In this document: positions 1-64,000 of the stretch, one piece after another
How positions within the stretch are numbered: position 1 is the first letter of the stretch
How the letters are laid out: each line of letters begins with the position of its first letter
Assembly (NCBI GenBank): GCA_013287265.1
Contig: JABDEC010000005.1
Location: 265-64,264 of the forward strand
Source of the DNA: Candidatus Babelota bacterium
GTDB lineage: Bacteria > Babelota > Babeliae > Babelales > JABDEC01
Direction of reading: 5' to 3'
Length of the DNA stretch: 64,000 nucleotides
Made by a program: the position numbers and the translations under genes
Notes under the pieces: model-generated
Database searches by the model: none
What the model was told of the DNA's origin: nothing
What the model saw: the letters and a program-made list of their open reading frames with translations, nothing else

Positions 1-150
1 GAAATTAATAAAAGATTAGACATTGCAAAATCAGAAATTATTAGCCACGATATCAAAAAAAATATATTTAATTACAATATTAAAAATGAGGATTTTAGTG
101 CTGCTGTAGCATGTTTAAAATCAATCATAATTTCAGAATTAAATAAGTAA
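1..150 (+). CDS. 3' end of an unidentified CDS (partial, runs off window start)
   Basis: Frame 1 is open from base 1 to TAA at 148-150 (...SIIISELNK*); no family recognised. Confidence 0.4.
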   Translation, partial: EINKRLDIAKSEIISHDIKKNIFNYNIKNEDFSAAVACLKSIIISELNK

Positions 151-283
151 TTTTATAAATTTAAAAAAAGATCAAAAAAAACCTTTACAATAAATAAGTT
201 TTGTTTATTCTTTAAGTAATAATTAAGGTATTTACTGAAATTTTCATAGCCACAAAAAAGACTTAAAATCTTTTAAAAAAGTG

Positions 284-311
284 TTGACATTAACTGATAA
301 GTCTTTATACT
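284..311 (+). promoter_or_regulatory. sigma70-type promoter of the rRNA operon
   Basis: TTGACA at 284-289, 16-nt spacer, TATACT at 306-311, about 130 nt upstream of 16S. Confidence 0.6.
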
Positions 312-363
312 TTAAATACTTTTTAGTTTTTAAAAGAAGTAGTAATAAAAAATTATAAAAATT

Positions 364-376
364 TGGTCTTTGAAAT
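364..376 (+). promoter_or_regulatory. boxA-like antitermination motif in rRNA leader
   Basis: TGGTCTTTGAAAT resembles the boxA consensus TGCTCTTTAACAA; a near-identical copy lies in the spacer at 2371-2383. Confidence 0.5.
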
Positions 377-400
377 ACACAAGAAATTTTTTTAAAAATT

Positions 401-424
401 TCGCAAGCCTTATTAAAACTTTTA
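401..424 (+). promoter_or_regulatory. 5' half of 16S processing stem
   Basis: tcgcaagccttattaaaactttta is complementary to ttaaaagttttttaaggcttgcga at 2041-2064, just after 16S. Confidence 0.6.
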
Positions 425-440
425 GTTATAGATTTTGTGA

Positions 441-1985
<1,545 letters not shown>

Positions 1986-2074
1986 CGAGGGAGAATTCAT
2001 AACAAAGTTTTTACTTTGTTTAAAGGTGTAATAAAAAATCTTAAAAGTTTTTTAAGGCTTGCGACTTTAATACT

Positions 2075-2151
2075 GGGCCTATAGCTCAGTTGGTTAGAGC
2101 ACCCCGCTGATAACGGGGAGGTCAGTCGTTCGAGTCGACTTAGGCCCACCA
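2075..2151 (+). tRNA. tRNA-Ile (anticodon GAT)
   Basis: gggcctatagctcagttggttagagc..., anticodon loop ctGATaa between ccccg/cgggg, T arm agtcg-ttcgagt-cgact, encoded CCA. Confidence 0.95.
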
Positions 2152-2241
2152 TAAATTATGGTGGCATTAAGTCATAATGGGCCTAAGGTGAATTTAATAT
2201 CATCCCTAAATATTAATGAATTAAATTTTAATATATATAAA

Positions 2242-2318
2242 GGGGGATGTAGCTCAGTTGGTAGAGCATCCGATTTGCACTCGGAAGGTCAGCGGTTCGA
2301 CCCCGCTCATCTCCACCA
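2242..2318 (+). tRNA. tRNA-Ala (anticodon TGC)
   Basis: gggggatgtagctcagttggtagagc..., anticodon loop ttTGCac between tccga/tcgga, 3' ctccacca. Confidence 0.95.
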
Positions 2319-2363
2319 GTTTTTAAATAAAAAATTTTATTTCTTGTGTGTTTATAAAAAATT

Positions 2364-2398
2364 ATTCTTGTGATCTTTGAAATGTTTGTAATTTAAAT
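2364..2398 (+). promoter_or_regulatory. 5' half of 23S processing stem with embedded boxA-like motif (2371-2383)
   Basis: attcttgtga...atgtttgtaatttaaa is complementary to tttaaattacaaacattcacaagaat at 5524-5549; TGATCTTTGAAAT loops out. Confidence 0.6.
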
Positions 2399-2459
2399 TT
2401 CTGATGCGGAAATACAAAATTCATTTTGAGTTTTTGTAAACAATTTGATAATTAAGTTT

Positions 2460-5486
<3,027 letters not shown>

Positions 5487-5574
5487 GCTAATAACTAATT
5501 ATTTGAATTTTCTTCTTTGGTAGTTTAAATTACAAACATTCACAAGAATATTAAATTTGAAAATTTTAAAAAAT

Positions 5575-5689
5575 TTCTGGTGGGTATAGCTGTGGGGAAA
5601 CACCCGTTCCCATTCCGAATACGGAAGTTAAGTCCACAGCGCTGATAATACTTGGTGGGAAACTGCCTGGGAAAATAAGTACTGCCAGT
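5575..5689 (+). rRNA. rrf: 5S ribosomal RNA
   Basis: ttctggtgg...cccgttcccattccgaatacggaagttaag...gggaaaataagtactgccag. Confidence 0.9.
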
Positions 5690-5695
5690 TTAATT

Positions 5696-5727
5696 AAGCC
5701 TCGAATTTATTTCGAGGCTTTTTTTTG
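5696..5727 (+). terminator. intrinsic terminator of rRNA operon
   Basis: aagcctcgaa-tttat-ttcgaggctt followed by a T run. Confidence 0.85.
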
Positions 5728-6063
5728 TTTAAAAATTCTTGATCTCAAAGATAAAAAATTTCTAAAAATGCAATTTATTAAAAATAATCATTAACAAATT
5801 AAATTCTCAATTTACTTTTGGTTTAAATATATTTATTATTTTTCAGTGTTTTTTAATTTAACTAAAAGGTTTTTGCCATGAAAATCACAAAATTAATTCT
5901 TTTCTTAATTATTCACAACAATATCATTGGAGAAAACATGCAAAAAAATATTTCTTTGGAAAAAATTGTATTTGCGCTAGACCAATGAACATGTTTTTAG
6001 AAAATATAGTAATTGACGGAAAAGAACAACCACGTTTTAGAAAGATTAATTAAGGAAATTAGC

Positions 6064-7629
6064 ATGAAAAATCGCACAACATTTTTTTTTAATTTATTAG
6101 TGTTTTCAATGATGCAAATTACAATAATTAAATCTCTTGATGTTTATCAAAATAATTTATCTTTAATATCAAATTTAAAACCAAGTTCTGTTTGGGAAGA
6201 ATTTGCTGCAATTTCAATGCCGCGTGGTTCAGGAAATGAAGACAAAATTGCAGACCATATAATTTCTCAATCTTTAATTAGTGGATGTAATATTTTTAAA
6301 GATAATATCGGAAATGTAATTGTAAGAAAAAAAGCTTCTTCTGATGCTTATGAAAATGTGCCATTTCTTACAATTCAATCACACATGGATATGGTTTGTG
6401 AAAAAAATAAAGACGTTGTACATGATTTTTTAAAAGATCCAATAAAATTTGTGCTTAAAGATAATTTTCTATATGCAGATGGCACAACATTAGGCGCTGA
6501 TAATGGAATTGGTGTTGCAACTGCACTTGCAATAATTAAATCTAAAAATTTAATTCACGGACCATTAGAATTTTTATTTACAGTGCATGAAGAAGATGGT
6601 TTTGATGGAGCTTTTAATATTAAGCCTGAAAGTTTAAAAGGAAGAATTTTATTAAATATCGACACTGAAGAGCAAGACTCAATTTATATAGGTTGCGCGG
6701 GAAGTTCTTATGTGCTTGCAGAATTACCGATAAAAAGAGAAAAATTAAATCATGATGATCAAAGATATATAACTATTTCAATTGATGGATTGCGCGGCGG
6801 ACATTCAGGTGTTGATATTGACAAAAAAGATAGGCCCAATGCTTTTCACATAGCTAATCGCGTTTTAAAAAATCTGCATGGAGTTGATTTCAGAATTATT
6901 GGCATAGATGGTGGAAATAAAAGAAATGCTATTGCACGAGATGTTGAAATACGAATGGCTTTACCTGTGAATCAAGAAAACTTATTTAATGAACAATTTG
7001 AAGAAATTTCTAAAATTATAGTAAAAGAATTTGATCAGGAAAAAAATCTTAAATTTAGAATAGATTCATTATTTTCAAAAAGTTATAAATACGTAATTTC
7101 AAAAGATGATCAACAAAAATTACTTTCACTTTTAGACAAGATGCCTCATGGCGTTATAAAAATGTCTGAAAAAATTGATGATTTGGTTGAAACATCAACA
7201 AATTTTGCCAAGATAGCCACAAAAGATGATTCAATTTCATTTGAAACAATGCAAAGAAGTTTAATTCGTTCTGAATTAGATAAAATTGCAAATGAAGTGC
7301 AAAATGTGTGCACAACTTATGGTGCAAAGGCAAAAATTGAATTCGGTTCACCTGAATGGGAGCCAAACACAAAATCCCCTATCCTAAATTTAGCAAAATC
7401 CACATACAAAAAAATGTTTGGTAAAGATGCATTTGTTAAAGCAATTCATGCAGGACTTGAATGTGGTGCTTTTGCTCAACAAATTCCTGGATTAGATACA
7501 ATTTCTTTTGGACCGACAATTATTGATGCTCATTCACCTAATGAACATGTTGTTATTGATTCAGTACAACCATTCTGGAATTTCTTAACAAAATTAATTG
7601 AAGATTTTGCAGAACAAAAGAAAAAGTAA
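6064..7629 (+). CDS. pepD: Xaa-His dipeptidase (aminoacyl-histidine dipeptidase, M20 family) with signal peptide
   Basis: SHMDMV, ADGTTLGADNGIGVA and FTVHEEDG motifs. The track ORF starts at TTG 6013; ATG 6064 has an aaggaa RBS and gives MKNRTTFFFNLLVF. Confidence 0.85.
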   Translation: MKNRTTFFFNLLVFSMMQITIIKSLDVYQNNLSLISNLKPSSVWEEFAAISMPRGSGNEDKIADHIISQSLISGCNIFKDNIGNVIVRKKASSDAYENVPFLTIQSHMDMVCEKNKDVVHDFLKDPIKFVLKDNFLYADGTTLGADNGIGVATALAIIKSKNLIHGPLEFLFTVHEEDGFDGAFNIKPESLKGRILLNIDTEEQDSIYIGCAGSSYVLAELPIKREKLNHDDQRYITISIDGLRGGHSGVDIDKKDRPNAFHIANRVLKNLHGVDFRIIGIDGGNKRNAIARDVEIRMALPVNQENLFNEQFEEISKIIVKEFDQEKNLKFRIDSLFSKSYKYVISKDDQQKLLSLLDKMPHGVIKMSEKIDDLVETSTNFAKIATKDDSISFETMQRSLIRSELDKIANEVQNVCTTYGAKAKIEFGSPEWEPNTKSPILNLAKSTYKKMFGKDAFVKAIHAGLECGAFAQQIPGLDTISFGPTIIDAHSPNEHVVIDSVQPFWNFLTKLIEDFAEQKKK

Positions 7630-7654
7630 ATTCTATATACTAAATAATTATTTT

Positions 7655-7686
7655 AAAAGGGCACTAATTAAAAGTTAGTGCCTTTT
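7655..7686. terminator. bidirectional hairpin between convergent pepD and pyrG
   Basis: aaaagggcactaa-ttaaaag-ttagtgcctttt; overlaps the last pyrG codons. Confidence 0.6.
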
Positions 7687-9263
7687 ATCATTTCACTAGC
7701 TTTAACAAATTCAACAAATAATGGATGAGGTTCAAACAATTTACTTTTAAATTCTGGATGAAATTGAGACGCTACAAAAAAAGGGTGATTTTCAAGTTCA
7801 ATAATTTCTGTAAGATTTTCTTTTTCATAAATGCCTGAAATTTTTAAGCCGTTCCGTTCTAATAATTTTACGTATTCAGGATTTACTTCATATCTGTGTC
7901 TATGGCGTTCTAGAATATTTTCATTTTTATAAATTTCAAATGCTTTAGTCCCTTTTTGAATTTTGCAAGTCTGATTTCCCAATCGCATTGTTGCGCCTTT
8001 AATTTTAATATCTTTTTGTTCCTGCAAAATCTTTATAATCGGGTGTTCAGTTTTTGAATCAAATTCTGTTGAATTAGCATTTTTAAAATTTAAAACGTTT
8101 CGAGTAAATTCAATTACAGCAACTTGCATACCCAAACAAATTCCTAAAAAAGGTATTTTATTTTCGCGCGCAAATTGAGTGGCTAAAATTTTACCTTCAA
8201 CTGCTCTTAAACCAAAGCCTCCGGGAATTAAAATGCCGTGAGAATTCTTTAATTTTTCTTTTACATTTTCTTGTGTTAAATCTTCAGCATTAATCCAGTC
8301 AATGTTTATTTTTGCGTTATTTGAAATTTGCGCATGAATAAGCGCTTCATGAATACTTTTATAAGAATCTTTAAGATCAGTGTATTTTCCAACAATTGCA
8401 ATCTTTATTGTATTTTTTAAAGTTTTTAAAGTTCCAATAATTTTTTGCCATTTTTCAAGATTTGGTTTTGTTTTTAGATTTAAAAATTTTTCTAAAGATT
8501 TATGAAACATTTGTTTTTCAAATAAAAGTGGCAGCTCATAAACAATTTCTAAATCAGGAGCAGAAACAACATCTGATTCTTTTACATTTGTAAAAAGAGC
8601 AATTTTTTTCTTAATTTCAACAGGTAATTCTTGTTCACTTCTGCAAATCAAAATTTGTGGGTGAATTCCTAGTGAAAGCAATGCTTTAACTGAATGTTGT
8701 GTTGGCTTTGTTTTTAATTCCTGCGCAAATTTAATGTATGGCACATAAGTTAAATGAATAAATACACAATTTTCATTTTCTAAACCAATTTGCCTTATTG
8801 CTTCAATAAAAGGTAATCCTTCAATATCTCCAATTGTTCCACCAATTTCCACAATTGTAATTTCAGAATTTTTACTTGCAGTGTAAATTGATTCTTTTAT
8901 TTCATTTGTTAAATGTGGGATTGTCTGAATTGTTTTTCCTAGAAATTCACCATTACGTTCTTTTTCTAGTAACTGTGAATATAATTTTCCTGCTGTGACA
9001 TTATTTATTTTTTTAATTATTGCATTTGTAAAACGCTCATAGTGTCCTAAATCCAAATCAGTTTCAATTCCATCTTGTGTTACAAAAACTTCACCATGTT
9101 GAAACGGATTCATTGTTCCCGGGTCAACATTGAGATATGGATCTAATTTTATGAAAGAAATTTTATGTCCCATAGATTCAAGTAAAGCGCCAATTGAAGC
9201 AGCTGCAACTCCTTTTCCAAGACCTGAAATTACTCCGCCGGTAATAAAAATAAATTGTGACAT
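7668..9263 (-). CDS. pyrG: CTP synthase
   Basis: MSQFIFITGGVISGLGKG N-terminus, GICLGMQ glutamine amidotransferase site, 531 aa. Confidence 0.95.
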   Translation of the reverse strand: MSQFIFITGGVISGLGKGVAAASIGALLESMGHKISFIKLDPYLNVDPGTMNPFQHGEVFVTQDGIETDLDLGHYERFTNAIIKKINNVTAGKLYSQLLEKERNGEFLGKTIQTIPHLTNEIKESIYTASKNSEITIVEIGGTIGDIEGLPFIEAIRQIGLENENCVFIHLTYVPYIKFAQELKTKPTQHSVKALLSLGIHPQILICRSEQELPVEIKKKIALFTNVKESDVVSAPDLEIVYELPLLFEKQMFHKSLEKFLNLKTKPNLEKWQKIIGTLKTLKNTIKIAIVGKYTDLKDSYKSIHEALIHAQISNNAKINIDWINAEDLTQENVKEKLKNSHGILIPGGFGLRAVEGKILATQFARENKIPFLGICLGMQVAVIEFTRNVLNFKNANSTEFDSKTEHPIIKILQEQKDIKIKGATMRLGNQTCKIQKGTKAFEIYKNENILERHRHRYEVNPEYVKLLERNGLKISGIYEKENLTEIIELENHPFFVASQFHPEFKSKLFEPHPLFVEFVKASEMIKGTNF

Positions 9264-9384
9264 TTGTTTCCCCTAAAAAATAAAAATATTCAAGTAATTT
9301 AACAAAATATTTTTAAAAAAAAAGAATTTATTTTTTATTTAGAAAGATCTATTATTTTTTTATTAATAAAGAAGGAGATATTTT

Positions 9385-9753
9385 ATGTTAAAAAAAAATT
9401 TGTTTTTATTATCATTTTTACTAAATCCTGTAATAATAATTTGCATGGACTTAGAAGATGATAAAGAAGAATTTGATGTTGAAGCACAAACAACGAGAAG
9501 TGCAATGGTCAAAAGCAATAAACCAAAATCATCAAAACATCGTTCTTCAAAGCATCATCATTCAGCAAAACGTGACTTAACTGACAAATGTCTTGGTGAT
9601 ATTCAAGGCATGCATGATGATGCTAAAAATGAGATTTTAGATTATTTAAAAGGCAAAGAAGACCGTGAAGATAAACGACATTGGCAATCTCATATTTCTT
9701 ATGGAGCTGTGATTTCTGTTTTAGTTTATATTGTAAATCATTTTTTAAAATAA
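9385..9753 (+). CDS. hypothetical secreted or membrane protein, His/Ser/Lys-rich
   Basis: aaggag RBS, signal peptide, C-terminal hydrophobic segment. Confidence 0.55.
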   Translation: MLKKNLFLLSFLLNPVIIICMDLEDDKEEFDVEAQTTRSAMVKSNKPKSSKHRSSKHHHSAKRDLTDKCLGDIQGMHDDAKNEILDYLKGKEDREDKRHWQSHISYGAVISVLVYIVNHFLK

Positions 9754-9760
9754 TATTTTT

Positions 9761-10453
9761 ATGCAAATTCAAAAAAATAATTTTATTCAACAGACTTTTG
9801 ATAATTCTTTTGTAATAAAACAAACGGAAGATTTTGTTTATAAAAAATTACATGGCGAAGGCACAGGACATGATTGGTATCATATAGATCGTGTCAGAAA
9901 AATCGCTTTAAAAATTGCTGAAAAAGAAAAAGCAGATTTATTTTTAGTTGAACTTGCAGCTCTGTTACATGATGTTGCTGACTGGAAGTTTCATAATGGT
10001 GACGAATCTGTTGGGCCAAAAGTTGCAAAAGAGTGGCTAGAATCTTTATTTGTTGATGAAAAAGTTATTGAACAAACTTGCAATATTATTTTAAATATCT
10101 CTTTTAAGGGCGCACACGTAAATACAAAAATGAAAAGTTTAGAAGGAATGATTGTTCAGGATGCTGATAGAATTGATGCATTAGGAGCAATTGGAATTGC
10201 AAGATGTTTTGCATATGGCGGTTTTAAAAATAATCCAATCTATGATCCAAATATCAAAACCGTGATGCACAAAGATTTTCAAGAATATAAAAGCACTAGA
10301 GGTTCTTCAATAAATCATTTTTATGAAAAATTGTTACTTTTAAAAGATAGAATGAATACAAAATCTGGTTATGAAATTGCAAAAGAAAGACATGAATTTA
10401 TGCAACAATTTTTAAATCAATTTTTTAAAGAATGGGATTGTAAATTTTATTAA
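9761..10453 (+). CDS. HD-domain metal-dependent phosphohydrolase
   Basis: GHDWYHIDRV ... LLHDVADWK ... QDADRIDALGAIG. Confidence 0.8.
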   Translation: MQIQKNNFIQQTFDNSFVIKQTEDFVYKKLHGEGTGHDWYHIDRVRKIALKIAEKEKADLFLVELAALLHDVADWKFHNGDESVGPKVAKEWLESLFVDEKVIEQTCNIILNISFKGAHVNTKMKSLEGMIVQDADRIDALGAIGIARCFAYGGFKNNPIYDPNIKTVMHKDFQEYKSTRGSSINHFYEKLLLLKDRMNTKSGYEIAKERHEFMQQFLNQFFKEWDCKFY

Positions 10454-10533
10454 AATTACTGCATTTTTATCTGCAAATTCTTTATTCTTTTTTTAAAATG
10501 TAATTATTAATTAAAAAAAATAGGTGAAAATTT

Positions 10534-10888
10534 ATGAAAAAAATTCTAATTATTTCAATGATATTTAATATTTTTATTAAAAGGTGCTATTGTAAATAAT
10601 AAAACATCTAGATCAATAAACGTTAAAATCATAGCTACTAATGACAAAACTAATTTTAAAGAAAGTATTGGGCAAGGTGAGTCGGTAATTTTGAGGCTTT
10701 GTGAATCAGATAGTCGCATTAGGACGGTGGTAGCTGGCGGAGGGTTGAGCCACAAAAATGCGGAGGAAGATTTGTCAAAATTAACAGATGATGAAATTAA
10801 TTCTGATAAATTAATTATTAATGTATTGGAAATACCACAACTACCAAGAGGGAAAAGTTATAAAATTGAATACGAACTTAAAAAATAA
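10534..10888 (+). pseudogene. frameshifted paralog of the 11739-12152 secreted protein
   Basis: ATG 10534 encodes MKKILIISMIFNIFIKR and hits TAA. The rest (GAIVNNKT...DLSKLTDDEINSDKLIINV...) continues in the next frame from about 10583. Confidence 0.65.
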
Positions 10889-10900
10889 ATAAAAATTTAA

Positions 10901-11503
10901 TTAATAATTACATTTTTTGATCGCATCTCCAACTACTTCAATCAAAAATTCTTTTATAATTTTTTGATCATCATTTATTTCATTATTTTCTGTTGCATTT
11001 GTTAAATCAAATTCCATTTCAATTTGTCGACCAAAATTTTGTCTTTGAATTGCTCCAAGACTCAAAAAGAATTTCTGTTCTAGTTCATTTTGGGAGGAAA
11101 TCAGCCAGGACAATTTTTTATAGCCTTTGTCTTTAAAAATTCCTTTTAATATTGCAATTGTGTATTTTGTAGTTTCGCCAAATAGAAGTTGATGATATTG
11201 GACATAAATTTTCTTTCTTTTTGATGATAAATAAAAAATTGTATTAAAATATTCTTCTTCATAATTTAATTTTGCGTTTGTAACTTTATCAAAATATGCC
11301 AATATAAGTTTAATTTTAATGGCGTAATCAAAGTGACATATGTGTTGACCATCTAATAAAGGCAATTGTTCAATTTCAGATAAAATTGAGCATGTTGTAT
11401 TTTCATGATCCATGCAAAACTGTTGATTAAAATTAATAATTAGATAGATTCCCACAAGATATTTATATAATTTCATAAATTTCTTTCGATTTATGGTTTG
11501 CAT
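10901..11503 (-). CDS. hypothetical protein with N-terminal hydrophobic segment
   Basis: 200-aa ORF; no family recognised. Confidence 0.5.
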   Translation of the reverse strand: MQTINRKKFMKLYKYLVGIYLIINFNQQFCMDHENTTCSILSEIEQLPLLDGQHICHFDYAIKIKLILAYFDKVTNAKLNYEEEYFNTIFYLSSKRKKIYVQYHQLLFGETTKYTIAILKGIFKDKGYKKLSWLISSQNELEQKFFLSLGAIQRQNFGRQIEMEFDLTNATENNEINDDQKIIKEFLIEVVGDAIKKCNY

Positions 11504-11738
11504 TTTTAAATATTTTAATAATTAAGATCTAATTTTAGCAAGAAGAAATTGTCTTAAAATAAGCCTTTTATGCAATTTTTCTTTAAAAAATAGGTTATTT
11601 ATTAATTCTATCTGGATATAATAATCAAAATTTCTTAATAAAGCACTTGCTTTTTAAAATTTGATTATGTTACAGTTATAATTGAAATGGCCAATGGTTG
11701 GTTATTTTGAAATTAGGAGACTGAATAAAAGGAAAAAA

Positions 11739-12152
11739 ATGAAGAAATTAATGATTTTATTGTTGGTACTTTTAAATTTTTTATCAACGCATTGTGCTAT
11801 AATTAATAATCAAACAAAAAATATAATTCATGCAACGATTGTCACAAATCAAGCAACCCAGGCTATTGAACTTTCGGATTTAAAACAAAGTGGCTCTCAG
11901 CATTTTGCAAATATTTTGACATCTATTGAAAGTAATAAATATGGAGCAATTAAATTAAATAATAATTTTACGAGGCGTAAAATAGAATTAATAATTTTTT
12001 ATGCGCCTCCGCGTGGTCAACTTCTAGAAGTTAAAACAGATCTTTCTAAATTAACTGATGATGAAATTAATTCAGATAATTTAATTATTGATGTAAAAAG
12101 TGATCCTCAAGATGCAAGAAAAATAATTATAGAACCAAATTTAAAAAAATAA
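11739..12152 (+). CDS. hypothetical secreted protein (DLSKLTDDEINSD family)
   Basis: ATG 11739 follows aaaagga; signal peptide MKKLMILLLVLLNFLSTHC; shares a C-terminal motif with 10534-10888. Confidence 0.6.
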   Translation: MKKLMILLLVLLNFLSTHCAIINNQTKNIIHATIVTNQATQAIELSDLKQSGSQHFANILTSIESNKYGAIKLNNNFTRRKIELIIFYAPPRGQLLEVKTDLSKLTDDEINSDNLIIDVKSDPQDARKIIIEPNLKK

Positions 12153-12238
12153 TTATTAAATTTCATTTGACGATTTTTAATTTTTTTTGATATCATTGAT
12201 CAATTTGTGCAATTTTTAAAAATGAAGGAGTCGCTCAG

Positions 12239-13120
12239 ATGGAAGATACACAGATTTTTAATGATATTACAAAAAAACTTCGCAAATTTTTCCAAGAAGA
12301 AAAAGGTTTTGTAGAAGTTCCAACGCAATCAAGGTTGTCAATTTTGGCAGCTTGTGAAGACCCAAAAACCATAACTCAATTTGAATTTGACGGAACAGGT
12401 TACCCATTACCACAAACTGGACAAATGTGGTTAGAATATGAAATTTTAAAAAATCCAAAATTCAAAGGTGTTTTTTGTCAGACTACAAGTTATAGAAATG
12501 AACCTTTTCCTATTGCTGGAAGACACAAAAAAATTTTTCCAATGTTTGAATTTGAATCACATGGCGGTTTTGATGAATTAAAAAAAATTGAATTCGAACT
12601 TCTTGAATTTTTAGGATTTAGTTCGCCAACATCATTTGAATATGAAAAATTATGTAAACTCTATTCAACTGATGAAATTAAAGCTGAGCATGAAGAAAGA
12701 ATTTGTAATGAAATTAATCCAGTAATTTGTCTTGAAAAATTCCCCGGAAGAACCAACCCTTTCTGGAATATGAAACATAACAAAAATAATATTTATAATA
12801 AAATCGACATAATTCTTTATGGCCAAGAAACAATAGGTTCGGCTGAAAGATCAACAAATATTCAGGAAATGAGAGAAAATTTTTATTCAATTTCTGATGG
12901 AATGTACGCTAATTTGCTTTTCACTAAATTTGGTAAGGATAGGGTAGAGAAAGAATTAGAAGAATATTTTTCTTTGCCTATGATTCCAAGATTCGGTGCA
13001 GGCGTTGGAGTTACAAGATTGGCAAGAGCGATGCAATGCGCCGGCTTAATTGAAGCTAACAATGAAGCTTTCTTTAAACCAAATTTTGCCTCTACTTCTG
13101 GCATTAATATTCAAATTTAA
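12239..13120 (+). CDS. stand-alone class II aminoacyl-tRNA-synthetase catalytic-core paralog (archaeal AsnA-like)
   Basis: 293 aa; GRHKKIFPMFEFE (motif 2-like), GQETIGSAERS, PRFGAGVGVTRLARA (motif 3-like); no anticodon-binding domain. Confidence 0.6.
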   Translation: MEDTQIFNDITKKLRKFFQEEKGFVEVPTQSRLSILAACEDPKTITQFEFDGTGYPLPQTGQMWLEYEILKNPKFKGVFCQTTSYRNEPFPIAGRHKKIFPMFEFESHGGFDELKKIEFELLEFLGFSSPTSFEYEKLCKLYSTDEIKAEHEERICNEINPVICLEKFPGRTNPFWNMKHNKNNIYNKIDIILYGQETIGSAERSTNIQEMRENFYSISDGMYANLLFTKFGKDRVEKELEEYFSLPMIPRFGAGVGVTRLARAMQCAGLIEANNEAFFKPNFASTSGINIQI

Positions 13121-13128
13121 TCAAATTA

Positions 13129-13157
13129 GAGGGACAAGATAAAAAATTTTGTCCCTC
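13129..13157 (+). terminator. candidate terminator hairpin
   Basis: gagggacaa-gataaaaaatt-ttgtccctc; weak T tract. Confidence 0.4.
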
Positions 13158-13288
13158 GTCATTTCCATATGAAAATTCCCAATATTTCTTATTGAATGAA
13201 AATCACTGTAAAATCCTATTTTTATTAAAGAAAAAATACCTTATTTATTAATTGATATAATAGAATTATATGTTAATATAGTTTTTAT

Positions 13289-14272
13289 ATGGAAGAACAA
13301 CAGAAAACTCCCGACCCCATCTTGGTGGTCAGTAATTTAACAAAGACATTTCATTCTAAGAGATTATTCAGAAAAAAAGAATCTTTTACAGCAGTCGATA
13401 ATATTTCATTTAAACTTTATCCTGGTGAAATCTTAGGCTTTTTAGGTTCTAATGGGGCAGGGAAAACTACTACAATTCAAATGCTTCTTGGCTTAATGAC
13501 GCCAACTTCTGGAACTATTGAATATTTTGGTAAAGATTTCTTTAAAAATTCCAGAGAAATTCTTAAAAAAGTCACCTTTGCCAGTTCTTATGTTCAATTA
13601 CCAAGCAGATTGACTGTTTATGAAAATTTGGAAATTTTTGGAATTTTATATGGGCTTTCTTATCAGAAGAGAAAAGAGAGAATTAATAAGATTTTAAAGG
13701 CTTTCGATCTTTGGGATATAAAAGATAAACAAACGGGTTTGTTATCTGCTGGTCAGATGACATGTGTTATGCTTGCTAAAGCTTTTTTGCCAGAACCAAC
13801 AGTTGTGCTTCTTGATGAGCCTACGGCAGCTCTTGACCCTGAAATAGCTCAGGAAGTAAGAAAATTTATCTTAAGTGAACAAAATGAATATGGCGTTTCT
13901 ATTTTATTTACTTCACATAACATGGATGAAGTCACAGAAATCTGCGACAGGATATTAGTATTAGATGAAGGAAAAATTATAGAAAATAGTTCGCCTGAAG
14001 AACTTACCAAAAGTGTTTCAAAAACAAGAGTACGCATGTTGTTTAAAGATGAAAATATGTTTGAAATTGAAAAATATTTAAAAACATTAGATTTAGTTTA
14101 TCAAATACAAGGTAAATCAATAGAAATAGATATCGAAGAACAAAAAATTCCAACTTTTTTAAATGGTATTGCAAAATCTGGATTTGAATATTTAAATATT
14201 TCAATTGATAAACCTACGCTTGAAGATTACTTTTTAAATATGGTTAAAAAGACAAAAACAGTTGAATTATGA
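13289..14272 (+). CDS. ABC transporter ATP-binding protein
   Basis: Walker A GSNGAGKTT, signature LSAGQ, Walker B VVLLDEPT. Confidence 0.9.
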   Translation: MEEQQKTPDPILVVSNLTKTFHSKRLFRKKESFTAVDNISFKLYPGEILGFLGSNGAGKTTTIQMLLGLMTPTSGTIEYFGKDFFKNSREILKKVTFASSYVQLPSRLTVYENLEIFGILYGLSYQKRKERINKILKAFDLWDIKDKQTGLLSAGQMTCVMLAKAFLPEPTVVLLDEPTAALDPEIAQEVRKFILSEQNEYGVSILFTSHNMDEVTEICDRILVLDEGKIIENSSPEELTKSVSKTRVRMLFKDENMFEIEKYLKTLDLVYQIQGKSIEIDIEEQKIPTFLNGIAKSGFEYLNISIDKPTLEDYFLNMVKKTKTVEL

Positions 14273-15054
14273 ATTTTACATATATTTCAGGAATTATTTT
14301 AAAACATCTTCTAATTACTTTCAAAGATATCAGTCGCATACTGAATATTTTTTATTGGCCTTTTATTAACATAATAATAATGGGCATAACCGGTATGTGG
14401 TTTGAGCAAAGTACGGCATATAATGGCAATTTTGCTTTAATTTTTTTAAGTGCCGGTATGTTTTGGGATATTTCATTGATGATTACCGTTCAAGTTGCAA
14501 ATAGTTTGTTAAATGAAATTTTAGATAAAAATTTAGCAAATATTTTTACAACACCAATTGATTTATCTGAATGGATAGTTGCAGATATTATTACCAGAAT
14601 AATAGATACAATTTTAGTTTTTGCTTTCAGTACTTTTACAATCTGGTTAATGTTTGGATTAAATATTTTTAAAAATGGTTGGTATATTATTCCTTTTACG
14701 CTTTCTTTAATGATGTCAGGTTGGTGTATAGGATTTTTCTTATGCGGAATAATTATGGCTTTAGGAAAAAAAGCAATTGATCTAATTTATTATATTGGTT
14801 GGTTTTTTGCTCCATTTTGCGCTGTTTACTATCCTCTTAAACTTTTACCAAATTCACTACAATTAATTTCAAAAGCATTACCAATGACTTATGTTTTTGA
14901 GGGCATGCGAAGCATTTTAACTGCTGGCATAATGAATAACTATGATTTACTTCTAAGTTTTATATTAAATATTTTTTATCTATCAGTATCAATTTTATTT
15001 TTCAGATATATGTTTAATAGAAGCAAAATTAATGGTTTGGCAAATTTAGAATAA
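14269..15054 (+). CDS. ABC-2 type transporter permease
   Basis: ATGA overlap with the ATPase gene; six predicted hydrophobic segments. Confidence 0.75.
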   Translation: MNFTYISGIILKHLLITFKDISRILNIFYWPFINIIIMGITGMWFEQSTAYNGNFALIFLSAGMFWDISLMITVQVANSLLNEILDKNLANIFTTPIDLSEWIVADIITRIIDTILVFAFSTFTIWLMFGLNIFKNGWYIIPFTLSLMMSGWCIGFFLCGIIMALGKKAIDLIYYIGWFFAPFCAVYYPLKLLPNSLQLISKALPMTYVFEGMRSILTAGIMNNYDLLLSFILNIFYLSVSILFFRYMFNRSKINGLANLE

Positions 15055-15084
15055 TTGAAGAAATTTTGATAATTTGGAGTAATA

Positions 15085-15420
15085 ATGAAAAGGATTTTGT
15101 CTTTATTGCTTTTGTTAAATTTTCAAATCAATTCTGAAAAAATTAAAATCCAAATCACATATTATGAATATAGCTATTTTAGTTGGACTGAAAAAATAAA
15201 TGGTAAAGTCATTCCTTCTGCCACAATCAAAGATCTGAAAAATACAATTAAAAGAAAAATTAATAAAAAAAATGGTTATGGATGTTTTAACTCTCCAATA
15301 ACCAAAATTGTTTTTTTTTATGACCGACAGTCGTTAAATGAAAATGATACAATTTCAGATGTAATGAAGAAATTTAATTCAAAAAATGAATTAAATTTGG
15401 AAGCAAAAATTTATTATTAA
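15085..15420 (+). CDS. small secreted protein, possible ubiquitin-like beta-grasp domain
   Basis: Signal peptide; ATIKDLKNTIKRKI ... KIVFFYDRQSLNENDTISDV ... ELNLEAKI follows the ubiquitin pattern by eye. Confidence 0.5.
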   Translation: MKRILSLLLLLNFQINSEKIKIQITYYEYSYFSWTEKINGKVIPSATIKDLKNTIKRKINKKNGYGCFNSPITKIVFFYDRQSLNENDTISDVMKKFNSKNELNLEAKIYY

Positions 15421-15463
15421 TGATATCATTTAATAAATTCACAAAAATAATCAGAAAGATTTT

Positions 15464-16063
15464 ATGACAAAATTCTTAAAATTATCTCTTATTTTCTTGA
15501 TTTCGGTAGCAAATGCTTATAATTTAGTTGATATCAAATATGCGACAAAAGATAATTTCACCAAAGAAATTGTTTATCCCAAAGCTAAATGTTATTTGTT
15601 AGAAAATGTTGCAAAGTCATTTAATGAAGCAGTTAAGGAATTAGCTGAAAAAGGATATAAAGTTAAAGTTTGGGATGGTTACAGACCGCATAAAGTTCAA
15701 TTTAAATTTTGGGATATTGTCAAAGACAAATTCGAACACCCTGAAGATTACGTCGCTGACCCAAAAAAAGGTTCAAGACATAATCGGGGTGCTGCAATTG
15801 ATATCACTTTATTGGATAAAGATGGCAAAGAAATTGACATGGGTACAAAATTTGATGATTTTTCTAAAAAAGCTCATAGAGACTACAAAGAATTATCTGA
15901 CGAAGTTCAAAAGAATAGAAAAATATTAGAAGAGACTATGACAAAAAATGGCTTTGTTGGCTTACCAACAGAATGGTGGCATTTTGATTTTCAAGAGGCA
16001 TTAAAAAAACCTCAAAATTATCCAATTTTAGATGTATCATTTGATGAATTGGAAAAAAAATAA
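15464..16063 (+). CDS. D-alanyl-D-alanine dipeptidase (VanX/DdpX, peptidase M15D) with signal peptide
   Basis: VWDGYRP, SRHNRGAAIDITL, EWWHFDF. Confidence 0.85.
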   Translation: MTKFLKLSLIFLISVANAYNLVDIKYATKDNFTKEIVYPKAKCYLLENVAKSFNEAVKELAEKGYKVKVWDGYRPHKVQFKFWDIVKDKFEHPEDYVADPKKGSRHNRGAAIDITLLDKDGKEIDMGTKFDDFSKKAHRDYKELSDEVQKNRKILEETMTKNGFVGLPTEWWHFDFQEALKKPQNYPILDVSFDELEKK

Positions 16064-16081
16064 ATTAATAAGGAGTCTTGT

Positions 16082-16717
16082 ATGAAGTTTTTAAAATTAC
16101 CTATTCTATTTTTAGTTTCATTTGCTCAGGCACACAATTTGGTTGATATTGCAAAATTAAATTCTGATGTAATTCTGGATATCAAATATGCGACAAGAAA
16201 TAATTTTACCGGAGAGATTATTTATTCAAAAGCTAAATGTTTTTTAGTTGCAGAAGTTGCAAATGCATTAAATAATGCTGCAAAAGATTTCGCTGAACTC
16301 GGGTATAAATTGAAAGTTTGGGATGGATATACGCCTCAAGCTATGCAATTTAAATTATGGAACGCTGTTAGAAGAAAGTTTGGAAATCCAGAAAAATATG
16401 CTGCAGAACCCATTAAAGGTTGTACTCACAATTGTGGAGTGGCAGTCGATTTAACATTAGTAGATAAAAATGGCAATGAACTGAATATGGGTTCTGAGTT
16501 TGATGATTTTTCAGAAAAATCATGTAGAGATTGTAAAGATACATGTGAAGAAATTAAGAAAAATAGAAAGCTGCTTGAAGATACAATGATGAAGCATAAA
16601 TTTTCAAACAATTCAAAATGGTGGTGGCATTTTGAATATAATGATGCAGTAAAAAATCCTGAAAAGTATCCACTTTTAGATGAATCATTTGAAGAACTCG
16701 AAGAAAAACAAAAATAA
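16082..16717 (+). CDS. D-alanyl-D-alanine dipeptidase paralog (M15D) with signal peptide
   Basis: VWDGYTP, CTHNCGVAVDLTL, WWWHFEY; tandem to 15464-16063. Confidence 0.8.
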   Translation: MKFLKLPILFLVSFAQAHNLVDIAKLNSDVILDIKYATRNNFTGEIIYSKAKCFLVAEVANALNNAAKDFAELGYKLKVWDGYTPQAMQFKLWNAVRRKFGNPEKYAAEPIKGCTHNCGVAVDLTLVDKNGNELNMGSEFDDFSEKSCRDCKDTCEEIKKNRKLLEDTMMKHKFSNNSKWWWHFEYNDAVKNPEKYPLLDESFEELEEKQK

Positions 16718-16723
16718 TTTTTG

Positions 16724-17464
16724 ATGCGCAAAATTGTAGCAATTGGTGGTGGAGGTTTTGGTACCAAACATAGTACCAAACCAATTAATGAAGAAATTAT
16801 AAAATTAACTAAAAAGAAAAATCCAAACTTGCTGTTCATTCCAACAGCAAGTTTGGATTCTCAAGAATATGTAAAAAATATTCAGGAACATTTTGACAAA
16901 TTAAATTGTCCTGTAGATGTTTTATATCTGATAAAAGAAAAACCAAATCGGAATGAAATAAAAAATAAAATTAATTCTGCAGACATTATTTATGTGGGTG
17001 GTGGAAACACTTTACGAATGATGACGTTATGGCGTAACCTTGGCGTTGATCAATTATTATTAAAAGCATATCAATCTGGCAAAGTTATGTGTGGTGTTAG
17101 TGCCGGTTCAATATGCTGGTTTAAATTTGGAAATTCCGATTCAAGAAAATTTAAAAACCCTGAAGCAGACTTTATAAAAGTGACAGGTTTAGGTTTTATA
17201 AATGCCTTACATTGTCCTCATTATGATTCAGAAAAAGAACGACAAAAATCTTTAAAAAATATGATGAAAAAGGTTTCTCAAATAGCAATTGCAATTGATG
17301 ATTATTGTGCTATTGAAGTTATTGATGACAAATACAGAATTTTAAGCACAAAACCTGAGGCTAATGCATATAAAATTTACTGGAAAAATGGAAAGTTTGT
17401 TCATGAAGTTATTGAACAAAAAGAAAAGTTTGAGAGCCTAGAAGAATTGTTAACAAAAAATTAA
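16724..17464 (+). CDS. pepE: peptidase E-like (S51 family, alpha-aspartyl dipeptidase)
   Basis: IYVGGGNTLRMM ... GVSAGSICWF ... HCPHYD; the track ORF begins one codon earlier at TTG 16721. Confidence 0.75.
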   Translation: MRKIVAIGGGGFGTKHSTKPINEEIIKLTKKKNPNLLFIPTASLDSQEYVKNIQEHFDKLNCPVDVLYLIKEKPNRNEIKNKINSADIIYVGGGNTLRMMTLWRNLGVDQLLLKAYQSGKVMCGVSAGSICWFKFGNSDSRKFKNPEADFIKVTGLGFINALHCPHYDSEKERQKSLKNMMKKVSQIAIAIDDYCAIEVIDDKYRILSTKPEANAYKIYWKNGKFVHEVIEQKEKFESLEELLTKN

Positions 17465-18039
17465 TTACGTTTTTCTGCTTCCAACAATCTAATTTTTTTA
17501 ACAACTCCCCATTTGTAACCACTTACCTTGCCATTTTTTGCAATTACGCGGTGGCATGGAATAAAATATGCAATCTTGTTTTGTGCAAGAGCATTTGCTA
17601 CAGCTCTGAAAGATTTTTCATTTCCTATTAACTTTGCAATTGTTTGGTAACTTTCTGTTTTTCCTTTTGGAATTTCTAATACTTTTTTCCAGACTTTTAT
17701 TTGAAAATCTGTGCCAGAAATGATGAATTTTGATAAATCAATTTCTTTTTTATTTTCCGATATAGCATTGAGAAACTCATTGGAAATAACAGGAAAATAA
17801 CCCGCCCCTTCGATAAACTCAGGATAAACTTCGCTTTGCCTGTCCGCCGAAGTCGTAAACGTAGGCGGAGCGTAGGCTGGGTAATGTCCTAAATCGTCAG
17901 AAAATGTTCCAGAAAAAATTCCATCTTTTGTTGATAATATTAACAATTTACCGGCAGATGTTTGATAATAATTGTAATAAATTTCACTTTTTTTAATGTA
18001 TTTATTAAAATTTGAAGGTGTAAAAATTTGTAGTTTCAT
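17461..18039 (-). CDS. ogt: methylated-DNA--protein-cysteine methyltransferase
   Basis: IPCHRVI active-site motif; carries a G+C-rich in-frame segment (see 17801-17885). Confidence 0.85.
   Translation of the reverse strand: MKLQIFTPSNFNKYIKKSEIYYNYYQTSAGKLLILSTKDGIFSGTFSDDLGHYPAYAPPTFTTSADRQSEVYPEFIEGAGYFPVISNEFLNAISENKKEIDLSKFIISGTDFQIKVWKKVLEIPKGKTESYQTIAKLIGNEKSFRAVANALAQNKIAYFIPCHRVIAKNGKVSGYKWGVVKKIRLLEAEKRN
17801..17885. repeat. G+C-rich palindromic segment lying in frame inside ogt
   Basis: cccgcccc...tgtccgccgaagtcgtaaacgtaggcggagcgtaggctggg in an otherwise AT-rich gene; encodes HYPAYAPPTFTTSADRQSEVYPEFIEGAG. Confidence 0.5.
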
Positions 18040-18048
18040 AAATTAATT

Positions 18049-20742
18049 TTAAACTCTGCCAACTTTTACTTTAATCATATTTTCGGCATTCATTACTTTC
18101 TTCGCTGCAATCTTTACATCTTCAAATGTAATTTTGTTTAATGTGCTTGCAATATTATCATAATAATCTTGAGGTAAGTCATGAGTTTCAAGATACAACA
18201 TTGTTGATGATATTGCAGAATTAGTTGCGTAATTGTGAACAACAGAATCAATTAATGCATTTTTTGCATTTTTAACTTCTTCTTCAGTTATTGAATCTAC
18301 TGTTTCATTGATGGTTTTTAGAATAAGTTCTTCCGCCTGTTTTAATTTATTGGAGGAAACCATGGCAAAAATATTAACAATTCCGGGCTGATCGTCAGCG
18401 TAAGTTATCGTTGAGCCATGAATTGTATAAAAAAATCCGGTTTTTTCTCTTAATGCAAACAATCTCGAACTTCCACCGTTGGAAAATATTTCATCGAAAA
18501 TTTTTAATTTTTCATAATCAGGATTTTTTCTATCTACTGATGATCCTGCAAATTGTAAAACAACTTGGTCTCGATTTATAAAATGTTTAATTTCTTTATT
18601 TTCGACAGTCTGAATTTTAGGATAATTTAACTCTGGAACTTCCGGTCCTTGCCATTGGCCGATTGTGTTTTCAAGAATTTCCTGAATATTTAAATTTGCA
18701 AAATCTCCTACGATTGAAAGAGTAGAGCCTTTTGGCGTGAAATAGTTCTTGTAAAAATTTACAATATCATCTTTTGTTATTGCCTCAATGCTTTCTTGTG
18801 TTCCTAAGAAATTTTTCCCATATGGATGTTTTTTATAAATATTTTCTCGGACAAGTAAATTTGCAATTGCTTGTGGATTATCTCTGAATGATTGTATTTG
18901 TGATAATTTAATTTCTCTTACTTTTTCAATTTCATGTTCATCAAATTTTGGTTCAGTTATTATTTCCGTCAAAATTTTTAATCCGGATTCTAATTCTGTG
19001 TTTAATAAATTCAATGAAGCTGAACCGTTAAAACTTAATTTTATTGCGCGGGAGTGCAACTCGTCAGAAAGCTCTTTAAATGAATGTTTTAAAGTTCCTT
19101 TTTTTGCTACATCAAACGTAAAGCTATACAAACCCGGAAGTTTTTCAGAATCATGCATATGATCAACTTTAGGCTCTAAAATCAAACTAATTGTTGGAAT
19201 ATTTTTGTTCTCATAAGATAGAACTTTTATTCCGTTTTTTAATGTAAAAATTTTAGGTTTGGGAAAATTGAATTTGTTAATAGGTTTTGGATTAATTTTA
19301 TTTGCATATTTGCATTCTTCAACTTCTGTTTCTCTTATTCTTCCATCTAGAAATTTTGTATCTTCTGCATCATTTTTTTCTTGTAATTCCTTTAATTGTA
19401 TTTTTTCCTGTTCATTTGCGGGTAACAAATAACCTTTATGCATTTGTCCTGGATTAAAATATTTGGTTAATATTTCTTTAACGTCTTTTTGGATGTTTGA
19501 TATGTCATATTTAAAATAATCAAAAATATAATTTTCATTTTTAGTGGCTAAATATGTTGAGCCAATCACTTGAGCCTGATATGCATTACTTTCCATTAAA
19601 TCGTAATATTCCAACTTATTATTGTTTATTACCTTTTTGATTTCATGATCTGTTATACCATTTTGAATCAAATCATTAATTTCATTTTTTATAATTTCAA
19701 TAATTTTTTCTATATTTTTAATTTCTTTTGGTTCAAATTCAAAAATAAAAATACCGTGATCAGAAAGAATTCTTGGATAATTACCAATTTTGTTTGCTAA
19801 TTTAAGTTCTTCGACAATTTTTTGATGTAATCTTGCGCTTGAATCTCCTGATAAAACTTTTGCAATAACTTCAAGAGGAAAGTCTATTTTTCCTGAACCT
19901 GGAATTAGATATGCAACTATTACTTTAGGTTTTTTTACATCTCTATAAAGAATTATATTCTTTGAGATTAAATCATTATTAAGATAAAATTTTTTATGTT
20001 TATAATTTGGATCTTTTGCAATATTTTTAAAATTGTTTTCAACCTCTTTAAATACGTCATCGATATTATTTACATCACCAACAATTACTAAAGTAGCATT
20101 ATTTGGTTTATAATGTTTTTTATAAAATTTATGAAGATTTTTACTATTTATTTTCCAAATGTCCTGTTTAAAGCCAATTACCGGATAATGATAAGGATGG
20201 TCTGAAAATATAGTGGAAATTAGTTCTTCATGCAAAATTCTTTCATATTTATCTCTATACATTTTTAATTCTTGCACAACTGCTTTAAATTCAGCATTTA
20301 ATAAATCTTGTTTAAAAGTGCAGTTGGACATACAATCAGCCAAAATTGGTAAAGCTTCTTGCCAATGTCGTGAAGGCAAATTGAAAACATAACAAGTATA
20401 ATCATATGAAGTGAATGCGTTACAGTCTCCGGATAATTTATGCGCTACCATAAAAATATCTGATTCAGACAACATTTCTTTTGTGCCTTTAAAAACCATA
20501 TGTTCTAAAAGATGAGCTAAACCTTTTTCATTCGTTTCTTCGTCTTTTGACCCAACTTCGTACCACATCTGAATCGCTACATCAGGAATTGTATTATTTG
20601 GTTTAACCAAAACTGTTAAACCATTATCCAACACTTTTTTAAAGATTTGTGGTGAAATTTTTTCATGATCAGGATTGTTACAAAAAGTTGAGATAAAAAA
20701 TAAGGCTGGAATTAAACTAAAAATCAGGTTTTTGTTTTTCAT
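18049..20742 (-). CDS. M16 family zinc metallopeptidase (pitrilysin-like, double-length) with signal peptide
   Basis: HLLEHMVFKGT (HxxEH) motif; 897 aa with a second M16-like half. Confidence 0.85.
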   Translation of the reverse strand: MKNKNLIFSLIPALFFISTFCNNPDHEKISPQIFKKVLDNGLTVLVKPNNTIPDVAIQMWYEVGSKDEETNEKGLAHLLEHMVFKGTKEMLSESDIFMVAHKLSGDCNAFTSYDYTCYVFNLPSRHWQEALPILADCMSNCTFKQDLLNAEFKAVVQELKMYRDKYERILHEELISTIFSDHPYHYPVIGFKQDIWKINSKNLHKFYKKHYKPNNATLVIVGDVNNIDDVFKEVENNFKNIAKDPNYKHKKFYLNNDLISKNIILYRDVKKPKVIVAYLIPGSGKIDFPLEVIAKVLSGDSSARLHQKIVEELKLANKIGNYPRILSDHGIFIFEFEPKEIKNIEKIIEIIKNEINDLIQNGITDHEIKKVINNNKLEYYDLMESNAYQAQVIGSTYLATKNENYIFDYFKYDISNIQKDVKEILTKYFNPGQMHKGYLLPANEQEKIQLKELQEKNDAEDTKFLDGRIRETEVEECKYANKINPKPINKFNFPKPKIFTLKNGIKVLSYENKNIPTISLILEPKVDHMHDSEKLPGLYSFTFDVAKKGTLKHSFKELSDELHSRAIKLSFNGSASLNLLNTELESGLKILTEIITEPKFDEHEIEKVREIKLSQIQSFRDNPQAIANLLVRENIYKKHPYGKNFLGTQESIEAITKDDIVNFYKNYFTPKGSTLSIVGDFANLNIQEILENTIGQWQGPEVPELNYPKIQTVENKEIKHFINRDQVVLQFAGSSVDRKNPDYEKLKIFDEIFSNGGSSRLFALREKTGFFYTIHGSTITYADDQPGIVNIFAMVSSNKLKQAEELILKTINETVDSITEEEVKNAKNALIDSVVHNYATNSAISSTMLYLETHDLPQDYYDNIASTLNKITFEDVKIAAKKVMNAENMIKVKVGRV

Positions 20743-20750
20743 TCATTACC

Positions 20751-20935
20751 AATCGCGTTCGTCCCGCTTGGCCGTCGAAGCTTTAGCGCAGTCGGCAGCA
20801 CAGTCGAGGGATAAAACTTGTTAAATTTTTATTAAGGCTCGTATGGTTCGACAGGGCTCACCACGAGCGGGATTAATTTTTTTGCCACCAATCATCTCGA
20901 GTATTTTGCGAAAGCAAAATGTATCGAGGGATTCA
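20751..20935. other. G+C-rich structured intergenic element (three hairpin units); candidate ncRNA or repeat
   Basis: Each unit ends in CGAG(C)GGGAT (20806-13, 20865-74, 20926-33). Hairpin gctcgt/acgagc at 20838-20869; a 14-bp hairpin with a GAAA loop at 20897-20929. Confidence 0.4.
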
Positions 20936-21060
20936 TTCTATCACAAACCCATATTTTCTAATTTATATCTCATCGCAAAAGAATCAAGAATAAGTTATCA
21001 AAATGCCTAACTTACGGTATTATAAATCATAAAAATGTTGGATTAAATGAAAGATGCTAA

Positions 21061-22203
21061 ATGATAAATAAGATATTTTTGCTGATTTTAGTTGTTCTTA
21101 ATTGTGCTGCAAACCAAGATTTAATTCCTTTATTCAAAACTTATCCAAATTTAAAAGGAAAAGTTCCATTCATATCATTAGGTGATTTTCCTTCACCAAT
21201 TTATAAATGCAGAAAATTATCAAGACTTTTTCATCACAAAATTTATTTTAAAAGAGATGATTTAACGGGCAAAAAAGATGAAGCAGGCTATAGAAATTAT
21301 TCAGGTAATAAGTTAAGAAAATTGCAACATGTTCTTGCGCAAGCTATCGATGAAAAAAAGGATGTTGTAGTTACACAGGGGTCAGCCGGCTCAAATCATG
21401 CAGTTGCCACATCTGTTTGTACAAAAGGACTCGGTTTAAAATGTTTATTAATGTTAAAGCCGCAACCTGCATCAAATAGAGTTCAACACAATTTATTAAT
21501 GGATACTATTTTTGGTTCAGAATTAAGATATTTTCCTGATGCACAAAACAGGCAGGTTGCAATTGAAGAATTATTAAAAAGAAACCCGAATTATTATTTT
21601 ATTCCTACAGGCGCATCAAATGCATTAGGCTGTATCGGTTTTGTAAATGCAATTTTTGAACTTAAAGAACAAATTGATGATTATTTAGTTAAAGAACCGG
21701 ATTACATTTATGTCGCTGTTGGAAGTGGTGGTACAACGGCAGGTTTATTGTTAGGCATTCAACTTTTGAACTTAAAAACAAAAGTTGTAGCCGTTACAGT
21801 TGAACCTGAAATTGTTGATGATGAAATTTTGTTACTAGTGAAGAAATTATTTCATGATACAAATCAATTATTACATTTTTTTGATCCTAATTTTCCCTTA
21901 GTAGAATTCCCGGATGAAAAATTAATTATTAATAAAAACTTTTGTGGATCAATTTACGGTGAAGCAACAAAGGAAGGGTTGACTGCAATAAAATTAGTGA
22001 AATTAAAAGAAAAAATAATTTTAGATGAAACTTATACTGGTAAAGCAATGGCTGCTTTAATTAATGATTTGCAAAATAAAAGAATTGACCAAGATGAAAT
22101 TGTTCTTTTTTGGAACACTTATTGTGGATTGAATTTTAATGATTTAATTAGAAAAATGGATTATCGTAAATTACCTGTAGAATTTCATCAATATTTTGAA
22201 TAG
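21061..22203 (+). CDS. PLP-dependent D-cysteine desulfhydrase / ACC deaminase family protein with signal peptide
   Basis: YSGNKLRKLQHVL motif, GSGGTTAG glycine loop. Confidence 0.75.
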   Translation: MINKIFLLILVVLNCAANQDLIPLFKTYPNLKGKVPFISLGDFPSPIYKCRKLSRLFHHKIYFKRDDLTGKKDEAGYRNYSGNKLRKLQHVLAQAIDEKKDVVVTQGSAGSNHAVATSVCTKGLGLKCLLMLKPQPASNRVQHNLLMDTIFGSELRYFPDAQNRQVAIEELLKRNPNYYFIPTGASNALGCIGFVNAIFELKEQIDDYLVKEPDYIYVAVGSGGTTAGLLLGIQLLNLKTKVVAVTVEPEIVDDEILLLVKKLFHDTNQLLHFFDPNFPLVEFPDEKLIINKNFCGSIYGEATKEGLTAIKLVKLKEKIILDETYTGKAMAALINDLQNKRIDQDEIVLFWNTYCGLNFNDLIRKMDYRKLPVEFHQYFE

Positions 22204-22276
22204 AAGCCTATTTTGATTGACTTTCGTCGAATTAGATATATTATAAAAAATATTATTTTTTACTTAGGGACTTAAA

Positions 22277-23683
22277 ATGATTTTTTCAAGAATTCTCTTA
22301 TCTTTTTTATTTATCTTTAATTGCTTTTCTTACTCACCACCTTTCAATTTTGACGAAGAAATTCATTGGAATTGGAATGACATAGATACGTCTAAATTAG
22401 TTTTTCCAAAAAATTTTTTATGGGGCGTTGGAACTAGTGAATATCAGGTTTCAGGCAGAGAAAATTGCCCTAATGCAAATTGGGCATTTCATGAGGATAA
22501 AAAGAATTTTTTTGGGTGCACAACAATAGCAAGAGGCGAAAAATCAGGAAAAGCTTGTGACCATTGGAATTTATATAAAAAAGACATTGAATTAATGCAA
22601 GAAGTTGGAGTTAATGCATATAGATTTTCAATTGAATGGAGTTGCATTGAGCCAAAAGAAGGTGAATTTAACGAGCAAGCAATAAAGCATTATCATGATC
22701 TTATTGATGCTTTATTAGCAAAAAAAATACAGCCGATGATTACTTTGCACCATTTTACTCATCCTCAATGGTTTGAAGAAAAAGGAGCTTTTGAAAAGAG
22801 TGATAATATTCAATATTTTGTACGGTTTTGCAAAAGAATGTTTGTTGAATATAGTTCAAAAATAAATTTCTGGTTAACAATTAATGAACCTGGCGTTTTG
22901 GTATTTCAGGGTTATCACAGAGCGGTTTATCCTCCACAAAAAAATAATTTTCATTTGGCAGGAATTGTTACAAAAAATTTAATGAAAGCGCATATTGAAG
23001 TTTATAAAGCTTTAAAGGCTTTGCCAGATGGTGACAAAGCTCAAATTGGAATTGTGCATGATATTGTTCAATTTGAACCATATTTTAAAGGCGATAAATT
23101 AGCAAAATTTATTCTACATTATATGAATTTAATCTTTCATGAAGCCATAACAGATTTTTTAGTTACAAAAAAATTGAATTTTAAAATTCCAATATTTGCT
23201 AATGTAGAATTTGAGCTTGCAGATAAAAATGAAAAAATATTAGATTTCATCGGCTTAAATTATTATTCACATGTTTTATGGAAGCCTACAAATCCTTTAG
23301 GTAGTTCATACCGTGAAGGAGATATTCCAACCGATATGCCATACGGAATTTATGCTGAAGGTTTTTATCGCGCAATTGCATCTGTTGCAAGAATGGGTGT
23401 GCCAATTTACATAACTGAAAATGGTTTGGCCGATTCAAAAGATGATCGCCGAGAAATATTCTTGAAAAAATATTTATATACACTTTCAAAAGCTATTAAT
23501 GATGGTTATGATATTCGTGGTTATTTTTACTGGTCATTAATTGATAATTTTGAATGGGATTATGGTTTTGAAAAAAGATACGGTCTTTATGAAGTTGATT
23601 ATAATACTTTTGAAAGAAAACAAAGAAAAAGCGCGCAATATTATATCAAAGTTCTTAAAGATTATTTTTCAAGTTTAAATTAA
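22277..23683 (+). CDS. glycoside hydrolase family 1 beta-glucosidase with signal peptide
   Basis: YRFSIEW, LTINEP (acid/base Glu), YITENG (nucleophile Glu), WSLIDNFEW. Confidence 0.9.
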   Translation: MIFSRILLSFLFIFNCFSYSPPFNFDEEIHWNWNDIDTSKLVFPKNFLWGVGTSEYQVSGRENCPNANWAFHEDKKNFFGCTTIARGEKSGKACDHWNLYKKDIELMQEVGVNAYRFSIEWSCIEPKEGEFNEQAIKHYHDLIDALLAKKIQPMITLHHFTHPQWFEEKGAFEKSDNIQYFVRFCKRMFVEYSSKINFWLTINEPGVLVFQGYHRAVYPPQKNNFHLAGIVTKNLMKAHIEVYKALKALPDGDKAQIGIVHDIVQFEPYFKGDKLAKFILHYMNLIFHEAITDFLVTKKLNFKIPIFANVEFELADKNEKILDFIGLNYYSHVLWKPTNPLGSSYREGDIPTDMPYGIYAEGFYRAIASVARMGVPIYITENGLADSKDDRREIFLKKYLYTLSKAINDGYDIRGYFYWSLIDNFEWDYGFEKRYGLYEVDYNTFERKQRKSAQYYIKVLKDYFSSLN

Positions 23684-23687
23684 TAAA

Positions 23688-24209
23688 ATGAAACGCATTG
23701 CAATTATTGGTAATGCAGGCTCAGGCAAATCTTATCTTTCAATAAAATTAAGTGAAATTCTAAATTTGCCAGTTTATCATTTAGATCAATATTATTGGAA
23801 ACCAGACTGGCAACGGCCAACAAAAGAAGAATTTGATAAAGTTCACAAAGAATTAGTTAATAAAGATAAATGGATTTTAGAAGGCCCGTATATAAAATTT
23901 ATTGAACCAAGATTTCAAGCTGCTGATACAATAATTTTTATTGATTTACCAACTTGGTTCTGTTTTTTGAGGATTTTTAAAAGAGCGTTTTCAAATTGGG
24001 GCAAAATAACGTCTTTAAGTCCCAAAGGTTGTCCTGAAGGTTTTAACAAAGAATTTCTTACGTGGGTTTGGAATTTTGAGAAAAAATATCACAAATATCT
24101 TTTTGATTTATTTGAAAAGTATAAAGATTCAAAAAAAATTTATATTTTAAGCTCAAGAAAAGAAGTTAATGAATTTATAAAAAAATTAAAGCAAACAAAT
24201 ATTATTTAA
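23688..24209 (+). CDS. P-loop NTPase (adenylate-kinase-like / topology modulation protein family)
   Basis: IAIIGNAGSGKS Walker A; 173 aa. Confidence 0.65.
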   Translation: MKRIAIIGNAGSGKSYLSIKLSEILNLPVYHLDQYYWKPDWQRPTKEEFDKVHKELVNKDKWILEGPYIKFIEPRFQAADTIIFIDLPTWFCFLRIFKRAFSNWGKITSLSPKGCPEGFNKEFLTWVWNFEKKYHKYLFDLFEKYKDSKKIYILSSRKEVNEFIKKLKQTNII

Positions 24210-24225
24210 TTATAGGGAATATTTT

Positions 24226-24426
24226 ATGGATAAGTTCAAAATTGATTTTATTGCAGGGTCACTCATTGGTCTTTTAGTTTTGGTGTTAGGTTACATAATT
24301 CAAAAATATTTAACAAAAAAAATGAAGCCTTTGACGGTGCGTAAGCAAATATTAATTGTTTTTATCGGCATAATAATACCTTCGGCTGTCGGAATTTTAT
24401 TGGCTCTTGCGTACCATTTTAGATAA
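24226..24426 (+). CDS. small membrane protein
   Basis: 66 aa with two hydrophobic segments; agggaa RBS. Confidence 0.45.
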   Translation: MDKFKIDFIAGSLIGLLVLVLGYIIQKYLTKKMKPLTVRKQILIVFIGIIIPSAVGILLALAYHFR

Positions 24427-24494
24427 ATTATTTTTTACTACTGAGATTGATAAACCAATGTCAGCTTTGTATTTTGAAATTATGTCCAAGCTAA

Positions 24495-24947
24495 TTATTG
24501 TCTGCCTCCATTAAGGCTAAGAGATTGATCTGTAGCATATTCATTTTTATAATTAGGTATAGGATATGTTTTACAGCGCTCAGCAGTAATTTCAAATTTA
24601 TAATTCTGAGAATTATTGATTGACATCACTTTGGAGATTGCATTACGAAGGAAGTATTTTGCATCATCGGTCATCATTTTTGTTACTGGATCAATTGAGA
24701 CCTGTGGGAAATGAGCACATTTAGATTGACTAAGTGACATTACATAAAAACTATCAGCATTAGCTGGAATAGTTAGCGTTACAGATCTTTCATTGAGTGG
24801 TGCCGACGTCTGAAATTTACCAAGCCATATTACATATAAATCATTATAGTTCGTTTTATTCGTAAAATTGATTTGTCCCGCTTTTACAAAATTTGCTGAA
24901 ATTAATAAAAATAAAGCTATATTTAAAAAAATCTTAAAATTTTTCAT
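24495..24947 (-). CDS. hypothetical secreted protein
   Basis: Signal peptide MKNFKIFLNIALFLLISANFVKA. Confidence 0.55.
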   Translation of the reverse strand: MKNFKIFLNIALFLLISANFVKAGQINFTNKTNYNDLYVIWLGKFQTSAPLNERSVTLTIPANADSFYVMSLSQSKCAHFPQVSIDPVTKMMTDDAKYFLRNAISKVMSINNSQNYKFEITAERCKTYPIPNYKNEYATDQSLSLNGGRQ

Positions 24948-25129
24948 TTTTTCCCCTTATTTGTTCTTTTACCTATTTTTTTGACCAATTAAACCTATTT
25001 TAACCGTAACATAGTCAAAATATAAAAAGCAAGGTTTTTAATAAGATTTTTATAAGATATATTCAGATAGAATTACAAATTGACCTATTTTTAGCGAAAA
25101 AATGTGATAATCTTCCGAAATTTATGTAA

Positions 25130-25768
25130 TTAATCATTAATTATCGCGTACATCTTTCTATCATAGAATTCACCACGCATACAAGAAGAAGATTTTAATA
25201 ATCCTTCGTATTTCATTCCACATTTTTTTAATACTTTAATGCTAGCGCTATTTCTTGGATCACAAGTAGCTTCAATTCTTTTCAATTTTAAAGTCTTAAA
25301 ACCATAATTTATAATCGCCTTAGTAGCTTCTGTTGCATAACCATTTTTCCAATATTGTCGCGAAATTGCATAGCCAATATCAGCTTTATATTTTGATATT
25401 ACATCCAAGCTAATTATTCCAATAACTTTATTCTTTCCTTTAAGAACTATGGCCCAATAATCAGGAAGACCTTCTTTATAATTTTTTAATACTTTCTTAA
25501 TATATTGCGATAAGCCTGCTTTGTCTTTGCTTAAATCATAAATCGGAGTAAATTTCAGCATTTCTGGATCTGATGTGAATAAAAACATATCATCAATATC
25601 ATCTAAATTCATTTTTCTGATAATAAGTCTTGGGGTTTCTATAGATTTAAAATTTAAATAACTTTTTTTATGCTCTTCGATTCCCTTTTTTATAGAATCT
25701 AAATTATTGCTAATAGCTTTAAAAATAATTAAAAAGCCAAATATAAAAATTAAGAATTTAAATTTCAT
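25130..25768 (-). CDS. GNAT N-acetyltransferase (RimJ/RimL-like) with N-terminal hydrophobic leader
   Basis: TPRLIIRKMNLDD ... YWKNGYATEA ... RNSASIKVLKKCGM. Confidence 0.75.
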   Translation of the reverse strand: MKFKFLIFIFGFLIIFKAISNNLDSIKKGIEEHKKSYLNFKSIETPRLIIRKMNLDDIDDMFLFTSDPEMLKFTPIYDLSKDKAGLSQYIKKVLKNYKEGLPDYWAIVLKGKNKVIGIISLDVISKYKADIGYAISRQYWKNGYATEATKAIINYGFKTLKLKRIEATCDPRNSASIKVLKKCGMKYEGLLKSSSCMRGEFYDRKMYAIIND

Positions 25769-25771
25769 AAA

Positions 25772-26128
25772 TTATAATTCAGTATATTTATTTGTATTGC
25801 CTTTACTTTTATTTATAGGATATTTTATAGAATTCTGGTGAATTTTACTTTTCAAAGCTTCACTTAAATCAATATTATAAATCCAGGACATTTGTAATAT
25901 CCAATAAAGAACATCTGACAATTCTTGTTCAATTTCTTTTTGTTTTTTTAAAAGTACATCTTTAGATTCCTGATTATCTGACCAGACAAATTTTTCTAAA
26001 AGTTCAGCAGATTCTAATGATAAATAGGTTGCAATTGTTTTTGGAAAAAGAAATTTATCCCAATCACGTTCTTTAGTAAAATCTTTAACTAAGTTTTTCA
26101 ACTCTTCAATTGTAATTTGCTTATCCAT
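25772..26128 (-). CDS. MazG-like nucleotide pyrophosphohydrolase
   Basis: RDWDKF ... ESAELLEKFVW ... ELSDVLYWILQM. Confidence 0.75.
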   Translation of the reverse strand: MDKQITIEELKNLVKDFTKERDWDKFLFPKTIATYLSLESAELLEKFVWSDNQESKDVLLKKQKEIEQELSDVLYWILQMSWIYNIDLSEALKSKIHQNSIKYPINKSKGNTNKYTEL

Positions 26129-26228
26129 GTTTTTCTTTAATTTTATTTGCTCAATGATTCATTTAATTTTTATTAGTTTAATAATTTTATTTATTAAAAA
26201 GAAGAATCAGCAGCAAATGCAAATAATA

Positions 26229-27377
26229 TTAATTTTCTGAATTTTTTAAATATTTATCAAAGAATGACACAATATCTTGTTTTGCAAGTTTAATATCTTT
26301 ATTAACTTGCCCAGAAGATGCATCAACATCTACATCAATGAATTTTGATAATATTTGTGTAAGAAATGTTTGGTTCAAAAGTAATGGTATATCCGAAAAT
26401 GCTGCATGTCCCAAATTTTTAAATGTTTTAAAAGACATGTTCATTCCAGGAAGATTACTAAATCTCATAAGTTTTTCAAAATCTTGTTGGCCTTGCTCAT
26501 CTCGCCATTGATGACTTTTTTGGCCAATAAGTTCTAAAAATGGAGTTGGAAAAGTTCTTAAATTATCATTAAGCATTATTTGGCTATCTAATGCCACCCC
26601 TGCTTTAATGCGTTTATCATCTAAACAAACTAGCATGGCTAAAGAACCAGCAAATGAATGGCCACATATTCCTATCTTATTTAAATCAAGTTTATTGCGT
26701 AATGGCCAGGAAACGTCTGAATCAAGTTGAAGCAATTTATCTAAAACAAATTTATCATCTTGTATTGCTATAAGTACCTGTTCATTTTTCCAATTTCTCC
26801 AAACACTTTTGCCTTCTTTCTTTTTTGCATTTATCAAACTCCTAACAACTCTGCCATCTGGAAATCTTGTTATTGCTGCCATATAAGGATGATTAATTCC
26901 AACAACAATATAACCTTGGCTTGCAAGTTCTTCAGTAAGCCAAGTGTAGTGTTGCGCCATTGTATTTGAAGCATTAGAAATAATAATGACAGGATAAGTT
27001 TGCTTACTTTGACTTATATTTTTATTTTTTTGAGCATAAGTTTTTGTATATTTCAAATTATTTAATAACCAGATAGGAATTCCACTATTTTGACTGACAT
27101 ATTCTTGTATATTAGTGATGGCATCTTTATCATACAATGTTTGAGCTTTGTTTATTTTTGAATCAATTGGATACCAAATGTGCAGCATAAGCTCACGATT
27201 TGAATTTTTATTATTATTAGATTCAATTCTGCTTTTATCAATTAAATATTGATCTATTTCTCCAACTCCATATCTTCCAGTTGGTTGAGGGAAATTATTT
27301 AAATTAAAAGTTATTAAAAAATAAACAGAAATAATACCAATTATTGCGATGAGTACATATAATTTCATATTTAACAT
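26229..27377 (-). CDS. alpha/beta hydrolase, PAF-acetylhydrolase-like lipase/esterase
   Basis: GICGHSFAG nucleophile elbow; N-terminal membrane anchor or signal. Confidence 0.6.
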   Translation of the reverse strand: MLNMKLYVLIAIIGIISVYFLITFNLNNFPQPTGRYGVGEIDQYLIDKSRIESNNNKNSNRELMLHIWYPIDSKINKAQTLYDKDAITNIQEYVSQNSGIPIWLLNNLKYTKTYAQKNKNISQSKQTYPVIIISNASNTMAQHYTWLTEELASQGYIVVGINHPYMAAITRFPDGRVVRSLINAKKKEGKSVWRNWKNEQVLIAIQDDKFVLDKLLQLDSDVSWPLRNKLDLNKIGICGHSFAGSLAMLVCLDDKRIKAGVALDSQIMLNDNLRTFPTPFLELIGQKSHQWRDEQGQQDFEKLMRFSNLPGMNMSFKTFKNLGHAAFSDIPLLLNQTFLTQILSKFIDVDVDASSGQVNKDIKLAKQDIVSFFDKYLKNSEN

Positions 27378-27452
27378 ATTGCTAAAATCAAATAAATTAT
27401 TTATAAATAATAATACTAATTTAATTTAACTATAATATATAGGGGTAATTCT

Positions 27453-27635
27453 ATGTTAATTAAAATTTTAATTGCTTTGTTAGTTATAATTGCGCGTCAT
27501 AGCGGAACTGAAAATCCCGATCATTTATTCAATTCACCTGTCGTTACGGTTGGTGGCAATAGCCCAATTGAACAAACACCGATACCGGATGAAAATAAAT
27601 ATGAGCGATATGAAGATTTTTATTATACTGTGTAA
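27453..27635 (+). CDS. small secreted peptide (GTENPD family)
   Basis: 60 aa, signal peptide, GTENPD...VVTVGGN...YERYEDFY; a paralog remnant lies at 28892-29106. Confidence 0.5.
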   Translation: MLIKILIALLVIIARHSGTENPDHLFNSPVVTVGGNSPIEQTPIPDENKYERYEDFYYTV

Positions 27636-27643
27636 TTCAAAAC

Positions 27644-28051
27644 ATGAAAAAATTTCACTTACTTTTAATAGCAATATTTTTTAATCAAATTCAATCTTCA
27701 GAAATAAATAGAAAAATAACTTTAATAAATCATGATTATAAATACACAAAATTAGTATTGTGCGGCTCAACTTGGAAAATAAAAGAATTAGATGACATGA
27801 TTTGCAAAATTGAGAGAGAAGAAAAAGACAAAAAAATCATTTACACAAAATATTCAACCAAAAAGAATTCACAAGATTGGTACAAATCAGAAATGGCTAT
27901 TTCAAATAAATTTGGTGATGGAACTCATTATTACATGCGAGATGGCGACTGGTGCCAAAGTTTTGATTATATTAATAAATATTGGAAATTAGTTTATGAA
28001 TTTGAAGACCTTAAAGAAAAATATAAGCTACTTTTAAAATCAAAACTTTAA
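27644..28051 (+). CDS. hypothetical secreted protein
   Basis: Signal peptide MKKFHLLLIAIFFNQIQS. Confidence 0.55.
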   Translation: MKKFHLLLIAIFFNQIQSSEINRKITLINHDYKYTKLVLCGSTWKIKELDDMICKIEREEKDKKIIYTKYSTKKNSQDWYKSEMAISNKFGDGTHYYMRDGDWCQSFDYINKYWKLVYEFEDLKEKYKLLLKSKL

Positions 28052-28054
28052 ATC

Positions 28055-28852
28055 TTAAATAATTTGCAATTTCGTTTCTCTATCTACAATCAACGGGTGC
28101 GTACTAAATTTATTAAACAATCTTGCCAATGAGCTCTTGTAATAATTATCGGAACACATTCTTTCAATTTTTGCGACACCAGTAATAAGGTCTTTTTTAT
28201 TTGGAATAAATTTAGCAGCAAAAGCATCAGCTTCAAACTCACAACTTCTTGAAACAGACATTAATCTTAAAATACTAATTGTAGATGCAGATAAACTATA
28301 AAGAGCAACCAATCCAATTTTTTTAGCCATACTTACTTCATATTTATTAGCTAAAAGACCAACTGCTAAGCCTGCAAAACAATCAATTAAATTTGTTCCG
28401 ATTAAATTATAAAATTTCTTTTTTGGATGCATAAATTTAATATGACCTAATTCATGCGCTATTATTGCATGTAATTCTTCAAAAGTTAATTTTGTTAATA
28501 ACTCTTCACCAATACTTAAAATCATTGCATTTTCTGATAATCCATTGGCAAAAGCATTTAATCTCATATCTGCGCCAAAACGTTCAGAAGTTTTTTTTGT
28601 AGCTTCATTCCCTTTAAAAATTACAGCAAAAATGTTTGCTTTAATTTCCATCTTTTGCATCAAGTTTATGATAACATTGCACAAAGTTGGGTTATAAGTC
28701 TGATTAACCTGAACTGCTTCAGCTTTTGATAAATCTTGTGAAGTTAATAATGATTGATACTCCGATTGAATTTGTCTGAGTGTTTCAGAATTATCTGAAG
28801 ACACAATATTTGTAAAATAACTGATTGCTAAGAATAGAAATAATTTTTTCAT
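28055..28852 (-). CDS. M48 family zinc metallopeptidase
   Basis: HELGHIKFMH (HExxH) with downstream hydrophobic segments. Confidence 0.75.
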   Translation of the reverse strand: MKKLFLFLAISYFTNIVSSDNSETLRQIQSEYQSLLTSQDLSKAEAVQVNQTYNPTLCNVIINLMQKMEIKANIFAVIFKGNEATKKTSERFGADMRLNAFANGLSENAMILSIGEELLTKLTFEELHAIIAHELGHIKFMHPKKKFYNLIGTNLIDCFAGLAVGLLANKYEVSMAKKIGLVALYSLSASTISILRLMSVSRSCEFEADAFAAKFIPNKKDLITGVAKIERMCSDNYYKSSLARLFNKFSTHPLIVDRETKLQII

Positions 28853-28891
28853 TGAAATTCGCCCCTACAAAATAAACGTTCTTATTAGTTT

Positions 28892-29106
28892 TTATAATTG
28901 ATATTGTTTGAAAAGATTTTCATATCTTTCTTTAAGATCTGATTCTACATTATTTGAATCGCAATTGCGCGTGAAAATCTGGCCGTTGCCAACAGTTGTG
29001 ACACAAACTTGTAAATGGAGTGTAACCCTTGTAAATCCGGATTTTCAGTTCCTTGACGGAGTGTAACCATAGCCAACAAAGTAAGTAAAATTTTTATTAA
29101 GCTCAT
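28892..29106 (-). pseudogene. frameshifted paralog of the GTENPD small peptide
   Basis: ATG 29106 gives MSLIKILLTLLAMVTLRQGTENPD. The homologous tail (VTTVGNG...KERYENLFKQYQL*) is in another frame. Confidence 0.55.
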
Positions 29107-29329
29107 TTTTGAATCCCTATTAAGATAAGATTAATATTAAAATTATATATAAGAATATAAGAAATTCAAATTATAAAGAATTTAGAAGCATGCTACGAGC
29201 TTATAATAATGTAATTCCTATAACAAATAGTGTTCAAATTGTAACTGCAAGCAACAGCAATCCAAGAATAAATAGATTCATTGGCCGTTCAATTCATAAT
29301 GAAGAAATGATTTGTAATTAAAAAAAATT

Positions 29330-29617
29330 TTAACCTGTGCAAATGGGAAAATCGTGAAAATCATAAAAGCTACCTTCATATTCCCATGCAGATTTCCAAG
29401 CCATTATTTCGGTATTTTGAGATTTATTTTTTAGATGTTTACATAAAAGAACTGTAGAAACTACAGTTAAGATAGGGATTGCAATTTTTGCAGTTTTTAA
29501 AAATACTTTATTTAATTTTAATTTTTTTATTTTTGGGAGTAAATCCAGAGATGCAATATTTGAACAATAAATATTGATAAACAAAAAAGCTAATATAAAT
29601 TTCTTGTGAAAAATCAT
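29330..29617 (-). CDS. hypothetical secreted or membrane protein
   Basis: Signal peptide plus an internal hydrophobic segment. Confidence 0.5.
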   Translation of the reverse strand: MIFHKKFILAFLFINIYCSNIASLDLLPKIKKLKLNKVFLKTAKIAIPILTVVSTVLLCKHLKNKSQNTEIMAWKSAWEYEGSFYDFHDFPICTG

Positions 29618-29642
29618 TTAATTTTTAATCTTTAAGATAATT

Positions 29643-30029
29643 TTATAAATTACTTCTTTTCGATTTTTCTTTTGATTTGAATTCGCGCAATGCTTCTTCC
29701 CTTGCTTTCTCTAATACTTCTCTTTCTTCATCAGTTGGAACAGGCCCAAATCCTCGCGGATCACAACCATCATCCCAAGCCAGCCAAAAATCAAAATTAG
29801 CTTCGATTTTATTTTTATCTGTTATTGGTGCTTCTGATGCGACTTGCTCTTTTGTACCAAATTTAGCCTCATATTCCTTTATTGAAAATCTTTGTTGGTC
29901 ATTATTTCGTTTTTTAAATAATTGTTGTATACATTTTAAAAATGATTTTTTTTGTCTTTTTTTGTCAGTCGTCTCTGCACAGAAAATATTTGGACAAATT
30001 AATAAAATAAGTAAACATTTTTTAAACAT
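29643..30029 (-). CDS. small secreted protein (FxFW-x-AWDD family)
   Basis: Signal peptide; FDFWLAWDDGCDP is shared with 32474-32878. Confidence 0.6.
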   Translation of the reverse strand: MFKKCLLILLICPNIFCAETTDKKRQKKSFLKCIQQLFKKRNNDQQRFSIKEYEAKFGTKEQVASEAPITDKNKIEANFDFWLAWDDGCDPRGFGPVPTDEEREVLEKAREEALREFKSKEKSKRSNL

Positions 30030-30153
30030 GATTAAGCCTTAAATATTATTGAAAAATATATTAAAATATTAATTTACTTTTTAAATATTTATCTTGCAAT
30101 ATATTAAAATATTTTGAATTTACAAAAGATGTTACAAAGATTTTTGCCTTTGA

Positions 30154-30447
30154 TTATTCTTCTATCGAACAAGCTTCAATTACTTCTAAAACATCTGCAA
30201 TTCCACAATAGAAGTCATCCTGATCTTCAAACTTTTTGCGGCATTCACCATAGCAATTTGCACTAGGCTCATACTCACAAATTGAAGTACAATACCCAAA
30301 ACGTTCCACTTCACGACTGCTTTGCCTATAACTAATACAACTTTTTACATCATCAGCATACTCTTTTTGACCGGTTGATGTGAATCGACCTGAACTTAAG
30401 CCTGAAGCAAGTAAAAGACCAACTAAAAATTTTAACAGAATTCCCAT
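30154..30447 (-). CDS. small secreted cysteine-rich protein
   Basis: Signal peptide; 8 Cys including CTSIC and CYGEC; G+C above neighbours on one hand-counted line. Confidence 0.55.
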   Translation of the reverse strand: MGILLKFLVGLLLASGLSSGRFTSTGQKEYADDVKSCISYRQSSREVERFGYCTSICEYEPSANCYGECRKKFEDQDDFYCGIADVLEVIEACSIEE

Positions 30448-30504
30448 AGTACCCCTTTGCGGAATTATAAAACTAAAAATAATGACGATATATTTTGAAT
30501 TCGC

Positions 30505-30822
30505 TTAATTACAATTCCCTTTTAAATATTTATCTTGCAGTAAATTAAAATATTTTGAATTTACAAATGATGTTCCTTTTTCATTTTTAAAGTAACAAAA
30601 AATTTTATCTTTTTTAAAACCTGTTAAATATTTAATACAAACTAATTTACCTTTTAACATTTCATCTGATATGTAAGATATGTAAGAAATTGAACTTTCT
30701 TTTTTTTGTAATTCTATATTTTTTATTAAGTCTTCAGGAATATTGATTTTATGTCCTGAATACAGAAAACAAGATAAAAATAAGAAAGTTGTTAATAAAA
30801 ATTTATTTATTTTGTAAAACAT
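30505..30822 (-). CDS. small secreted protein (Cys-Cys/aromatic-LxxxY superfamily)
   Basis: Signal peptide; LVCIKYL...IFCYF...YFNLLQDKY. Confidence 0.6.
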   Translation of the reverse strand: MFYKINKFLLTTFLFLSCFLYSGHKINIPEDLIKNIELQKKESSISYISYISDEMLKGKLVCIKYLTGFKKDKIFCYFKNEKGTSFVNSKYFNLLQDKYLKGNCN

Positions 30823-30832
30823 TTTTTAATCC

Positions 30833-31282
30833 CTATAATTTGGCAGTCGTCTTTATTTGATTTTCACTTTGATACATACGCTGAATTGCTTCAAAATCTT
30901 GTTTTCCATTTTTTGATCTATATATTTTATTATCTTTTTTAATCACACAATGATATTCATTAGTTTCTTTATAATATTGACAACTTATATATCCATCCGT
31001 GATTGAAGACCAATAAATAATGCAGGCATCACTTTCATCTTTTGTAATATTTTTTGCTAACCCTAATGGCAAATAATCAATTTTAGAAAAATATATATCT
31101 TCATCTTTAGTACGCGCTATTTCTTGAATAATGTTTCCTAAAAATTCTGCTTCATCCAAAATAGTTAAAACTTCTTTTTGAACGCCTTCAATCGATTGCT
31201 TCTTTTCTTGTTCAGGCAAATCGGCCGAATTAATAATTTGAAATATAGTTATCGATAAAACTAAAGATTTTATAAATTTCAT
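30833..31282 (-). CDS. small secreted protein (same superfamily, ADLPEQEKK subfamily)
   Basis: ISCQYY...YHCVIKKDNKIYRSKNGKQDFEAIQRMY; close paralog of 32896-33507. Confidence 0.65.
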   Translation of the reverse strand: MKFIKSLVLSITIFQIINSADLPEQEKKQSIEGVQKEVLTILDEAEFLGNIIQEIARTKDEDIYFSKIDYLPLGLAKNITKDESDACIIYWSSITDGYISCQYYKETNEYHCVIKKDNKIYRSKNGKQDFEAIQRMYQSENQIKTTAKL

Positions 31283-31297
31283 TCTTTTCCTATAAAT

Positions 31298-31639
31298 TTA
31301 TTTTGGACTTTGATTATTATAAAGTCTTTCAAGTTTATAAAAATAGAAGCTTTCACAATTTTCTTCGTCGGTCATAGAGCCGCGCTTAAAACTTATGATG
31401 CAACTAATTAAATTTTTTTTAAGATATTTTGTACAATATATTAGATGTTTATTTTCTAATCTTGCATGGTAACAAATAAATTGTTCATTTTCTTGCTTAT
31501 CAATTTTACCAATAATTTCTTTACCTTTTACAGTTCTATCAATCTTTGCAATTTCTTCTTTCTGTTTGTTATCCATTTCAGCAGAAAATGCAAAATTATT
31601 TATTATCAATAATAAAGTTAATAATTTTAAAAATTTCAT
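31298..31639 (-). CDS. small secreted protein (NNFAFSAE subfamily)
   Basis: MKFLKLLTLLLIINNFAFSAE leader; ...FYKLERLYNNQ. Confidence 0.65.
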   Translation of the reverse strand: MKFLKLLTLLLIINNFAFSAEMDNKQKEEIAKIDRTVKGKEIIGKIDKQENEQFICYHARLENKHLIYCTKYLKKNLISCIISFKRGSMTDEENCESFYFYKLERLYNNQSPK

Positions 31640-31648
31640 AATTTAACC

Positions 31649-31999
31649 TCAATTTTTTTTCGAATTTTGTTTATTATAAAGTCTCTCAAGCATATAAAAA
31701 TATGACTTGTTACATTTTTTGCTTCTTATTCTAGAAGAGTGTTTAAAGCTAATTGAACAATCAATTAAATTTGTTTTAAGAAATTTTGTGCAAATTATAC
31801 TGCAATTATTTTCTAAATTTGCATTATAACAAATAAATAGTTCATTTTCTTGTCTGTAAATTTTACCGACAATTTCTTTACCTTTTATAGTTCTATCAAT
31901 TTTTGAAGTTTCTTCTTTCTGCATTTTTTTATCTATTTCAGCAGAAAATGCAAAATTATTTATGATAAATATGAGAATCAATAATTTGATAAATTTCAT
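31649..31999 (-). CDS. small secreted protein (NNFAFSAE subfamily)
   Basis: MKFIKLLILIFIINNFAFSAE leader; ...FYMLERLYNKQ. Confidence 0.65.
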   Translation of the reverse strand: MKFIKLLILIFIINNFAFSAEIDKKMQKEETSKIDRTIKGKEIVGKIYRQENELFICYNANLENNCSIICTKFLKTNLIDCSISFKHSSRIRSKKCNKSYFYMLERLYNKQNSKKN

Positions 32000-32099
32000 A
32001 TAACCCCTATTGTAAAAGCGATATTATTTATGATAATAACACTATAATTTTTATTGTCAAATAGAAATATTTATAAGAATAAGCCTGATCGCTATGATT

Positions 32100-32477
32100 T
32101 TAATCTGAATTTTCTTCATTATTTTGTTGATCATAAAGAAATTCTAATCTCGCAAAATAATCTTGTTCTCGTTCTTCTTCATCTTCTTCTTCACCCAATA
32201 GCGAAAACTTTTTATTTTTAAATATGATACAAGCATAATCAGTTTTATCGTTTGTCACCATTTTTGAGCAACTAATCTGAGCGGGAACATTTTTAAAATC
32301 AACCACTGTAACTTCATATGAAATATTTTGACCTTCTACTGTTTTTTTAATCTTGCTTATTAATTTTTTACCAAATAGATAAATTTCTTTTTCTTTTGAA
32401 GCTTTTTTATCTGTCTCTGCAGAAAATGCAAAATTATTTATTAACAATAAAAAAGTTAATAACTTTAAAAATTTCAT
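32100..32477 (-). CDS. small secreted protein (NNFAFSAE subfamily)
   Basis: MKFLKLLTFLLLINNFAFSAE leader; ...YFARLEFLYDQQ. Confidence 0.65.
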   Translation of the reverse strand: MKFLKLLTFLLLINNFAFSAETDKKASKEKEIYLFGKKLISKIKKTVEGQNISYEVTVVDFKNVPAQISCSKMVTNDKTDYACIIFKNKKFSLLGEEEDEEEREQDYFARLEFLYDQQNNEENSD

Positions 32478-32878
32478 AACTTACCCTTAGTTATAGGTTT
32501 CGCATCTTTTTGTGGGTCTATTTCAGGGTATCGTGCTATAAGATGCCGCATTAAATAATCGGGATCTAGTTCATTTTTGTTATCATCCCAAGCCATCCAG
32601 AAATTAAAACCGACACTTAAATCTAAGGGATCCAAATGATCTTCTTTTAATGATTCCTTCGATTTATTCAAATCTTTTTTCTTTAATTTGGTCTTGTCGT
32701 TTTTTAATTCACGAAGTAACACTTTTGCCAATCTTTTGTTAGCTTTCCCATGTTCGTTCGCGCTATAAGAAACTTCCCGACCCTCTTCAATTTTTTCTTT
32801 ATTTTCACTATCTGGTAAATCTGCAGATTTGATATTTTGTATTATGACTACAAAAGTTATTAATTTTAAAAATTGCAT
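32474..32878 (-). CDS. small secreted protein (FxFW-x-AWDD family)
   Basis: Signal peptide; FNFWMAWDDNKNELDP; ATGA overlap with the downstream gene. Confidence 0.6.
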   Translation of the reverse strand: MQFLKLITFVVIIQNIKSADLPDSENKEKIEEGREVSYSANEHGKANKRLAKVLLRELKNDKTKLKKKDLNKSKESLKEDHLDPLDLSVGFNFWMAWDDNKNELDPDYLMRHLIARYPEIDPQKDAKPITKGKL

Positions 32879-32895
32879 AATTATTCCTATATTTT

Positions 32896-33507
32896 TTACA
32901 GTTTTTGAAATTGGTCAATATTCCATCCCATTGGAATAAAAGGGCCGGTTGCATTAAGTTCTATCGAACTTTCATCCTTAACAAATTGATATAACACAGC
33001 ATATTGAGCTTTTTGTCTTTCATACATACGTTGTATAGTTTCAAAATCTTGTTTGCCATTTTTTGCTCTATATATTTTATTTCCGCTCTTAAGTGTGCAA
33101 CTATAATTATTAATTTTTGTATAAAATGCACAACTTAAATCACCATGCGCTGTTGTCGCCGTATAGATAATTACAGGTATAGAATCATTCACAATTTGAT
33201 GAATATTTTTTACTGACCCTATATGCAAATGATCTACATCAAAAATAATATCATTTTGAAAATCTGAAATAGATTCTTTTATATCATCTATTTCTTCTGG
33301 CCTTGGATCAAGATAAAATTTTGTTCCTGGTTTAATCAATTTTGTAATAGCTTCTTTCAACTTATCATGCTCTTCTTCTTTTGTTAAATCATCCAAATCT
33401 TTTTGGGCCCCTTCAACTAATGTCTTTTTTTCTTGCTCTGGCAAATCAGCTGAATAAATATTTAAAGATAGTAAAAAACTTAAAATTAAAATTATTTGAA
33501 TTAACAT
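32896..33507 (-). CDS. secreted protein (ADLPEQEKK subfamily)
   Basis: ATG 33507 has an aggggat RBS (the track start 33537 is TTG); LSCAFY...YSCTLKSGNKIYRAKNGKQDFETIQRMY. Confidence 0.6.
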   Translation of the reverse strand: MLIQIILILSFLLSLNIYSADLPEQEKKTLVEGAQKDLDDLTKEEEHDKLKEAITKLIKPGTKFYLDPRPEEIDDIKESISDFQNDIIFDVDHLHIGSVKNIHQIVNDSIPVIIYTATTAHGDLSCAFYTKINNYSCTLKSGNKIYRAKNGKQDFETIQRMYERQKAQYAVLYQFVKDESSIELNATGPFIPMGWNIDQFQKL

Positions 33508-33539
33508 ATTGTCTTGATCCCCTATAAAATTTTTCAAAA

Positions 33540-34076
33540 CTAATTCTTACTTAATCTACTGGAGATAAACCGTATTCCTTTAATATCATCTTCAAAATCA
33601 CCTAATAATTCGTGAATTCTGATTGAATCATCGGCAATTTTTAAAAGATGTGGAATATATTTTTTATTAATAGTTATATTGTTGCACATTGCTTCAAAGG
33701 TTCTGACACAACCAGATCGCACTATTTCATCTATCAAATGATTGCCAAATCTATCCTTTATGTCTATTGCCGCATGAGCATTAATTAATAATGCACCTAT
33801 ATCATCTTTTAAATTTTTCACTGCAAGCATTAATGCTGTATTACCATCTTTATCTCTTGCATTAAGATCGCCGTATCCGAGTTCTTCTTTTATTTGCGCT
33901 AAATATTTTTCTACACCACCAATATCATTGGCCAATACTAAACACATTAATTTAGTTCCATCTAAACAATAAGTCTTTGTTTCATAAGAATAATAATCAT
34001 TACGTAAATCATAATTACCGTATGCATAAATTCTTAAAATCAATAAATTTAAAAATAAAATTATTTTAATTTGCAT
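33540..34076 (-). CDS. ankyrin-repeat protein with signal peptide
   Basis: DKDGNTALMLAVKNLKDDIGALLINAHAAIDIKDRFGN fits the ANK consensus. Confidence 0.75.
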   Translation of the reverse strand: MQIKIILFLNLLILRIYAYGNYDLRNDYYSYETKTYCLDGTKLMCLVLANDIGGVEKYLAQIKEELGYGDLNARDKDGNTALMLAVKNLKDDIGALLINAHAAIDIKDRFGNHLIDEIVRSGCVRTFEAMCNNITINKKYIPHLLKIADDSIRIHELLGDFEDDIKGIRFISSRLSKN

Positions 34077-34098
34077 TTTAATCCCCTATAAATTTGAA

Positions 34099-34653
34099 TT
34101 AATCCCAACTTAAAGAACCGCTTGTCTGATGTTCAGTAACTCGGGTTTCGCCATACTGAGCCAGGTAATCTGCCGCCAAATTAATTACATCTTCATTGGT
34201 CAAAGAATTTCTGTGAACTAAAATATCAGCTTGCAAAAAATGCTTCTTTGCTTGCAATTTTATTGCTTCTGGCAAATCATCAATTAAGGTTAAAAATATA
34301 CTTACTGGAGAAGAAAAATTTTGCATAAAAAGATGCTCTTCATCAGAAATAGGTTTTCCTTTAGATAATCTATCAATAGCTTCATTTCGTTCTTTAATGC
34401 CTTTTTGAACAATTTCGGCTAATTTCTTTTTTTCATTCTCAAATTTTTCTAACAATTTCTTATGTTCAGAATCAACAAGACATGTTACGACTTGTCTGCT
34501 TTGATTAGAAATATTTTGTACTGTCATTTGCCCATCGCGTTCTTCTGCGCTACAAACTACTTTTTTGCAACCAACATCTAATTCTTCAAACTTTTCGCAG
34601 CAATTTAAAGGATTTATAGAAACAAAGAATATGATAAAAAATATTTTCTTCAT
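34099..34653 (-). CDS. hypothetical secreted protein
   Basis: Signal peptide MKKIFFIIFFVSINPLNC; an alternative ATG at 34665 overlaps the upstream stop. Confidence 0.55.
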   Translation of the reverse strand: MKKIFFIIFFVSINPLNCCEKFEELDVGCKKVVCSAEERDGQMTVQNISNQSRQVVTCLVDSEHKKLLEKFENEKKKLAEIVQKGIKERNEAIDRLSKGKPISDEEHLFMQNFSSPVSIFLTLIDDLPEAIKLQAKKHFLQADILVHRNSLTNEDVINLAADYLAQYGETRVTEHQTSGSLSWD

Positions 34654-34657
34654 AAAT

Positions 34658-35281
34658 TCATCCATTTATAAAATCAATTTCTTCGATCACAAAACCATTA
34701 CTTTTAAAAGTTTTTACTCTTTTTATATTTTTATCATAAATTTTTCGTATTATATCGAAATGGCCATCTGCATTATCAAGAGCAACACCATGTTTAGTCA
34801 AACTCATTAATGCTTCATCACCAAATTTCAATGGCACAAATTGACAAGAAAATCCCAACTTTGGCCCATGAAATTGGCAATACAATTTATCGCAATCAAT
34901 AAAAGTCACTTCAAATGATACTTCGGATTCATAAATTCGCTTACTAATTCGGCTAATTTTTTTTTGCTTTCCCAGAACATTCATGTAAAAACATGGTTTT
35001 CTCAAAAAGATATCTTTCTCAAAACAAATTATGCCCAGCGCCTCTATTTCTTCAATTCTTTTCAATAATTTACTTTTTGCATGCTCAGGCAAATCAATAT
35101 TTCTACCAAGAATTTTATAATATAAATCGAGGCGTTTCTCCATTTGTAATTCCACTTGTAATTCACTAATAAAGTCTTGCTGCTCTGTTTGTTCTTTTTT
35201 TTCGCCTTCTGAAAAATCAGACGCGCTAATCTGTTGACAGCAAATTAAAATTAAAAAAATAAATAATCTTATATTTTTCAT
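34658..35281 (-). CDS. secreted protein (Cys-Cys/aromatic-LxxxY superfamily, long form)
   Basis: Signal peptide; LYCQFHGPKLGFSCQF...HFDIIRKIY. Confidence 0.55.
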   Translation of the reverse strand: MKNIRLFIFLILICCQQISASDFSEGEKKEQTEQQDFISELQVELQMEKRLDLYYKILGRNIDLPEHAKSKLLKRIEEIEALGIICFEKDIFLRKPCFYMNVLGKQKKISRISKRIYESEVSFEVTFIDCDKLYCQFHGPKLGFSCQFVPLKFGDEALMSLTKHGVALDNADGHFDIIRKIYDKNIKRVKTFKSNGFVIEEIDFING

Positions 35282-35302
35282 AAATTAATCCATTTGTTAA
35301 TC

Positions 35303-35692
35303 TTAATTAATAATACAGCCAGAGCTGTCACCATTTTTATTTTGATCTGAATTTTGTTGATTATATAAACTTGCTAACCTAGCATGATGATCTTCCGCAT
35401 TATTCAAACCCAAAGAAATTCCATCTTCTTCTAATAATTCACAAAAATAAAATATACTATCATCATTTTCCCGTTTTATTTTACGGCAAGTAATCGCAGC
35501 ACGCCAGTGGTTATCAAGTGAAGAACGATAAGTCACATTTGGTTCTTTTCCGAATTTTTCAATAATGCCAGTTAATTGGTACCCGGCTATATAATTTACA
35601 TTTTTTCCCTTTTCAGATTTTTTGTCTATTTCTGCAGAAAATGCAAAATTATTAACGAATAATAATAAAATTAACGTTTTTAAAAATTTCAT
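35303..35692 (-). CDS. small secreted protein (NNFAFSAE subfamily) ending in GCIIN
   Basis: MKFLKTLILLLFVNNFAFSAE leader; ...HARLASLYNQQNSDQNKNGDSSGCIIN*. Confidence 0.65.
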   Translation of the reverse strand: MKFLKTLILLLFVNNFAFSAEIDKKSEKGKNVNYIAGYQLTGIIEKFGKEPNVTYRSSLDNHWRAAITCRKIKRENDDSIFYFCELLEEDGISLGLNNAEDHHARLASLYNQQNSDQNKNGDSSGCIIN

Positions 35693-35700
35693 TTTTTACC

Positions 35701-36255
35701 TCATGATTTCAAAGTGATTTCAAACTTCCAATTATCATTATAATTATTTGGTGCAATAAATTGAATCAAGTCGCAATTTTTAATATTGAAATTTTCAATT
35801 TTTGCATAATAACAAATTGCCCAAAATGTTCCTGAATGAGCAATAATTAATGATGAATTAGAATTTTCAAGACAAGAATTTATCCCATTTAAAGTTCTTC
35901 GGAAAAACAGTTCTTTGGTTTCGCCATTTGGCGGATAAATTTGGTCAATATTTTCTATATTTAATGAATCCCATCTTTTGTTTTGCCAATTTCCAAAATG
36001 CCATTCTTTTAAATTATCAACTTCTTGTTTAAAGATCTCTTTATCTTTAAAAATAATTTCTGCAGTTTCTCTAGCGCGTAACAATGGACTGTAAAAAATC
36101 TTATCAAAAGTGATTTGTGAAATTTTAGATTTTAACTTTATTGCTTGATTTTTTCCATTATCATTAAGGGGAATATCTAATTGTCCCATGCATCTATTTT
36201 GAGAATTCCAATCAGTTTCTCCGTGACGTACAAAATAAAATGATTTTTTAATCAT
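35701..36255 (-). CDS. histidine phosphatase (phosphoglycerate mutase family)
   Basis: FYFVRHGETDWN catalytic motif. ATG 36255 is preferred, 4 nt after the upstream stop; the track start 36288 overlaps. Confidence 0.8.
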   Translation of the reverse strand: MIKKSFYFVRHGETDWNSQNRCMGQLDIPLNDNGKNQAIKLKSKISQITFDKIFYSPLLRARETAEIIFKDKEIFKQEVDNLKEWHFGNWQNKRWDSLNIENIDQIYPPNGETKELFFRRTLNGINSCLENSNSSLIIAHSGTFWAICYYAKIENFNIKNCDLIQFIAPNNYNDNWKFEITLKS

Positions 36256-36259
36256 TGAT

Positions 36260-36673
36260 TTAATTAATAATGCACCCGGCATCTTCATTTTTTTTTGAAT
36301 TCTTTTTATCTCTTAATAATTGATTTTGTTTGTAAAGCTCAGCACACAATTTCGCTTTTTCCTTGTCCATTCCATCAATCATTTTACCCCCAGCATAATT
36401 AATCCAAGCTTGTTTCTGTACGCTTGCAGGTAATCCTCGTATGCCATTGCAAAATGTTTTGGCTGGCTCAGGCAGTTCTTCAACTCCGCATTTTTCAAAA
36501 TTTTTGCAATCTTCTTCATATTGTTGGATTACAGCATCCAAATATTCATCACTGACACGCTCTGAATTATCGTATACTTTCAATGGATTTATTTCATTAT
36601 TAGATCCTAATTCAACTTCTTGAGAATTAATTAAATTTATTTGTAAAAAAAATAATAACAAAGTTTTTTTCAT
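36260..36673 (-). CDS. small secreted protein (GI-x-x-LP..VQ.KAW family) ending in GCIIN
   Basis: Signal peptide; GIRGLPASVQKQAW ... AELYKQNQ ... KKNSKKNEDAGCIIN*. Confidence 0.65.
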   Translation of the reverse strand: MKKTLLLFFLQINLINSQEVELGSNNEINPLKVYDNSERVSDEYLDAVIQQYEEDCKNFEKCGVEELPEPAKTFCNGIRGLPASVQKQAWINYAGGKMIDGMDKEKAKLCAELYKQNQLLRDKKNSKKNEDAGCIIN

Positions 36674-36720
36674 AACTTTTTTCTTTCAATTTCAATAAAA
36701 CCATTTATTTTTACTATAAT

Positions 36721-37992
36721 TCATTTTATTCGCTTAAAAATGTCTTTATCAAAGATCTTAGCAATATATGCATTTGAAAAAATATCATTCGGGTCTAATC
36801 GTTTTTTCACTTCAATAAAATATAATAGGTTGTCACCATAGAGTGCGAATGCTTTCTCATAATCCAAGAAATGATTTTTTCCCCAATGTGGGCGTCCCTT
36901 TAATGTATACATGCATTGTTCAAAGTCCTGCAATACTTCATAATAACGCTGGTCTACAACAGTATTTATATTTAAAAATATCACATCATAGTCTGCACAT
37001 GGACTTAAATACGCATGTTGATCAGCTTTTGCAAAACGACCGTTTATATAAGAAATCTCTTTACCATTATGTTGCCATTTTTGCACAAAAGCCTTGATAG
37101 TCTTCATTGCTTCTGATAGTAGATCAACAGAAATTGCAATTTCTGAACAAAGTACGGGGCCGCATATCTTCCCTTTTTCACATGCCAAAGCTTCATAACT
37201 ATACTGTACCGATTCCGACACAGGCGCATCAAAAGAAACTCGATTCCAAAATTCAATAATAGCCATATTTGTTTTGGCATTCCAACGAAACTGAAAAAAA
37301 TTATTTTCTTCATGAAGTTGTTTAAAACGGACTATCAAATCATCTATACTAATACTGCTTTTACGATATTCCAATTTAAAAAGAGATTCACATTGTAAAG
37401 TAATTGAATATAGAACACCTAAAGTACCCAAACTAACACATGCAGCATGAAAAGCAGATACATCACTATCAAGCGAAAGCCGATGTATGACACCGTCAGC
37501 AGTAATCAGTTCCATTTGAGTAATAAAACTTGATATTGTCCCAGTATGTCCTGTGCCATGAGAAGCTGTTGCTATAGCCCCACCTAATGTTGGCTCTGTT
37601 ATTGATATAAGATTAGAAAGCGCTAGATTATGTTGTGCAAGCAATGTGCTCAGTTTTTCTAAAGTAATACCAGCTTGTACAGTTACTTGCTGTTTAGCCT
37701 GATTAATAGAAATGATTTCATTTAAATTTTTTAAACTTATTAATAAATCATCACAGCATGCAATATCGTTCAATGAATGACCAGAACCGATAACCCGAAT
37801 TTTGTGATTTTTTTGTGCTGCATCGGTTATAACTGCTATTAGTTCATCTTTTGTTCGAGGGCTCATAATAGTACCACTACATGCATAGTTTTCAGACCAA
37901 TTGTGCCATGTTGGAGATCCTCCATTAATCAGATTAACAATAAGCATCAAAGAACTGATAATAGGAACACGAGTATCCATTCTCCTCCTCAT
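36721..37992 (-). CDS. FAD-linked aldonolactone oxidase (L-gulonolactone / D-arabinono-1,4-lactone oxidase family)
   Basis: PCMH-type FAD-binding N-terminal half (RVIGSGHS) and GRPHWGK motif of the ALO C-terminal domain. Confidence 0.75.
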   Translation of the reverse strand: MRRRMDTRVPIISSLMLIVNLINGGSPTWHNWSENYACSGTIMSPRTKDELIAVITDAAQKNHKIRVIGSGHSLNDIACCDDLLISLKNLNEIISINQAKQQVTVQAGITLEKLSTLLAQHNLALSNLISITEPTLGGAIATASHGTGHTGTISSFITQMELITADGVIHRLSLDSDVSAFHAACVSLGTLGVLYSITLQCESLFKLEYRKSSISIDDLIVRFKQLHEENNFFQFRWNAKTNMAIIEFWNRVSFDAPVSESVQYSYEALACEKGKICGPVLCSEIAISVDLLSEAMKTIKAFVQKWQHNGKEISYINGRFAKADQHAYLSPCADYDVIFLNINTVVDQRYYEVLQDFEQCMYTLKGRPHWGKNHFLDYEKAFALYGDNLLYFIEVKKRLDPNDIFSNAYIAKIFDKDIFKRIK

Positions 37993-38005
37993 TTTATAAG
38001 GTCTT

Positions 38006-38268
38006 TCTCATAAAACATTTTTTATGGCTGGGCAATTTTTAATTCTACTAAATAATAATCCCTATCGGAACCAAAGCTCAATTTTTTTGCCCAAGTTGTC
38101 GGATAGTTTTTTAAATCTGACGGCATTAATTTTTTAATATTATTAACATTAAAACCAAATTTTTCTAATTTTACAATGCATCCAAAATTGGCAATTCAAG
38201 ACGATCAATCTCTTTTTTTTCGTGTAAAATGTTATAATCGAAAATTATATGTATAGTAGCATTTGGTT
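38006..38268 (-). pseudogene. decayed 3' fragment of a second copy of the 40017-40679 methyltransferase gene
   Basis: Aligns by eye with 40024-40308 (long identical runs such as ctactaaataataatccctatcggaaccaaagctcaattttttt gcccaagttgtcggatag), with an internal deletion and substitutions. Confidence 0.75.
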
Positions 38269-38289
38269 CCAGTCTCAATAAAATATTTT

Positions 38290-38760
38290 CTAATTAATTA
38301 TACAACCCGAACCTTCATTCTTTTTTGAATTTGTAACTTTAATCATGGTGTCTGGTTTGTTTTGATATATTTTTGCTAAGTTTTGAGCTTTTTGATGCCA
38401 CATTCCTTTTGCAAATTTTTCATAATGATAATGTCTCCAGGCTTTTATTTGAACTTCATCAGGCAAATTTTTTATTCCAGCCACAAAACGATCTTCGGCT
38501 CTTTCAAATTCATAAGCACCATTTTCTTCACTTACAGCATCTGCTAAATGCGATGACCAATGATTTTCTTTGACGACTTGCTCATAATCTTCTTGCAAAT
38601 CATATTCAAGTTGCGGTTCATCATCTAATTTTTTTGTTAGAAATGCAGGCAAATCTCTCTTTTCCTTGTTTTCAGCTTCTTGATCAAAATCTTGATCTGA
38701 ATCGAAAGAAAAAATTTGCAAAGTTAACAATAAATTAAAAAAAATTAGAATTCTTTTCAT
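38290..38760 (-). CDS. secreted protein (GI-x-x-LP..VQ.KAW family) ending in GCIIN
   Basis: ATG 38760 gives MKRILIFFNLLLTLQIFS; GIKNLPDEVQIKAW ... AKIYQNKP ... NSKKNEGSGCIIN*. Confidence 0.65.
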   Translation of the reverse strand: MKRILIFFNLLLTLQIFSFDSDQDFDQEAENKEKRDLPAFLTKKLDDEPQLEYDLQEDYEQVVKENHWSSHLADAVSEENGAYEFERAEDRFVAGIKNLPDEVQIKAWRHYHYEKFAKGMWHQKAQNLAKIYQNKPDTMIKVTNSKKNEGSGCIIN

Positions 38761-38782
38761 ATGTTCCTGATAATTTAATATT

Positions 38783-39931
38783 TTATCCAATTCCATAGAA
38801 TTTTTTTGCATTTGAAATCATGGTATCAAATTCTTCTTCATTGGGAGTAGATTCATCTGCATTTTCTATAAAAGTGCCACCTACAACGCCAATATCATTA
38901 GCTTCTGCATTTTCTAATTGTTTTGGAAAAATATAAAAAGATCTTTTTACTTTTTGGCCATTTTTATTTTTTGATTCATCAAAATAAACTAACAACATAT
39001 AATTCAAATCTTTTGGTTCTTGATCTTTTAACATAATAAGATGTCCTTGCACTGAAACCATTTTGTTATCATTATTAAGATTTTTAGATCCTAAACCTGA
39101 GCAATTAATAATATATTTTGTCTCAATCTCAGAAAATGAATTAACATGCTTTTTTTCAAATTTCACCAATGGTTTTAAATATTTATTTAGTTCTGTCATT
39201 AATTTTGGAGTATTTACAAAAATTCCATCGTCATAACTCACCATTACTTGAGTTTTTCCGTTTGAAAAATCCAGAACAACATCCTTTGCAGGTTGCATTA
39301 CTTTTCCAACATATGGTTCTAAACCAGATTCTTCGCGATTTCTAAAATATGTAGGAACAATTATTGCTCCATCTTTTATTATTGAATTTTGATTTTTTGC
39401 AATTGATTCATAAAATTTATACGCATCAATTCCAACTTTTTCAATTACGTTTTGAATATCTTTTAATCTTGGATCATTATCCATAGAAACTGGAGCAATT
39501 AAACCACCAGCATTATGTGAAGTTAAATTTTCTGTTTTATCCGCAACTATAGTTAGGTTCGTAAAACCTTTATTAACTAGATCATAAGCGGTAAATAAAC
39601 CTAAAATACCAGCACCAATGATTGTAATAGGAGTTTCTTTAGTTATTTCAGGACATTTTTTTAATAATAAATCATTTACATAATTAGCTGAGCCAGGCCC
39701 GAGAGTCCAACCACTTCCGCCATGACCATAGTTATGAGCTACAACTTTATCACCTAAAAATTCAACTTCCATTCTTGGACATTCTCTTCTCATTGGTCTG
39801 TAGCAAAGAATTTTTTTGCCTAAATTTTCTTCATTTAATTTTGGAGGAATGATTTTTCTTATTTCAATTTCAGATAAAAGTAAGCAATTAATAGCGAGTA
39901 ATAAAGAAAATGAAAAATGTTTGAATTTCAT
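38783..39931 (-). CDS. D-amino-acid-oxidase-like FAD flavoprotein, apparently circularly permuted, with signal peptide
   Basis: RPMRRECPRMEVEF..VAHNYGHGGSGWT (normally C-terminal in DAAO) precedes the ITIIGAGILGLFTAYDL dinucleotide fold. Confidence 0.7.
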   Translation of the reverse strand: MKFKHFSFSLLLAINCLLLSEIEIRKIIPPKLNEENLGKKILCYRPMRRECPRMEVEFLGDKVVAHNYGHGGSGWTLGPGSANYVNDLLLKKCPEITKETPITIIGAGILGLFTAYDLVNKGFTNLTIVADKTENLTSHNAGGLIAPVSMDNDPRLKDIQNVIEKVGIDAYKFYESIAKNQNSIIKDGAIIVPTYFRNREESGLEPYVGKVMQPAKDVVLDFSNGKTQVMVSYDDGIFVNTPKLMTELNKYLKPLVKFEKKHVNSFSEIETKYIINCSGLGSKNLNNDNKMVSVQGHLIMLKDQEPKDLNYMLLVYFDESKNKNGQKVKRSFYIFPKQLENAEANDIGVVGGTFIENADESTPNEEEFDTMISNAKKFYGIG

Positions 39932-39992
39932 GATGTACCTCTTAGCAAAAATTAAAAATTATGATTATAGATTATAAACCTGAAATGATTAT

Positions 39993-40057
39993 TTAGAAAT
40001 TACTTTAATATTTTTTTCATAAAATATTTTTTATGATTTGGCGGGCAATTTTCAATT
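39993..40057. repeat. 65-nt segment shared with 42047-42110 (3' end plus downstream of two unrelated genes)
   Basis: ttaga(a/t)attactttaatatttttttcataaaatattttt(t)atgatttggcgggcaattttcaatt; differs by one T and one substitution. Confidence 0.85.
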
Positions 40058-40679
40058 CTACTAAATAATAATCCCTATCGGAACCAAAGCTCAATTTTTT
40101 TGCCCAAGTTGTCGGATAGTTTTTTAAATCTGCAGGCATTAATTTTTTAATATTATTAACATTAAATCCAAATTTTTCTAATTTTGGAATAAACATATTT
40201 TTAAAATATGCTTCATTTAAAATTGGCAATTCAAGACGATCAATCTCTTTTTTATCATGTAAAATGTTATAACCAAAAATTATCTGTATAGTAGCGTTGG
40301 CTTTGCAAATCTTTTTAATGTTTTGCCACGTCAATTCATTAACTGCCACAACTCCTTGTAATAAAGTACCCCATGGAAAATTAATATAAATTTTATCCGC
40401 AATGTTAATTAAATCATCAGGCAAGTTTTCAACGTTAGTCAATACGAATATTAAATTAGATAAACCACCTTTAGCCGGTTTTTTTAAAGCCTTGGCAGAC
40501 GTCTCAATTAAGTTTTCATGACAAGTATCAATACCTATCACAAACTTATCAGGATTTTGTTTTGCAATTTGATATGCGAATGTACCGTCTCCGGTACCAA
40601 TATCGACAATAGTTGATGATCAACGTCAATGATCACTTAGATTTAATTCAACTATTTTTTTACTTTGAATAACCTTCAT
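40017..40679 (-). pseudogene. 16S rRNA (adenine1408-N1)-methyltransferase-like gene (NpmA/KamB family) with two in-frame TGA codons
   Basis: Single frame from ATG 40679: MKVIQSKKIVELNLSDH*R*SSTIVDIGTGDG...FPWGTLL...WAKKLSFGSDRDYY. TGA at 40626-40628 and 40620-40622. Confidence 0.7.
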
Positions 40680-40917
40680 AGTTCACTTTCGAGATATAAG
40701 ATATTATCATTTATTTTAAGTTATTTATGAAAAATATCAATTTACTTTTTTAGCAACATGATTGCCATTTTGAATTAAAATTAATTCTGTAACTTGATTA
40801 TACCGCTTTTCATCGTCCAGCATAATTGAGATTTTTGAGCCCGTCGGTAATCTTGCATTAGGCTTCATTTTTAATCATACTGAAGGAAGTTATATTCTCA
40901 ATCAAAAAGGCTTAATT

Positions 40918-41967
40918 ATGTGGCTTTATCGCTTTAGAATCATTAGTTTATGTGTATTTAGTTTGTTTATAGGTTTGTTTTGTTTGGGAGTTCTTTATCA
41001 ATTCATAAGTACTGAGTTAGATGAAATCAGATATCCTGCTCCGGGAAAATTAGTTGATATTGGCGGTTATAAAATGCACATTAATTGTTCTGGCTCTGGA
41101 GGGCCATCGGTAATTCTTGATGCAGGCGGTGGGCACTTTTCGCTATCATGGGCATTTGTGCAGCCAGAAATAGCAGAGTTTACGCATGTATGCAGCTATG
41201 ATAGGGCAGGCACCGGCTGGAGTGAATCAAGTCCATTATCGCGAACAGCACAAAGTATAGTTAAGGAATTGCATGATTTGCTGCAGACAGCTCATGTGCC
41301 TAAACCATATATTTTGGTAGGACATTCTATTGGTGGGATATATATGCGGCTTTATGCCAATACATATCCAGAGGAAGTATATGGAGTGGTGCTAGTAGAT
41401 TCTTCGCATGAACTGCAGCAAAAAAAAATGCAGGAATTTGGTTTGCGGTGTCCACAACAAAATGAACCATTTATGCAGAAATTACTTGGTTGGTTCGCCG
41501 GTTCTTATATAGCTGATATATCTGGTCTAACTCGTTTATATTTAAAATTATTATATAAAGATTTTATTGCGGGTAGCCCTGAGTCTGTTCGCGCAAAATT
41601 TGAGTCTCGTTTGATTTTACCATCATCTTGGCATGCAATGATGCAAGGAAATTTTGACGAAGATTATAGACAACTTAAAAACTCAAAAAATCTTTTGGAT
41701 AATAAACCATTGATTGTTATCTCAGCTGGAAAAACGCCAACTCCCCAAAAAGTTGGATTATCTCAAGATACTGAACACCAAGAACTCAGTAAGATATACA
41801 CAGAGTTCCATTATAAAGTCTGGTTACCATTGCAAAAAGATTTAGCAACTAAATCCACTAGAGGCAAACAACTTATCGCTGAAAAGAGTGACCATATGAT
41901 TAATTTCTACCAGCCGGAAATTATAGTGAGCGCTATTAAGGAGATGGTTGATGAATATAGGAGATGA
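40918..41967 (+). CDS. alpha/beta hydrolase with N-terminal membrane anchor
   Basis: VGHSIGG nucleophile elbow; clearly higher G+C than its surroundings. Confidence 0.75.
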   Translation: MWLYRFRIISLCVFSLFIGLFCLGVLYQFISTELDEIRYPAPGKLVDIGGYKMHINCSGSGGPSVILDAGGGHFSLSWAFVQPEIAEFTHVCSYDRAGTGWSESSPLSRTAQSIVKELHDLLQTAHVPKPYILVGHSIGGIYMRLYANTYPEEVYGVVLVDSSHELQQKKMQEFGLRCPQQNEPFMQKLLGWFAGSYIADISGLTRLYLKLLYKDFIAGSPESVRAKFESRLILPSSWHAMMQGNFDEDYRQLKNSKNLLDNKPLIVISAGKTPTPQKVGLSQDTEHQELSKIYTEFHYKVWLPLQKDLATKSTRGKQLIAEKSDHMINFYQPEIIVSAIKEMVDEYRR

Positions 41968-42046
41968 CTTAATGAAAGTGCTCATAGGTAGTCGAATTCG
42001 AAGCCCCGCATATAATTCAAATAGGCTATTTCAGTGTACGATTTGC

Positions 42047-42110
42047 TTAGATATTACTTTAATATTTTTTTCATAAAATATTTTTATGATTTGGCGGGCA
42101 ATTTTCAATT
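42047..42110. repeat. second copy of the 65-nt shared 3' junction
   Basis: See 39993-40057. Confidence 0.85.
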
Positions 42111-42563
42111 ACTCCAAAGATTTCATATCCATTTTTTAAATAAAAATCTTTTGCCTGAAAATCAAATGTATCTAAATGAATTAAATAGCACCCTTTTGCT
42201 TTTGCTTCAGTCTCAATTTTATTTAACAAGATTGCTCCCATAACCTTTACTTCTATATTTTTCATCTACATATAAAATGTTAATGTATAAAATTTTCCAG
42301 CAATATAAAGTAGATGTTATTCCACCAATTATATTTCCAGATTCATCTTTAAGTACATAATTTATGTCTATAAAATTTTGTTCTTGAGTAAAAGGAACTT
42401 TTTTAGAATTAAATTCAATCAATTTGTTTTCAAGATAATTAACATCTTTTGATGTGCATTGCGCAATATTAACTAATGCTTGAATATTTTGCGCATCTTT
42501 GCTGTTCATTTGTTGTCCAAAATTCAAAATAACGATCACCAAAAGAAAAATGCCAATATTCAT
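42071..42563 (-). pseudogene. GNAT acetyltransferase split by a +1 frameshift
   Basis: ORF 42219-42563 ends ...VDEKYRSKGYGSNLVK*. ORF 42071-42265 continues AILLNKIETEAKAKGCYLIHLDTFDFQAKDFYLKNGY. Skipping one base near 42236 restores RSKGYGAILL (the R-x-x-G-x-G/A motif). Confidence 0.75.
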
Positions 42564-43347
42564 ATGAATAGTTTACCAATCCCGCTTTTGTTGCTGCAAT
42601 TAATAAGTATAATCTGTTCATTTTTTGCGCATCAGAAATATTTTCTGAAAATGTTTGAGCTTCTTTATTTTCTCCCCAAATAACACCGAATTTTCCTAAA
42701 TCAACAAAATCATTTGTCTCGTTATTCCATAATCTGATATCAATTGCCGCGCCAGTTGAATGCACAGGAATATTATTTTTTACAGGTGAAACCCATTTTG
42801 CAGTTTCAATTTCTATTTCCTCATCTTTTAAATTAGGATTTTTTAATTTTATTTCATCAAATTTATTTTTAAACAGTTTTTCCTGAGTTTTAAGATCACG
42901 TAAACCTTCAAAAACTTTAATTATAATTTTTTCTTTTTTGTAGCCAAAAATTTCTGCGTATACATCCAAATAATTCAACATTTCTTGTAATCGCCAATAA
43001 ACTTCTTTGCGAATTTTTGATGCACTTGGTAACCCGGAATTGCAATCTGGACTTGAAAATGGCTTATCAGGTTTAGAATCTGGCAGCATTGATATTCTTG
43101 AATTTTCAATTTCACGAATATCTATTAACTGCTCATTATTTTCAACAATTGGAATTTGTTTTATTTTTGAATTAGAAATTGCAGGTGAATTTCCTTGGGC
43201 AAAAGCAATTTGTTGATCTTTAATTATTTGCAAAGAAATATCTTTAAAAATAAAGTCATGTTCAGAAAATATTTCTTTCCAACTCTTTGCTGCCAAATTG
43301 TTTATCAAAAGGAAAATAAAAAGATGTTTGAATTTCATGTTTGGCAC
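42469..43347 (-). CDS. M15 family D-Ala-D-Ala dipeptidase/carboxypeptidase-like protein with signal peptide
   Basis: VHSTGAAIDIRLW and EYWHFSFGD motifs. Confidence 0.75.
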   Translation of the reverse strand: MPNMKFKHLFIFLLINNLAAKSWKEIFSEHDFIFKDISLQIIKDQQIAFAQGNSPAISNSKIKQIPIVENNEQLIDIREIENSRISMLPDSKPDKPFSSPDCNSGLPSASKIRKEVYWRLQEMLNYLDVYAEIFGYKKEKIIIKVFEGLRDLKTQEKLFKNKFDEIKLKNPNLKDEEIEIETAKWVSPVKNNIPVHSTGAAIDIRLWNNETNDFVDLGKFGVIWGENKEAQTFSENISDAQKMNRLYLLIAATKAGLVNYSYEYWHFSFGDRYFEFWTTNEQQRCAKYSSIS

Positions 43348-43419
43348 CGATGTTTAGTTATAAAATGTATATAAATTATTATTACAAAAATGATGCAAAA
43401 ATAAAGATTTTTTAATCTT

Positions 43420-44778
43420 TTATACAAAAAAATCGTGAATTTCTAATTTTGAATTTTTTTTAGGAACCCAATTCACTTTTTTTGAAATAAATTCGCCCAA
43501 ATAATTTTTTGCATATTTTAATATGTCTGTGTGGTCAAGTTGTTCAGGAAAGCAAATTCCCTTGTTTGGGTTTTCTATCATATATTTTAATGCTGAAATT
43601 ACACCGGCCGATACCTGCATTACTGTCGCATTTTGAGATGGTAAAATTTTATTTGTTTCTTCAATAGATAATTTTGTTCCTGTCCACCAGCAATTTTTAT
43701 TTTCACTCAATAATAAACAGCCAAGTGTGTCAGCACCCGAAAGAATATCTTCATTCATTATTTTGTGGTTTTCATGGACTAAATAATCTCTGTCTTTTAA
43801 TTCATTTAAAGATTTTTTTGCATGATGGTTTGGATTATAAACAAAAATTGTTGTTGGGCGATAAATTATTTTTCCATTTTCTTTAATTGTTAAATAATCT
43901 GAAATGCTAAAATTTTCGTCATGTGCAGGGATAATTCCATTAAATTCTTTATCAGGCAGCCATGATTTTAAATTGATATGCATTGCTCTATCTTTAAAAA
44001 ATAGATTTGCATTTTCTAGATCAGATTTTTTAGGAATAAGATTTTCATGTGAACCGAATGAAATTTCTGCTCCGCTTGTAGATTCCTTTACGAATTCAAA
44101 AATACTCCATGTGTTTATAAATTCATTAATATCTTTTTCAAGAGAACTTATTTGTGAATCTTCTTCGCTTATATGAATTGTTTTGATATTCAACAAATTT
44201 GCCAGAGTTGAAAAATTATTTTCCTGTAATGCAAGTTCCAGATTTATTGTTAAATTTGATTTTGGATTTTCATTAATTGTTTGCATAGCAAGATCGATTA
44301 ATGCCTGTTTGGCAAATGAAGAAACTAAGCCAGGATTAGCTCCATGAGAAATTATTGCAGTTGATCTTTTTTTCTTTTGTTTTTTTGAAAAATTAGAAAC
44401 ATGATTGTATAAATCATATGTTCTGAAATCTTTAATAAATCGCCAAGCATTAAGAGCAGTATTTAAGTATAGAATATTGTTGTTCTGGCACCAAGTTAGA
44501 ATTTCGCACGTATCAAGTCCGCTTGCTAAATCAATGCAAATATCGCCAGGTTTTAAATATTTTTGAAATTTTTCCTGATAATTTTCTCTTAAAACTGAAC
44601 CGATTTCATAATTAAGACCATTTTTTATTAAACTTTCAACTTTGTGTCTGTTGTCTATAGGATCAATAACAGTTACTTTATCCGGATTTATTTTTATTTC
44701 TTTAAAAATAAGCGGAAGTGAGCATTGTGAAACTGCTCCGCAACCCAGAACTAAAATATTGCCATTGAATTGAATCAT
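43420..44778 (-). CDS. saccharopine dehydrogenase-fold NAD-binding enzyme, probable homospermidine synthase
   Basis: NILVLGCGAVSQCSLPLI Rossmann N-terminus; length and overall pattern resemble bacterial homospermidine synthases. Confidence 0.55.
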   Translation of the reverse strand: MIQFNGNILVLGCGAVSQCSLPLIFKEIKINPDKVTVIDPIDNRHKVESLIKNGLNYEIGSVLRENYQEKFQKYLKPGDICIDLASGLDTCEILTWCQNNNILYLNTALNAWRFIKDFRTYDLYNHVSNFSKKQKKKRSTAIISHGANPGLVSSFAKQALIDLAMQTINENPKSNLTINLELALQENNFSTLANLLNIKTIHISEEDSQISSLEKDINEFINTWSIFEFVKESTSGAEISFGSHENLIPKKSDLENANLFFKDRAMHINLKSWLPDKEFNGIIPAHDENFSISDYLTIKENGKIIYRPTTIFVYNPNHHAKKSLNELKDRDYLVHENHKIMNEDILSGADTLGCLLLSENKNCWWTGTKLSIEETNKILPSQNATVMQVSAGVISALKYMIENPNKGICFPEQLDHTDILKYAKNYLGEFISKKVNWVPKKNSKLEIHDFFV

Positions 44779-44833
44779 TTTTCTCTCCCTTTGTGATTCA
44801 ATTATAAAAATTTCAGGTTATTAAAGGCAATAT

Positions 44834-45100
44834 TTATCCATTACTTTGATTTTTTACCATTTTGTTGAAAAATGGATAATATGGACTTTTTCGTTTGGAT
44901 GGTTTTTTCCCTGGATTTTTGTGGTGATGAAATTTTCTATTAGTTCGATAAAATTTTGCTTTATTTATATATTTTCGATTTAAGAATATCTTTTTAGAAT
45001 CGTCATTATTTGTTTCAGTTTGAATATCTTCACTAATCTCGGACGAATTAATATAATTTGCGATAAAAAAAATTACAAATAAAAATAAATATTTTTTCAT
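44834..45100 (-). CDS. small secreted basic protein
   Basis: Signal peptide; Lys/His/Pro-rich C-terminal half. Confidence 0.45.
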   Translation of the reverse strand: MKKYLFLFVIFFIANYINSSEISEDIQTETNNDDSKKIFLNRKYINKAKFYRTNRKFHHHKNPGKKPSKRKSPYYPFFNKMVKNQSNG

Positions 45101-45185
45101 AAAAAGCCTTTTGATAAAAACATGGTGAAAATTATTACAAATTAGTATAATTATATTATTATTATTTATTATTTTTACAACGACT

Positions 45186-45344
45186 ATGAAGTTTTTTTAT
45201 CAGCCTCCTTTACCTCCGCCACCTCCACCAACGAATACAAAATTTGATTGGCAAGATTTTGAATATATTGCAGATCTTGATAATGAAGATGTTGAATTGG
45301 ATAATGATTTTGAAGAAAATGAAGAATCTGATTTAATTCATTAA
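45186..45344 (+). CDS. 52-aa ORF: polyproline tract followed by an acidic Trp/Phe-containing tail
   Basis: MKFFYQPPLPPPPPPTNTKFDWQDFEYIADLDNEDVELDNDFEENEESDLIH*; the G+C-rich Pro codon run is atypical for non-coding DNA here. Confidence 0.35.
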   Translation: MKFFYQPPLPPPPPPTNTKFDWQDFEYIADLDNEDVELDNDFEENEESDLIH

Positions 45345-45411
45345 TTTGGATATCTGATTTTAATAAATTATAATATTCAAGAGTTAATTATTTAAAAATT
45401 TTAAGGTTAAA

Positions 45412-46500
45412 ATGAAAAAAAATTTATTATTTAAAATTGGTTTAATTAAATTGGCCTTTTTAATCTCTTTTTTAAATATTAATAATTTAACTTATTCAGA
45501 TGATAATAGAAATTTTTATTGCAAAGTTGCCTCAGTAATTGTTGGAGTTGGAATTTTTTCAATTTTAATGGCTAAATTTTTTAAAAAATCTGATCAGCAA
45601 ATTATTAATGAAGCAAAAAAAGCATTAGAATGTGAATATTTTTATTGTGTCGAACTTTCTATTTTTGAAAGTTATTTTTCAATTTTAAATTTATCCAATG
45701 CTGATAAAGAAAAAATAATTAATGACGTTAATGAAGAAATTAATTATCAATTATCCGGATGTCTTAATAAGTTTGTAAATATGGACGATTATATTCGTAT
45801 AAATAGTTATATTCATCAATTAGAATCTCAAGTTAATAATCTTAAATATTATAAAAAAAGCCTAGAAGAACGATTAAATAAAAATGAAATCAATGATTCT
45901 TTACTCGAAGAAAAACAAAATTTATTGATAAAAATGAATAATTTAATTTTAAAATTAGATTTTTTACATAAATTTGTGCGTAAGCATAAAAGTTATTTTT
46001 CATTAATAAAAACCACTACACTTTTAATGCAAATTTATTCTGATGAAATTATGATATTAAGTCGTTGTAATCAGTCAAATTTAGAAATGTCGTTAATAAA
46101 ATGCGCAAGAGTAAAATTCAATAAAGAAAAAGTTACAAAACTCATTAAGTATGCGTTTAATCTTGAGAATAATATTGCTGACTTGGGTTATGATTTGAAT
46201 CATCTTTCGTTTAATTATGCGTATTTAATGCAGGAAGGTTTGACTTTAAAAAATAACTTAACAACAATTTGGAATATTATTGTTGGCTCGGAAGAATATT
46301 TAAAAGAGCAAAGGGAATATGAAGCAGCAAGAAAAGAAGAAGAAAGATTAGCAATGGAAAGAGAAAAATTGGCTTTAAAAGAACGTGAAGTTTTTGCAAG
46401 AGAGCGAGAAGCTTTAGCCAAATTAAAAGAAACTGAATTAAAACAAAAAGAATTGCTTCAAAACAAGCCAAACATTCATATTCATTATCCTGCAAGATAA
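45412..46500 (+). CDS. membrane-anchored coiled-coil protein
   Basis: N-terminal hydrophobic segments; long heptad-like regions; E/K/R-rich C-terminus. Confidence 0.55.
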   Translation: MKKNLLFKIGLIKLAFLISFLNINNLTYSDDNRNFYCKVASVIVGVGIFSILMAKFFKKSDQQIINEAKKALECEYFYCVELSIFESYFSILNLSNADKEKIINDVNEEINYQLSGCLNKFVNMDDYIRINSYIHQLESQVNNLKYYKKSLEERLNKNEINDSLLEEKQNLLIKMNNLILKLDFLHKFVRKHKSYFSLIKTTTLLMQIYSDEIMILSRCNQSNLEMSLIKCARVKFNKEKVTKLIKYAFNLENNIADLGYDLNHLSFNYAYLMQEGLTLKNNLTTIWNIIVGSEEYLKEQREYEAARKEEERLAMEREKLALKEREVFAREREALAKLKETELKQKELLQNKPNIHIHYPAR

Positions 46501-47175
46501 TTATTTCTTAAATTTAGCAAAAAATTTTGGCATTAAAATTGTTAAAATTAAAAAAAATAGACCTAAAAAAATCGGAATAATAAAAATTTCCGTCACTGAA
46601 TGTATTTCGTGCAACCTGGTGCCAGAATAAGAATATAGAAAAGAAATTGGAATAATTCCAACTATGCTTGCAAAAATAAAAGTAGTTAAATGAATGGGAC
46701 TCAATGCGCCTAAAAAATTTATAATTGATGTTGGCAACACAGGAACAATTCGTAACAATACAAAATAAATTGTCTCTTTTTTTTTGATTTTATCTTTCAT
46801 TTTAATATATTTTTTCGGTGAAAAATTTTTGTGATGTCTTATAAAATATCTGAAAAAAATGAATGCAATTGTGGACCCGATTGATATTGCAATTGTTGAA
46901 TAAATTCCTCCCAAAATTGCACCGAATAAATAACCACCTGAAAGTGCTACGACAGTATCTCCACCAGGAATTGGAACTGTTGAAAGTATTATATGAAGCA
47001 GCATAAAAATTAAGACTGACAAAAAATAATTTTCATTAACATTTTTTTGTAATATGGCATCATTTTTTTTTATATTTTCTAAGGTAAAAATTTGATCGAA
47101 TTCGTAATATTTAATCAGAATAAAACTAAGCACAAAAAATAAAGAAATTAAAATTATCCTTTTTTTGTTCATCAT
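46501..47175 (-). CDS. TVP38/TMEM64 (DedA-related) family membrane protein
   Basis: VPIPGGDTVVALSGGYLFG motif; multiple TM segments. Confidence 0.7.
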   Translation of the reverse strand: MMNKKRIILISLFFVLSFILIKYYEFDQIFTLENIKKNDAILQKNVNENYFLSVLIFMLLHIILSTVPIPGGDTVVALSGGYLFGAILGGIYSTIAISIGSTIAFIFFRYFIRHHKNFSPKKYIKMKDKIKKKETIYFVLLRIVPVLPTSIINFLGALSPIHLTTFIFASIVGIIPISFLYSYSGTRLHEIHSVTEIFIIPIFLGLFFLILTILMPKFFAKFKK

Positions 47176-47230
47176 TTCTCCGGATTTTTAATATTATTTA
47201 ATATAAAAATGGAGATATAAAATAAGCAAT

Positions 47231-47261
47231 AAAAAAGAGCTCCATTTTAGAAGCTCTTTTT
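47231..47261 (-). terminator. intrinsic terminator after 47286-47687
   Basis: Minus strand: aaagagcttc-taaaatg-gagctcttt followed by a T run. Confidence 0.7.
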
Positions 47262-47285
47262 ATGGTTTGTAGATCTATTAAATGA

Positions 47286-47687
47286 TTAGTCCTTTTCTCC
47301 CATCTCAAAATTTCCGCCTTCAATTATTAATGGGTTTACACTTTTTATAACAATTTTCTCGCTTCCAACATTATTTGCTACATCAGCCTTTGTTACCGTT
47401 TTAGGATCTAAATAATATCTTATTTTGATAACATCGCCTTGATAGAAATCTACACTTCTTCCATTTTCTAATCTAATAAATGGCAGATACCATTTTGGCG
47501 GCAGAAATGTTCCTGGTTGCCTTTCACTACAGGTAACAGCTTTTGTTTTTCCCCAACCGTTAACCCAAACATCTCTATCAGCTTCATTTTTTATATTTAT
47601 TTTAGTAAATCCCGGCAGAACGATACATAAAACCGAGCTTGAAATACCTAAAGTTAGGCCTAAAACTAACATACTTAACTTCTTCAT
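47286..47687 (-). CDS. hypothetical secreted protein
   Basis: ATG 47687 is preceded by aaaaggag; signal peptide MKKLSMLVLGLTLGISSSVLC. Confidence 0.6.
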   Translation of the reverse strand: MKKLSMLVLGLTLGISSSVLCIVLPGFTKINIKNEADRDVWVNGWGKTKAVTCSERQPGTFLPPKWYLPFIRLENGRSVDFYQGDVIKIRYYLDPKTVTKADVANNVGSEKIVIKSVNPLIIEGGNFEMGEKD

Positions 47688-47862
47688 ATTCACTCCTTTT
47701 TTAACCATAAAACTTACTTTCTATCCTAATGGTAACAGAACTGATATTTAAAAAGCAATATTTTAAGGCATTTTTATTAAATTTATTACAAATATTGAAT
47801 TTAATATGGTGTTTTTGATAGGATAATAAAAAGAATAAAAACTTAAAATAAAAGGAGATTCA

Positions 47863-48216
47863 ATGAAAAAATTAGTTTTGTTAATGATTTTTGCGTCCTC
47901 ATTTGCGTGTAAGCTTGTGAGTTATGAATATTCACATAGAGCTTTACCAGATGAAGGTTGTTTGGATGTTTGTAGGAGTGTTATTAGGGACATTACTTAT
48001 ACAAATCTAAAAGCAAGAATTGCAATTGGTAAAGGGTATGGAGAGAATCCTAAACCTAATAGGTGCACATATCATTTTAATAATGGATTGCGTTCGCATG
48101 ACCTTGCAGTAGGAAGAATGGCGGCTAACCGAAATAATTGTATGAATAGAATCACAACCCGAACTGGTCCACTTAATTCAGATGGTACCAAAACGTGTTA
48201 CTGTGTTATTCAATAA
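47863..48216 (+). CDS. secreted basic cysteine-rich protein, array member 1
   Basis: aaggag RBS, signal peptide; CLDVC...RCTYHF...NCMNRI...CYC. Confidence 0.7.
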   Translation: MKKLVLLMIFASSFACKLVSYEYSHRALPDEGCLDVCRSVIRDITYTNLKARIAIGKGYGENPKPNRCTYHFNNGLRSHDLAVGRMAANRNNCMNRITTRTGPLNSDGTKTCYCVIQ

Positions 48217-48243
48217 TTAAATGAAAAAATATAGAGAACAATT

Positions 48244-48594
48244 ATGAAAAAATTAATTTTGTTATGTGCATATTCGTTTGTTTTCAATCTTGTGAGTTAT
48301 GAATATTCACATAGAGCTTTAGCAAGTGAAAATTGTTTGGATGTTTGTAGGAGTTTTGTTAGGGATATTTCGTATACTAACTTACCGGAACAAGTAATAT
48401 GTCGTAGTAGAGCTTACTGTGACAATCCTAACCCTAATAGATGCACATATCATTTTCATAGAGGATTACGTTCACACGACCTTGCAGTAGGAAGAATGGC
48501 GGCTAATCGAAATAATTGTATGAATAGAATTACGAGCCGAACTGGTCCACTTAATTCAGATGATACCAAAATGTGTTATTGTTTTATTCAATAA
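48244..48594 (+). CDS. secreted basic cysteine-rich protein, array member 2 (close paralog of member 1)
   Basis: CLDVC...RCTYHF...NCMNRI...CYC; long identical stretch HDLAVGRMAANRNNCMNRIT. Confidence 0.7.
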   Translation: MKKLILLCAYSFVFNLVSYEYSHRALASENCLDVCRSFVRDISYTNLPEQVICRSRAYCDNPNPNRCTYHFHRGLRSHDLAVGRMAANRNNCMNRITSRTGPLNSDDTKMCYCFIQ

Positions 48595-48617
48595 TTAAGG
48601 GAAAAAAAGAGTTAACG

Positions 48618-49001
48618 ATGAAAAAATCAATTTTGTTAATGACCGCGATTTGTTTTTTTAATTTGAATTTATTAATGAGTGAGGTGCCGCTTGATCGTGT
48701 AGGGCCAAATGAATTTCTAATCACTGTCGCACAGCATGATAAATGTAGAGATGCTTGCAAGAGTTTTTTGGATGAAAATAATGTAGGTGTTCGTTATGGC
48801 ACTCCTGGAAGTAATAATCATTTTTGTGATTGTAATTTAAAATCATATTTGGGCAGACGTTTGCCATCTAGGTCAATTAGGACACATTATAATGCAACAA
48901 AAGCAGAATGTGTGAATTTATGTAGAGATAATTTAAGAAATGTGAGACCAAGAACTGATACTAATACAAGAACAAATATTTGTACTTGTAGGATTGGATG
49001 A
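48618..49001 (+). CDS. secreted basic cysteine-rich protein, array member 3
   Basis: ATG 48618 gives MKKSILLMTAICFF; CRDAC...CDC...CVNLC...CTC. Confidence 0.7.
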   Translation: MKKSILLMTAICFFNLNLLMSEVPLDRVGPNEFLITVAQHDKCRDACKSFLDENNVGVRYGTPGSNNHFCDCNLKSYLGRRLPSRSIRTHYNATKAECVNLCRDNLRNVRPRTDTNTRTNICTCRIG

Positions 49002-49016
49002 AAAAAAGGAATAAAA

Positions 49017-49406
49017 ATGAAAAAATTCATTTTTTTAGTAGTTTTTGTATTTAATATAAATATTTTTGGTATTTCAGTGATTCCGCGCGCTGGACGTTCA
49101 GGTAGATTTGAAATCACAATTCATAAAAATGAAAATTGTGACTTTCATTGTAAGGATGCTTTAGATGTAAATAATGTCAAATTTATAAACCGCTTCCAGT
49201 TGCCAGGTGATCGTATTAGGGACAACTGCTATTGTAATCTTACGAGAGGAAGAAATTTGCCAGCAGTCATTTTGCAAATTCCAGTGTATACAGCCTCAAG
49301 AGAAAGGTGTGCGGAAGAATGTAGAAAAAGATTAAAAAGTATAGGCGAAAAAGTGGATGTTGCGACAGGTACAAAAACTTGTACATGTTTTAATGGAGCG
49401 CTTTGA
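49017..49406 (+). CDS. secreted basic cysteine-rich protein, array member 4
   Basis: CDFHC...CYC...CAEEC...CTC. Confidence 0.7.
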   Translation: MKKFIFLVVFVFNINIFGISVIPRAGRSGRFEITIHKNENCDFHCKDALDVNNVKFINRFQLPGDRIRDNCYCNLTRGRNLPAVILQIPVYTASRERCAEECRKRLKSIGEKVDVATGTKTCTCFNGAL

Positions 49407-49421
49407 AAATAAGGAATAAAA

Positions 49422-49751
49422 ATGAAAAAAATAATTTTGTTAGCAATTGTGCTTTGTTCATTTAATTTTAAAATATTAAATTGCAGAAATTTTAGAATTC
49501 ATGAACACCGGATTAACCCAAAGGATGATTGTACATATTTCTGCAAGAATCAGTGGTTCAATGGCGCCAGTGCCAGCGCCACCACTAATCATTGCACTTG
49601 CCATTTTAGATTTGGTGAACCACAAATGCGTGTAAACACAGGAGCATCCGGCGTGGGATGTACTGCTTTTTGTAAAAATAGAATAAGATTGGAAAAGGAA
49701 AGATTTGACTCAGTTAATAATAAAAAAATATGTACTTGTGTTTTTGATTAA
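49422..49751 (+). CDS. secreted basic cysteine-rich protein, array member 5
   Basis: CTYFC...CTC...CTAFC...CTC. Confidence 0.7.
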   Translation: MKKIILLAIVLCSFNFKILNCRNFRIHEHRINPKDDCTYFCKNQWFNGASASATTNHCTCHFRFGEPQMRVNTGASGVGCTAFCKNRIRLEKERFDSVNNKKICTCVFD

Positions 49752-49761
49752 AGGAATAAAA

Positions 49762-50061
49762 ATGAAAAAAATAATTTTGTTAATGATTGTGATTTGCTTT
49801 TTTAATTTCAAAACATTTGGTGGTGATTGGAATGTAAGAAATTCGAATTGTCAAAATTCTACCATTAGAATTCTAGAATGGGATGCGCATGGGTGTGTAT
49901 TTACAATAAATGGTCGGCGAAGAAGCGTTCGATTGCCACGGCATCAATGTTTTAACTTGGATTTTTTGAGAAGTAGAATTTGTACTAGAAAAAGTCGATC
50001 GAATCCAGACGGTTCCATAACCCATACATGTTATTTTAATACAAGTGGACCTTGTCATTGA
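49762..50061 (+). CDS. secreted cysteine-rich protein, array member 6 (divergent)
   Basis: ATG 49762 follows aaaggaataaaa as for member 5; signal peptide; six Cys but no CxxxC. Confidence 0.6.
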   Translation: MKKIILLMIVICFFNFKTFGGDWNVRNSNCQNSTIRILEWDAHGCVFTINGRRRSVRLPRHQCFNLDFLRSRICTRKSRSNPDGSITHTCYFNTSGPCH

Positions 50062-50071
50062 GATTAGTAAT

Positions 50072-51022
50072 TTAAAATCCAATTAATTGACATTCAGGTT
50101 GTGGAACAATACCAAATTGTTCTTTAACTAAATTCTGCATTTTTTGCGTTAATTGAATAATGTCATTTGAAGTTGCATTTGCCAGATTGACTATCATGTT
50201 TGCATGTTGGTGAGAAACAATTGCATCACCAACTTTTAAAACGCCTTTGACGCCGATCTTATCAAGATAGTAAGCTACAAAAATTAATTTTTTACCGCCA
50301 CTTTCTAATGTAACTTCATTTTCATAAAAATTCCTGAAAAAGCTTCCGCATGTTCCCTTTGTTGGGTATCTTTTTGCGCGATGTCTTATCATTTCATCGC
50401 GTCTTCCTTTGCAATATGCACTTTCAATTTCATTAATTTTTTTTAGTTTAAATGTAGCATTGAGCAAGAAATGTTCTTTTAATTGCAATGTTGAATTATT
50501 GTAACCAAAATTAAACCAGGAATTATCAACATCTAAAATTTTGCCTGATTGTTTTTCAATTACTTGTGCTGAAATTAAAAATTGACTTAATAAAAATTCA
50601 AAATAATGAATATTTATAAAAGCAGAGCCGCCAACTGTGCCTGGTATTCCACTAAATTCTTCAAGGTTAGAAAAATTATTATCAAGGCAAATATCTATTA
50701 AATTTTGAAATTTAACACCTGCGCCAGCCGTAACAAAATCATTATTAAAAATAATTTCTTTTAATTGCGGCCTTATGACTAATCCTTTAAATCCATCATC
50801 GCTTATTAAAATATTGGCGCCTTCTCCAAGCACAAAAATTTCAAGATTTTTTTCTTTTGCAAAATTGAGTGATTGAGCAAAAGTTGCATTATCAAATGGT
50901 TCTGCAAAATATCTTGCATTGCCGCCTGTTTGAAACCAATTTTTATCTTTTAATGAAATATTTTCCTGAATTAAAAAATTAGAGGTTTGTTGATTAAAAT
51001 TTTGTTTATTTATTTTTTGCAT
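50072..51022 (-). CDS. murB: UDP-N-acetylenolpyruvoylglucosamine reductase
   Basis: FQTGGNARYF, GEGANILISD, GIPGTVGGSAFINIHYF, GSFFRN. Confidence 0.9.
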   Translation of the reverse strand: MQKINKQNFNQQTSNFLIQENISLKDKNWFQTGGNARYFAEPFDNATFAQSLNFAKEKNLEIFVLGEGANILISDDGFKGLVIRPQLKEIIFNNDFVTAGAGVKFQNLIDICLDNNFSNLEEFSGIPGTVGGSAFINIHYFEFLLSQFLISAQVIEKQSGKILDVDNSWFNFGYNNSTLQLKEHFLLNATFKLKKINEIESAYCKGRRDEMIRHRAKRYPTKGTCGSFFRNFYENEVTLESGGKKLIFVAYYLDKIGVKGVLKVGDAIVSHQHANMIVNLANATSNDIIQLTQKMQNLVKEQFGIVPQPECQLIGF

Positions 51023-51134
51023 GATTCTTTTAATTTAAAAAAACTTTTAATTAAGTTTACTATTTTCATTGATAATTGTTTAGATTTATTTATATTTTTT
51101 GGGTTTTGAGTTCTGTAACTATTTAAAATATTTG

Positions 51135-51275
51135 GCACTGCGCGTGCAGCGGCAAAGGATTCATACGCGGAAAGCGGACAAGGGGTTTGGTATTATAACC
51201 CCTTGTCAATCCCCAATACCAATGGCTACGCCCTTGGAACCCTTGCGCTCGAATTTTGGCCACGAGCCTTTTCTC
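51135..51275. other. G+C-rich structured intergenic island 1 (hairpin plus pseudoknot potential)
   Basis: Perfect 10-bp stem acaaggggtt (51178-87) / aaccccttgt (51197-206). Loop tggtatt (51188-94) is complementary to aatacca (51215-21). Confidence 0.4.
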
Positions 51276-51439
51276 AATTTTTTTGTAATCAATAATTATT
51301 TAAATTTTTAATATTTTCTTTTCTAACACCATTCGGCTCAAACACAAAATTAAGAGCGCGAATGTACCTAACCTTAATTAAAGTAAAGGCAAATTAGCGA
51401 AACTGGAAATGAGCCGACATCATTTAAAAAAAATTATAA

Positions 51440-51560
51440 TCAACAGGCGAATTGAAGCATTTTTCGCGTAGGGATTCCAAAGGCACTCCTTTGGGGAATT
51501 GGGGTTTACAAAGGGGGCCCTAATTTCAGGCCACTTTGTTGCTGGCTGCATAGGCCTAAT
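51440..51560. other. G+C-rich structured intergenic island 2
   Basis: ccaaagg-cact-cctttgg hairpin (51477-51494), extendable by gattcc/ggaatt; aggcc...aggcct stem near 51528-51557. Confidence 0.35.
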
Positions 51561-51561
51561 T

Positions 51562-52476
51562 TTATCTAAATAAATTTATAAATTTAAATGCCGGTCTTAA
51601 TTTAACTTTTTTTTCATTTATTAAATCAAGACATTTTTTACTGCAACTATTTTCTAATTTTTTTAAACAATTAGGACATGCGATAAAATGCCTATTGCAA
51701 TTTGCATTCATGCAATTTGTATATGCATCATAAGGAATATTGCAAATATAACAAACACCTAAAGTATCAGAATTTACCGGAACAGAAACTCTTGCATCAA
51801 AAACATAATTTTTGCCCCTGAAAAATCCATCAGGAAACTTTTCAATATATTTATGAATGCCACCTTTAATTTGATAAACTTCTTTAGAAATATTTTTTGA
51901 TTTTAAATATGCTGAAGCTCTTTCACATCTTATTCCGCCAGTACAATACATTAAAATTTCTTTGTCTTTAAAAAGATCTAAATTATCATCAATAAATTTT
52001 GGCAGATCGCGGAAAAATCGTATATTGGGTTTTACAGCTCCCTTGAATGCTCCGATGTCAGATTCATATTTATTGCGAGCATCAAGAATTATTAAATTTT
52101 CAGAATTTTTTTCCAACAGATCATGAGTTTCTTGGGCTGATAAATGCTTTCCGGCGTTTTTTGCATTAATTAAATTCGTATCGACTTTTAATTTTACAAT
52201 TTCATCTTTTATCAAAATTTTTAATTTCGGAAAACAATCTGAATTTCCAATACTTTCTTTAAAATCAATATCTTTGAATAATTCATGATTATTCAGCTGA
52301 TTAATATAATTTTCAATATCTTCAACTCTTCCGCCTAAAGTACCGTTAATTCCTTCAGTGGCAAGTATGATTCTGCCTTTAAGATTTAATTCTTGGCATA
52401 TTTTTTGTTGCCATTTTTGAATCTGTTTAGGATATTGAATGTCTATATATTTATAAAAAAGTATTATTTTTCCCAT
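51562..52476 (-). CDS. trhO: rhodanese-domain tRNA uridine(34) hydroxylase (UPF0176/YceA family)
   Basis: ILFYKY...GRIILATEGINGTLGG N-terminus, CTGGIRCE rhodanese loop, Cys-rich C-terminus. Confidence 0.8.
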   Translation of the reverse strand: MGKIILFYKYIDIQYPKQIQKWQQKICQELNLKGRIILATEGINGTLGGRVEDIENYINQLNNHELFKDIDFKESIGNSDCFPKLKILIKDEIVKLKVDTNLINAKNAGKHLSAQETHDLLEKNSENLIILDARNKYESDIGAFKGAVKPNIRFFRDLPKFIDDNLDLFKDKEILMYCTGGIRCERASAYLKSKNISKEVYQIKGGIHKYIEKFPDGFFRGKNYVFDARVSVPVNSDTLGVCYICNIPYDAYTNCMNANCNRHFIACPNCLKKLENSCSKKCLDLINEKKVKLRPAFKFINLFR

Positions 52477-52565
52477 ATTTATTTCTTAATTATTATTAAT
52501 TCATAACCTCTTAATAAAAATAATAGCAGAATATGAGAAAATGTCGATAAATGACAAATACTTAA

Positions 52566-54098
52566 TTAATTCAATTTACTCTGTTTTTTATCCTTTTTAA
52601 GCAATCTTTGGGCATTTTTAATTGAAGCGGCATATTTATCAAAACCCTGCCATGGGTCGCCAATTTTATTGATTCTTTTAAAAATGTTACTGATATTGTA
52701 TTTTTGAGAAGTCAGTTTTGGATCATCCAATTCTTTCCATTTTAATGGTGTTGCTATCGGTGCTTTATCAATTGCTCTGATAGCATAAGGAGCGACTGCT
52801 GTAGCTCCAAAATCATTTCTTAATGTATCAATAAATATTTTTTTGCCTCTTTTTTCTTTTCGGACTTGCATAGTCAAATTTTCAGGGTCATCCTGAATGG
52901 CTATTTGAGCAATGTCCTGTGCAAATTTTTTAACTTCATCAAATGTATGAGTTCTTTTTATCGGCGTTGTAATATGCAATCCTCGTGAGCCAGTTGTCAT
53001 AACAAAAGGATGCAGTCCAATATCTTCTAATATTTTTTTTAATTTTTTTGCTGTTTCTTTTAAAATTTTAAAACTTTTTTCATCAGATGGATCTAAATCA
53101 AAAATCATCCTATCGGGATAATCCAATTTATCAACTTTGCTCAACCATAAATGTGGCGTTATGCATCCATAATTTGCAAGATAAACCAAAGTTGCAACAT
53201 TATTTGCAACAACATAATGAACTTTACCTTTTTCTTCTTTTCTTTCTACGCTGATTTTTTTTATCCAATCAGGAAAAAAATCCGGTGCATCTTTGTGATA
53301 AAATCCTTGTTGATGAATTCCTTGTGGAAATCTCAACATTGTCAAAGGATGATCTTTTGTGTAATGCAACATTATTGAGCCGATTTTATTATAATAATTT
53401 ACTAAATCTGATTTTGTAATTTTATCTTTTGGAAATAAAATTTTATCGGGATTAGTTATATTTACTTTAAATTTACCAACAAGCATTTCAGGGTCATCAT
53501 CAGAATTTTCTTTGGCAATTTGTTCAGTTGTGCGGTTTGTTAAAACTGATTTATCTTTTTTTAAAATATCTTTTTCAGATGAATTTTTGTCTTTTATTTT
53601 TTTGAAAATCCAATTTTTATCACCTTCACGATAATGTGTTCTAATTAAAACAAATCCGCCTTTTAATTTTTTGCCATTTAATAAAACTTCAATTTGTCCA
53701 TCTTTGTAACATTTTGAAATTGGCTTAATTTCCCCATTTTTTTCTTTTTTTATATTTTCGTAAGTGCCATAATCCCAAACCATTACAGTGCCGCCACCGT
53801 ATTGCCCTTTTGGAATTATGCCTTCAAATTTAGCATAATCCATTGGATGATCTTCTGTTTCAACAGCTAAACGCTTAATTTCATTGTCCATCGAAGGTCC
53901 TTTTGGAATTGCCCACGACTTTAAAACGCCATCAATTTCTAATCTGAAATCGTAATGAAGGGCATGCGCATTGTGCTTTTGAACTACAAAAATTGCTTTC
54001 TTTGTTTTTTTTATTTTGATTTTTCCCTTGGGTTCGGGTGTTTCAGAAAATGTTCTTTTTGAATGATATTTTTTTAAACTATCCTTTTTTGGCGCCAT
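52566..54098 (-). CDS. LigD-type NHEJ protein with 3'-phosphoesterase and polymerase/primase domains but no ligase domain
   Basis: FVVQKHNAHALHYDFRLE...WAIPKGPS (PE), then LRFPQG...PDRMIFDLDPSD...MTTGSRGLHI (Pol). ATG 54098 gives the MAPKKDSLKKYHSKRTFSETPEP start. Confidence 0.75.
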   Translation of the reverse strand: MAPKKDSLKKYHSKRTFSETPEPKGKIKIKKTKKAIFVVQKHNAHALHYDFRLEIDGVLKSWAIPKGPSMDNEIKRLAVETEDHPMDYAKFEGIIPKGQYGGGTVMVWDYGTYENIKKEKNGEIKPISKCYKDGQIEVLLNGKKLKGGFVLIRTHYREGDKNWIFKKIKDKNSSEKDILKKDKSVLTNRTTEQIAKENSDDDPEMLVGKFKVNITNPDKILFPKDKITKSDLVNYYNKIGSIMLHYTKDHPLTMLRFPQGIHQQGFYHKDAPDFFPDWIKKISVERKEEKGKVHYVVANNVATLVYLANYGCITPHLWLSKVDKLDYPDRMIFDLDPSDEKSFKILKETAKKLKKILEDIGLHPFVMTTGSRGLHITTPIKRTHTFDEVKKFAQDIAQIAIQDDPENLTMQVRKEKRGKKIFIDTLRNDFGATAVAPYAIRAIDKAPIATPLKWKELDDPKLTSQKYNISNIFKRINKIGDPWQGFDKYAASIKNAQRLLKKDKKQSKLN

Positions 54099-54293
54099 GC
54101 TCCATCCTATGCTTAAAAATGATATTAATAAGACAAACTTTATTCTCATAACTTTTAATGTATCAGATTTATTTTTGAAAAATTAAGAATATATAAATTC
54201 TTTATGAGTTCTCTTGACAAATTGAATAAAAATTATACAATCAATTATATATTATTTTTACCAGATAATTATTTTTTATTTCAGTGGGGAAAT

Positions 54294-55076
54294 ATGAAAA
54301 ATTTATTTAAATTTATTTTTTTGATCACTTTATTTAATAATATTAATTCTGCTAATATGGATACAGATAATTTGAATCCAGATAATTTTGGTCATGAAGT
54401 TAGACCGGATGTAAATTTTAGTCCTATTTTTGGAGGTACGCTTGAAGATGATAAACAAGAAGTTAGAGAAAGAAATCGTCTATTGGCAGATAAATTAAAT
54501 AAACGAAAAGTAGAAGAAATGTTTGAAGATGAAGATGGAAAAGCAGAACTAGAAATGAGAATTTTGCAAGGACAGTTAGTTGATTCATATTCAAGAACAC
54601 TGCAAATACAAGCAAATACATCACAAATATTAAATCAAATAGACCAAAGCAGAGCTGCAGCAATGGAAGTTTCTCCTGTTGCCATGGGCACAGATGTTTC
54701 TGATGATAGAAAAGTGAAATCTGACTTATTAAAAATAATTAAAGAAAAAATGAAGCAATTTGATGATTCATTTGAACAATTACAGCAGTGGCCTGCTTCA
54801 AAAAATTATTTAAATAAAATTGATCAATTAGGCAATTTATATTGTGAAGTTTATGATTCAATAATACATCTACTAATATTCGCTATACGTAAAGATTCAG
54901 TACTTCCGTGCGGAATTAATTTTGATGATCTTCCACAATATTTTAAAGAACGTTATAAAGAGCACTATTTAAAATTTGAAAAAATTAAGAAAAAAATGAC
55001 ATCAATAGATGATGGTTTAACAGAAAAGATTTATGCTGACATGATTCGTAAAAAATTTCCTATTATTATTGCATAA
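54294..55076 (+). CDS. hypothetical secreted protein
   Basis: ATG 54294 gives MKNLFKFIFLITLFNNINSA. Confidence 0.5.
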   Translation: MKNLFKFIFLITLFNNINSANMDTDNLNPDNFGHEVRPDVNFSPIFGGTLEDDKQEVRERNRLLADKLNKRKVEEMFEDEDGKAELEMRILQGQLVDSYSRTLQIQANTSQILNQIDQSRAAAMEVSPVAMGTDVSDDRKVKSDLLKIIKEKMKQFDDSFEQLQQWPASKNYLNKIDQLGNLYCEVYDSIIHLLIFAIRKDSVLPCGINFDDLPQYFKERYKEHYLKFEKIKKKMTSIDDGLTEKIYADMIRKKFPIIIA

Positions 55077-55202
55077 AGATACGTTTAAAAAAATAATTTA
55101 ATTCGATTTATAGAAATTGATTCTCAATAATTTATTATTGTTGTACTGTAATATTAAGTTAATTTTTTATAATATATGTAGACTTTTTAAAATTATTAAA
55201 TT

Positions 55203-55676
55203 ATGAAAAGTTTTTATAAATTTTTTTTAATAGTCATTCTGATTATTAATGCTTTTACAAATGCAGCTGATTTTAATATGTCCGATCGTGATGATTCTGT
55301 AAAATCAGAATATTCAGAAGATGAATATGTACAATCATCAGAGATTGAAAGAATTAAATTAGTTAATTATTTTTATAATGAATTTAGAATACAATTTGAA
55401 ACAATTGAAAATTGTATAGCTTTTTTTAAGTTTCTAAATAGGGAAGATCAGAGAACATGTTTTTGTCATATTGTCTTAGCTATGTGGAAAATTGTTAAAT
55501 TTAAACAAATTTTTCAAAATAATTCATTGAAGTTTTATGATGTCGAAAATTATTTTTCCAAAAATTATCGAATATGGATTGAGTATTTGAAAATCAAAGA
55601 TGATATAATAAAATATAATTTTGAATTCTATAATGAATTTGAAAAAATCTTTTCAACATTCAAACTTCAATCTTAA
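55203..55676 (+). CDS. hypothetical secreted protein
   Basis: Signal peptide MKSFYKFFLIVILIINAFTNA. Confidence 0.5.
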   Translation: MKSFYKFFLIVILIINAFTNAADFNMSDRDDSVKSEYSEDEYVQSSEIERIKLVNYFYNEFRIQFETIENCIAFFKFLNREDQRTCFCHIVLAMWKIVKFKQIFQNNSLKFYDVENYFSKNYRIWIEYLKIKDDIIKYNFEFYNEFEKIFSTFKLQS

Positions 55677-55784
55677 ATAAAAATATTTCTGAAGAATTTA
55701 TTTTTTATTATTATTTCGTATTATAAGAAATAAGAAGTAGAGCATATTCGAATCCCATTTTTCTAATTTTTAAGGTTTTTTCAT

Positions 55785-58106
55785 ATGAAATTATCTCTTT
55801 CCTGGATTTTTGATCATATTGATGCTGACTGGAAAAAAATCAATATAAATGAATTTATTAATAAATTTAATAAAACAACGGCTGAAATTGAAAAGGTGCA
55901 AAAGGTCAATATTGATTTAAAAAATCTTTTTATTGCAAAAGTAAAATCTATTTCTAAAGAAACTGTTATTTTGGAATGTCCCGAATTAAAAAAAGAAATT
56001 GAATTACCAAAAAAAGAAAAAATAAAAATTAATGATTTGTTTTTATTAAAGAAAATTGAAAATCATGAATTTGATTGGGCTAAATTAAAAGATTTAGGCT
56101 CTGAAAAAGAAGGCTCTCTTGGCGCAATTTTTGTCACTGAAAATGAAATATCAGGAAAATGGAAAAATAATTTTGAATCTGAAGATTATATTATTGAAAT
56201 TGATAATGCAGCAGTAACACACAGACCTGATTTATGGGGTCATAGAGGTTATGCAAGAGAAATAGCTGCAATATTTAATTTAAAATTAAAACCAATTTCA
56301 GAATTAATAACAAAAAAGCAAATAAAAAATTTTGATAAATCATTCAGTTCTGATTCAAAAAACCCGTTTACAATTAAAATTGAAGCAGATTCATGCAAAA
56401 GATTTGCAACACTTTTTATTGATTCAATAGAAAATAAGTCATCAAATTTATTAATTGCATCAAGATTAGCAAGAATTGATAGTAAGCCAATTGATTTTAT
56501 AGTTGATGCAACAAATTATGTAATGTTTGATTTAAGTCAACCCATGCATGCTTTTGATGCACAAAAAATTAAATCCCAAACCATTTATGCAAAAATGGCA
56601 AGAAAAGATGATTCTCTTTTACTTATTGATGATGAGGAAATTAAGTTAACAGATCAGGATTTAATTATTGCTGACACGCAACCAATTTCTCTTGCAGGAA
56701 TTATGGGTGGTTCAAAAACTGCAGTTGATGAAAATACTAAATCTTTATTAGTTGAATCAGCAAATTTTGAACCAATTACAATTAGAAAAAGTTCAATAAG
56801 ATTTAAAAAAAGAACTGAAAGTTCTGCGCGTTTTGAAAAAAATCTCGATCCAAACCAAAATATTTTAGCAATAGAACGTTTTTTAAAGATTTTGGAAAAT
56901 GAAAATATAAAATTCCAATCAAGTAATGAAATAATATCCTTAGGAAAAGAAGTTAATGAAATCAAAATTAATTTATCCAATGACTTTATTGAAAAAAGAT
57001 TAGGTGTTGCAATTAAATCTGAATTTGTTGTTGAAACATTAAAAAAATTAGACTTTAAAGTTGAAAAACGGAATGATAATTTTGAAATAATAGTTCCGAC
57101 ATTTCGGTCAAAAAATATAACTATAGAGGAAGATATTGTTGAAGAAATTGGGAGATTTTTTGGATTTGAAAATATCCCATTCATTTTGCCAGCTAAAAAA
57201 ATGGAGCCATCAACTTTTCGTGAAATTGGAAATTTAAGAAAAATAAAACAATTGATGGCATATTCTGATTTAATGCATGAGGTTAATAATTATCCTTTTT
57301 TTGACGAAGATTTTTTAAAAGAATTAAATTGGCAACCGCAAAATTGTATAGAAATTTCTAATCCGATTTCTGAGAACTTCAAACGTTTAGTTACGTCACT
57401 AATTCCACATTTGCTTAAAAATATTCAGCAAAATATAAATAAAGCTGATCAGTTAAGATTTTTTGAATTTAATAGAATTTGGAGTCAGGATCAAAAAAAT
57501 ACAGTTGAAAAAAAATCTTTAGCCGGAATATTTTTTAACAAAAATTCAATAGATTTTTATGATTCAAAGACGTTATTAAATAATTTGTTTAATTTATTGG
57601 ATTTGCCAATTGAATGGACCAAATTATCAAGTGCAAATCAGATTGAAAATGATTTTTATAACAAATATCAAACGGCTGATTTATTATTTGAAGGCAAAAA
57701 AATTGGAACTGCCGGAATAATATCTTCCCAAATGTTATTAAAAATTTCTCCAGGCGATGCATTTATTTTTGAAATTGATGGAGATTTCTTGCTTTCTTAT
57801 AATCCAAAAATGGTTAAATTTAAACCAATTTCAAAATTTCAACCGACTTGGCTTGACATAAGTATGTTTGTGCCAACAAGATATACAGTTTCTGAAATAA
57901 CAAAAATTATCAAATCCGTCGATTCGCGAATTTTTGATGTGAACTTAATTGATAGGTTTGAAAAAGAAGAATGGCAAAATAAAGTTTCATTAACATTCAG
58001 GTTTCATATTGTGTATGAAAATAAAACTTTATTAAAAGAAGAAATAAATGAAGTAATGAATGAAGTCATTGAAGCTGTTAGAAAGATTGGCGCAGAAATA
58101 AGATGA
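55785..58106 (+). CDS. pheT: phenylalanine--tRNA ligase beta subunit
   Basis: MKLSLSWIFDHI N-terminus, B3/4 and B5 regions (AGIMGG), C-terminal FDX-ACB-like domain. Confidence 0.9.
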   Translation: MKLSLSWIFDHIDADWKKININEFINKFNKTTAEIEKVQKVNIDLKNLFIAKVKSISKETVILECPELKKEIELPKKEKIKINDLFLLKKIENHEFDWAKLKDLGSEKEGSLGAIFVTENEISGKWKNNFESEDYIIEIDNAAVTHRPDLWGHRGYAREIAAIFNLKLKPISELITKKQIKNFDKSFSSDSKNPFTIKIEADSCKRFATLFIDSIENKSSNLLIASRLARIDSKPIDFIVDATNYVMFDLSQPMHAFDAQKIKSQTIYAKMARKDDSLLLIDDEEIKLTDQDLIIADTQPISLAGIMGGSKTAVDENTKSLLVESANFEPITIRKSSIRFKKRTESSARFEKNLDPNQNILAIERFLKILENENIKFQSSNEIISLGKEVNEIKINLSNDFIEKRLGVAIKSEFVVETLKKLDFKVEKRNDNFEIIVPTFRSKNITIEEDIVEEIGRFFGFENIPFILPAKKMEPSTFREIGNLRKIKQLMAYSDLMHEVNNYPFFDEDFLKELNWQPQNCIEISNPISENFKRLVTSLIPHLLKNIQQNINKADQLRFFEFNRIWSQDQKNTVEKKSLAGIFFNKNSIDFYDSKTLLNNLFNLLDLPIEWTKLSSANQIENDFYNKYQTADLLFEGKKIGTAGIISSQMLLKISPGDAFIFEIDGDFLLSYNPKMVKFKPISKFQPTWLDISMFVPTRYTVSEITKIIKSVDSRIFDVNLIDRFEKEEWQNKVSLTFRFHIVYENKTLLKEEINEVMNEVIEAVRKIGAEIR

Positions 58107-58564
58107 TAATTTATTTCTTATTGTTTTTATTTCCTTTTTTTTTAGATCGCTTAACTAAATTTTTAATTTTACATTTGGGAAGATATTATTCCGGCAGTTC
58201 CAATTTTTTTGAAGTTAATAGATTTTTATCAATTGATTTAACATTTAATCGGGGAATTTCTTGGAGTTTTTTTCACAGTCAAAATAATTATATTTTTTTT
58301 ATAATTTCATTTTTAATTTTATTTATTCTTTGTTTACTTTTGTATCAGATTAAAGAAAATATAAAATCAAATAAATCAATTCTTGGAGAAATTTTAATAT
58401 TTTCAGGCGGATTTTCTAATTTTTTAGACAGAATTTTTTATGGCGGAGTGATTGATTTTATTCTTGTCTCTTATAAAAATTTTTCATGGCCAATTTTTAA
58501 TTTAGCTGATGGATTTATTACGATTGGCGTTTTTATTTTATTGATATCAAATTTTAAAAAATAA
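58103..58564 (+). CDS. lspA: lipoprotein signal peptidase (signal peptidase II)
   Basis: NRGISWSF and FNLADGFITIG motifs; ATGA overlap with pheT. Confidence 0.85.
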   Translation: MIIYFLLFLFPFFLDRLTKFLILHLGRYYSGSSNFFEVNRFLSIDLTFNRGISWSFFHSQNNYIFFIISFLILFILCLLLYQIKENIKSNKSILGEILIFSGGFSNFLDRIFYGGVIDFILVSYKNFSWPIFNLADGFITIGVFILLISNFKK

Positions 58565-59011
58565 ATGAAAATTCTTAAAAATATTGTGACTTTCGGGCCC
58601 GTAGGTTATTTTTTTGCATCAGGCACTATTGCTTCTTTAATAACTTTGCCGTTAATTTATTTTTTGAGTCAATTTAATTTTCAAATTTATCTTTCAATGT
58701 TCTTTTTTCTATTTATTTTGTCTTATTTAATTTTAAAAGAATCTTTAAAAGAATTTCATTCAAAAGATCCATCAGAAATTGTTATTGATGAATTTTTAGG
58801 ATGTTTAATAACTTTTTTTATGATTCCCATAAATTTTAGATCACTAATTTTGGGGTTTTTTTTATTTCGTTTTTTTGATATTTTAAAGCCTTTGGGATTG
58901 AAAAGAATTGAAAAAATTTATGGCGCTCTTGGCATTTTGTTAGATGATATTTTTGCAGGATTAATCAGCAATTTAATTTTAAAAACAATTTATGCAATTC
59001 CAATTAATTGA
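58565..59011 (+). CDS. pgpA: phosphatidylglycerophosphatase A
   Basis: IVIDEFLG and FRFFDILKP motifs. Confidence 0.8.
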   Translation: MKILKNIVTFGPVGYFFASGTIASLITLPLIYFLSQFNFQIYLSMFFFLFILSYLILKESLKEFHSKDPSEIVIDEFLGCLITFFMIPINFRSLILGFFLFRFFDILKPLGLKRIEKIYGALGILLDDIFAGLISNLILKTIYAIPIN

Positions 59012-59657
59012 ATCTATAACAAAAAAGATAGCAGATTTTGTTTCTCCTCCATTTTGTGAATATTGTAAAGAGTTTATTCAACAACGATCAATTTTTTGTA
59101 GCAAATGTTTTGAAAAAATTTCACCAATTGTATCAATAAAAATAGGAATAACTCCTGATTTTGCATTATCCGTTTTTGCAATTTCAGATTATAAAGATCC
59201 GTTAAAATCTTTAATTTTGGCAAAAAATTGGGGCAATGGTTTAGCTTCAAAGCAATTAGGTGAATTAATCTGGCAAATGACTAATTTAAAATTTCAGAAT
59301 TTCGATTATTTAATTCCAATTCCCTTGCATTGGTTAAGATATGCAAAAAGAGGATTTAATCAGAGTGAAACGATTGCAAAAGTTTTATCAGATAAAAGTA
59401 AAAAACCTGTTTGTGACATTTTAAAAAGATCAAGATATACAAGATTTCAATCTACGCTGTCTGCAGTTGAAAGAACCAAGAATGTACGTAATGTATTTAC
59501 AATAGATTTATCAAAAAAAATATATTTTGAAGGTAAAGATTTAATTTTAGTAGATGATTTGTTAACGTCAGGTTCTACTTTAAAAGCTGCTGCTAAAGAA
59601 TTATTAAAATTAAAACCAAAATCAATATCAGCCGTTGTTGCTTGTCGTGTTGTATAA
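58992..59657 (+). CDS. comF: ComF family protein (phosphoribosyltransferase-like)
   Basis: N-terminal CxxC...CxxC and C-terminal LILVDDLLTSGSTL PRT motif. Confidence 0.8.
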   Translation: MQFQLIESITKKIADFVSPPFCEYCKEFIQQRSIFCSKCFEKISPIVSIKIGITPDFALSVFAISDYKDPLKSLILAKNWGNGLASKQLGELIWQMTNLKFQNFDYLIPIPLHWLRYAKRGFNQSETIAKVLSDKSKKPVCDILKRSRYTRFQSTLSAVERTKNVRNVFTIDLSKKIYFEGKDLILVDDLLTSGSTLKAAAKELLKLKPKSISAVVACRVV

Positions 59658-59794
59658 TTTTATGAATAAATAATATTTCTAATAGCATTAGAAAATTTTA
59701 TTATTCATTTGAGTTGTTAAGAAAATTTTTTACAAATTTAATCTGATATGTTAAAATTTTCATGATTTGGCCCAACATGTAAATCAAAGGAAAA

Positions 59795-60799
59795 ATGATG
59801 CTTAAGAATAAATTTATTTCGACGGGATTATTGTCAATTGCTCTTTTAGGCTTGCCAGCTTGTAGTTGGCTTTCAAAAATTAAAGATGGTGAAGGTTGTT
59901 CTGAATGCACGAGTTGTTCGGCAACAACAGATACGAAAGCAAATCAGGTTTTAATTTCAATTGATGGTAGACCGGCTTTGATAGCTAAAGAATTTGAAGA
60001 TTATTTAGAACAGGTAGCTGAAGAAAATGAACAATTTAAATTAATGTTACAATTTATGCCTGATTTTAAAGAACAACTTTTTGATATGAAAAAGCGTTCT
60101 ATAATTTTCTCTGAATGGGCTAAGAAAAATGGTGTCAGAAATTCAAAAGATTATAAAGACAAAGAGAGAAAATATCTTGATGCAATCAGAGAATCTTTAG
60201 ATGCAAGAGAGTTTATAAAGCAACATAATATTGAAGTTAATGATGCAGACATTCAAAAATATTATGAAGAAAATAAAAACAAAGATCCTCATATTATGAT
60301 TGCAGGTGAAGGAATTAAATCTTTGGGAATTTCATTTAGCAAACAGGCAGCCGCTGAAGAATTTGCTAAAAAAGTTAATGCAGGAAATTTTGAAAAATTG
60401 GCTAAATCTAAAAATTTAAATGTTGAAGATTTAGGCAATGTTAATAAAGATAGCATGACAGATGAAAGAATCAGAGAAAAAATTTTTAATGCTAAAACTT
60501 ATCCGACCGTTCTTACAGTTAAAGATAAAAATGGAAAATATTGGATAATTCTTGCAAAAGGAAAAGAAGCTGCGCAATTCAGACCGCTTGAACAAGTTAA
60601 AGAAGTAATTAAACGTTCATTATCACCAAAGAAAATGCAGGAAATGTTAGATCTTGAAGTTCCTAAATATGAAAAAGAATATAAAGTTACTGAAGATAAA
60701 AAATATTTCCAAGATGCAAAAAAAGAATTAGAAAATAAGATGATGCAAGTAAATCCAACTGCTGCATCTAATCAAAGTGCTCAACCAGAAATTAAGTAG
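59795..60799 (+). CDS. lipoprotein, SurA/PpiD-like chaperone domain
   Basis: Lipobox LLGLPAC; SurA-N-like pattern by eye. Confidence 0.45.
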   Translation: MMLKNKFISTGLLSIALLGLPACSWLSKIKDGEGCSECTSCSATTDTKANQVLISIDGRPALIAKEFEDYLEQVAEENEQFKLMLQFMPDFKEQLFDMKKRSIIFSEWAKKNGVRNSKDYKDKERKYLDAIRESLDAREFIKQHNIEVNDADIQKYYEENKNKDPHIMIAGEGIKSLGISFSKQAAAEEFAKKVNAGNFEKLAKSKNLNVEDLGNVNKDSMTDERIREKIFNAKTYPTVLTVKDKNGKYWIILAKGKEAAQFRPLEQVKEVIKRSLSPKKMQEMLDLEVPKYEKEYKVTEDKKYFQDAKKELENKMMQVNPTAASNQSAQPEIK

Positions 60800-60811
60800 G
60801 AATTAAAAAAT

Positions 60812-60843
60812 AAAGGGAACTTACAAAATAGTAAGTTCCCTTT
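60812..60843 (+). terminator. intrinsic terminator
   Basis: aaagggaacttac-aaaata-gtaagttcccttt followed by atttg. Confidence 0.65.
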
Positions 60844-60860
60844 ATTTGATAAGGAATAAA

Positions 60861-61868
60861 GTGCTTTTGCAAAGAATTATTTTTGTAATAATTTTAATTT
60901 TGTTTAATTTAGCTAAAGCAAATGATTCCCAAGTTTTGCAAAAAAATGATGCTAATAATGAAAATATTGTTCAGGAAAAGGTGCAAAAATCTGAATCTAA
61001 ATCTGAAGAAAAAGATCTGAAAGATGATGAACCTGAATTAGAACTATTAGATCAAATAGAAGCTGAAATAATTTCATTCTCCGAAGATGGCTCGGAAAAA
61101 AAGATTTTAACTATGCAAAATGTCAGACAGAGAGCTTTTGACGGAAATAAATATACTACTCAAGATTTAATTGACCAGACTTTGTGTGACAATTTTAGTA
61201 AATTTTTAAAAATATCTGTATCTAATGATGATATTAATAGATATCTTAAAAAAATGAATTTAACAGAAAAAGATGTTAAAGGCATTGCCGAACATTGGGA
61301 TTATCCTAATGTAGATGCATTTTATGAAGATTTAAAACGTACTTATCGCGCAAATGGCGCAATTAAATTTGAAATCGATTCACAATTAACTGTTTCTGAA
61401 GATGAGATTAAAAGTGAATATGATGCAACTCCGGTCTATGAAGAAGCATATTACATGATAGAAAATGCATTTATTCCACTTTCAAAAGATGTTGAAACAT
61501 TAAAAGCTGAATTACAGAATTATGCTCAAGGAAAAATAAAAAGACCTGATTATGTAAATTGGCAAATCGCTGCAAAAGTTTTAGAAGCAGAAATCCCTGA
61601 ACAAAATAAATTTTTATTTGATTTACCTGTTGATGAAATTTATATAAAAGAAATGCCGGATGGTTTTGATTTATTTAAAATTAAACGTAAACAACCAAGA
61701 ACTTTGGTTTCAATGGAATCACGAAAAAGTGAAATTGTACCAAAAATTCAGCAGGCTAAATATCCGACAGTTTATGAAAATGTTTTGCAAAAATTGAGAA
61801 GTAAATCATTAATTTATAGACCTGATCAGGAATTTGTAATTCCGACTAAATTAAAAGATTTAATATAA
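60861..61868 (+). CDS. secreted SurA-like chaperone candidate
   Basis: GTG 60861 follows aaggaataaa (the track start TTG 60846 lies inside the terminator); signal peptide. Confidence 0.4.
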   Translation: MLLQRIIFVIILILFNLAKANDSQVLQKNDANNENIVQEKVQKSESKSEEKDLKDDEPELELLDQIEAEIISFSEDGSEKKILTMQNVRQRAFDGNKYTTQDLIDQTLCDNFSKFLKISVSNDDINRYLKKMNLTEKDVKGIAEHWDYPNVDAFYEDLKRTYRANGAIKFEIDSQLTVSEDEIKSEYDATPVYEEAYYMIENAFIPLSKDVETLKAELQNYAQGKIKRPDYVNWQIAAKVLEAEIPEQNKFLFDLPVDEIYIKEMPDGFDLFKIKRKQPRTLVSMESRKSEIVPKIQQAKYPTVYENVLQKLRSKSLIYRPDQEFVIPTKLKDLI

Positions 61869-61879
61869 AAATTATTTCC

Positions 61880-63112
61880 TTATTCTTTCAATTCATCAAT
61901 TTCTTGCTGAATTTCCAATGTTTTTTTAATTAGATCGTTTTTTTTGTTTTTCAGTTCAGGTTTTGATTGAAAATATGTATTTAAAAGATCTTCTAAATTC
62001 ATATCAATTTTCATTAAAGTTCTTTTTGCTCTGCTTTCAATTTGTCTTATCGGTACAATGCCGACTAAAAACATTGCACTTTCACACGCTTGTTGGACTA
62101 ATCTTAAATTTACTGAATCTTTTTCATTTTGTGGTAAAAAATAAAGAATTTTAACAATTGCATCATTAATATTATAATTTTTTATTATTTCAAGAAGTTG
62201 TTGAGTGTGATCTATTTCAGGTTTTAGATGTGCTTCAATTTGTATAAATGGTCGCACTGGCGTTTTGACGAATTCATGAGTTGTGTTTCCTTTTTCATGA
62301 ATTTTTACAAAACAAAAACCTTTATCTTCTTTTCGCTCACCAAAATCTACACGTTCAATTGATCCTGAATAAACTATTGCTGGATATCCATTTAGATTTA
62401 AATTCTGATATCTATGAAGATGTCCCAATGCGACATAATCAAAAGGTGCAATTGCTAATTGAGACGGTAAAAAAACGGGATCGTTTCCATAAATTGCGCG
62501 CTTTTCTGAGCCAGAAAATATTCCAGAACTTACTGTTAAATGTCCTGTAAACACTGCAGGAATTTTTGGGTCTAATTCTTTTGCAAATTGTTCGATTAAT
62601 ATTCCAACGTTGTTAGAAATATATTCTGTAATTTCTGTTGCAGATTTTAAAAAAAATTTATTATTTAAAGAAATATTGTTTCTTGACGGCCAAGGTATGC
62701 CAACAATTTGTACGGGACCATTTTTAGTCTGCAGGACAAAAGATGCAGGTTTTGAAATTACATAAAAACCATCAACAGGAAGATTGCCAAAAACATCCAA
62801 TGCTGTTGCTTTGCCAAAACTTAAAGGATTGTCATGATTACCCACAATAATAATTATCGGAATATTTGCTTTATAAAGTTTTAACAGACATTGCATTAAA
62901 AGTTTTTGTTGTGTCGGGCTTGGATTTGCAGTTTTATATGCATCACCGGCAAATAAGAAGAAATCTACATTTTTCTCAATTGCAAAGTCTATGCAGAAAT
63001 TTAATGCCTTTTCAAAATCTAAAAGTCTGGAATGAATTCCGGTTTTTGAATCTATTTTTCCGTAATTTTCCATGCCGAAATGTATATCGGCAGTATGGAT
63101 GAAGCTTATCAT
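61880..63112 (-). CDS. sbcD: exonuclease SbcCD subunit D (Mre11-like nuclease)
   Basis: FIHTADIHFG, FAGDAYK, GNHD and GHLH metallophosphoesterase motifs. Confidence 0.85.
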   Translation of the reverse strand: MISFIHTADIHFGMENYGKIDSKTGIHSRLLDFEKALNFCIDFAIEKNVDFFLFAGDAYKTANPSPTQQKLLMQCLLKLYKANIPIIIIVGNHDNPLSFGKATALDVFGNLPVDGFYVISKPASFVLQTKNGPVQIVGIPWPSRNNISLNNKFFLKSATEITEYISNNVGILIEQFAKELDPKIPAVFTGHLTVSSGIFSGSEKRAIYGNDPVFLPSQLAIAPFDYVALGHLHRYQNLNLNGYPAIVYSGSIERVDFGERKEDKGFCFVKIHEKGNTTHEFVKTPVRPFIQIEAHLKPEIDHTQQLLEIIKNYNINDAIVKILYFLPQNEKDSVNLRLVQQACESAMFLVGIVPIRQIESRAKRTLMKIDMNLEDLLNTYFQSKPELKNKKNDLIKKTLEIQQEIDELKE

Positions 63113-64000
63113 AGCGAAGCAGTATTTGTATTTTTATTTGTAGATTTTTTTACAAAATTTTCTTTGTTTTGTTGTTGTGATTGTGCAATATCAACAAAAT
63201 TTCCGACAACTGATGCACTACTGATTACAGTTTCTGAATGTATGTGCGCAAACGGACCAACTTTTGCATTATTTTTAATTTCTGAATTTTTAACAATTGT
63301 GTGAGATTCTATATGTACATTATCTTCCAGAGTTGCATCTTGCAAAATGCTAAATGCTTCAATTTTGCAATTTTGTCCGATTTTTGTGTTTCCATAAAGT
63401 TGAACACTTGCGCCGATATAAGTTCCTGAACCTATTTGAACGTTTAGATCAATATGATTATTTTGCGCAGCGGAAAATCTTATTCCTTTTTCCATCCAGA
63501 ATTTTATTAATTCTGCGCGTTTAATTTGTTCTGCTGCCCACAATTCCTGCAAAGTATTTATTCCTCGAATAATGTCAAATGGAGCATTTATTGTTTCGAC
63601 TTTATATCCTTTTTCACTTGCGATGTTGATTAAATCTACAATATAAATTTCGCCGGTTACTTTGCTTTTTTCAACATTAAAAATTGTATTTTTTAAGAAT
63701 TCTTTTTTAACTAAATAAATTCCGGCATTAATGCAACAATGTGCATATCGGTCTTCTTTATCATCTTTAGCTTCAACAATTTTAATTTTTCCATTTTCTT
63801 CAATAACTCTTCCGTATGCGTGAGGTGTTGGATCAATATTATGAGCTGTCACAAAACTAATAACAGCATTATTTTTTAAGTGGGTATCAATTAAAGAACT
63901 TAAAATTTGTTTATTAATTAAAGGACAATCTCCATTTAAAATTAAAATGTCTTCTTTTTGCCAAACAGACTCTGAACATTTGACCGCATGACCTGTGCCT
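63109..64000 (-). CDS. glmU: bifunctional UDP-N-acetylglucosamine pyrophosphorylase / glucosamine-1-phosphate N-acetyltransferase (5' end outside window)
   Basis: The frame stays open to the window edge (GTGHAVKCSE...LNGDCPLI); left-handed beta-helix hexapeptide repeats in the C-terminal half. Confidence 0.85.
   Translation of the reverse strand, partial: GTGHAVKCSESVWQKEDILILNGDCPLINKQILSSLIDTHLKNNAVISFVTAHNIDPTPHAYGRVIEENGKIKIVEAKDDKEDRYAHCCINAGIYLVKKEFLKNTIFNVEKSKVTGEIYIVDLINIASEKGYKVETINAPFDIIRGINTLQELWAAEQIKRAELIKFWMEKGIRFSAAQNNHIDLNVQIGSGTYIGASVQLYGNTKIGQNCKIEAFSILQDATLEDNVHIESHTIVKNSEIKNNAKVGPFAHIHSETVISSASVVGNFVDIAQSQQQNKENFVKKSTNKNTNTASL

Follow-up and report, generated by a model that had tools for sequence, protein, structure and literature searches.

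Why should three small secreted proteins of a bacterium end in one and the same pentapeptide, Gly-Cys-Ile-Ile-Asn (GCIIN)? This question is raised by a group of minus-strand genes in the stretch of 64,000 nucleotides that we analysed (the window). Because this end resembles a eukaryotic lipid-anchor tag, the parasite may borrow the lipidation machinery of its host, and an earlier, sequence-only reading of the window had compared it with the CaaX box of prenylated proteins. The window belongs to Dependentiae/Babeliales, in that all named homologues of its PheT are Candidatus Babeliales or Dependentiae. We came across no paper in which Dependentiae are connected with CaaX or prenylation.

A C-terminal module on two orphan protein families

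The first GCIIN protein (129 aa; 35303..35692, minus strand) is a member of a family with an NNFAFSAE leader. The second (137 aa; 36260..36673, minus) belongs to a family characterised by GI..LP..VQ.KAW, and the third (38290..38760, minus) is its paralog with 38% identity. For protein 3, the open reading frame 38290-38811 encodes 173 aa, but the likely start is Met18 at 38760, which gives a protein of 156 aa. The sequences of all three reading frames bear out that they terminate in GCIIN and a stop, and that the Cys, followed by two aliphatic residues, stands exactly four residues from that stop. Additional in-frame stops lie 2-5 codons beyond the first one in each gene, such that the proteins are not extendable by read-through. 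Among the 76 open reading frames of at least 80 aa in the window, GCIIN is the sole C-terminal 5-mer common to any of them, while the expected number of triples with any common C-terminal 5-mer is 1.6e-7.

What had been described as a shared pentapeptide is present as such, but the common element is longer than these five residues. It is a module of 21-26 aa, [LI]Y-x-Q-N ... N-[SQ]-x-K-N-[EG]-x-x-(x)-GCIIN, that sits on two otherwise unrelated folds. On the minus strand, it reads LYNQQNSDQNKNGDSSGCIIN in protein 1 (35306..35368, with the GCIIN codons at 35306-35320), LYKQNQLLRDKKNSKKNEDAGCIIN in protein 2 (36263..36337, GCIIN codons 36263-36277) and IYQNKPDTMIKVTNSKKNEGSGCIIN in protein 3 (38293..38370, GCIIN codons 38293-38307). 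An hhalign comparison of the NNFAFSAE family with the pair formed by proteins 2 and 3 aligns the C-terminal 22 columns only, in agreement with the earlier assignment of the three proteins to two separate families.

The tail codons are GGC TGT ATT ATT AAT TAA in protein 1, GGG TGC ATT ATT AAT TAA in protein 2 and GGT TGT ATA ATT AAT TAG in protein 3. Proteins 2 and 3 are identical at 11/13 of their last 13 residues, as compared to 40/121 (33%) over the remainder, and where the residues are identical, synonymous codon differences are seen at 4/11 positions of the tail and at 17/37 positions elsewhere. Thus, the tail codons have diverged like those of the remainder while the amino acids have stayed nearly the same, which upholds the claim of conservation at the protein level as opposed to recent DNA copying, and indicates from the codon pattern that the tail is under purifying selection as a peptide.

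All three proteins have N-terminal Sec-type signal peptides, which were also checked heuristically. These do not make them N-terminal lipoproteins, as the signal peptides lack the lipobox Cys (criterion: [LVI][ASTVI][GAS]C closing the N-terminal signal peptide), and the [AS]-G-C that is present is found at the C-terminal end and not within a hydrophobic segment. The proteins gave no Pfam matches, no PDB fold match at E <= 0.001 and no homologues except themselves among 5.8e9 and 1.84e9 proteins searched, so that both families are orphan; the GCIIN tail was found nowhere beyond these three genes in the searches made, a point against farnesylation by a host. In its AlphaFold model, protein 1 has a six-strand beta sheet (pLDDT of the folded domain about 90), a helix at residues 99-119 and a low-confidence tail at 121-129. 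For protein 2, whose model is poor overall (mean pLDDT 54), a helical domain is predicted with a tail at 128-137. In both models the last 9-10 residues, which come after the terminal helix, have a pLDDT <50, and for this reason the tail is probably disordered, with a C-terminus that would be exposed and flexible. The tail Cys is odd or unpaired in 3/3 proteins: it is the single Cys of protein 3, the fifth of protein 2 and the third of protein 1, whose paralogs keep just two conserved Cys.

The tail as a possible CaaX box

As a criterion for a CaaX box we used PROSITE PS00294, C-{DENQ}-[LIVM]-x>, which is matched by 3/3 GCIIN proteins with Ile at both a1 and a2 and the stop directly after X. 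The ends of the yeast proteins Ras2 (-CIIS) and Ras1 (-CIIC) have the same C-I-I-X geometry behind a flexible hypervariable linker that contains Lys. The GCIIN proteins, however, are not GTPases, are of bacterial origin and carry N-terminal export signals, and we know of no Ras protein with Asn as X. The likening of the Lys/Asn-rich linker to the polybasic region of small GTPases was only partly apt, since, as read from the sequences, the 15 residues that precede the tail Cys carry a net charge of +2 in proteins 1 and 2 and of -1 in protein 3. This weak polybasic character counts against farnesylation by a host.

Asn is not known as an X residue of the GGTase-I type, and the sequence-only reading had noted as a caveat that it is non-canonical. 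This caveat can be judged by proxy from a yeast Ras-reporter screen of all 8000 CXXX motifs, in which class means and the motif CAIN stand in for CIIN and for a protist enzyme. According to the available part of that report (PMC10320760, File S4), the grand mean enrichment is 0.80 and the cutoff for high values is 1.31, whereas the class with a2=Ile and X=Asn has a mean of 6.44 and the class with a1=Ile and X=Asn a mean of 3.15. CAIN itself scores 13.7 (Ras_HM) and 5.6 (Ydj1_HM), within the range of CAIL, CAIT and CAIV, and a2=Ile is the strongest positive determinant in the screen (same source, as far as available).

Dependentiae are described as strictly intracellular in protists, in the part of PMC12172432 available to us, and the cultured member Chromulinavorax (C. 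destructans) is located in the host cytoplasm (PMC6561590). It is in such a setting, judged at the level of the phylum, that the GCIIN proteins may meet a cytosolic eukaryotic prenyltransferase. The Sec signal peptides had been listed as a second caveat. They are present in 3/3 proteins, but their weight is lessened by the fact that in C. destructans signal peptides are found on 44% of CDS and on 78% of ankyrin proteins (PMC6561590). Both caveats are thus weakened, the one by the yeast data on X=Asn and the other by the abundance of signal peptides in Dependentiae. C. destructans has inner and outer membranes, i.e., Dependentiae are diderm (PMC6561590), and therefore an additional export step would be needed after Sec. 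Among those open reading frames of the window that were scanned with Pfam, there were no secretion-system genes.

We put at about even the chance that the GCIIN proteins are Sec-exported effectors that are farnesylated by the host. In this proposal, a Dependentiae bacterium that lives in obligate association with a host would export small proteins by Sec. These would carry a flexible GCIIN tail that mimics the eukaryotic CaaX box, and would be released from the bacterium into the cytoplasm of the protist host. The host farnesyltransferase would add a farnesyl group to the lone tail Cys, Rce1 and ICMT of the host would then probably cut off -IIN and methylate the new C-terminus, and the lipid and the Lys/Asn-rich linker would together pin the differing N-terminal domains onto host membranes. 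The sequence-level features of a CaaX box that were open to testing are all present, whereas export past the periplasm, contact with a host prenyltransferase, lipidation and the targeting role are steps that we infer.

CaaX-like ends in related genomes

A sample of 20-kb stretches around pheT from eight related genomes contains four further orphan families with signal peptides that end in CLIM, CSIQ, CVIF or CNIS. The first of these ends is carried by an ankyrin protein (L147), which terminates in KGSCLIM. Two proteins (L149 and L150) both end in KKNNCSIQ, one (L143) in FECVIF and one (L156) in KSSCNIS.

In a positional control over offsets 1-30 from the C-terminus in ten loci, from which L156 was left out, the CaaX-like pattern has 9 matches at the true C-terminus (4 in relatives, 5 in the window) as compared to about 0.43 expected, an enrichment that rests on about 5-6 independent families and on a stricter pattern picked after the matches were seen. 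All of these matches (9/9) are signal-peptide proteins. The CaaX-like ends in other Dependentiae contigs lend independent support to the CaaX reading of the GCIIN tail. Against it stands that a Cys at position -4 also arises structurally: every sampled genome has a ComF with the end CRV[VTI], and a Cys-rich family at 47863-50061 of the window ends in CxC at a variable distance from the C-terminus.

The tandem paralogs of the CLIM protein bear NLS-like KKRKLEN tails instead. A wider reading, to which we give somewhat less than an even chance, is that Dependentiae address their Sec-exported effectors with interchangeable C-terminal eukaryotic motifs, and that paralogs swap tails by module shuffling. 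CaaX ends (CIIN, CLIM, CSIQ, CVIF, CNIS) would then direct proteins to membranes, KKRKL to the nucleus and perhaps SKL/AKL to peroxisomes.

Readings of the tail that do not involve host lipidation

GCIIN may also be a lineage-specific bacterial tag for sorting, processing or anchoring, read by a peptidase, transpeptidase or lipid transferase of the periplasm or envelope with no host enzyme involved. This we consider unlikely, though it has several points in its favour. As all three proteins have Sec signal peptides, the periplasm is the first compartment in which the tail is exposed; the [AS]-G-C (as read from the sequences) is similar to lipobox positions -2/-1/+1, and the same island contains, at 28055-28852, a gene for an exported M48-family peptidase. 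Furthermore, the three copies do not vary at Gly -5, at the two Ile or at Asn -1. This is stricter than a farnesyltransferase needs and is more in line with a specific enzyme than with a prenyltransferase, which is permissive; such invariance would fit a dedicated recognition partner and counts against host farnesylation.

However, no known bacterial C-terminal signal finishes three residues past its key residue. LPXTG, PEP-CTERM and GlyGly-CTERM require a following transmembrane helix, and type IX secretion (T9SS) requires a folded C-terminal domain. In the GCIIN proteins only three residues come after the Cys, and the 15 before it are hydrophilic. By the criterion of a motif with a hydrophobic helix and a basic tail behind it, or of a folded C-terminal domain of 70-100 aa, LPXTG/sortase, PEP-CTERM, GlyGly-CTERM and the T9SS CTD were all rejected as identifications of the tail. 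The ends found in the relatives (CLIM, CSIQ, CVIF, CNIS) vary among themselves, as one typically sees in eukaryotic CaaX boxes but not in a dedicated bacterial tag. Nor does a candidate enzyme adjoin the GCIIN genes, which have FAD oxidases and a histidine phosphatase next to them. An FAD_binding_4/ALO-type oxidase with an export-like N-terminal signal (36721..37992, minus) lies immediately upstream of GCIIN gene 2, and a DAO-family FAD oxidoreductase with a signal peptide (38783..39931, minus) immediately upstream of GCIIN gene 3. The histidine phosphatase (His_Phos_1; 35701..36255, minus), which is without a signal peptide, lies between GCIIN genes 2 and 1, and its likely start, MIKKSFYFVRHG, is 4 nt past the stop of gene 2.

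Less plausible still is that the lone Cys acts as a free thiol which, in the oxidising periplasm or in the extracellular space, forms an intermolecular disulfide or another thiol adduct, and in this way dimerises the proteins or links them to a partner or a surface. An unpaired Cys on a low-confidence, probably disordered end of proteins that are exported, according to their signal peptides, is what one would look for in such a case. A role of this kind leaves the exact -4 position, the two aliphatics and the canonical ends CLIM and CSIQ of the relatives unexplained, however, and a disulfide role seldom fixes all four flanking residues.

We hold it to be very unlikely that the module is functionless, having spread by recombination among the genes of the island and been retained as the end of a helix-linker. 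Some observations do speak for it. Three NNFAFSAE paralogs (31298-31639, 31649-31999 and 32100-32477; together 31298..32477, minus) keep the LY.QQN helix end and lack GCIIN; LY.QN...NSKKN is thus also present in paralogs that do not carry the pentapeptide, and the second of them terminates directly after NSKKN (NSKKN-TGA-GGT-TAA). The island has also undergone segmental rearrangement: a degenerate copy (38004..38263, minus; 85% identity, with deletions of 22 nt and 4 nt) of the 3' end of an NpmA-like methyltransferase gene (40013-40298) is present, and the two methyltransferase 3' copies flank the pair of DAO and GCIIN gene 3 as a 280-bp direct repeat. The interval from the S51 peptidase gene to murB spans 33 kb here as compared to 4 kb in one syntenic relative. 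Against a functionless module stands the fact that synonymous sites are as diverged in the tail as elsewhere while its amino acids are nearly invariant, which requires selection on the peptide.

Release or cyclisation of the C-terminal pentapeptide from a RiPP- or pheromone-like precursor, e.g., as a thiolactone like that of AgrD peptides, is hardly credible in spite of a Cys few residues from the C-terminus and adjacent FAD-dependent oxidases, given that these are folded domains of 110-140 aa with Sec signal peptides (in proteins of 129-156 aa, with the high pLDDT of protein 1), that the ring would have 4 residues and not 5, and that Pfam shows no RiPP maturase, AgrB-like or radical-SAM enzyme near the GCIIN genes, where DAO, ALO and His_Phos_1 are found. 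The criterion here was a short leader-core peptide that lacks a Sec signal and has a maturase gene beside it.

Relation to known effectors and implications

Returning to farnesylation by the host, AnkB of Legionella and SifA of Salmonella are host-prenylated CaaX effectors targeted to host membranes. Likewise, the available parts of PMC13081727 and PMC13423502 describe the Pel proteins of Legionella pneumophila and GtgE of Salmonella as CaaX effectors that are lipidated by host farnesyl- or geranylgeranyltransferase. The GCIIN proteins share with the Legionella and Salmonella effectors a Cys-aliphatic-aliphatic-X end on otherwise unrelated, lineage-specific proteins, some of which have ankyrin repeats. 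They show no similarity to them in sequence or fold (Pfam, PDB fold search), and they differ in phylum, in having Asn as X and in the threefold reuse of one pentapeptide. Furthermore, the Legionella and Salmonella effectors are injected by type IV and type III systems and have no Sec signal, whereas the GCIIN proteins bear Sec-type signal peptides. In this respect they resemble Sec-dependent effectors such as the SAP proteins of phytoplasma, the Sec-delivered effectors of Liberibacter and the ankyrin proteins with signal peptides of Chromulinavorax (PMC6561590 and the available part of PMC12845134), i.e., orphan proteins of small size that have no export feature except the signal peptide and for which a role inside the host cell is presumed. 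For these, no CaaX lipidation is known to have been described, and the diderm Dependentiae would need the extra export step.

To our knowledge, the only bacterial proteins known to be prenylated by a host come from a few proteobacterial pathogens, which inject their effectors through type III or type IV systems, and we know of no functionally characterised effector from the Dependentiae (TM6), a phylum that is widespread and parasitises protists. If the GCIIN tails are farnesylated, host prenylation would reach the Dependentiae, and with them proteins that bear no export signal besides a Sec signal peptide. A signal peptide combined with an exact C-terminal C-a-a-X would then offer a simple handle on host-directed effectors in a very large secretome; the same handle would predict the destination of these effectors in the host, and it would raise the question of their passage across the outer membrane. 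Should the reading of C-terminal motifs as interchangeable addresses be true as well, host prenylation would be a strategy in wide use within a major uncultured phylum, independent of type III or type IV injection.

The GCIIN tail and its conservation

Three minus-strand ORFs, 35303-35692 (GCIIN-1, 129 aa), 36260-36673 (GCIIN-2, 137 aa) and 38290-38811 (GCIIN-3), terminate in Gly-Cys-Ile-Ile-Asn followed by a stop codon. For GCIIN-3, the start is most likely Met18 at 38760, which gives a protein of 156 aa and agrees with the database entry P0001. Because extra in-frame stops follow within 2-5 codons of each GCIIN stop, the proteins cannot be extended. Read directly, the ends and stops bear out the claim of the sequence-only reading that three secreted proteins share this terminus. 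The window has 76 ORFs of 80 aa or more; among them no C-terminal 5-mer other than GCIIN occurs on more than one ORF, where 1.6e-7 chance triples with any common C-terminal 5-mer would be expected.

The tail is encoded by GGC TGT ATT ATT AAT, GGG TGC ATT ATT AAT and GGT TGT ATA ATT AAT. GCIIN-2 and GCIIN-3 are identical at 11 of their last 13 residues, as opposed to 40 of 121 elsewhere, and the codons at identical residues differ in 4 of 11 cases in the tail and in 17 of 37 in the rest. Since the tail codons have diverged like those of the rest while the peptide is near-identical, the tail is of the same age as the genes, and its conservation is due to selection on the peptide and not to recent DNA copying, as the synonymous codon differences had been taken to indicate.

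The conserved element exceeds five residues and consists of [LI]-Y-x-Q-N, a linker that is rich in Lys and Asn but varies in sequence (NSKKNE twice, NKNGD once) and x-x-GCIIN. GCIIN-1 belongs to a family named after its leader, NNFAFSAE, and GCIIN-2 and GCIIN-3 form a second, paralogous pair. A profile-profile comparison of the two gave an alignment limited to the C-terminal stretch, which argues for a single module on two otherwise unrelated domains and confirms the earlier division into two families. The NNFAFSAE paralogs at 31298, 31649 and 32100 stop at the LY.QQN/NSKKN stage, without GCIIN. One of them (31649-31999, minus strand) ends in NSKKN-TGA-GGT-TAA (31649-31663), stopping where the GCIIN proteins go on with E-x-x-GCIIN, and this end may be a truncated former tail.

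The AlphaFold model of GCIIN-1, with a pLDDT of ~90, has a helix for the signal peptide, a sheet of six strands and a C-terminal helix at residues 99-119, followed by a low-confidence tail at residues 121-129. The GCIIN-2 model is helical, has low confidence overall and falls below pLDDT 50 at residues 128-137. Judging from these models, the GCIIN tail is probably disordered. A PDB fold search with the GCIIN-1 model returned nothing at E <= 0.001, and there were zero Pfam matches for all three proteins. The tail Cys is an odd, unpaired Cys in each of the three (the sole Cys of GCIIN-3, the third of GCIIN-1 and the fifth of GCIIN-2), and the GCIIN-1 paralogs conserve exactly two Cys.

Occurrence of the tail beyond the window

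The exact GCIIN tail was not found beyond the window in proteins or in viral and JGI metagenome contigs. No homologues other than the window's own were found for the GCIIN-2/GCIIN-3 family (alignment query in a word-indexed search of 5.8e9 proteins) or for the NNFAFSAE family (full HMMER search of 1.84e9 representatives); P0006, the sole extra match in the homologue searches, is an unrelated repeat protein. At the DNA level, the pattern N-x3-GCIIN-stop had 43 matches in viral contigs, and KN-x3-GCIIN-stop had 18 in JGI metagenome contigs (the window's contig is not among these), all of them off-frame chance matches in ORFs of at most 60 aa. The tail DNA, searched at 80% likeness in the sole run carrying the locus, retrieved only the locus itself, and no further copies were detectable.

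However, four further signal-peptide orphan families with CaaX-like tetrapeptide ends were found in ~20-kb pieces surrounding pheT, taken from eleven loci of eight related genomes. These are an ankyrin protein (L147:3303-4217) ending in ...KKIKEEPKGSCLIM (CLIM), the protein L149:13378-13905 and its ortholog L150:14654-15181 (89% identity), both ending in ...KKNNCSIQ, L143:8973-9872 with the end ...KKKGKTVNKNDKRWMWPFVFECVIF (CVIF), and L156:14354-14830 with ...QDKSSCNIS. The CLIM protein, whose end is a canonical CaaX box, is one of four tandem signal-peptide paralogs (L147:1004-4217) that have a common C-terminal domain and alternative tails; Pfam ankyrin matches are recorded for two of the four, 2576-3322 and 3303-4217. 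Its three paralogs end in SKKRKLENIES, EKRKLENIES or SKRRKLDNNDHQNL, and by their sequence these K(K/R)RKL(E/D)N tails look like nuclear localisation signals. The presence of paralogs with and without a CaaX end parallels the NNFAFSAE family, with and without GCIIN.

As a positional control, the CaaX-like pattern was counted at the true C-terminus and at offsets 1-30, in the window and in ten of the relatives' loci (L156 excluded). It occurred at the true C-terminus in 4 of 211 ORFs of the relatives (offset mean 0.33) and in 5 of 72 in the window (offset mean 0.10), and all nine matches are signal-peptide proteins. For the PROSITE CaaX pattern PS00294, the relatives had 12 matches versus 0.60 expected and the window 7 versus 0.20. 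ComF, with the end CRV[VTI], accounts for 8 of the 12 and 1 of the 7; it is oversampled because it is syntenic with pheT and thus present in nearly every locus, and as a housekeeping cytoplasmic protein it was rejected as a false positive. With orthologs and paralogs collapsed, ~5-6 independent events stand against ~0.8 expected, but the events are few and the stricter pattern was defined after the matches were known, such that the excess is suggestive, not conclusive.

The C-R-V-[VTI] end of ComF is found in nearly every sampled Dependentiae genome (window 58992-59657; L145-L156), and in L143 the Cys lies one residue further in. The Cys at -4 of ComF is a built-in false positive for proteome-wide CaaX scans of Dependentiae. 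Six tandem genes at 47863-50061 (plus strand) encode small signal-peptide proteins that are rich in Cys and have no Pfam match; their ends are CYCVIQ, CYCFIQ, CTCRIG, CTCFNGAL, CTCVFD and HTCYFNTSGPCH. Two of these, CVIQ and CFIQ, are formally canonical CaaX boxes, but we do not count the array as a confident second CaaX family, since its last Cys is invariant and probably structural, and lies at differing distances from the C-terminus. Canonical peroxisomal tripeptide ends of the PTS1 type are also present on signal-peptide proteins, SKL at 27644-28051 (plus strand) and AKL at 30833-31282 (minus strand), while 32474-32878 ends in GKL and 32896-33537 in QKL. PTS1-like ends (SKL, AKL) were not enriched, with 3 observed versus 0.78 expected, and up to 3 when the position was shifted.

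The organism and the gene neighbourhood

The window holds a bacterial rRNA operon, has a GC content of ~28%, and its locus is present in one small soil-metagenome run at ~80x depth. Where the PheT matches name an organism, it is nearly always Candidatus Babeliales or Candidatus Dependentiae bacterium (45-52% identity; one is listed as "bacterium" only), and closer relatives reach 57-62%. The gene order near pheT (MurB, rhodanese, LigD, PheT, Lsp, PgpA, ComF) is common to the window and related contigs. Together, PheT matches and gene order place the window in a novel lineage of Dependentiae (TM6), as judged from sequence. PyrG was discarded as a taxonomic marker, because among the matches listed in GTDB genomes it shows ~57% identity across many phyla, and a 16S word search returned environmental runs only. 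In the window, LigD phosphoesterase and primase-polymerase domains are joined in a single ORF of 527 aa (52566-54149) whose start resembles a signal peptide; in the relatives carrying them (L143, L145, L149-L151, L156) they are two adjacent genes.

On the minus strand, each GCIIN gene lies immediately downstream of a gene for an enzyme: GCIIN-1 is preceded by a histidine phosphatase, GCIIN-2 by an ALO/FAD_binding_4 oxidase (36721-37992), and GCIIN-3 by a signal-peptide-bearing DAO-type oxidoreductase (38783-39931). A direct repeat of ~280 bp (38004-38263 and 40013-40298) flanks the DAO and GCIIN-3 pair on both sides, which suggests that the pair came in, or was duplicated, as a cassette. The copy at 38004-38263 corresponds to the 3' end of an NpmA-like 16S rRNA methyltransferase gene (40017-40541), of which it is a frameshifted remnant with 85% identity and two deletions, of 22 nt and 4 nt.

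The interval from the S51 peptidase gene to murB spans 33 kb in the window (16721-51022) and 4 kb in the closest long syntenic relative (L143:1-5356). Orphan signal-peptide genes are found in both, and the extra DNA of the window carries arrays of orphan secreted proteins and many enzymes with signal peptides. Export-like N-terminal signals are carried by usually cytosolic or eukaryote-typical enzymes (36721-37992, 38783-39931, 21061-23683, 26229-27377). Among them are two oxidases, one an ALO-type lactone oxidase and the other of the DAO type, together with a PLP enzyme, a GH1 glycosidase and a PAF-acetylhydrolase-like hydrolase. The leader of the ALO-type enzyme starts with MRRRMDTR and could be a Tat-type signal. 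A soluble M48 peptidase (Ste24/HtpX/BepA family) with a signal peptide is encoded inside the secreted-protein island at 28055-28852 (minus strand).

A candidate CaaX mimic

By its sequence, the GCIIN tail has the form that defines a CaaX box, the eukaryotic prenylation signal. Two caveats had been raised against this, the first being that Asn is non-canonical at the X position. In the complete yeast CXXX screen, the main restrictions on farnesyltransferase (FTase) are D, E, K or R at a2 and K, P or R at X, and a2=Ile acts as a positive determinant with the Ras reporter, which requires farnesylation, aaX cleavage and methylation (PMC10320760). In the heat map of that screen, the class means are 6.44 for a2=Ile/X=Asn and 3.15 for a1=Ile/X=Asn (grand mean 0.80, high cutoff 1.31); CAIN scores 13.7, near CAIL (14.2) and CAIT (14.4) and far over CAIK (6.9), and with a Ydj1 score of 5.6 it tops the CAI-X series (PMC10320760). 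The -IN class thus appears permissive in yeast, which weakens the caveat, with CIIN judged by proxy from class means and CAIN.

The second caveat was that signal peptides leave no evident route to the host cytosol. Dependentiae are described as strictly intracellular in heterotrophic protists (PMC12172432). Chromulinavorax destructans, a cultured member located in the host cytoplasm, has signal peptides on 44% of its CDS and 78% of its ankyrin-repeat proteins, and the Sec system together with outer-membrane vesicles were proposed as its export routes (PMC6561590). The window, which encodes many signal-peptide enzymes, an ankyrin protein and orphan signal-peptide proteins in arrays, fits this picture. 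As signal peptides are usual on the candidate host-directed proteins of the phylum, they are no argument against a host target, which would be reached by a further step across the outer membrane.

The main rival, which we regard as unlikely, is that GCIIN is a lineage-specific bacterial C-terminal tag. The invariant Gly at -5 and Asn at -1 would suit such a tag, as would the periplasm as first destination; however, no signal of such a shape is known, no enzyme for it lies nearby, and the tails vary in a CaaX-like manner between genomes. A role of the tail Cys as a free-thiol tether strikes us as improbable. That the tail is a functionless shuffled module we rate lower still. RiPP-like precursors are a very improbable identity for these proteins.

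Among known systems, the nearest in function are effectors of Legionella (AnkB, Pel proteins) and Salmonella (SifA, GtgE) that are prenylated by the host. The GCIIN proteins fall outside these effector families: they have no homology with them and carry signal peptides, whereas those effectors are defined by type III or type IV delivery without one. No paper joining Dependentiae, Babela or Babeliales with CaaX, prenylation or farnesylation was found in the literature searched.

The best-supported reading, to which we give about an even chance, is that the GCIIN proteins are effectors exported through Sec, with a tail that mimics a CaaX box and is farnesylated by the protist host. They would be released from the bacterial envelope and gain access to host FTase, which would farnesylate the tail Cys, and the lipid may then anchor the differing N-terminal domains on host membranes.
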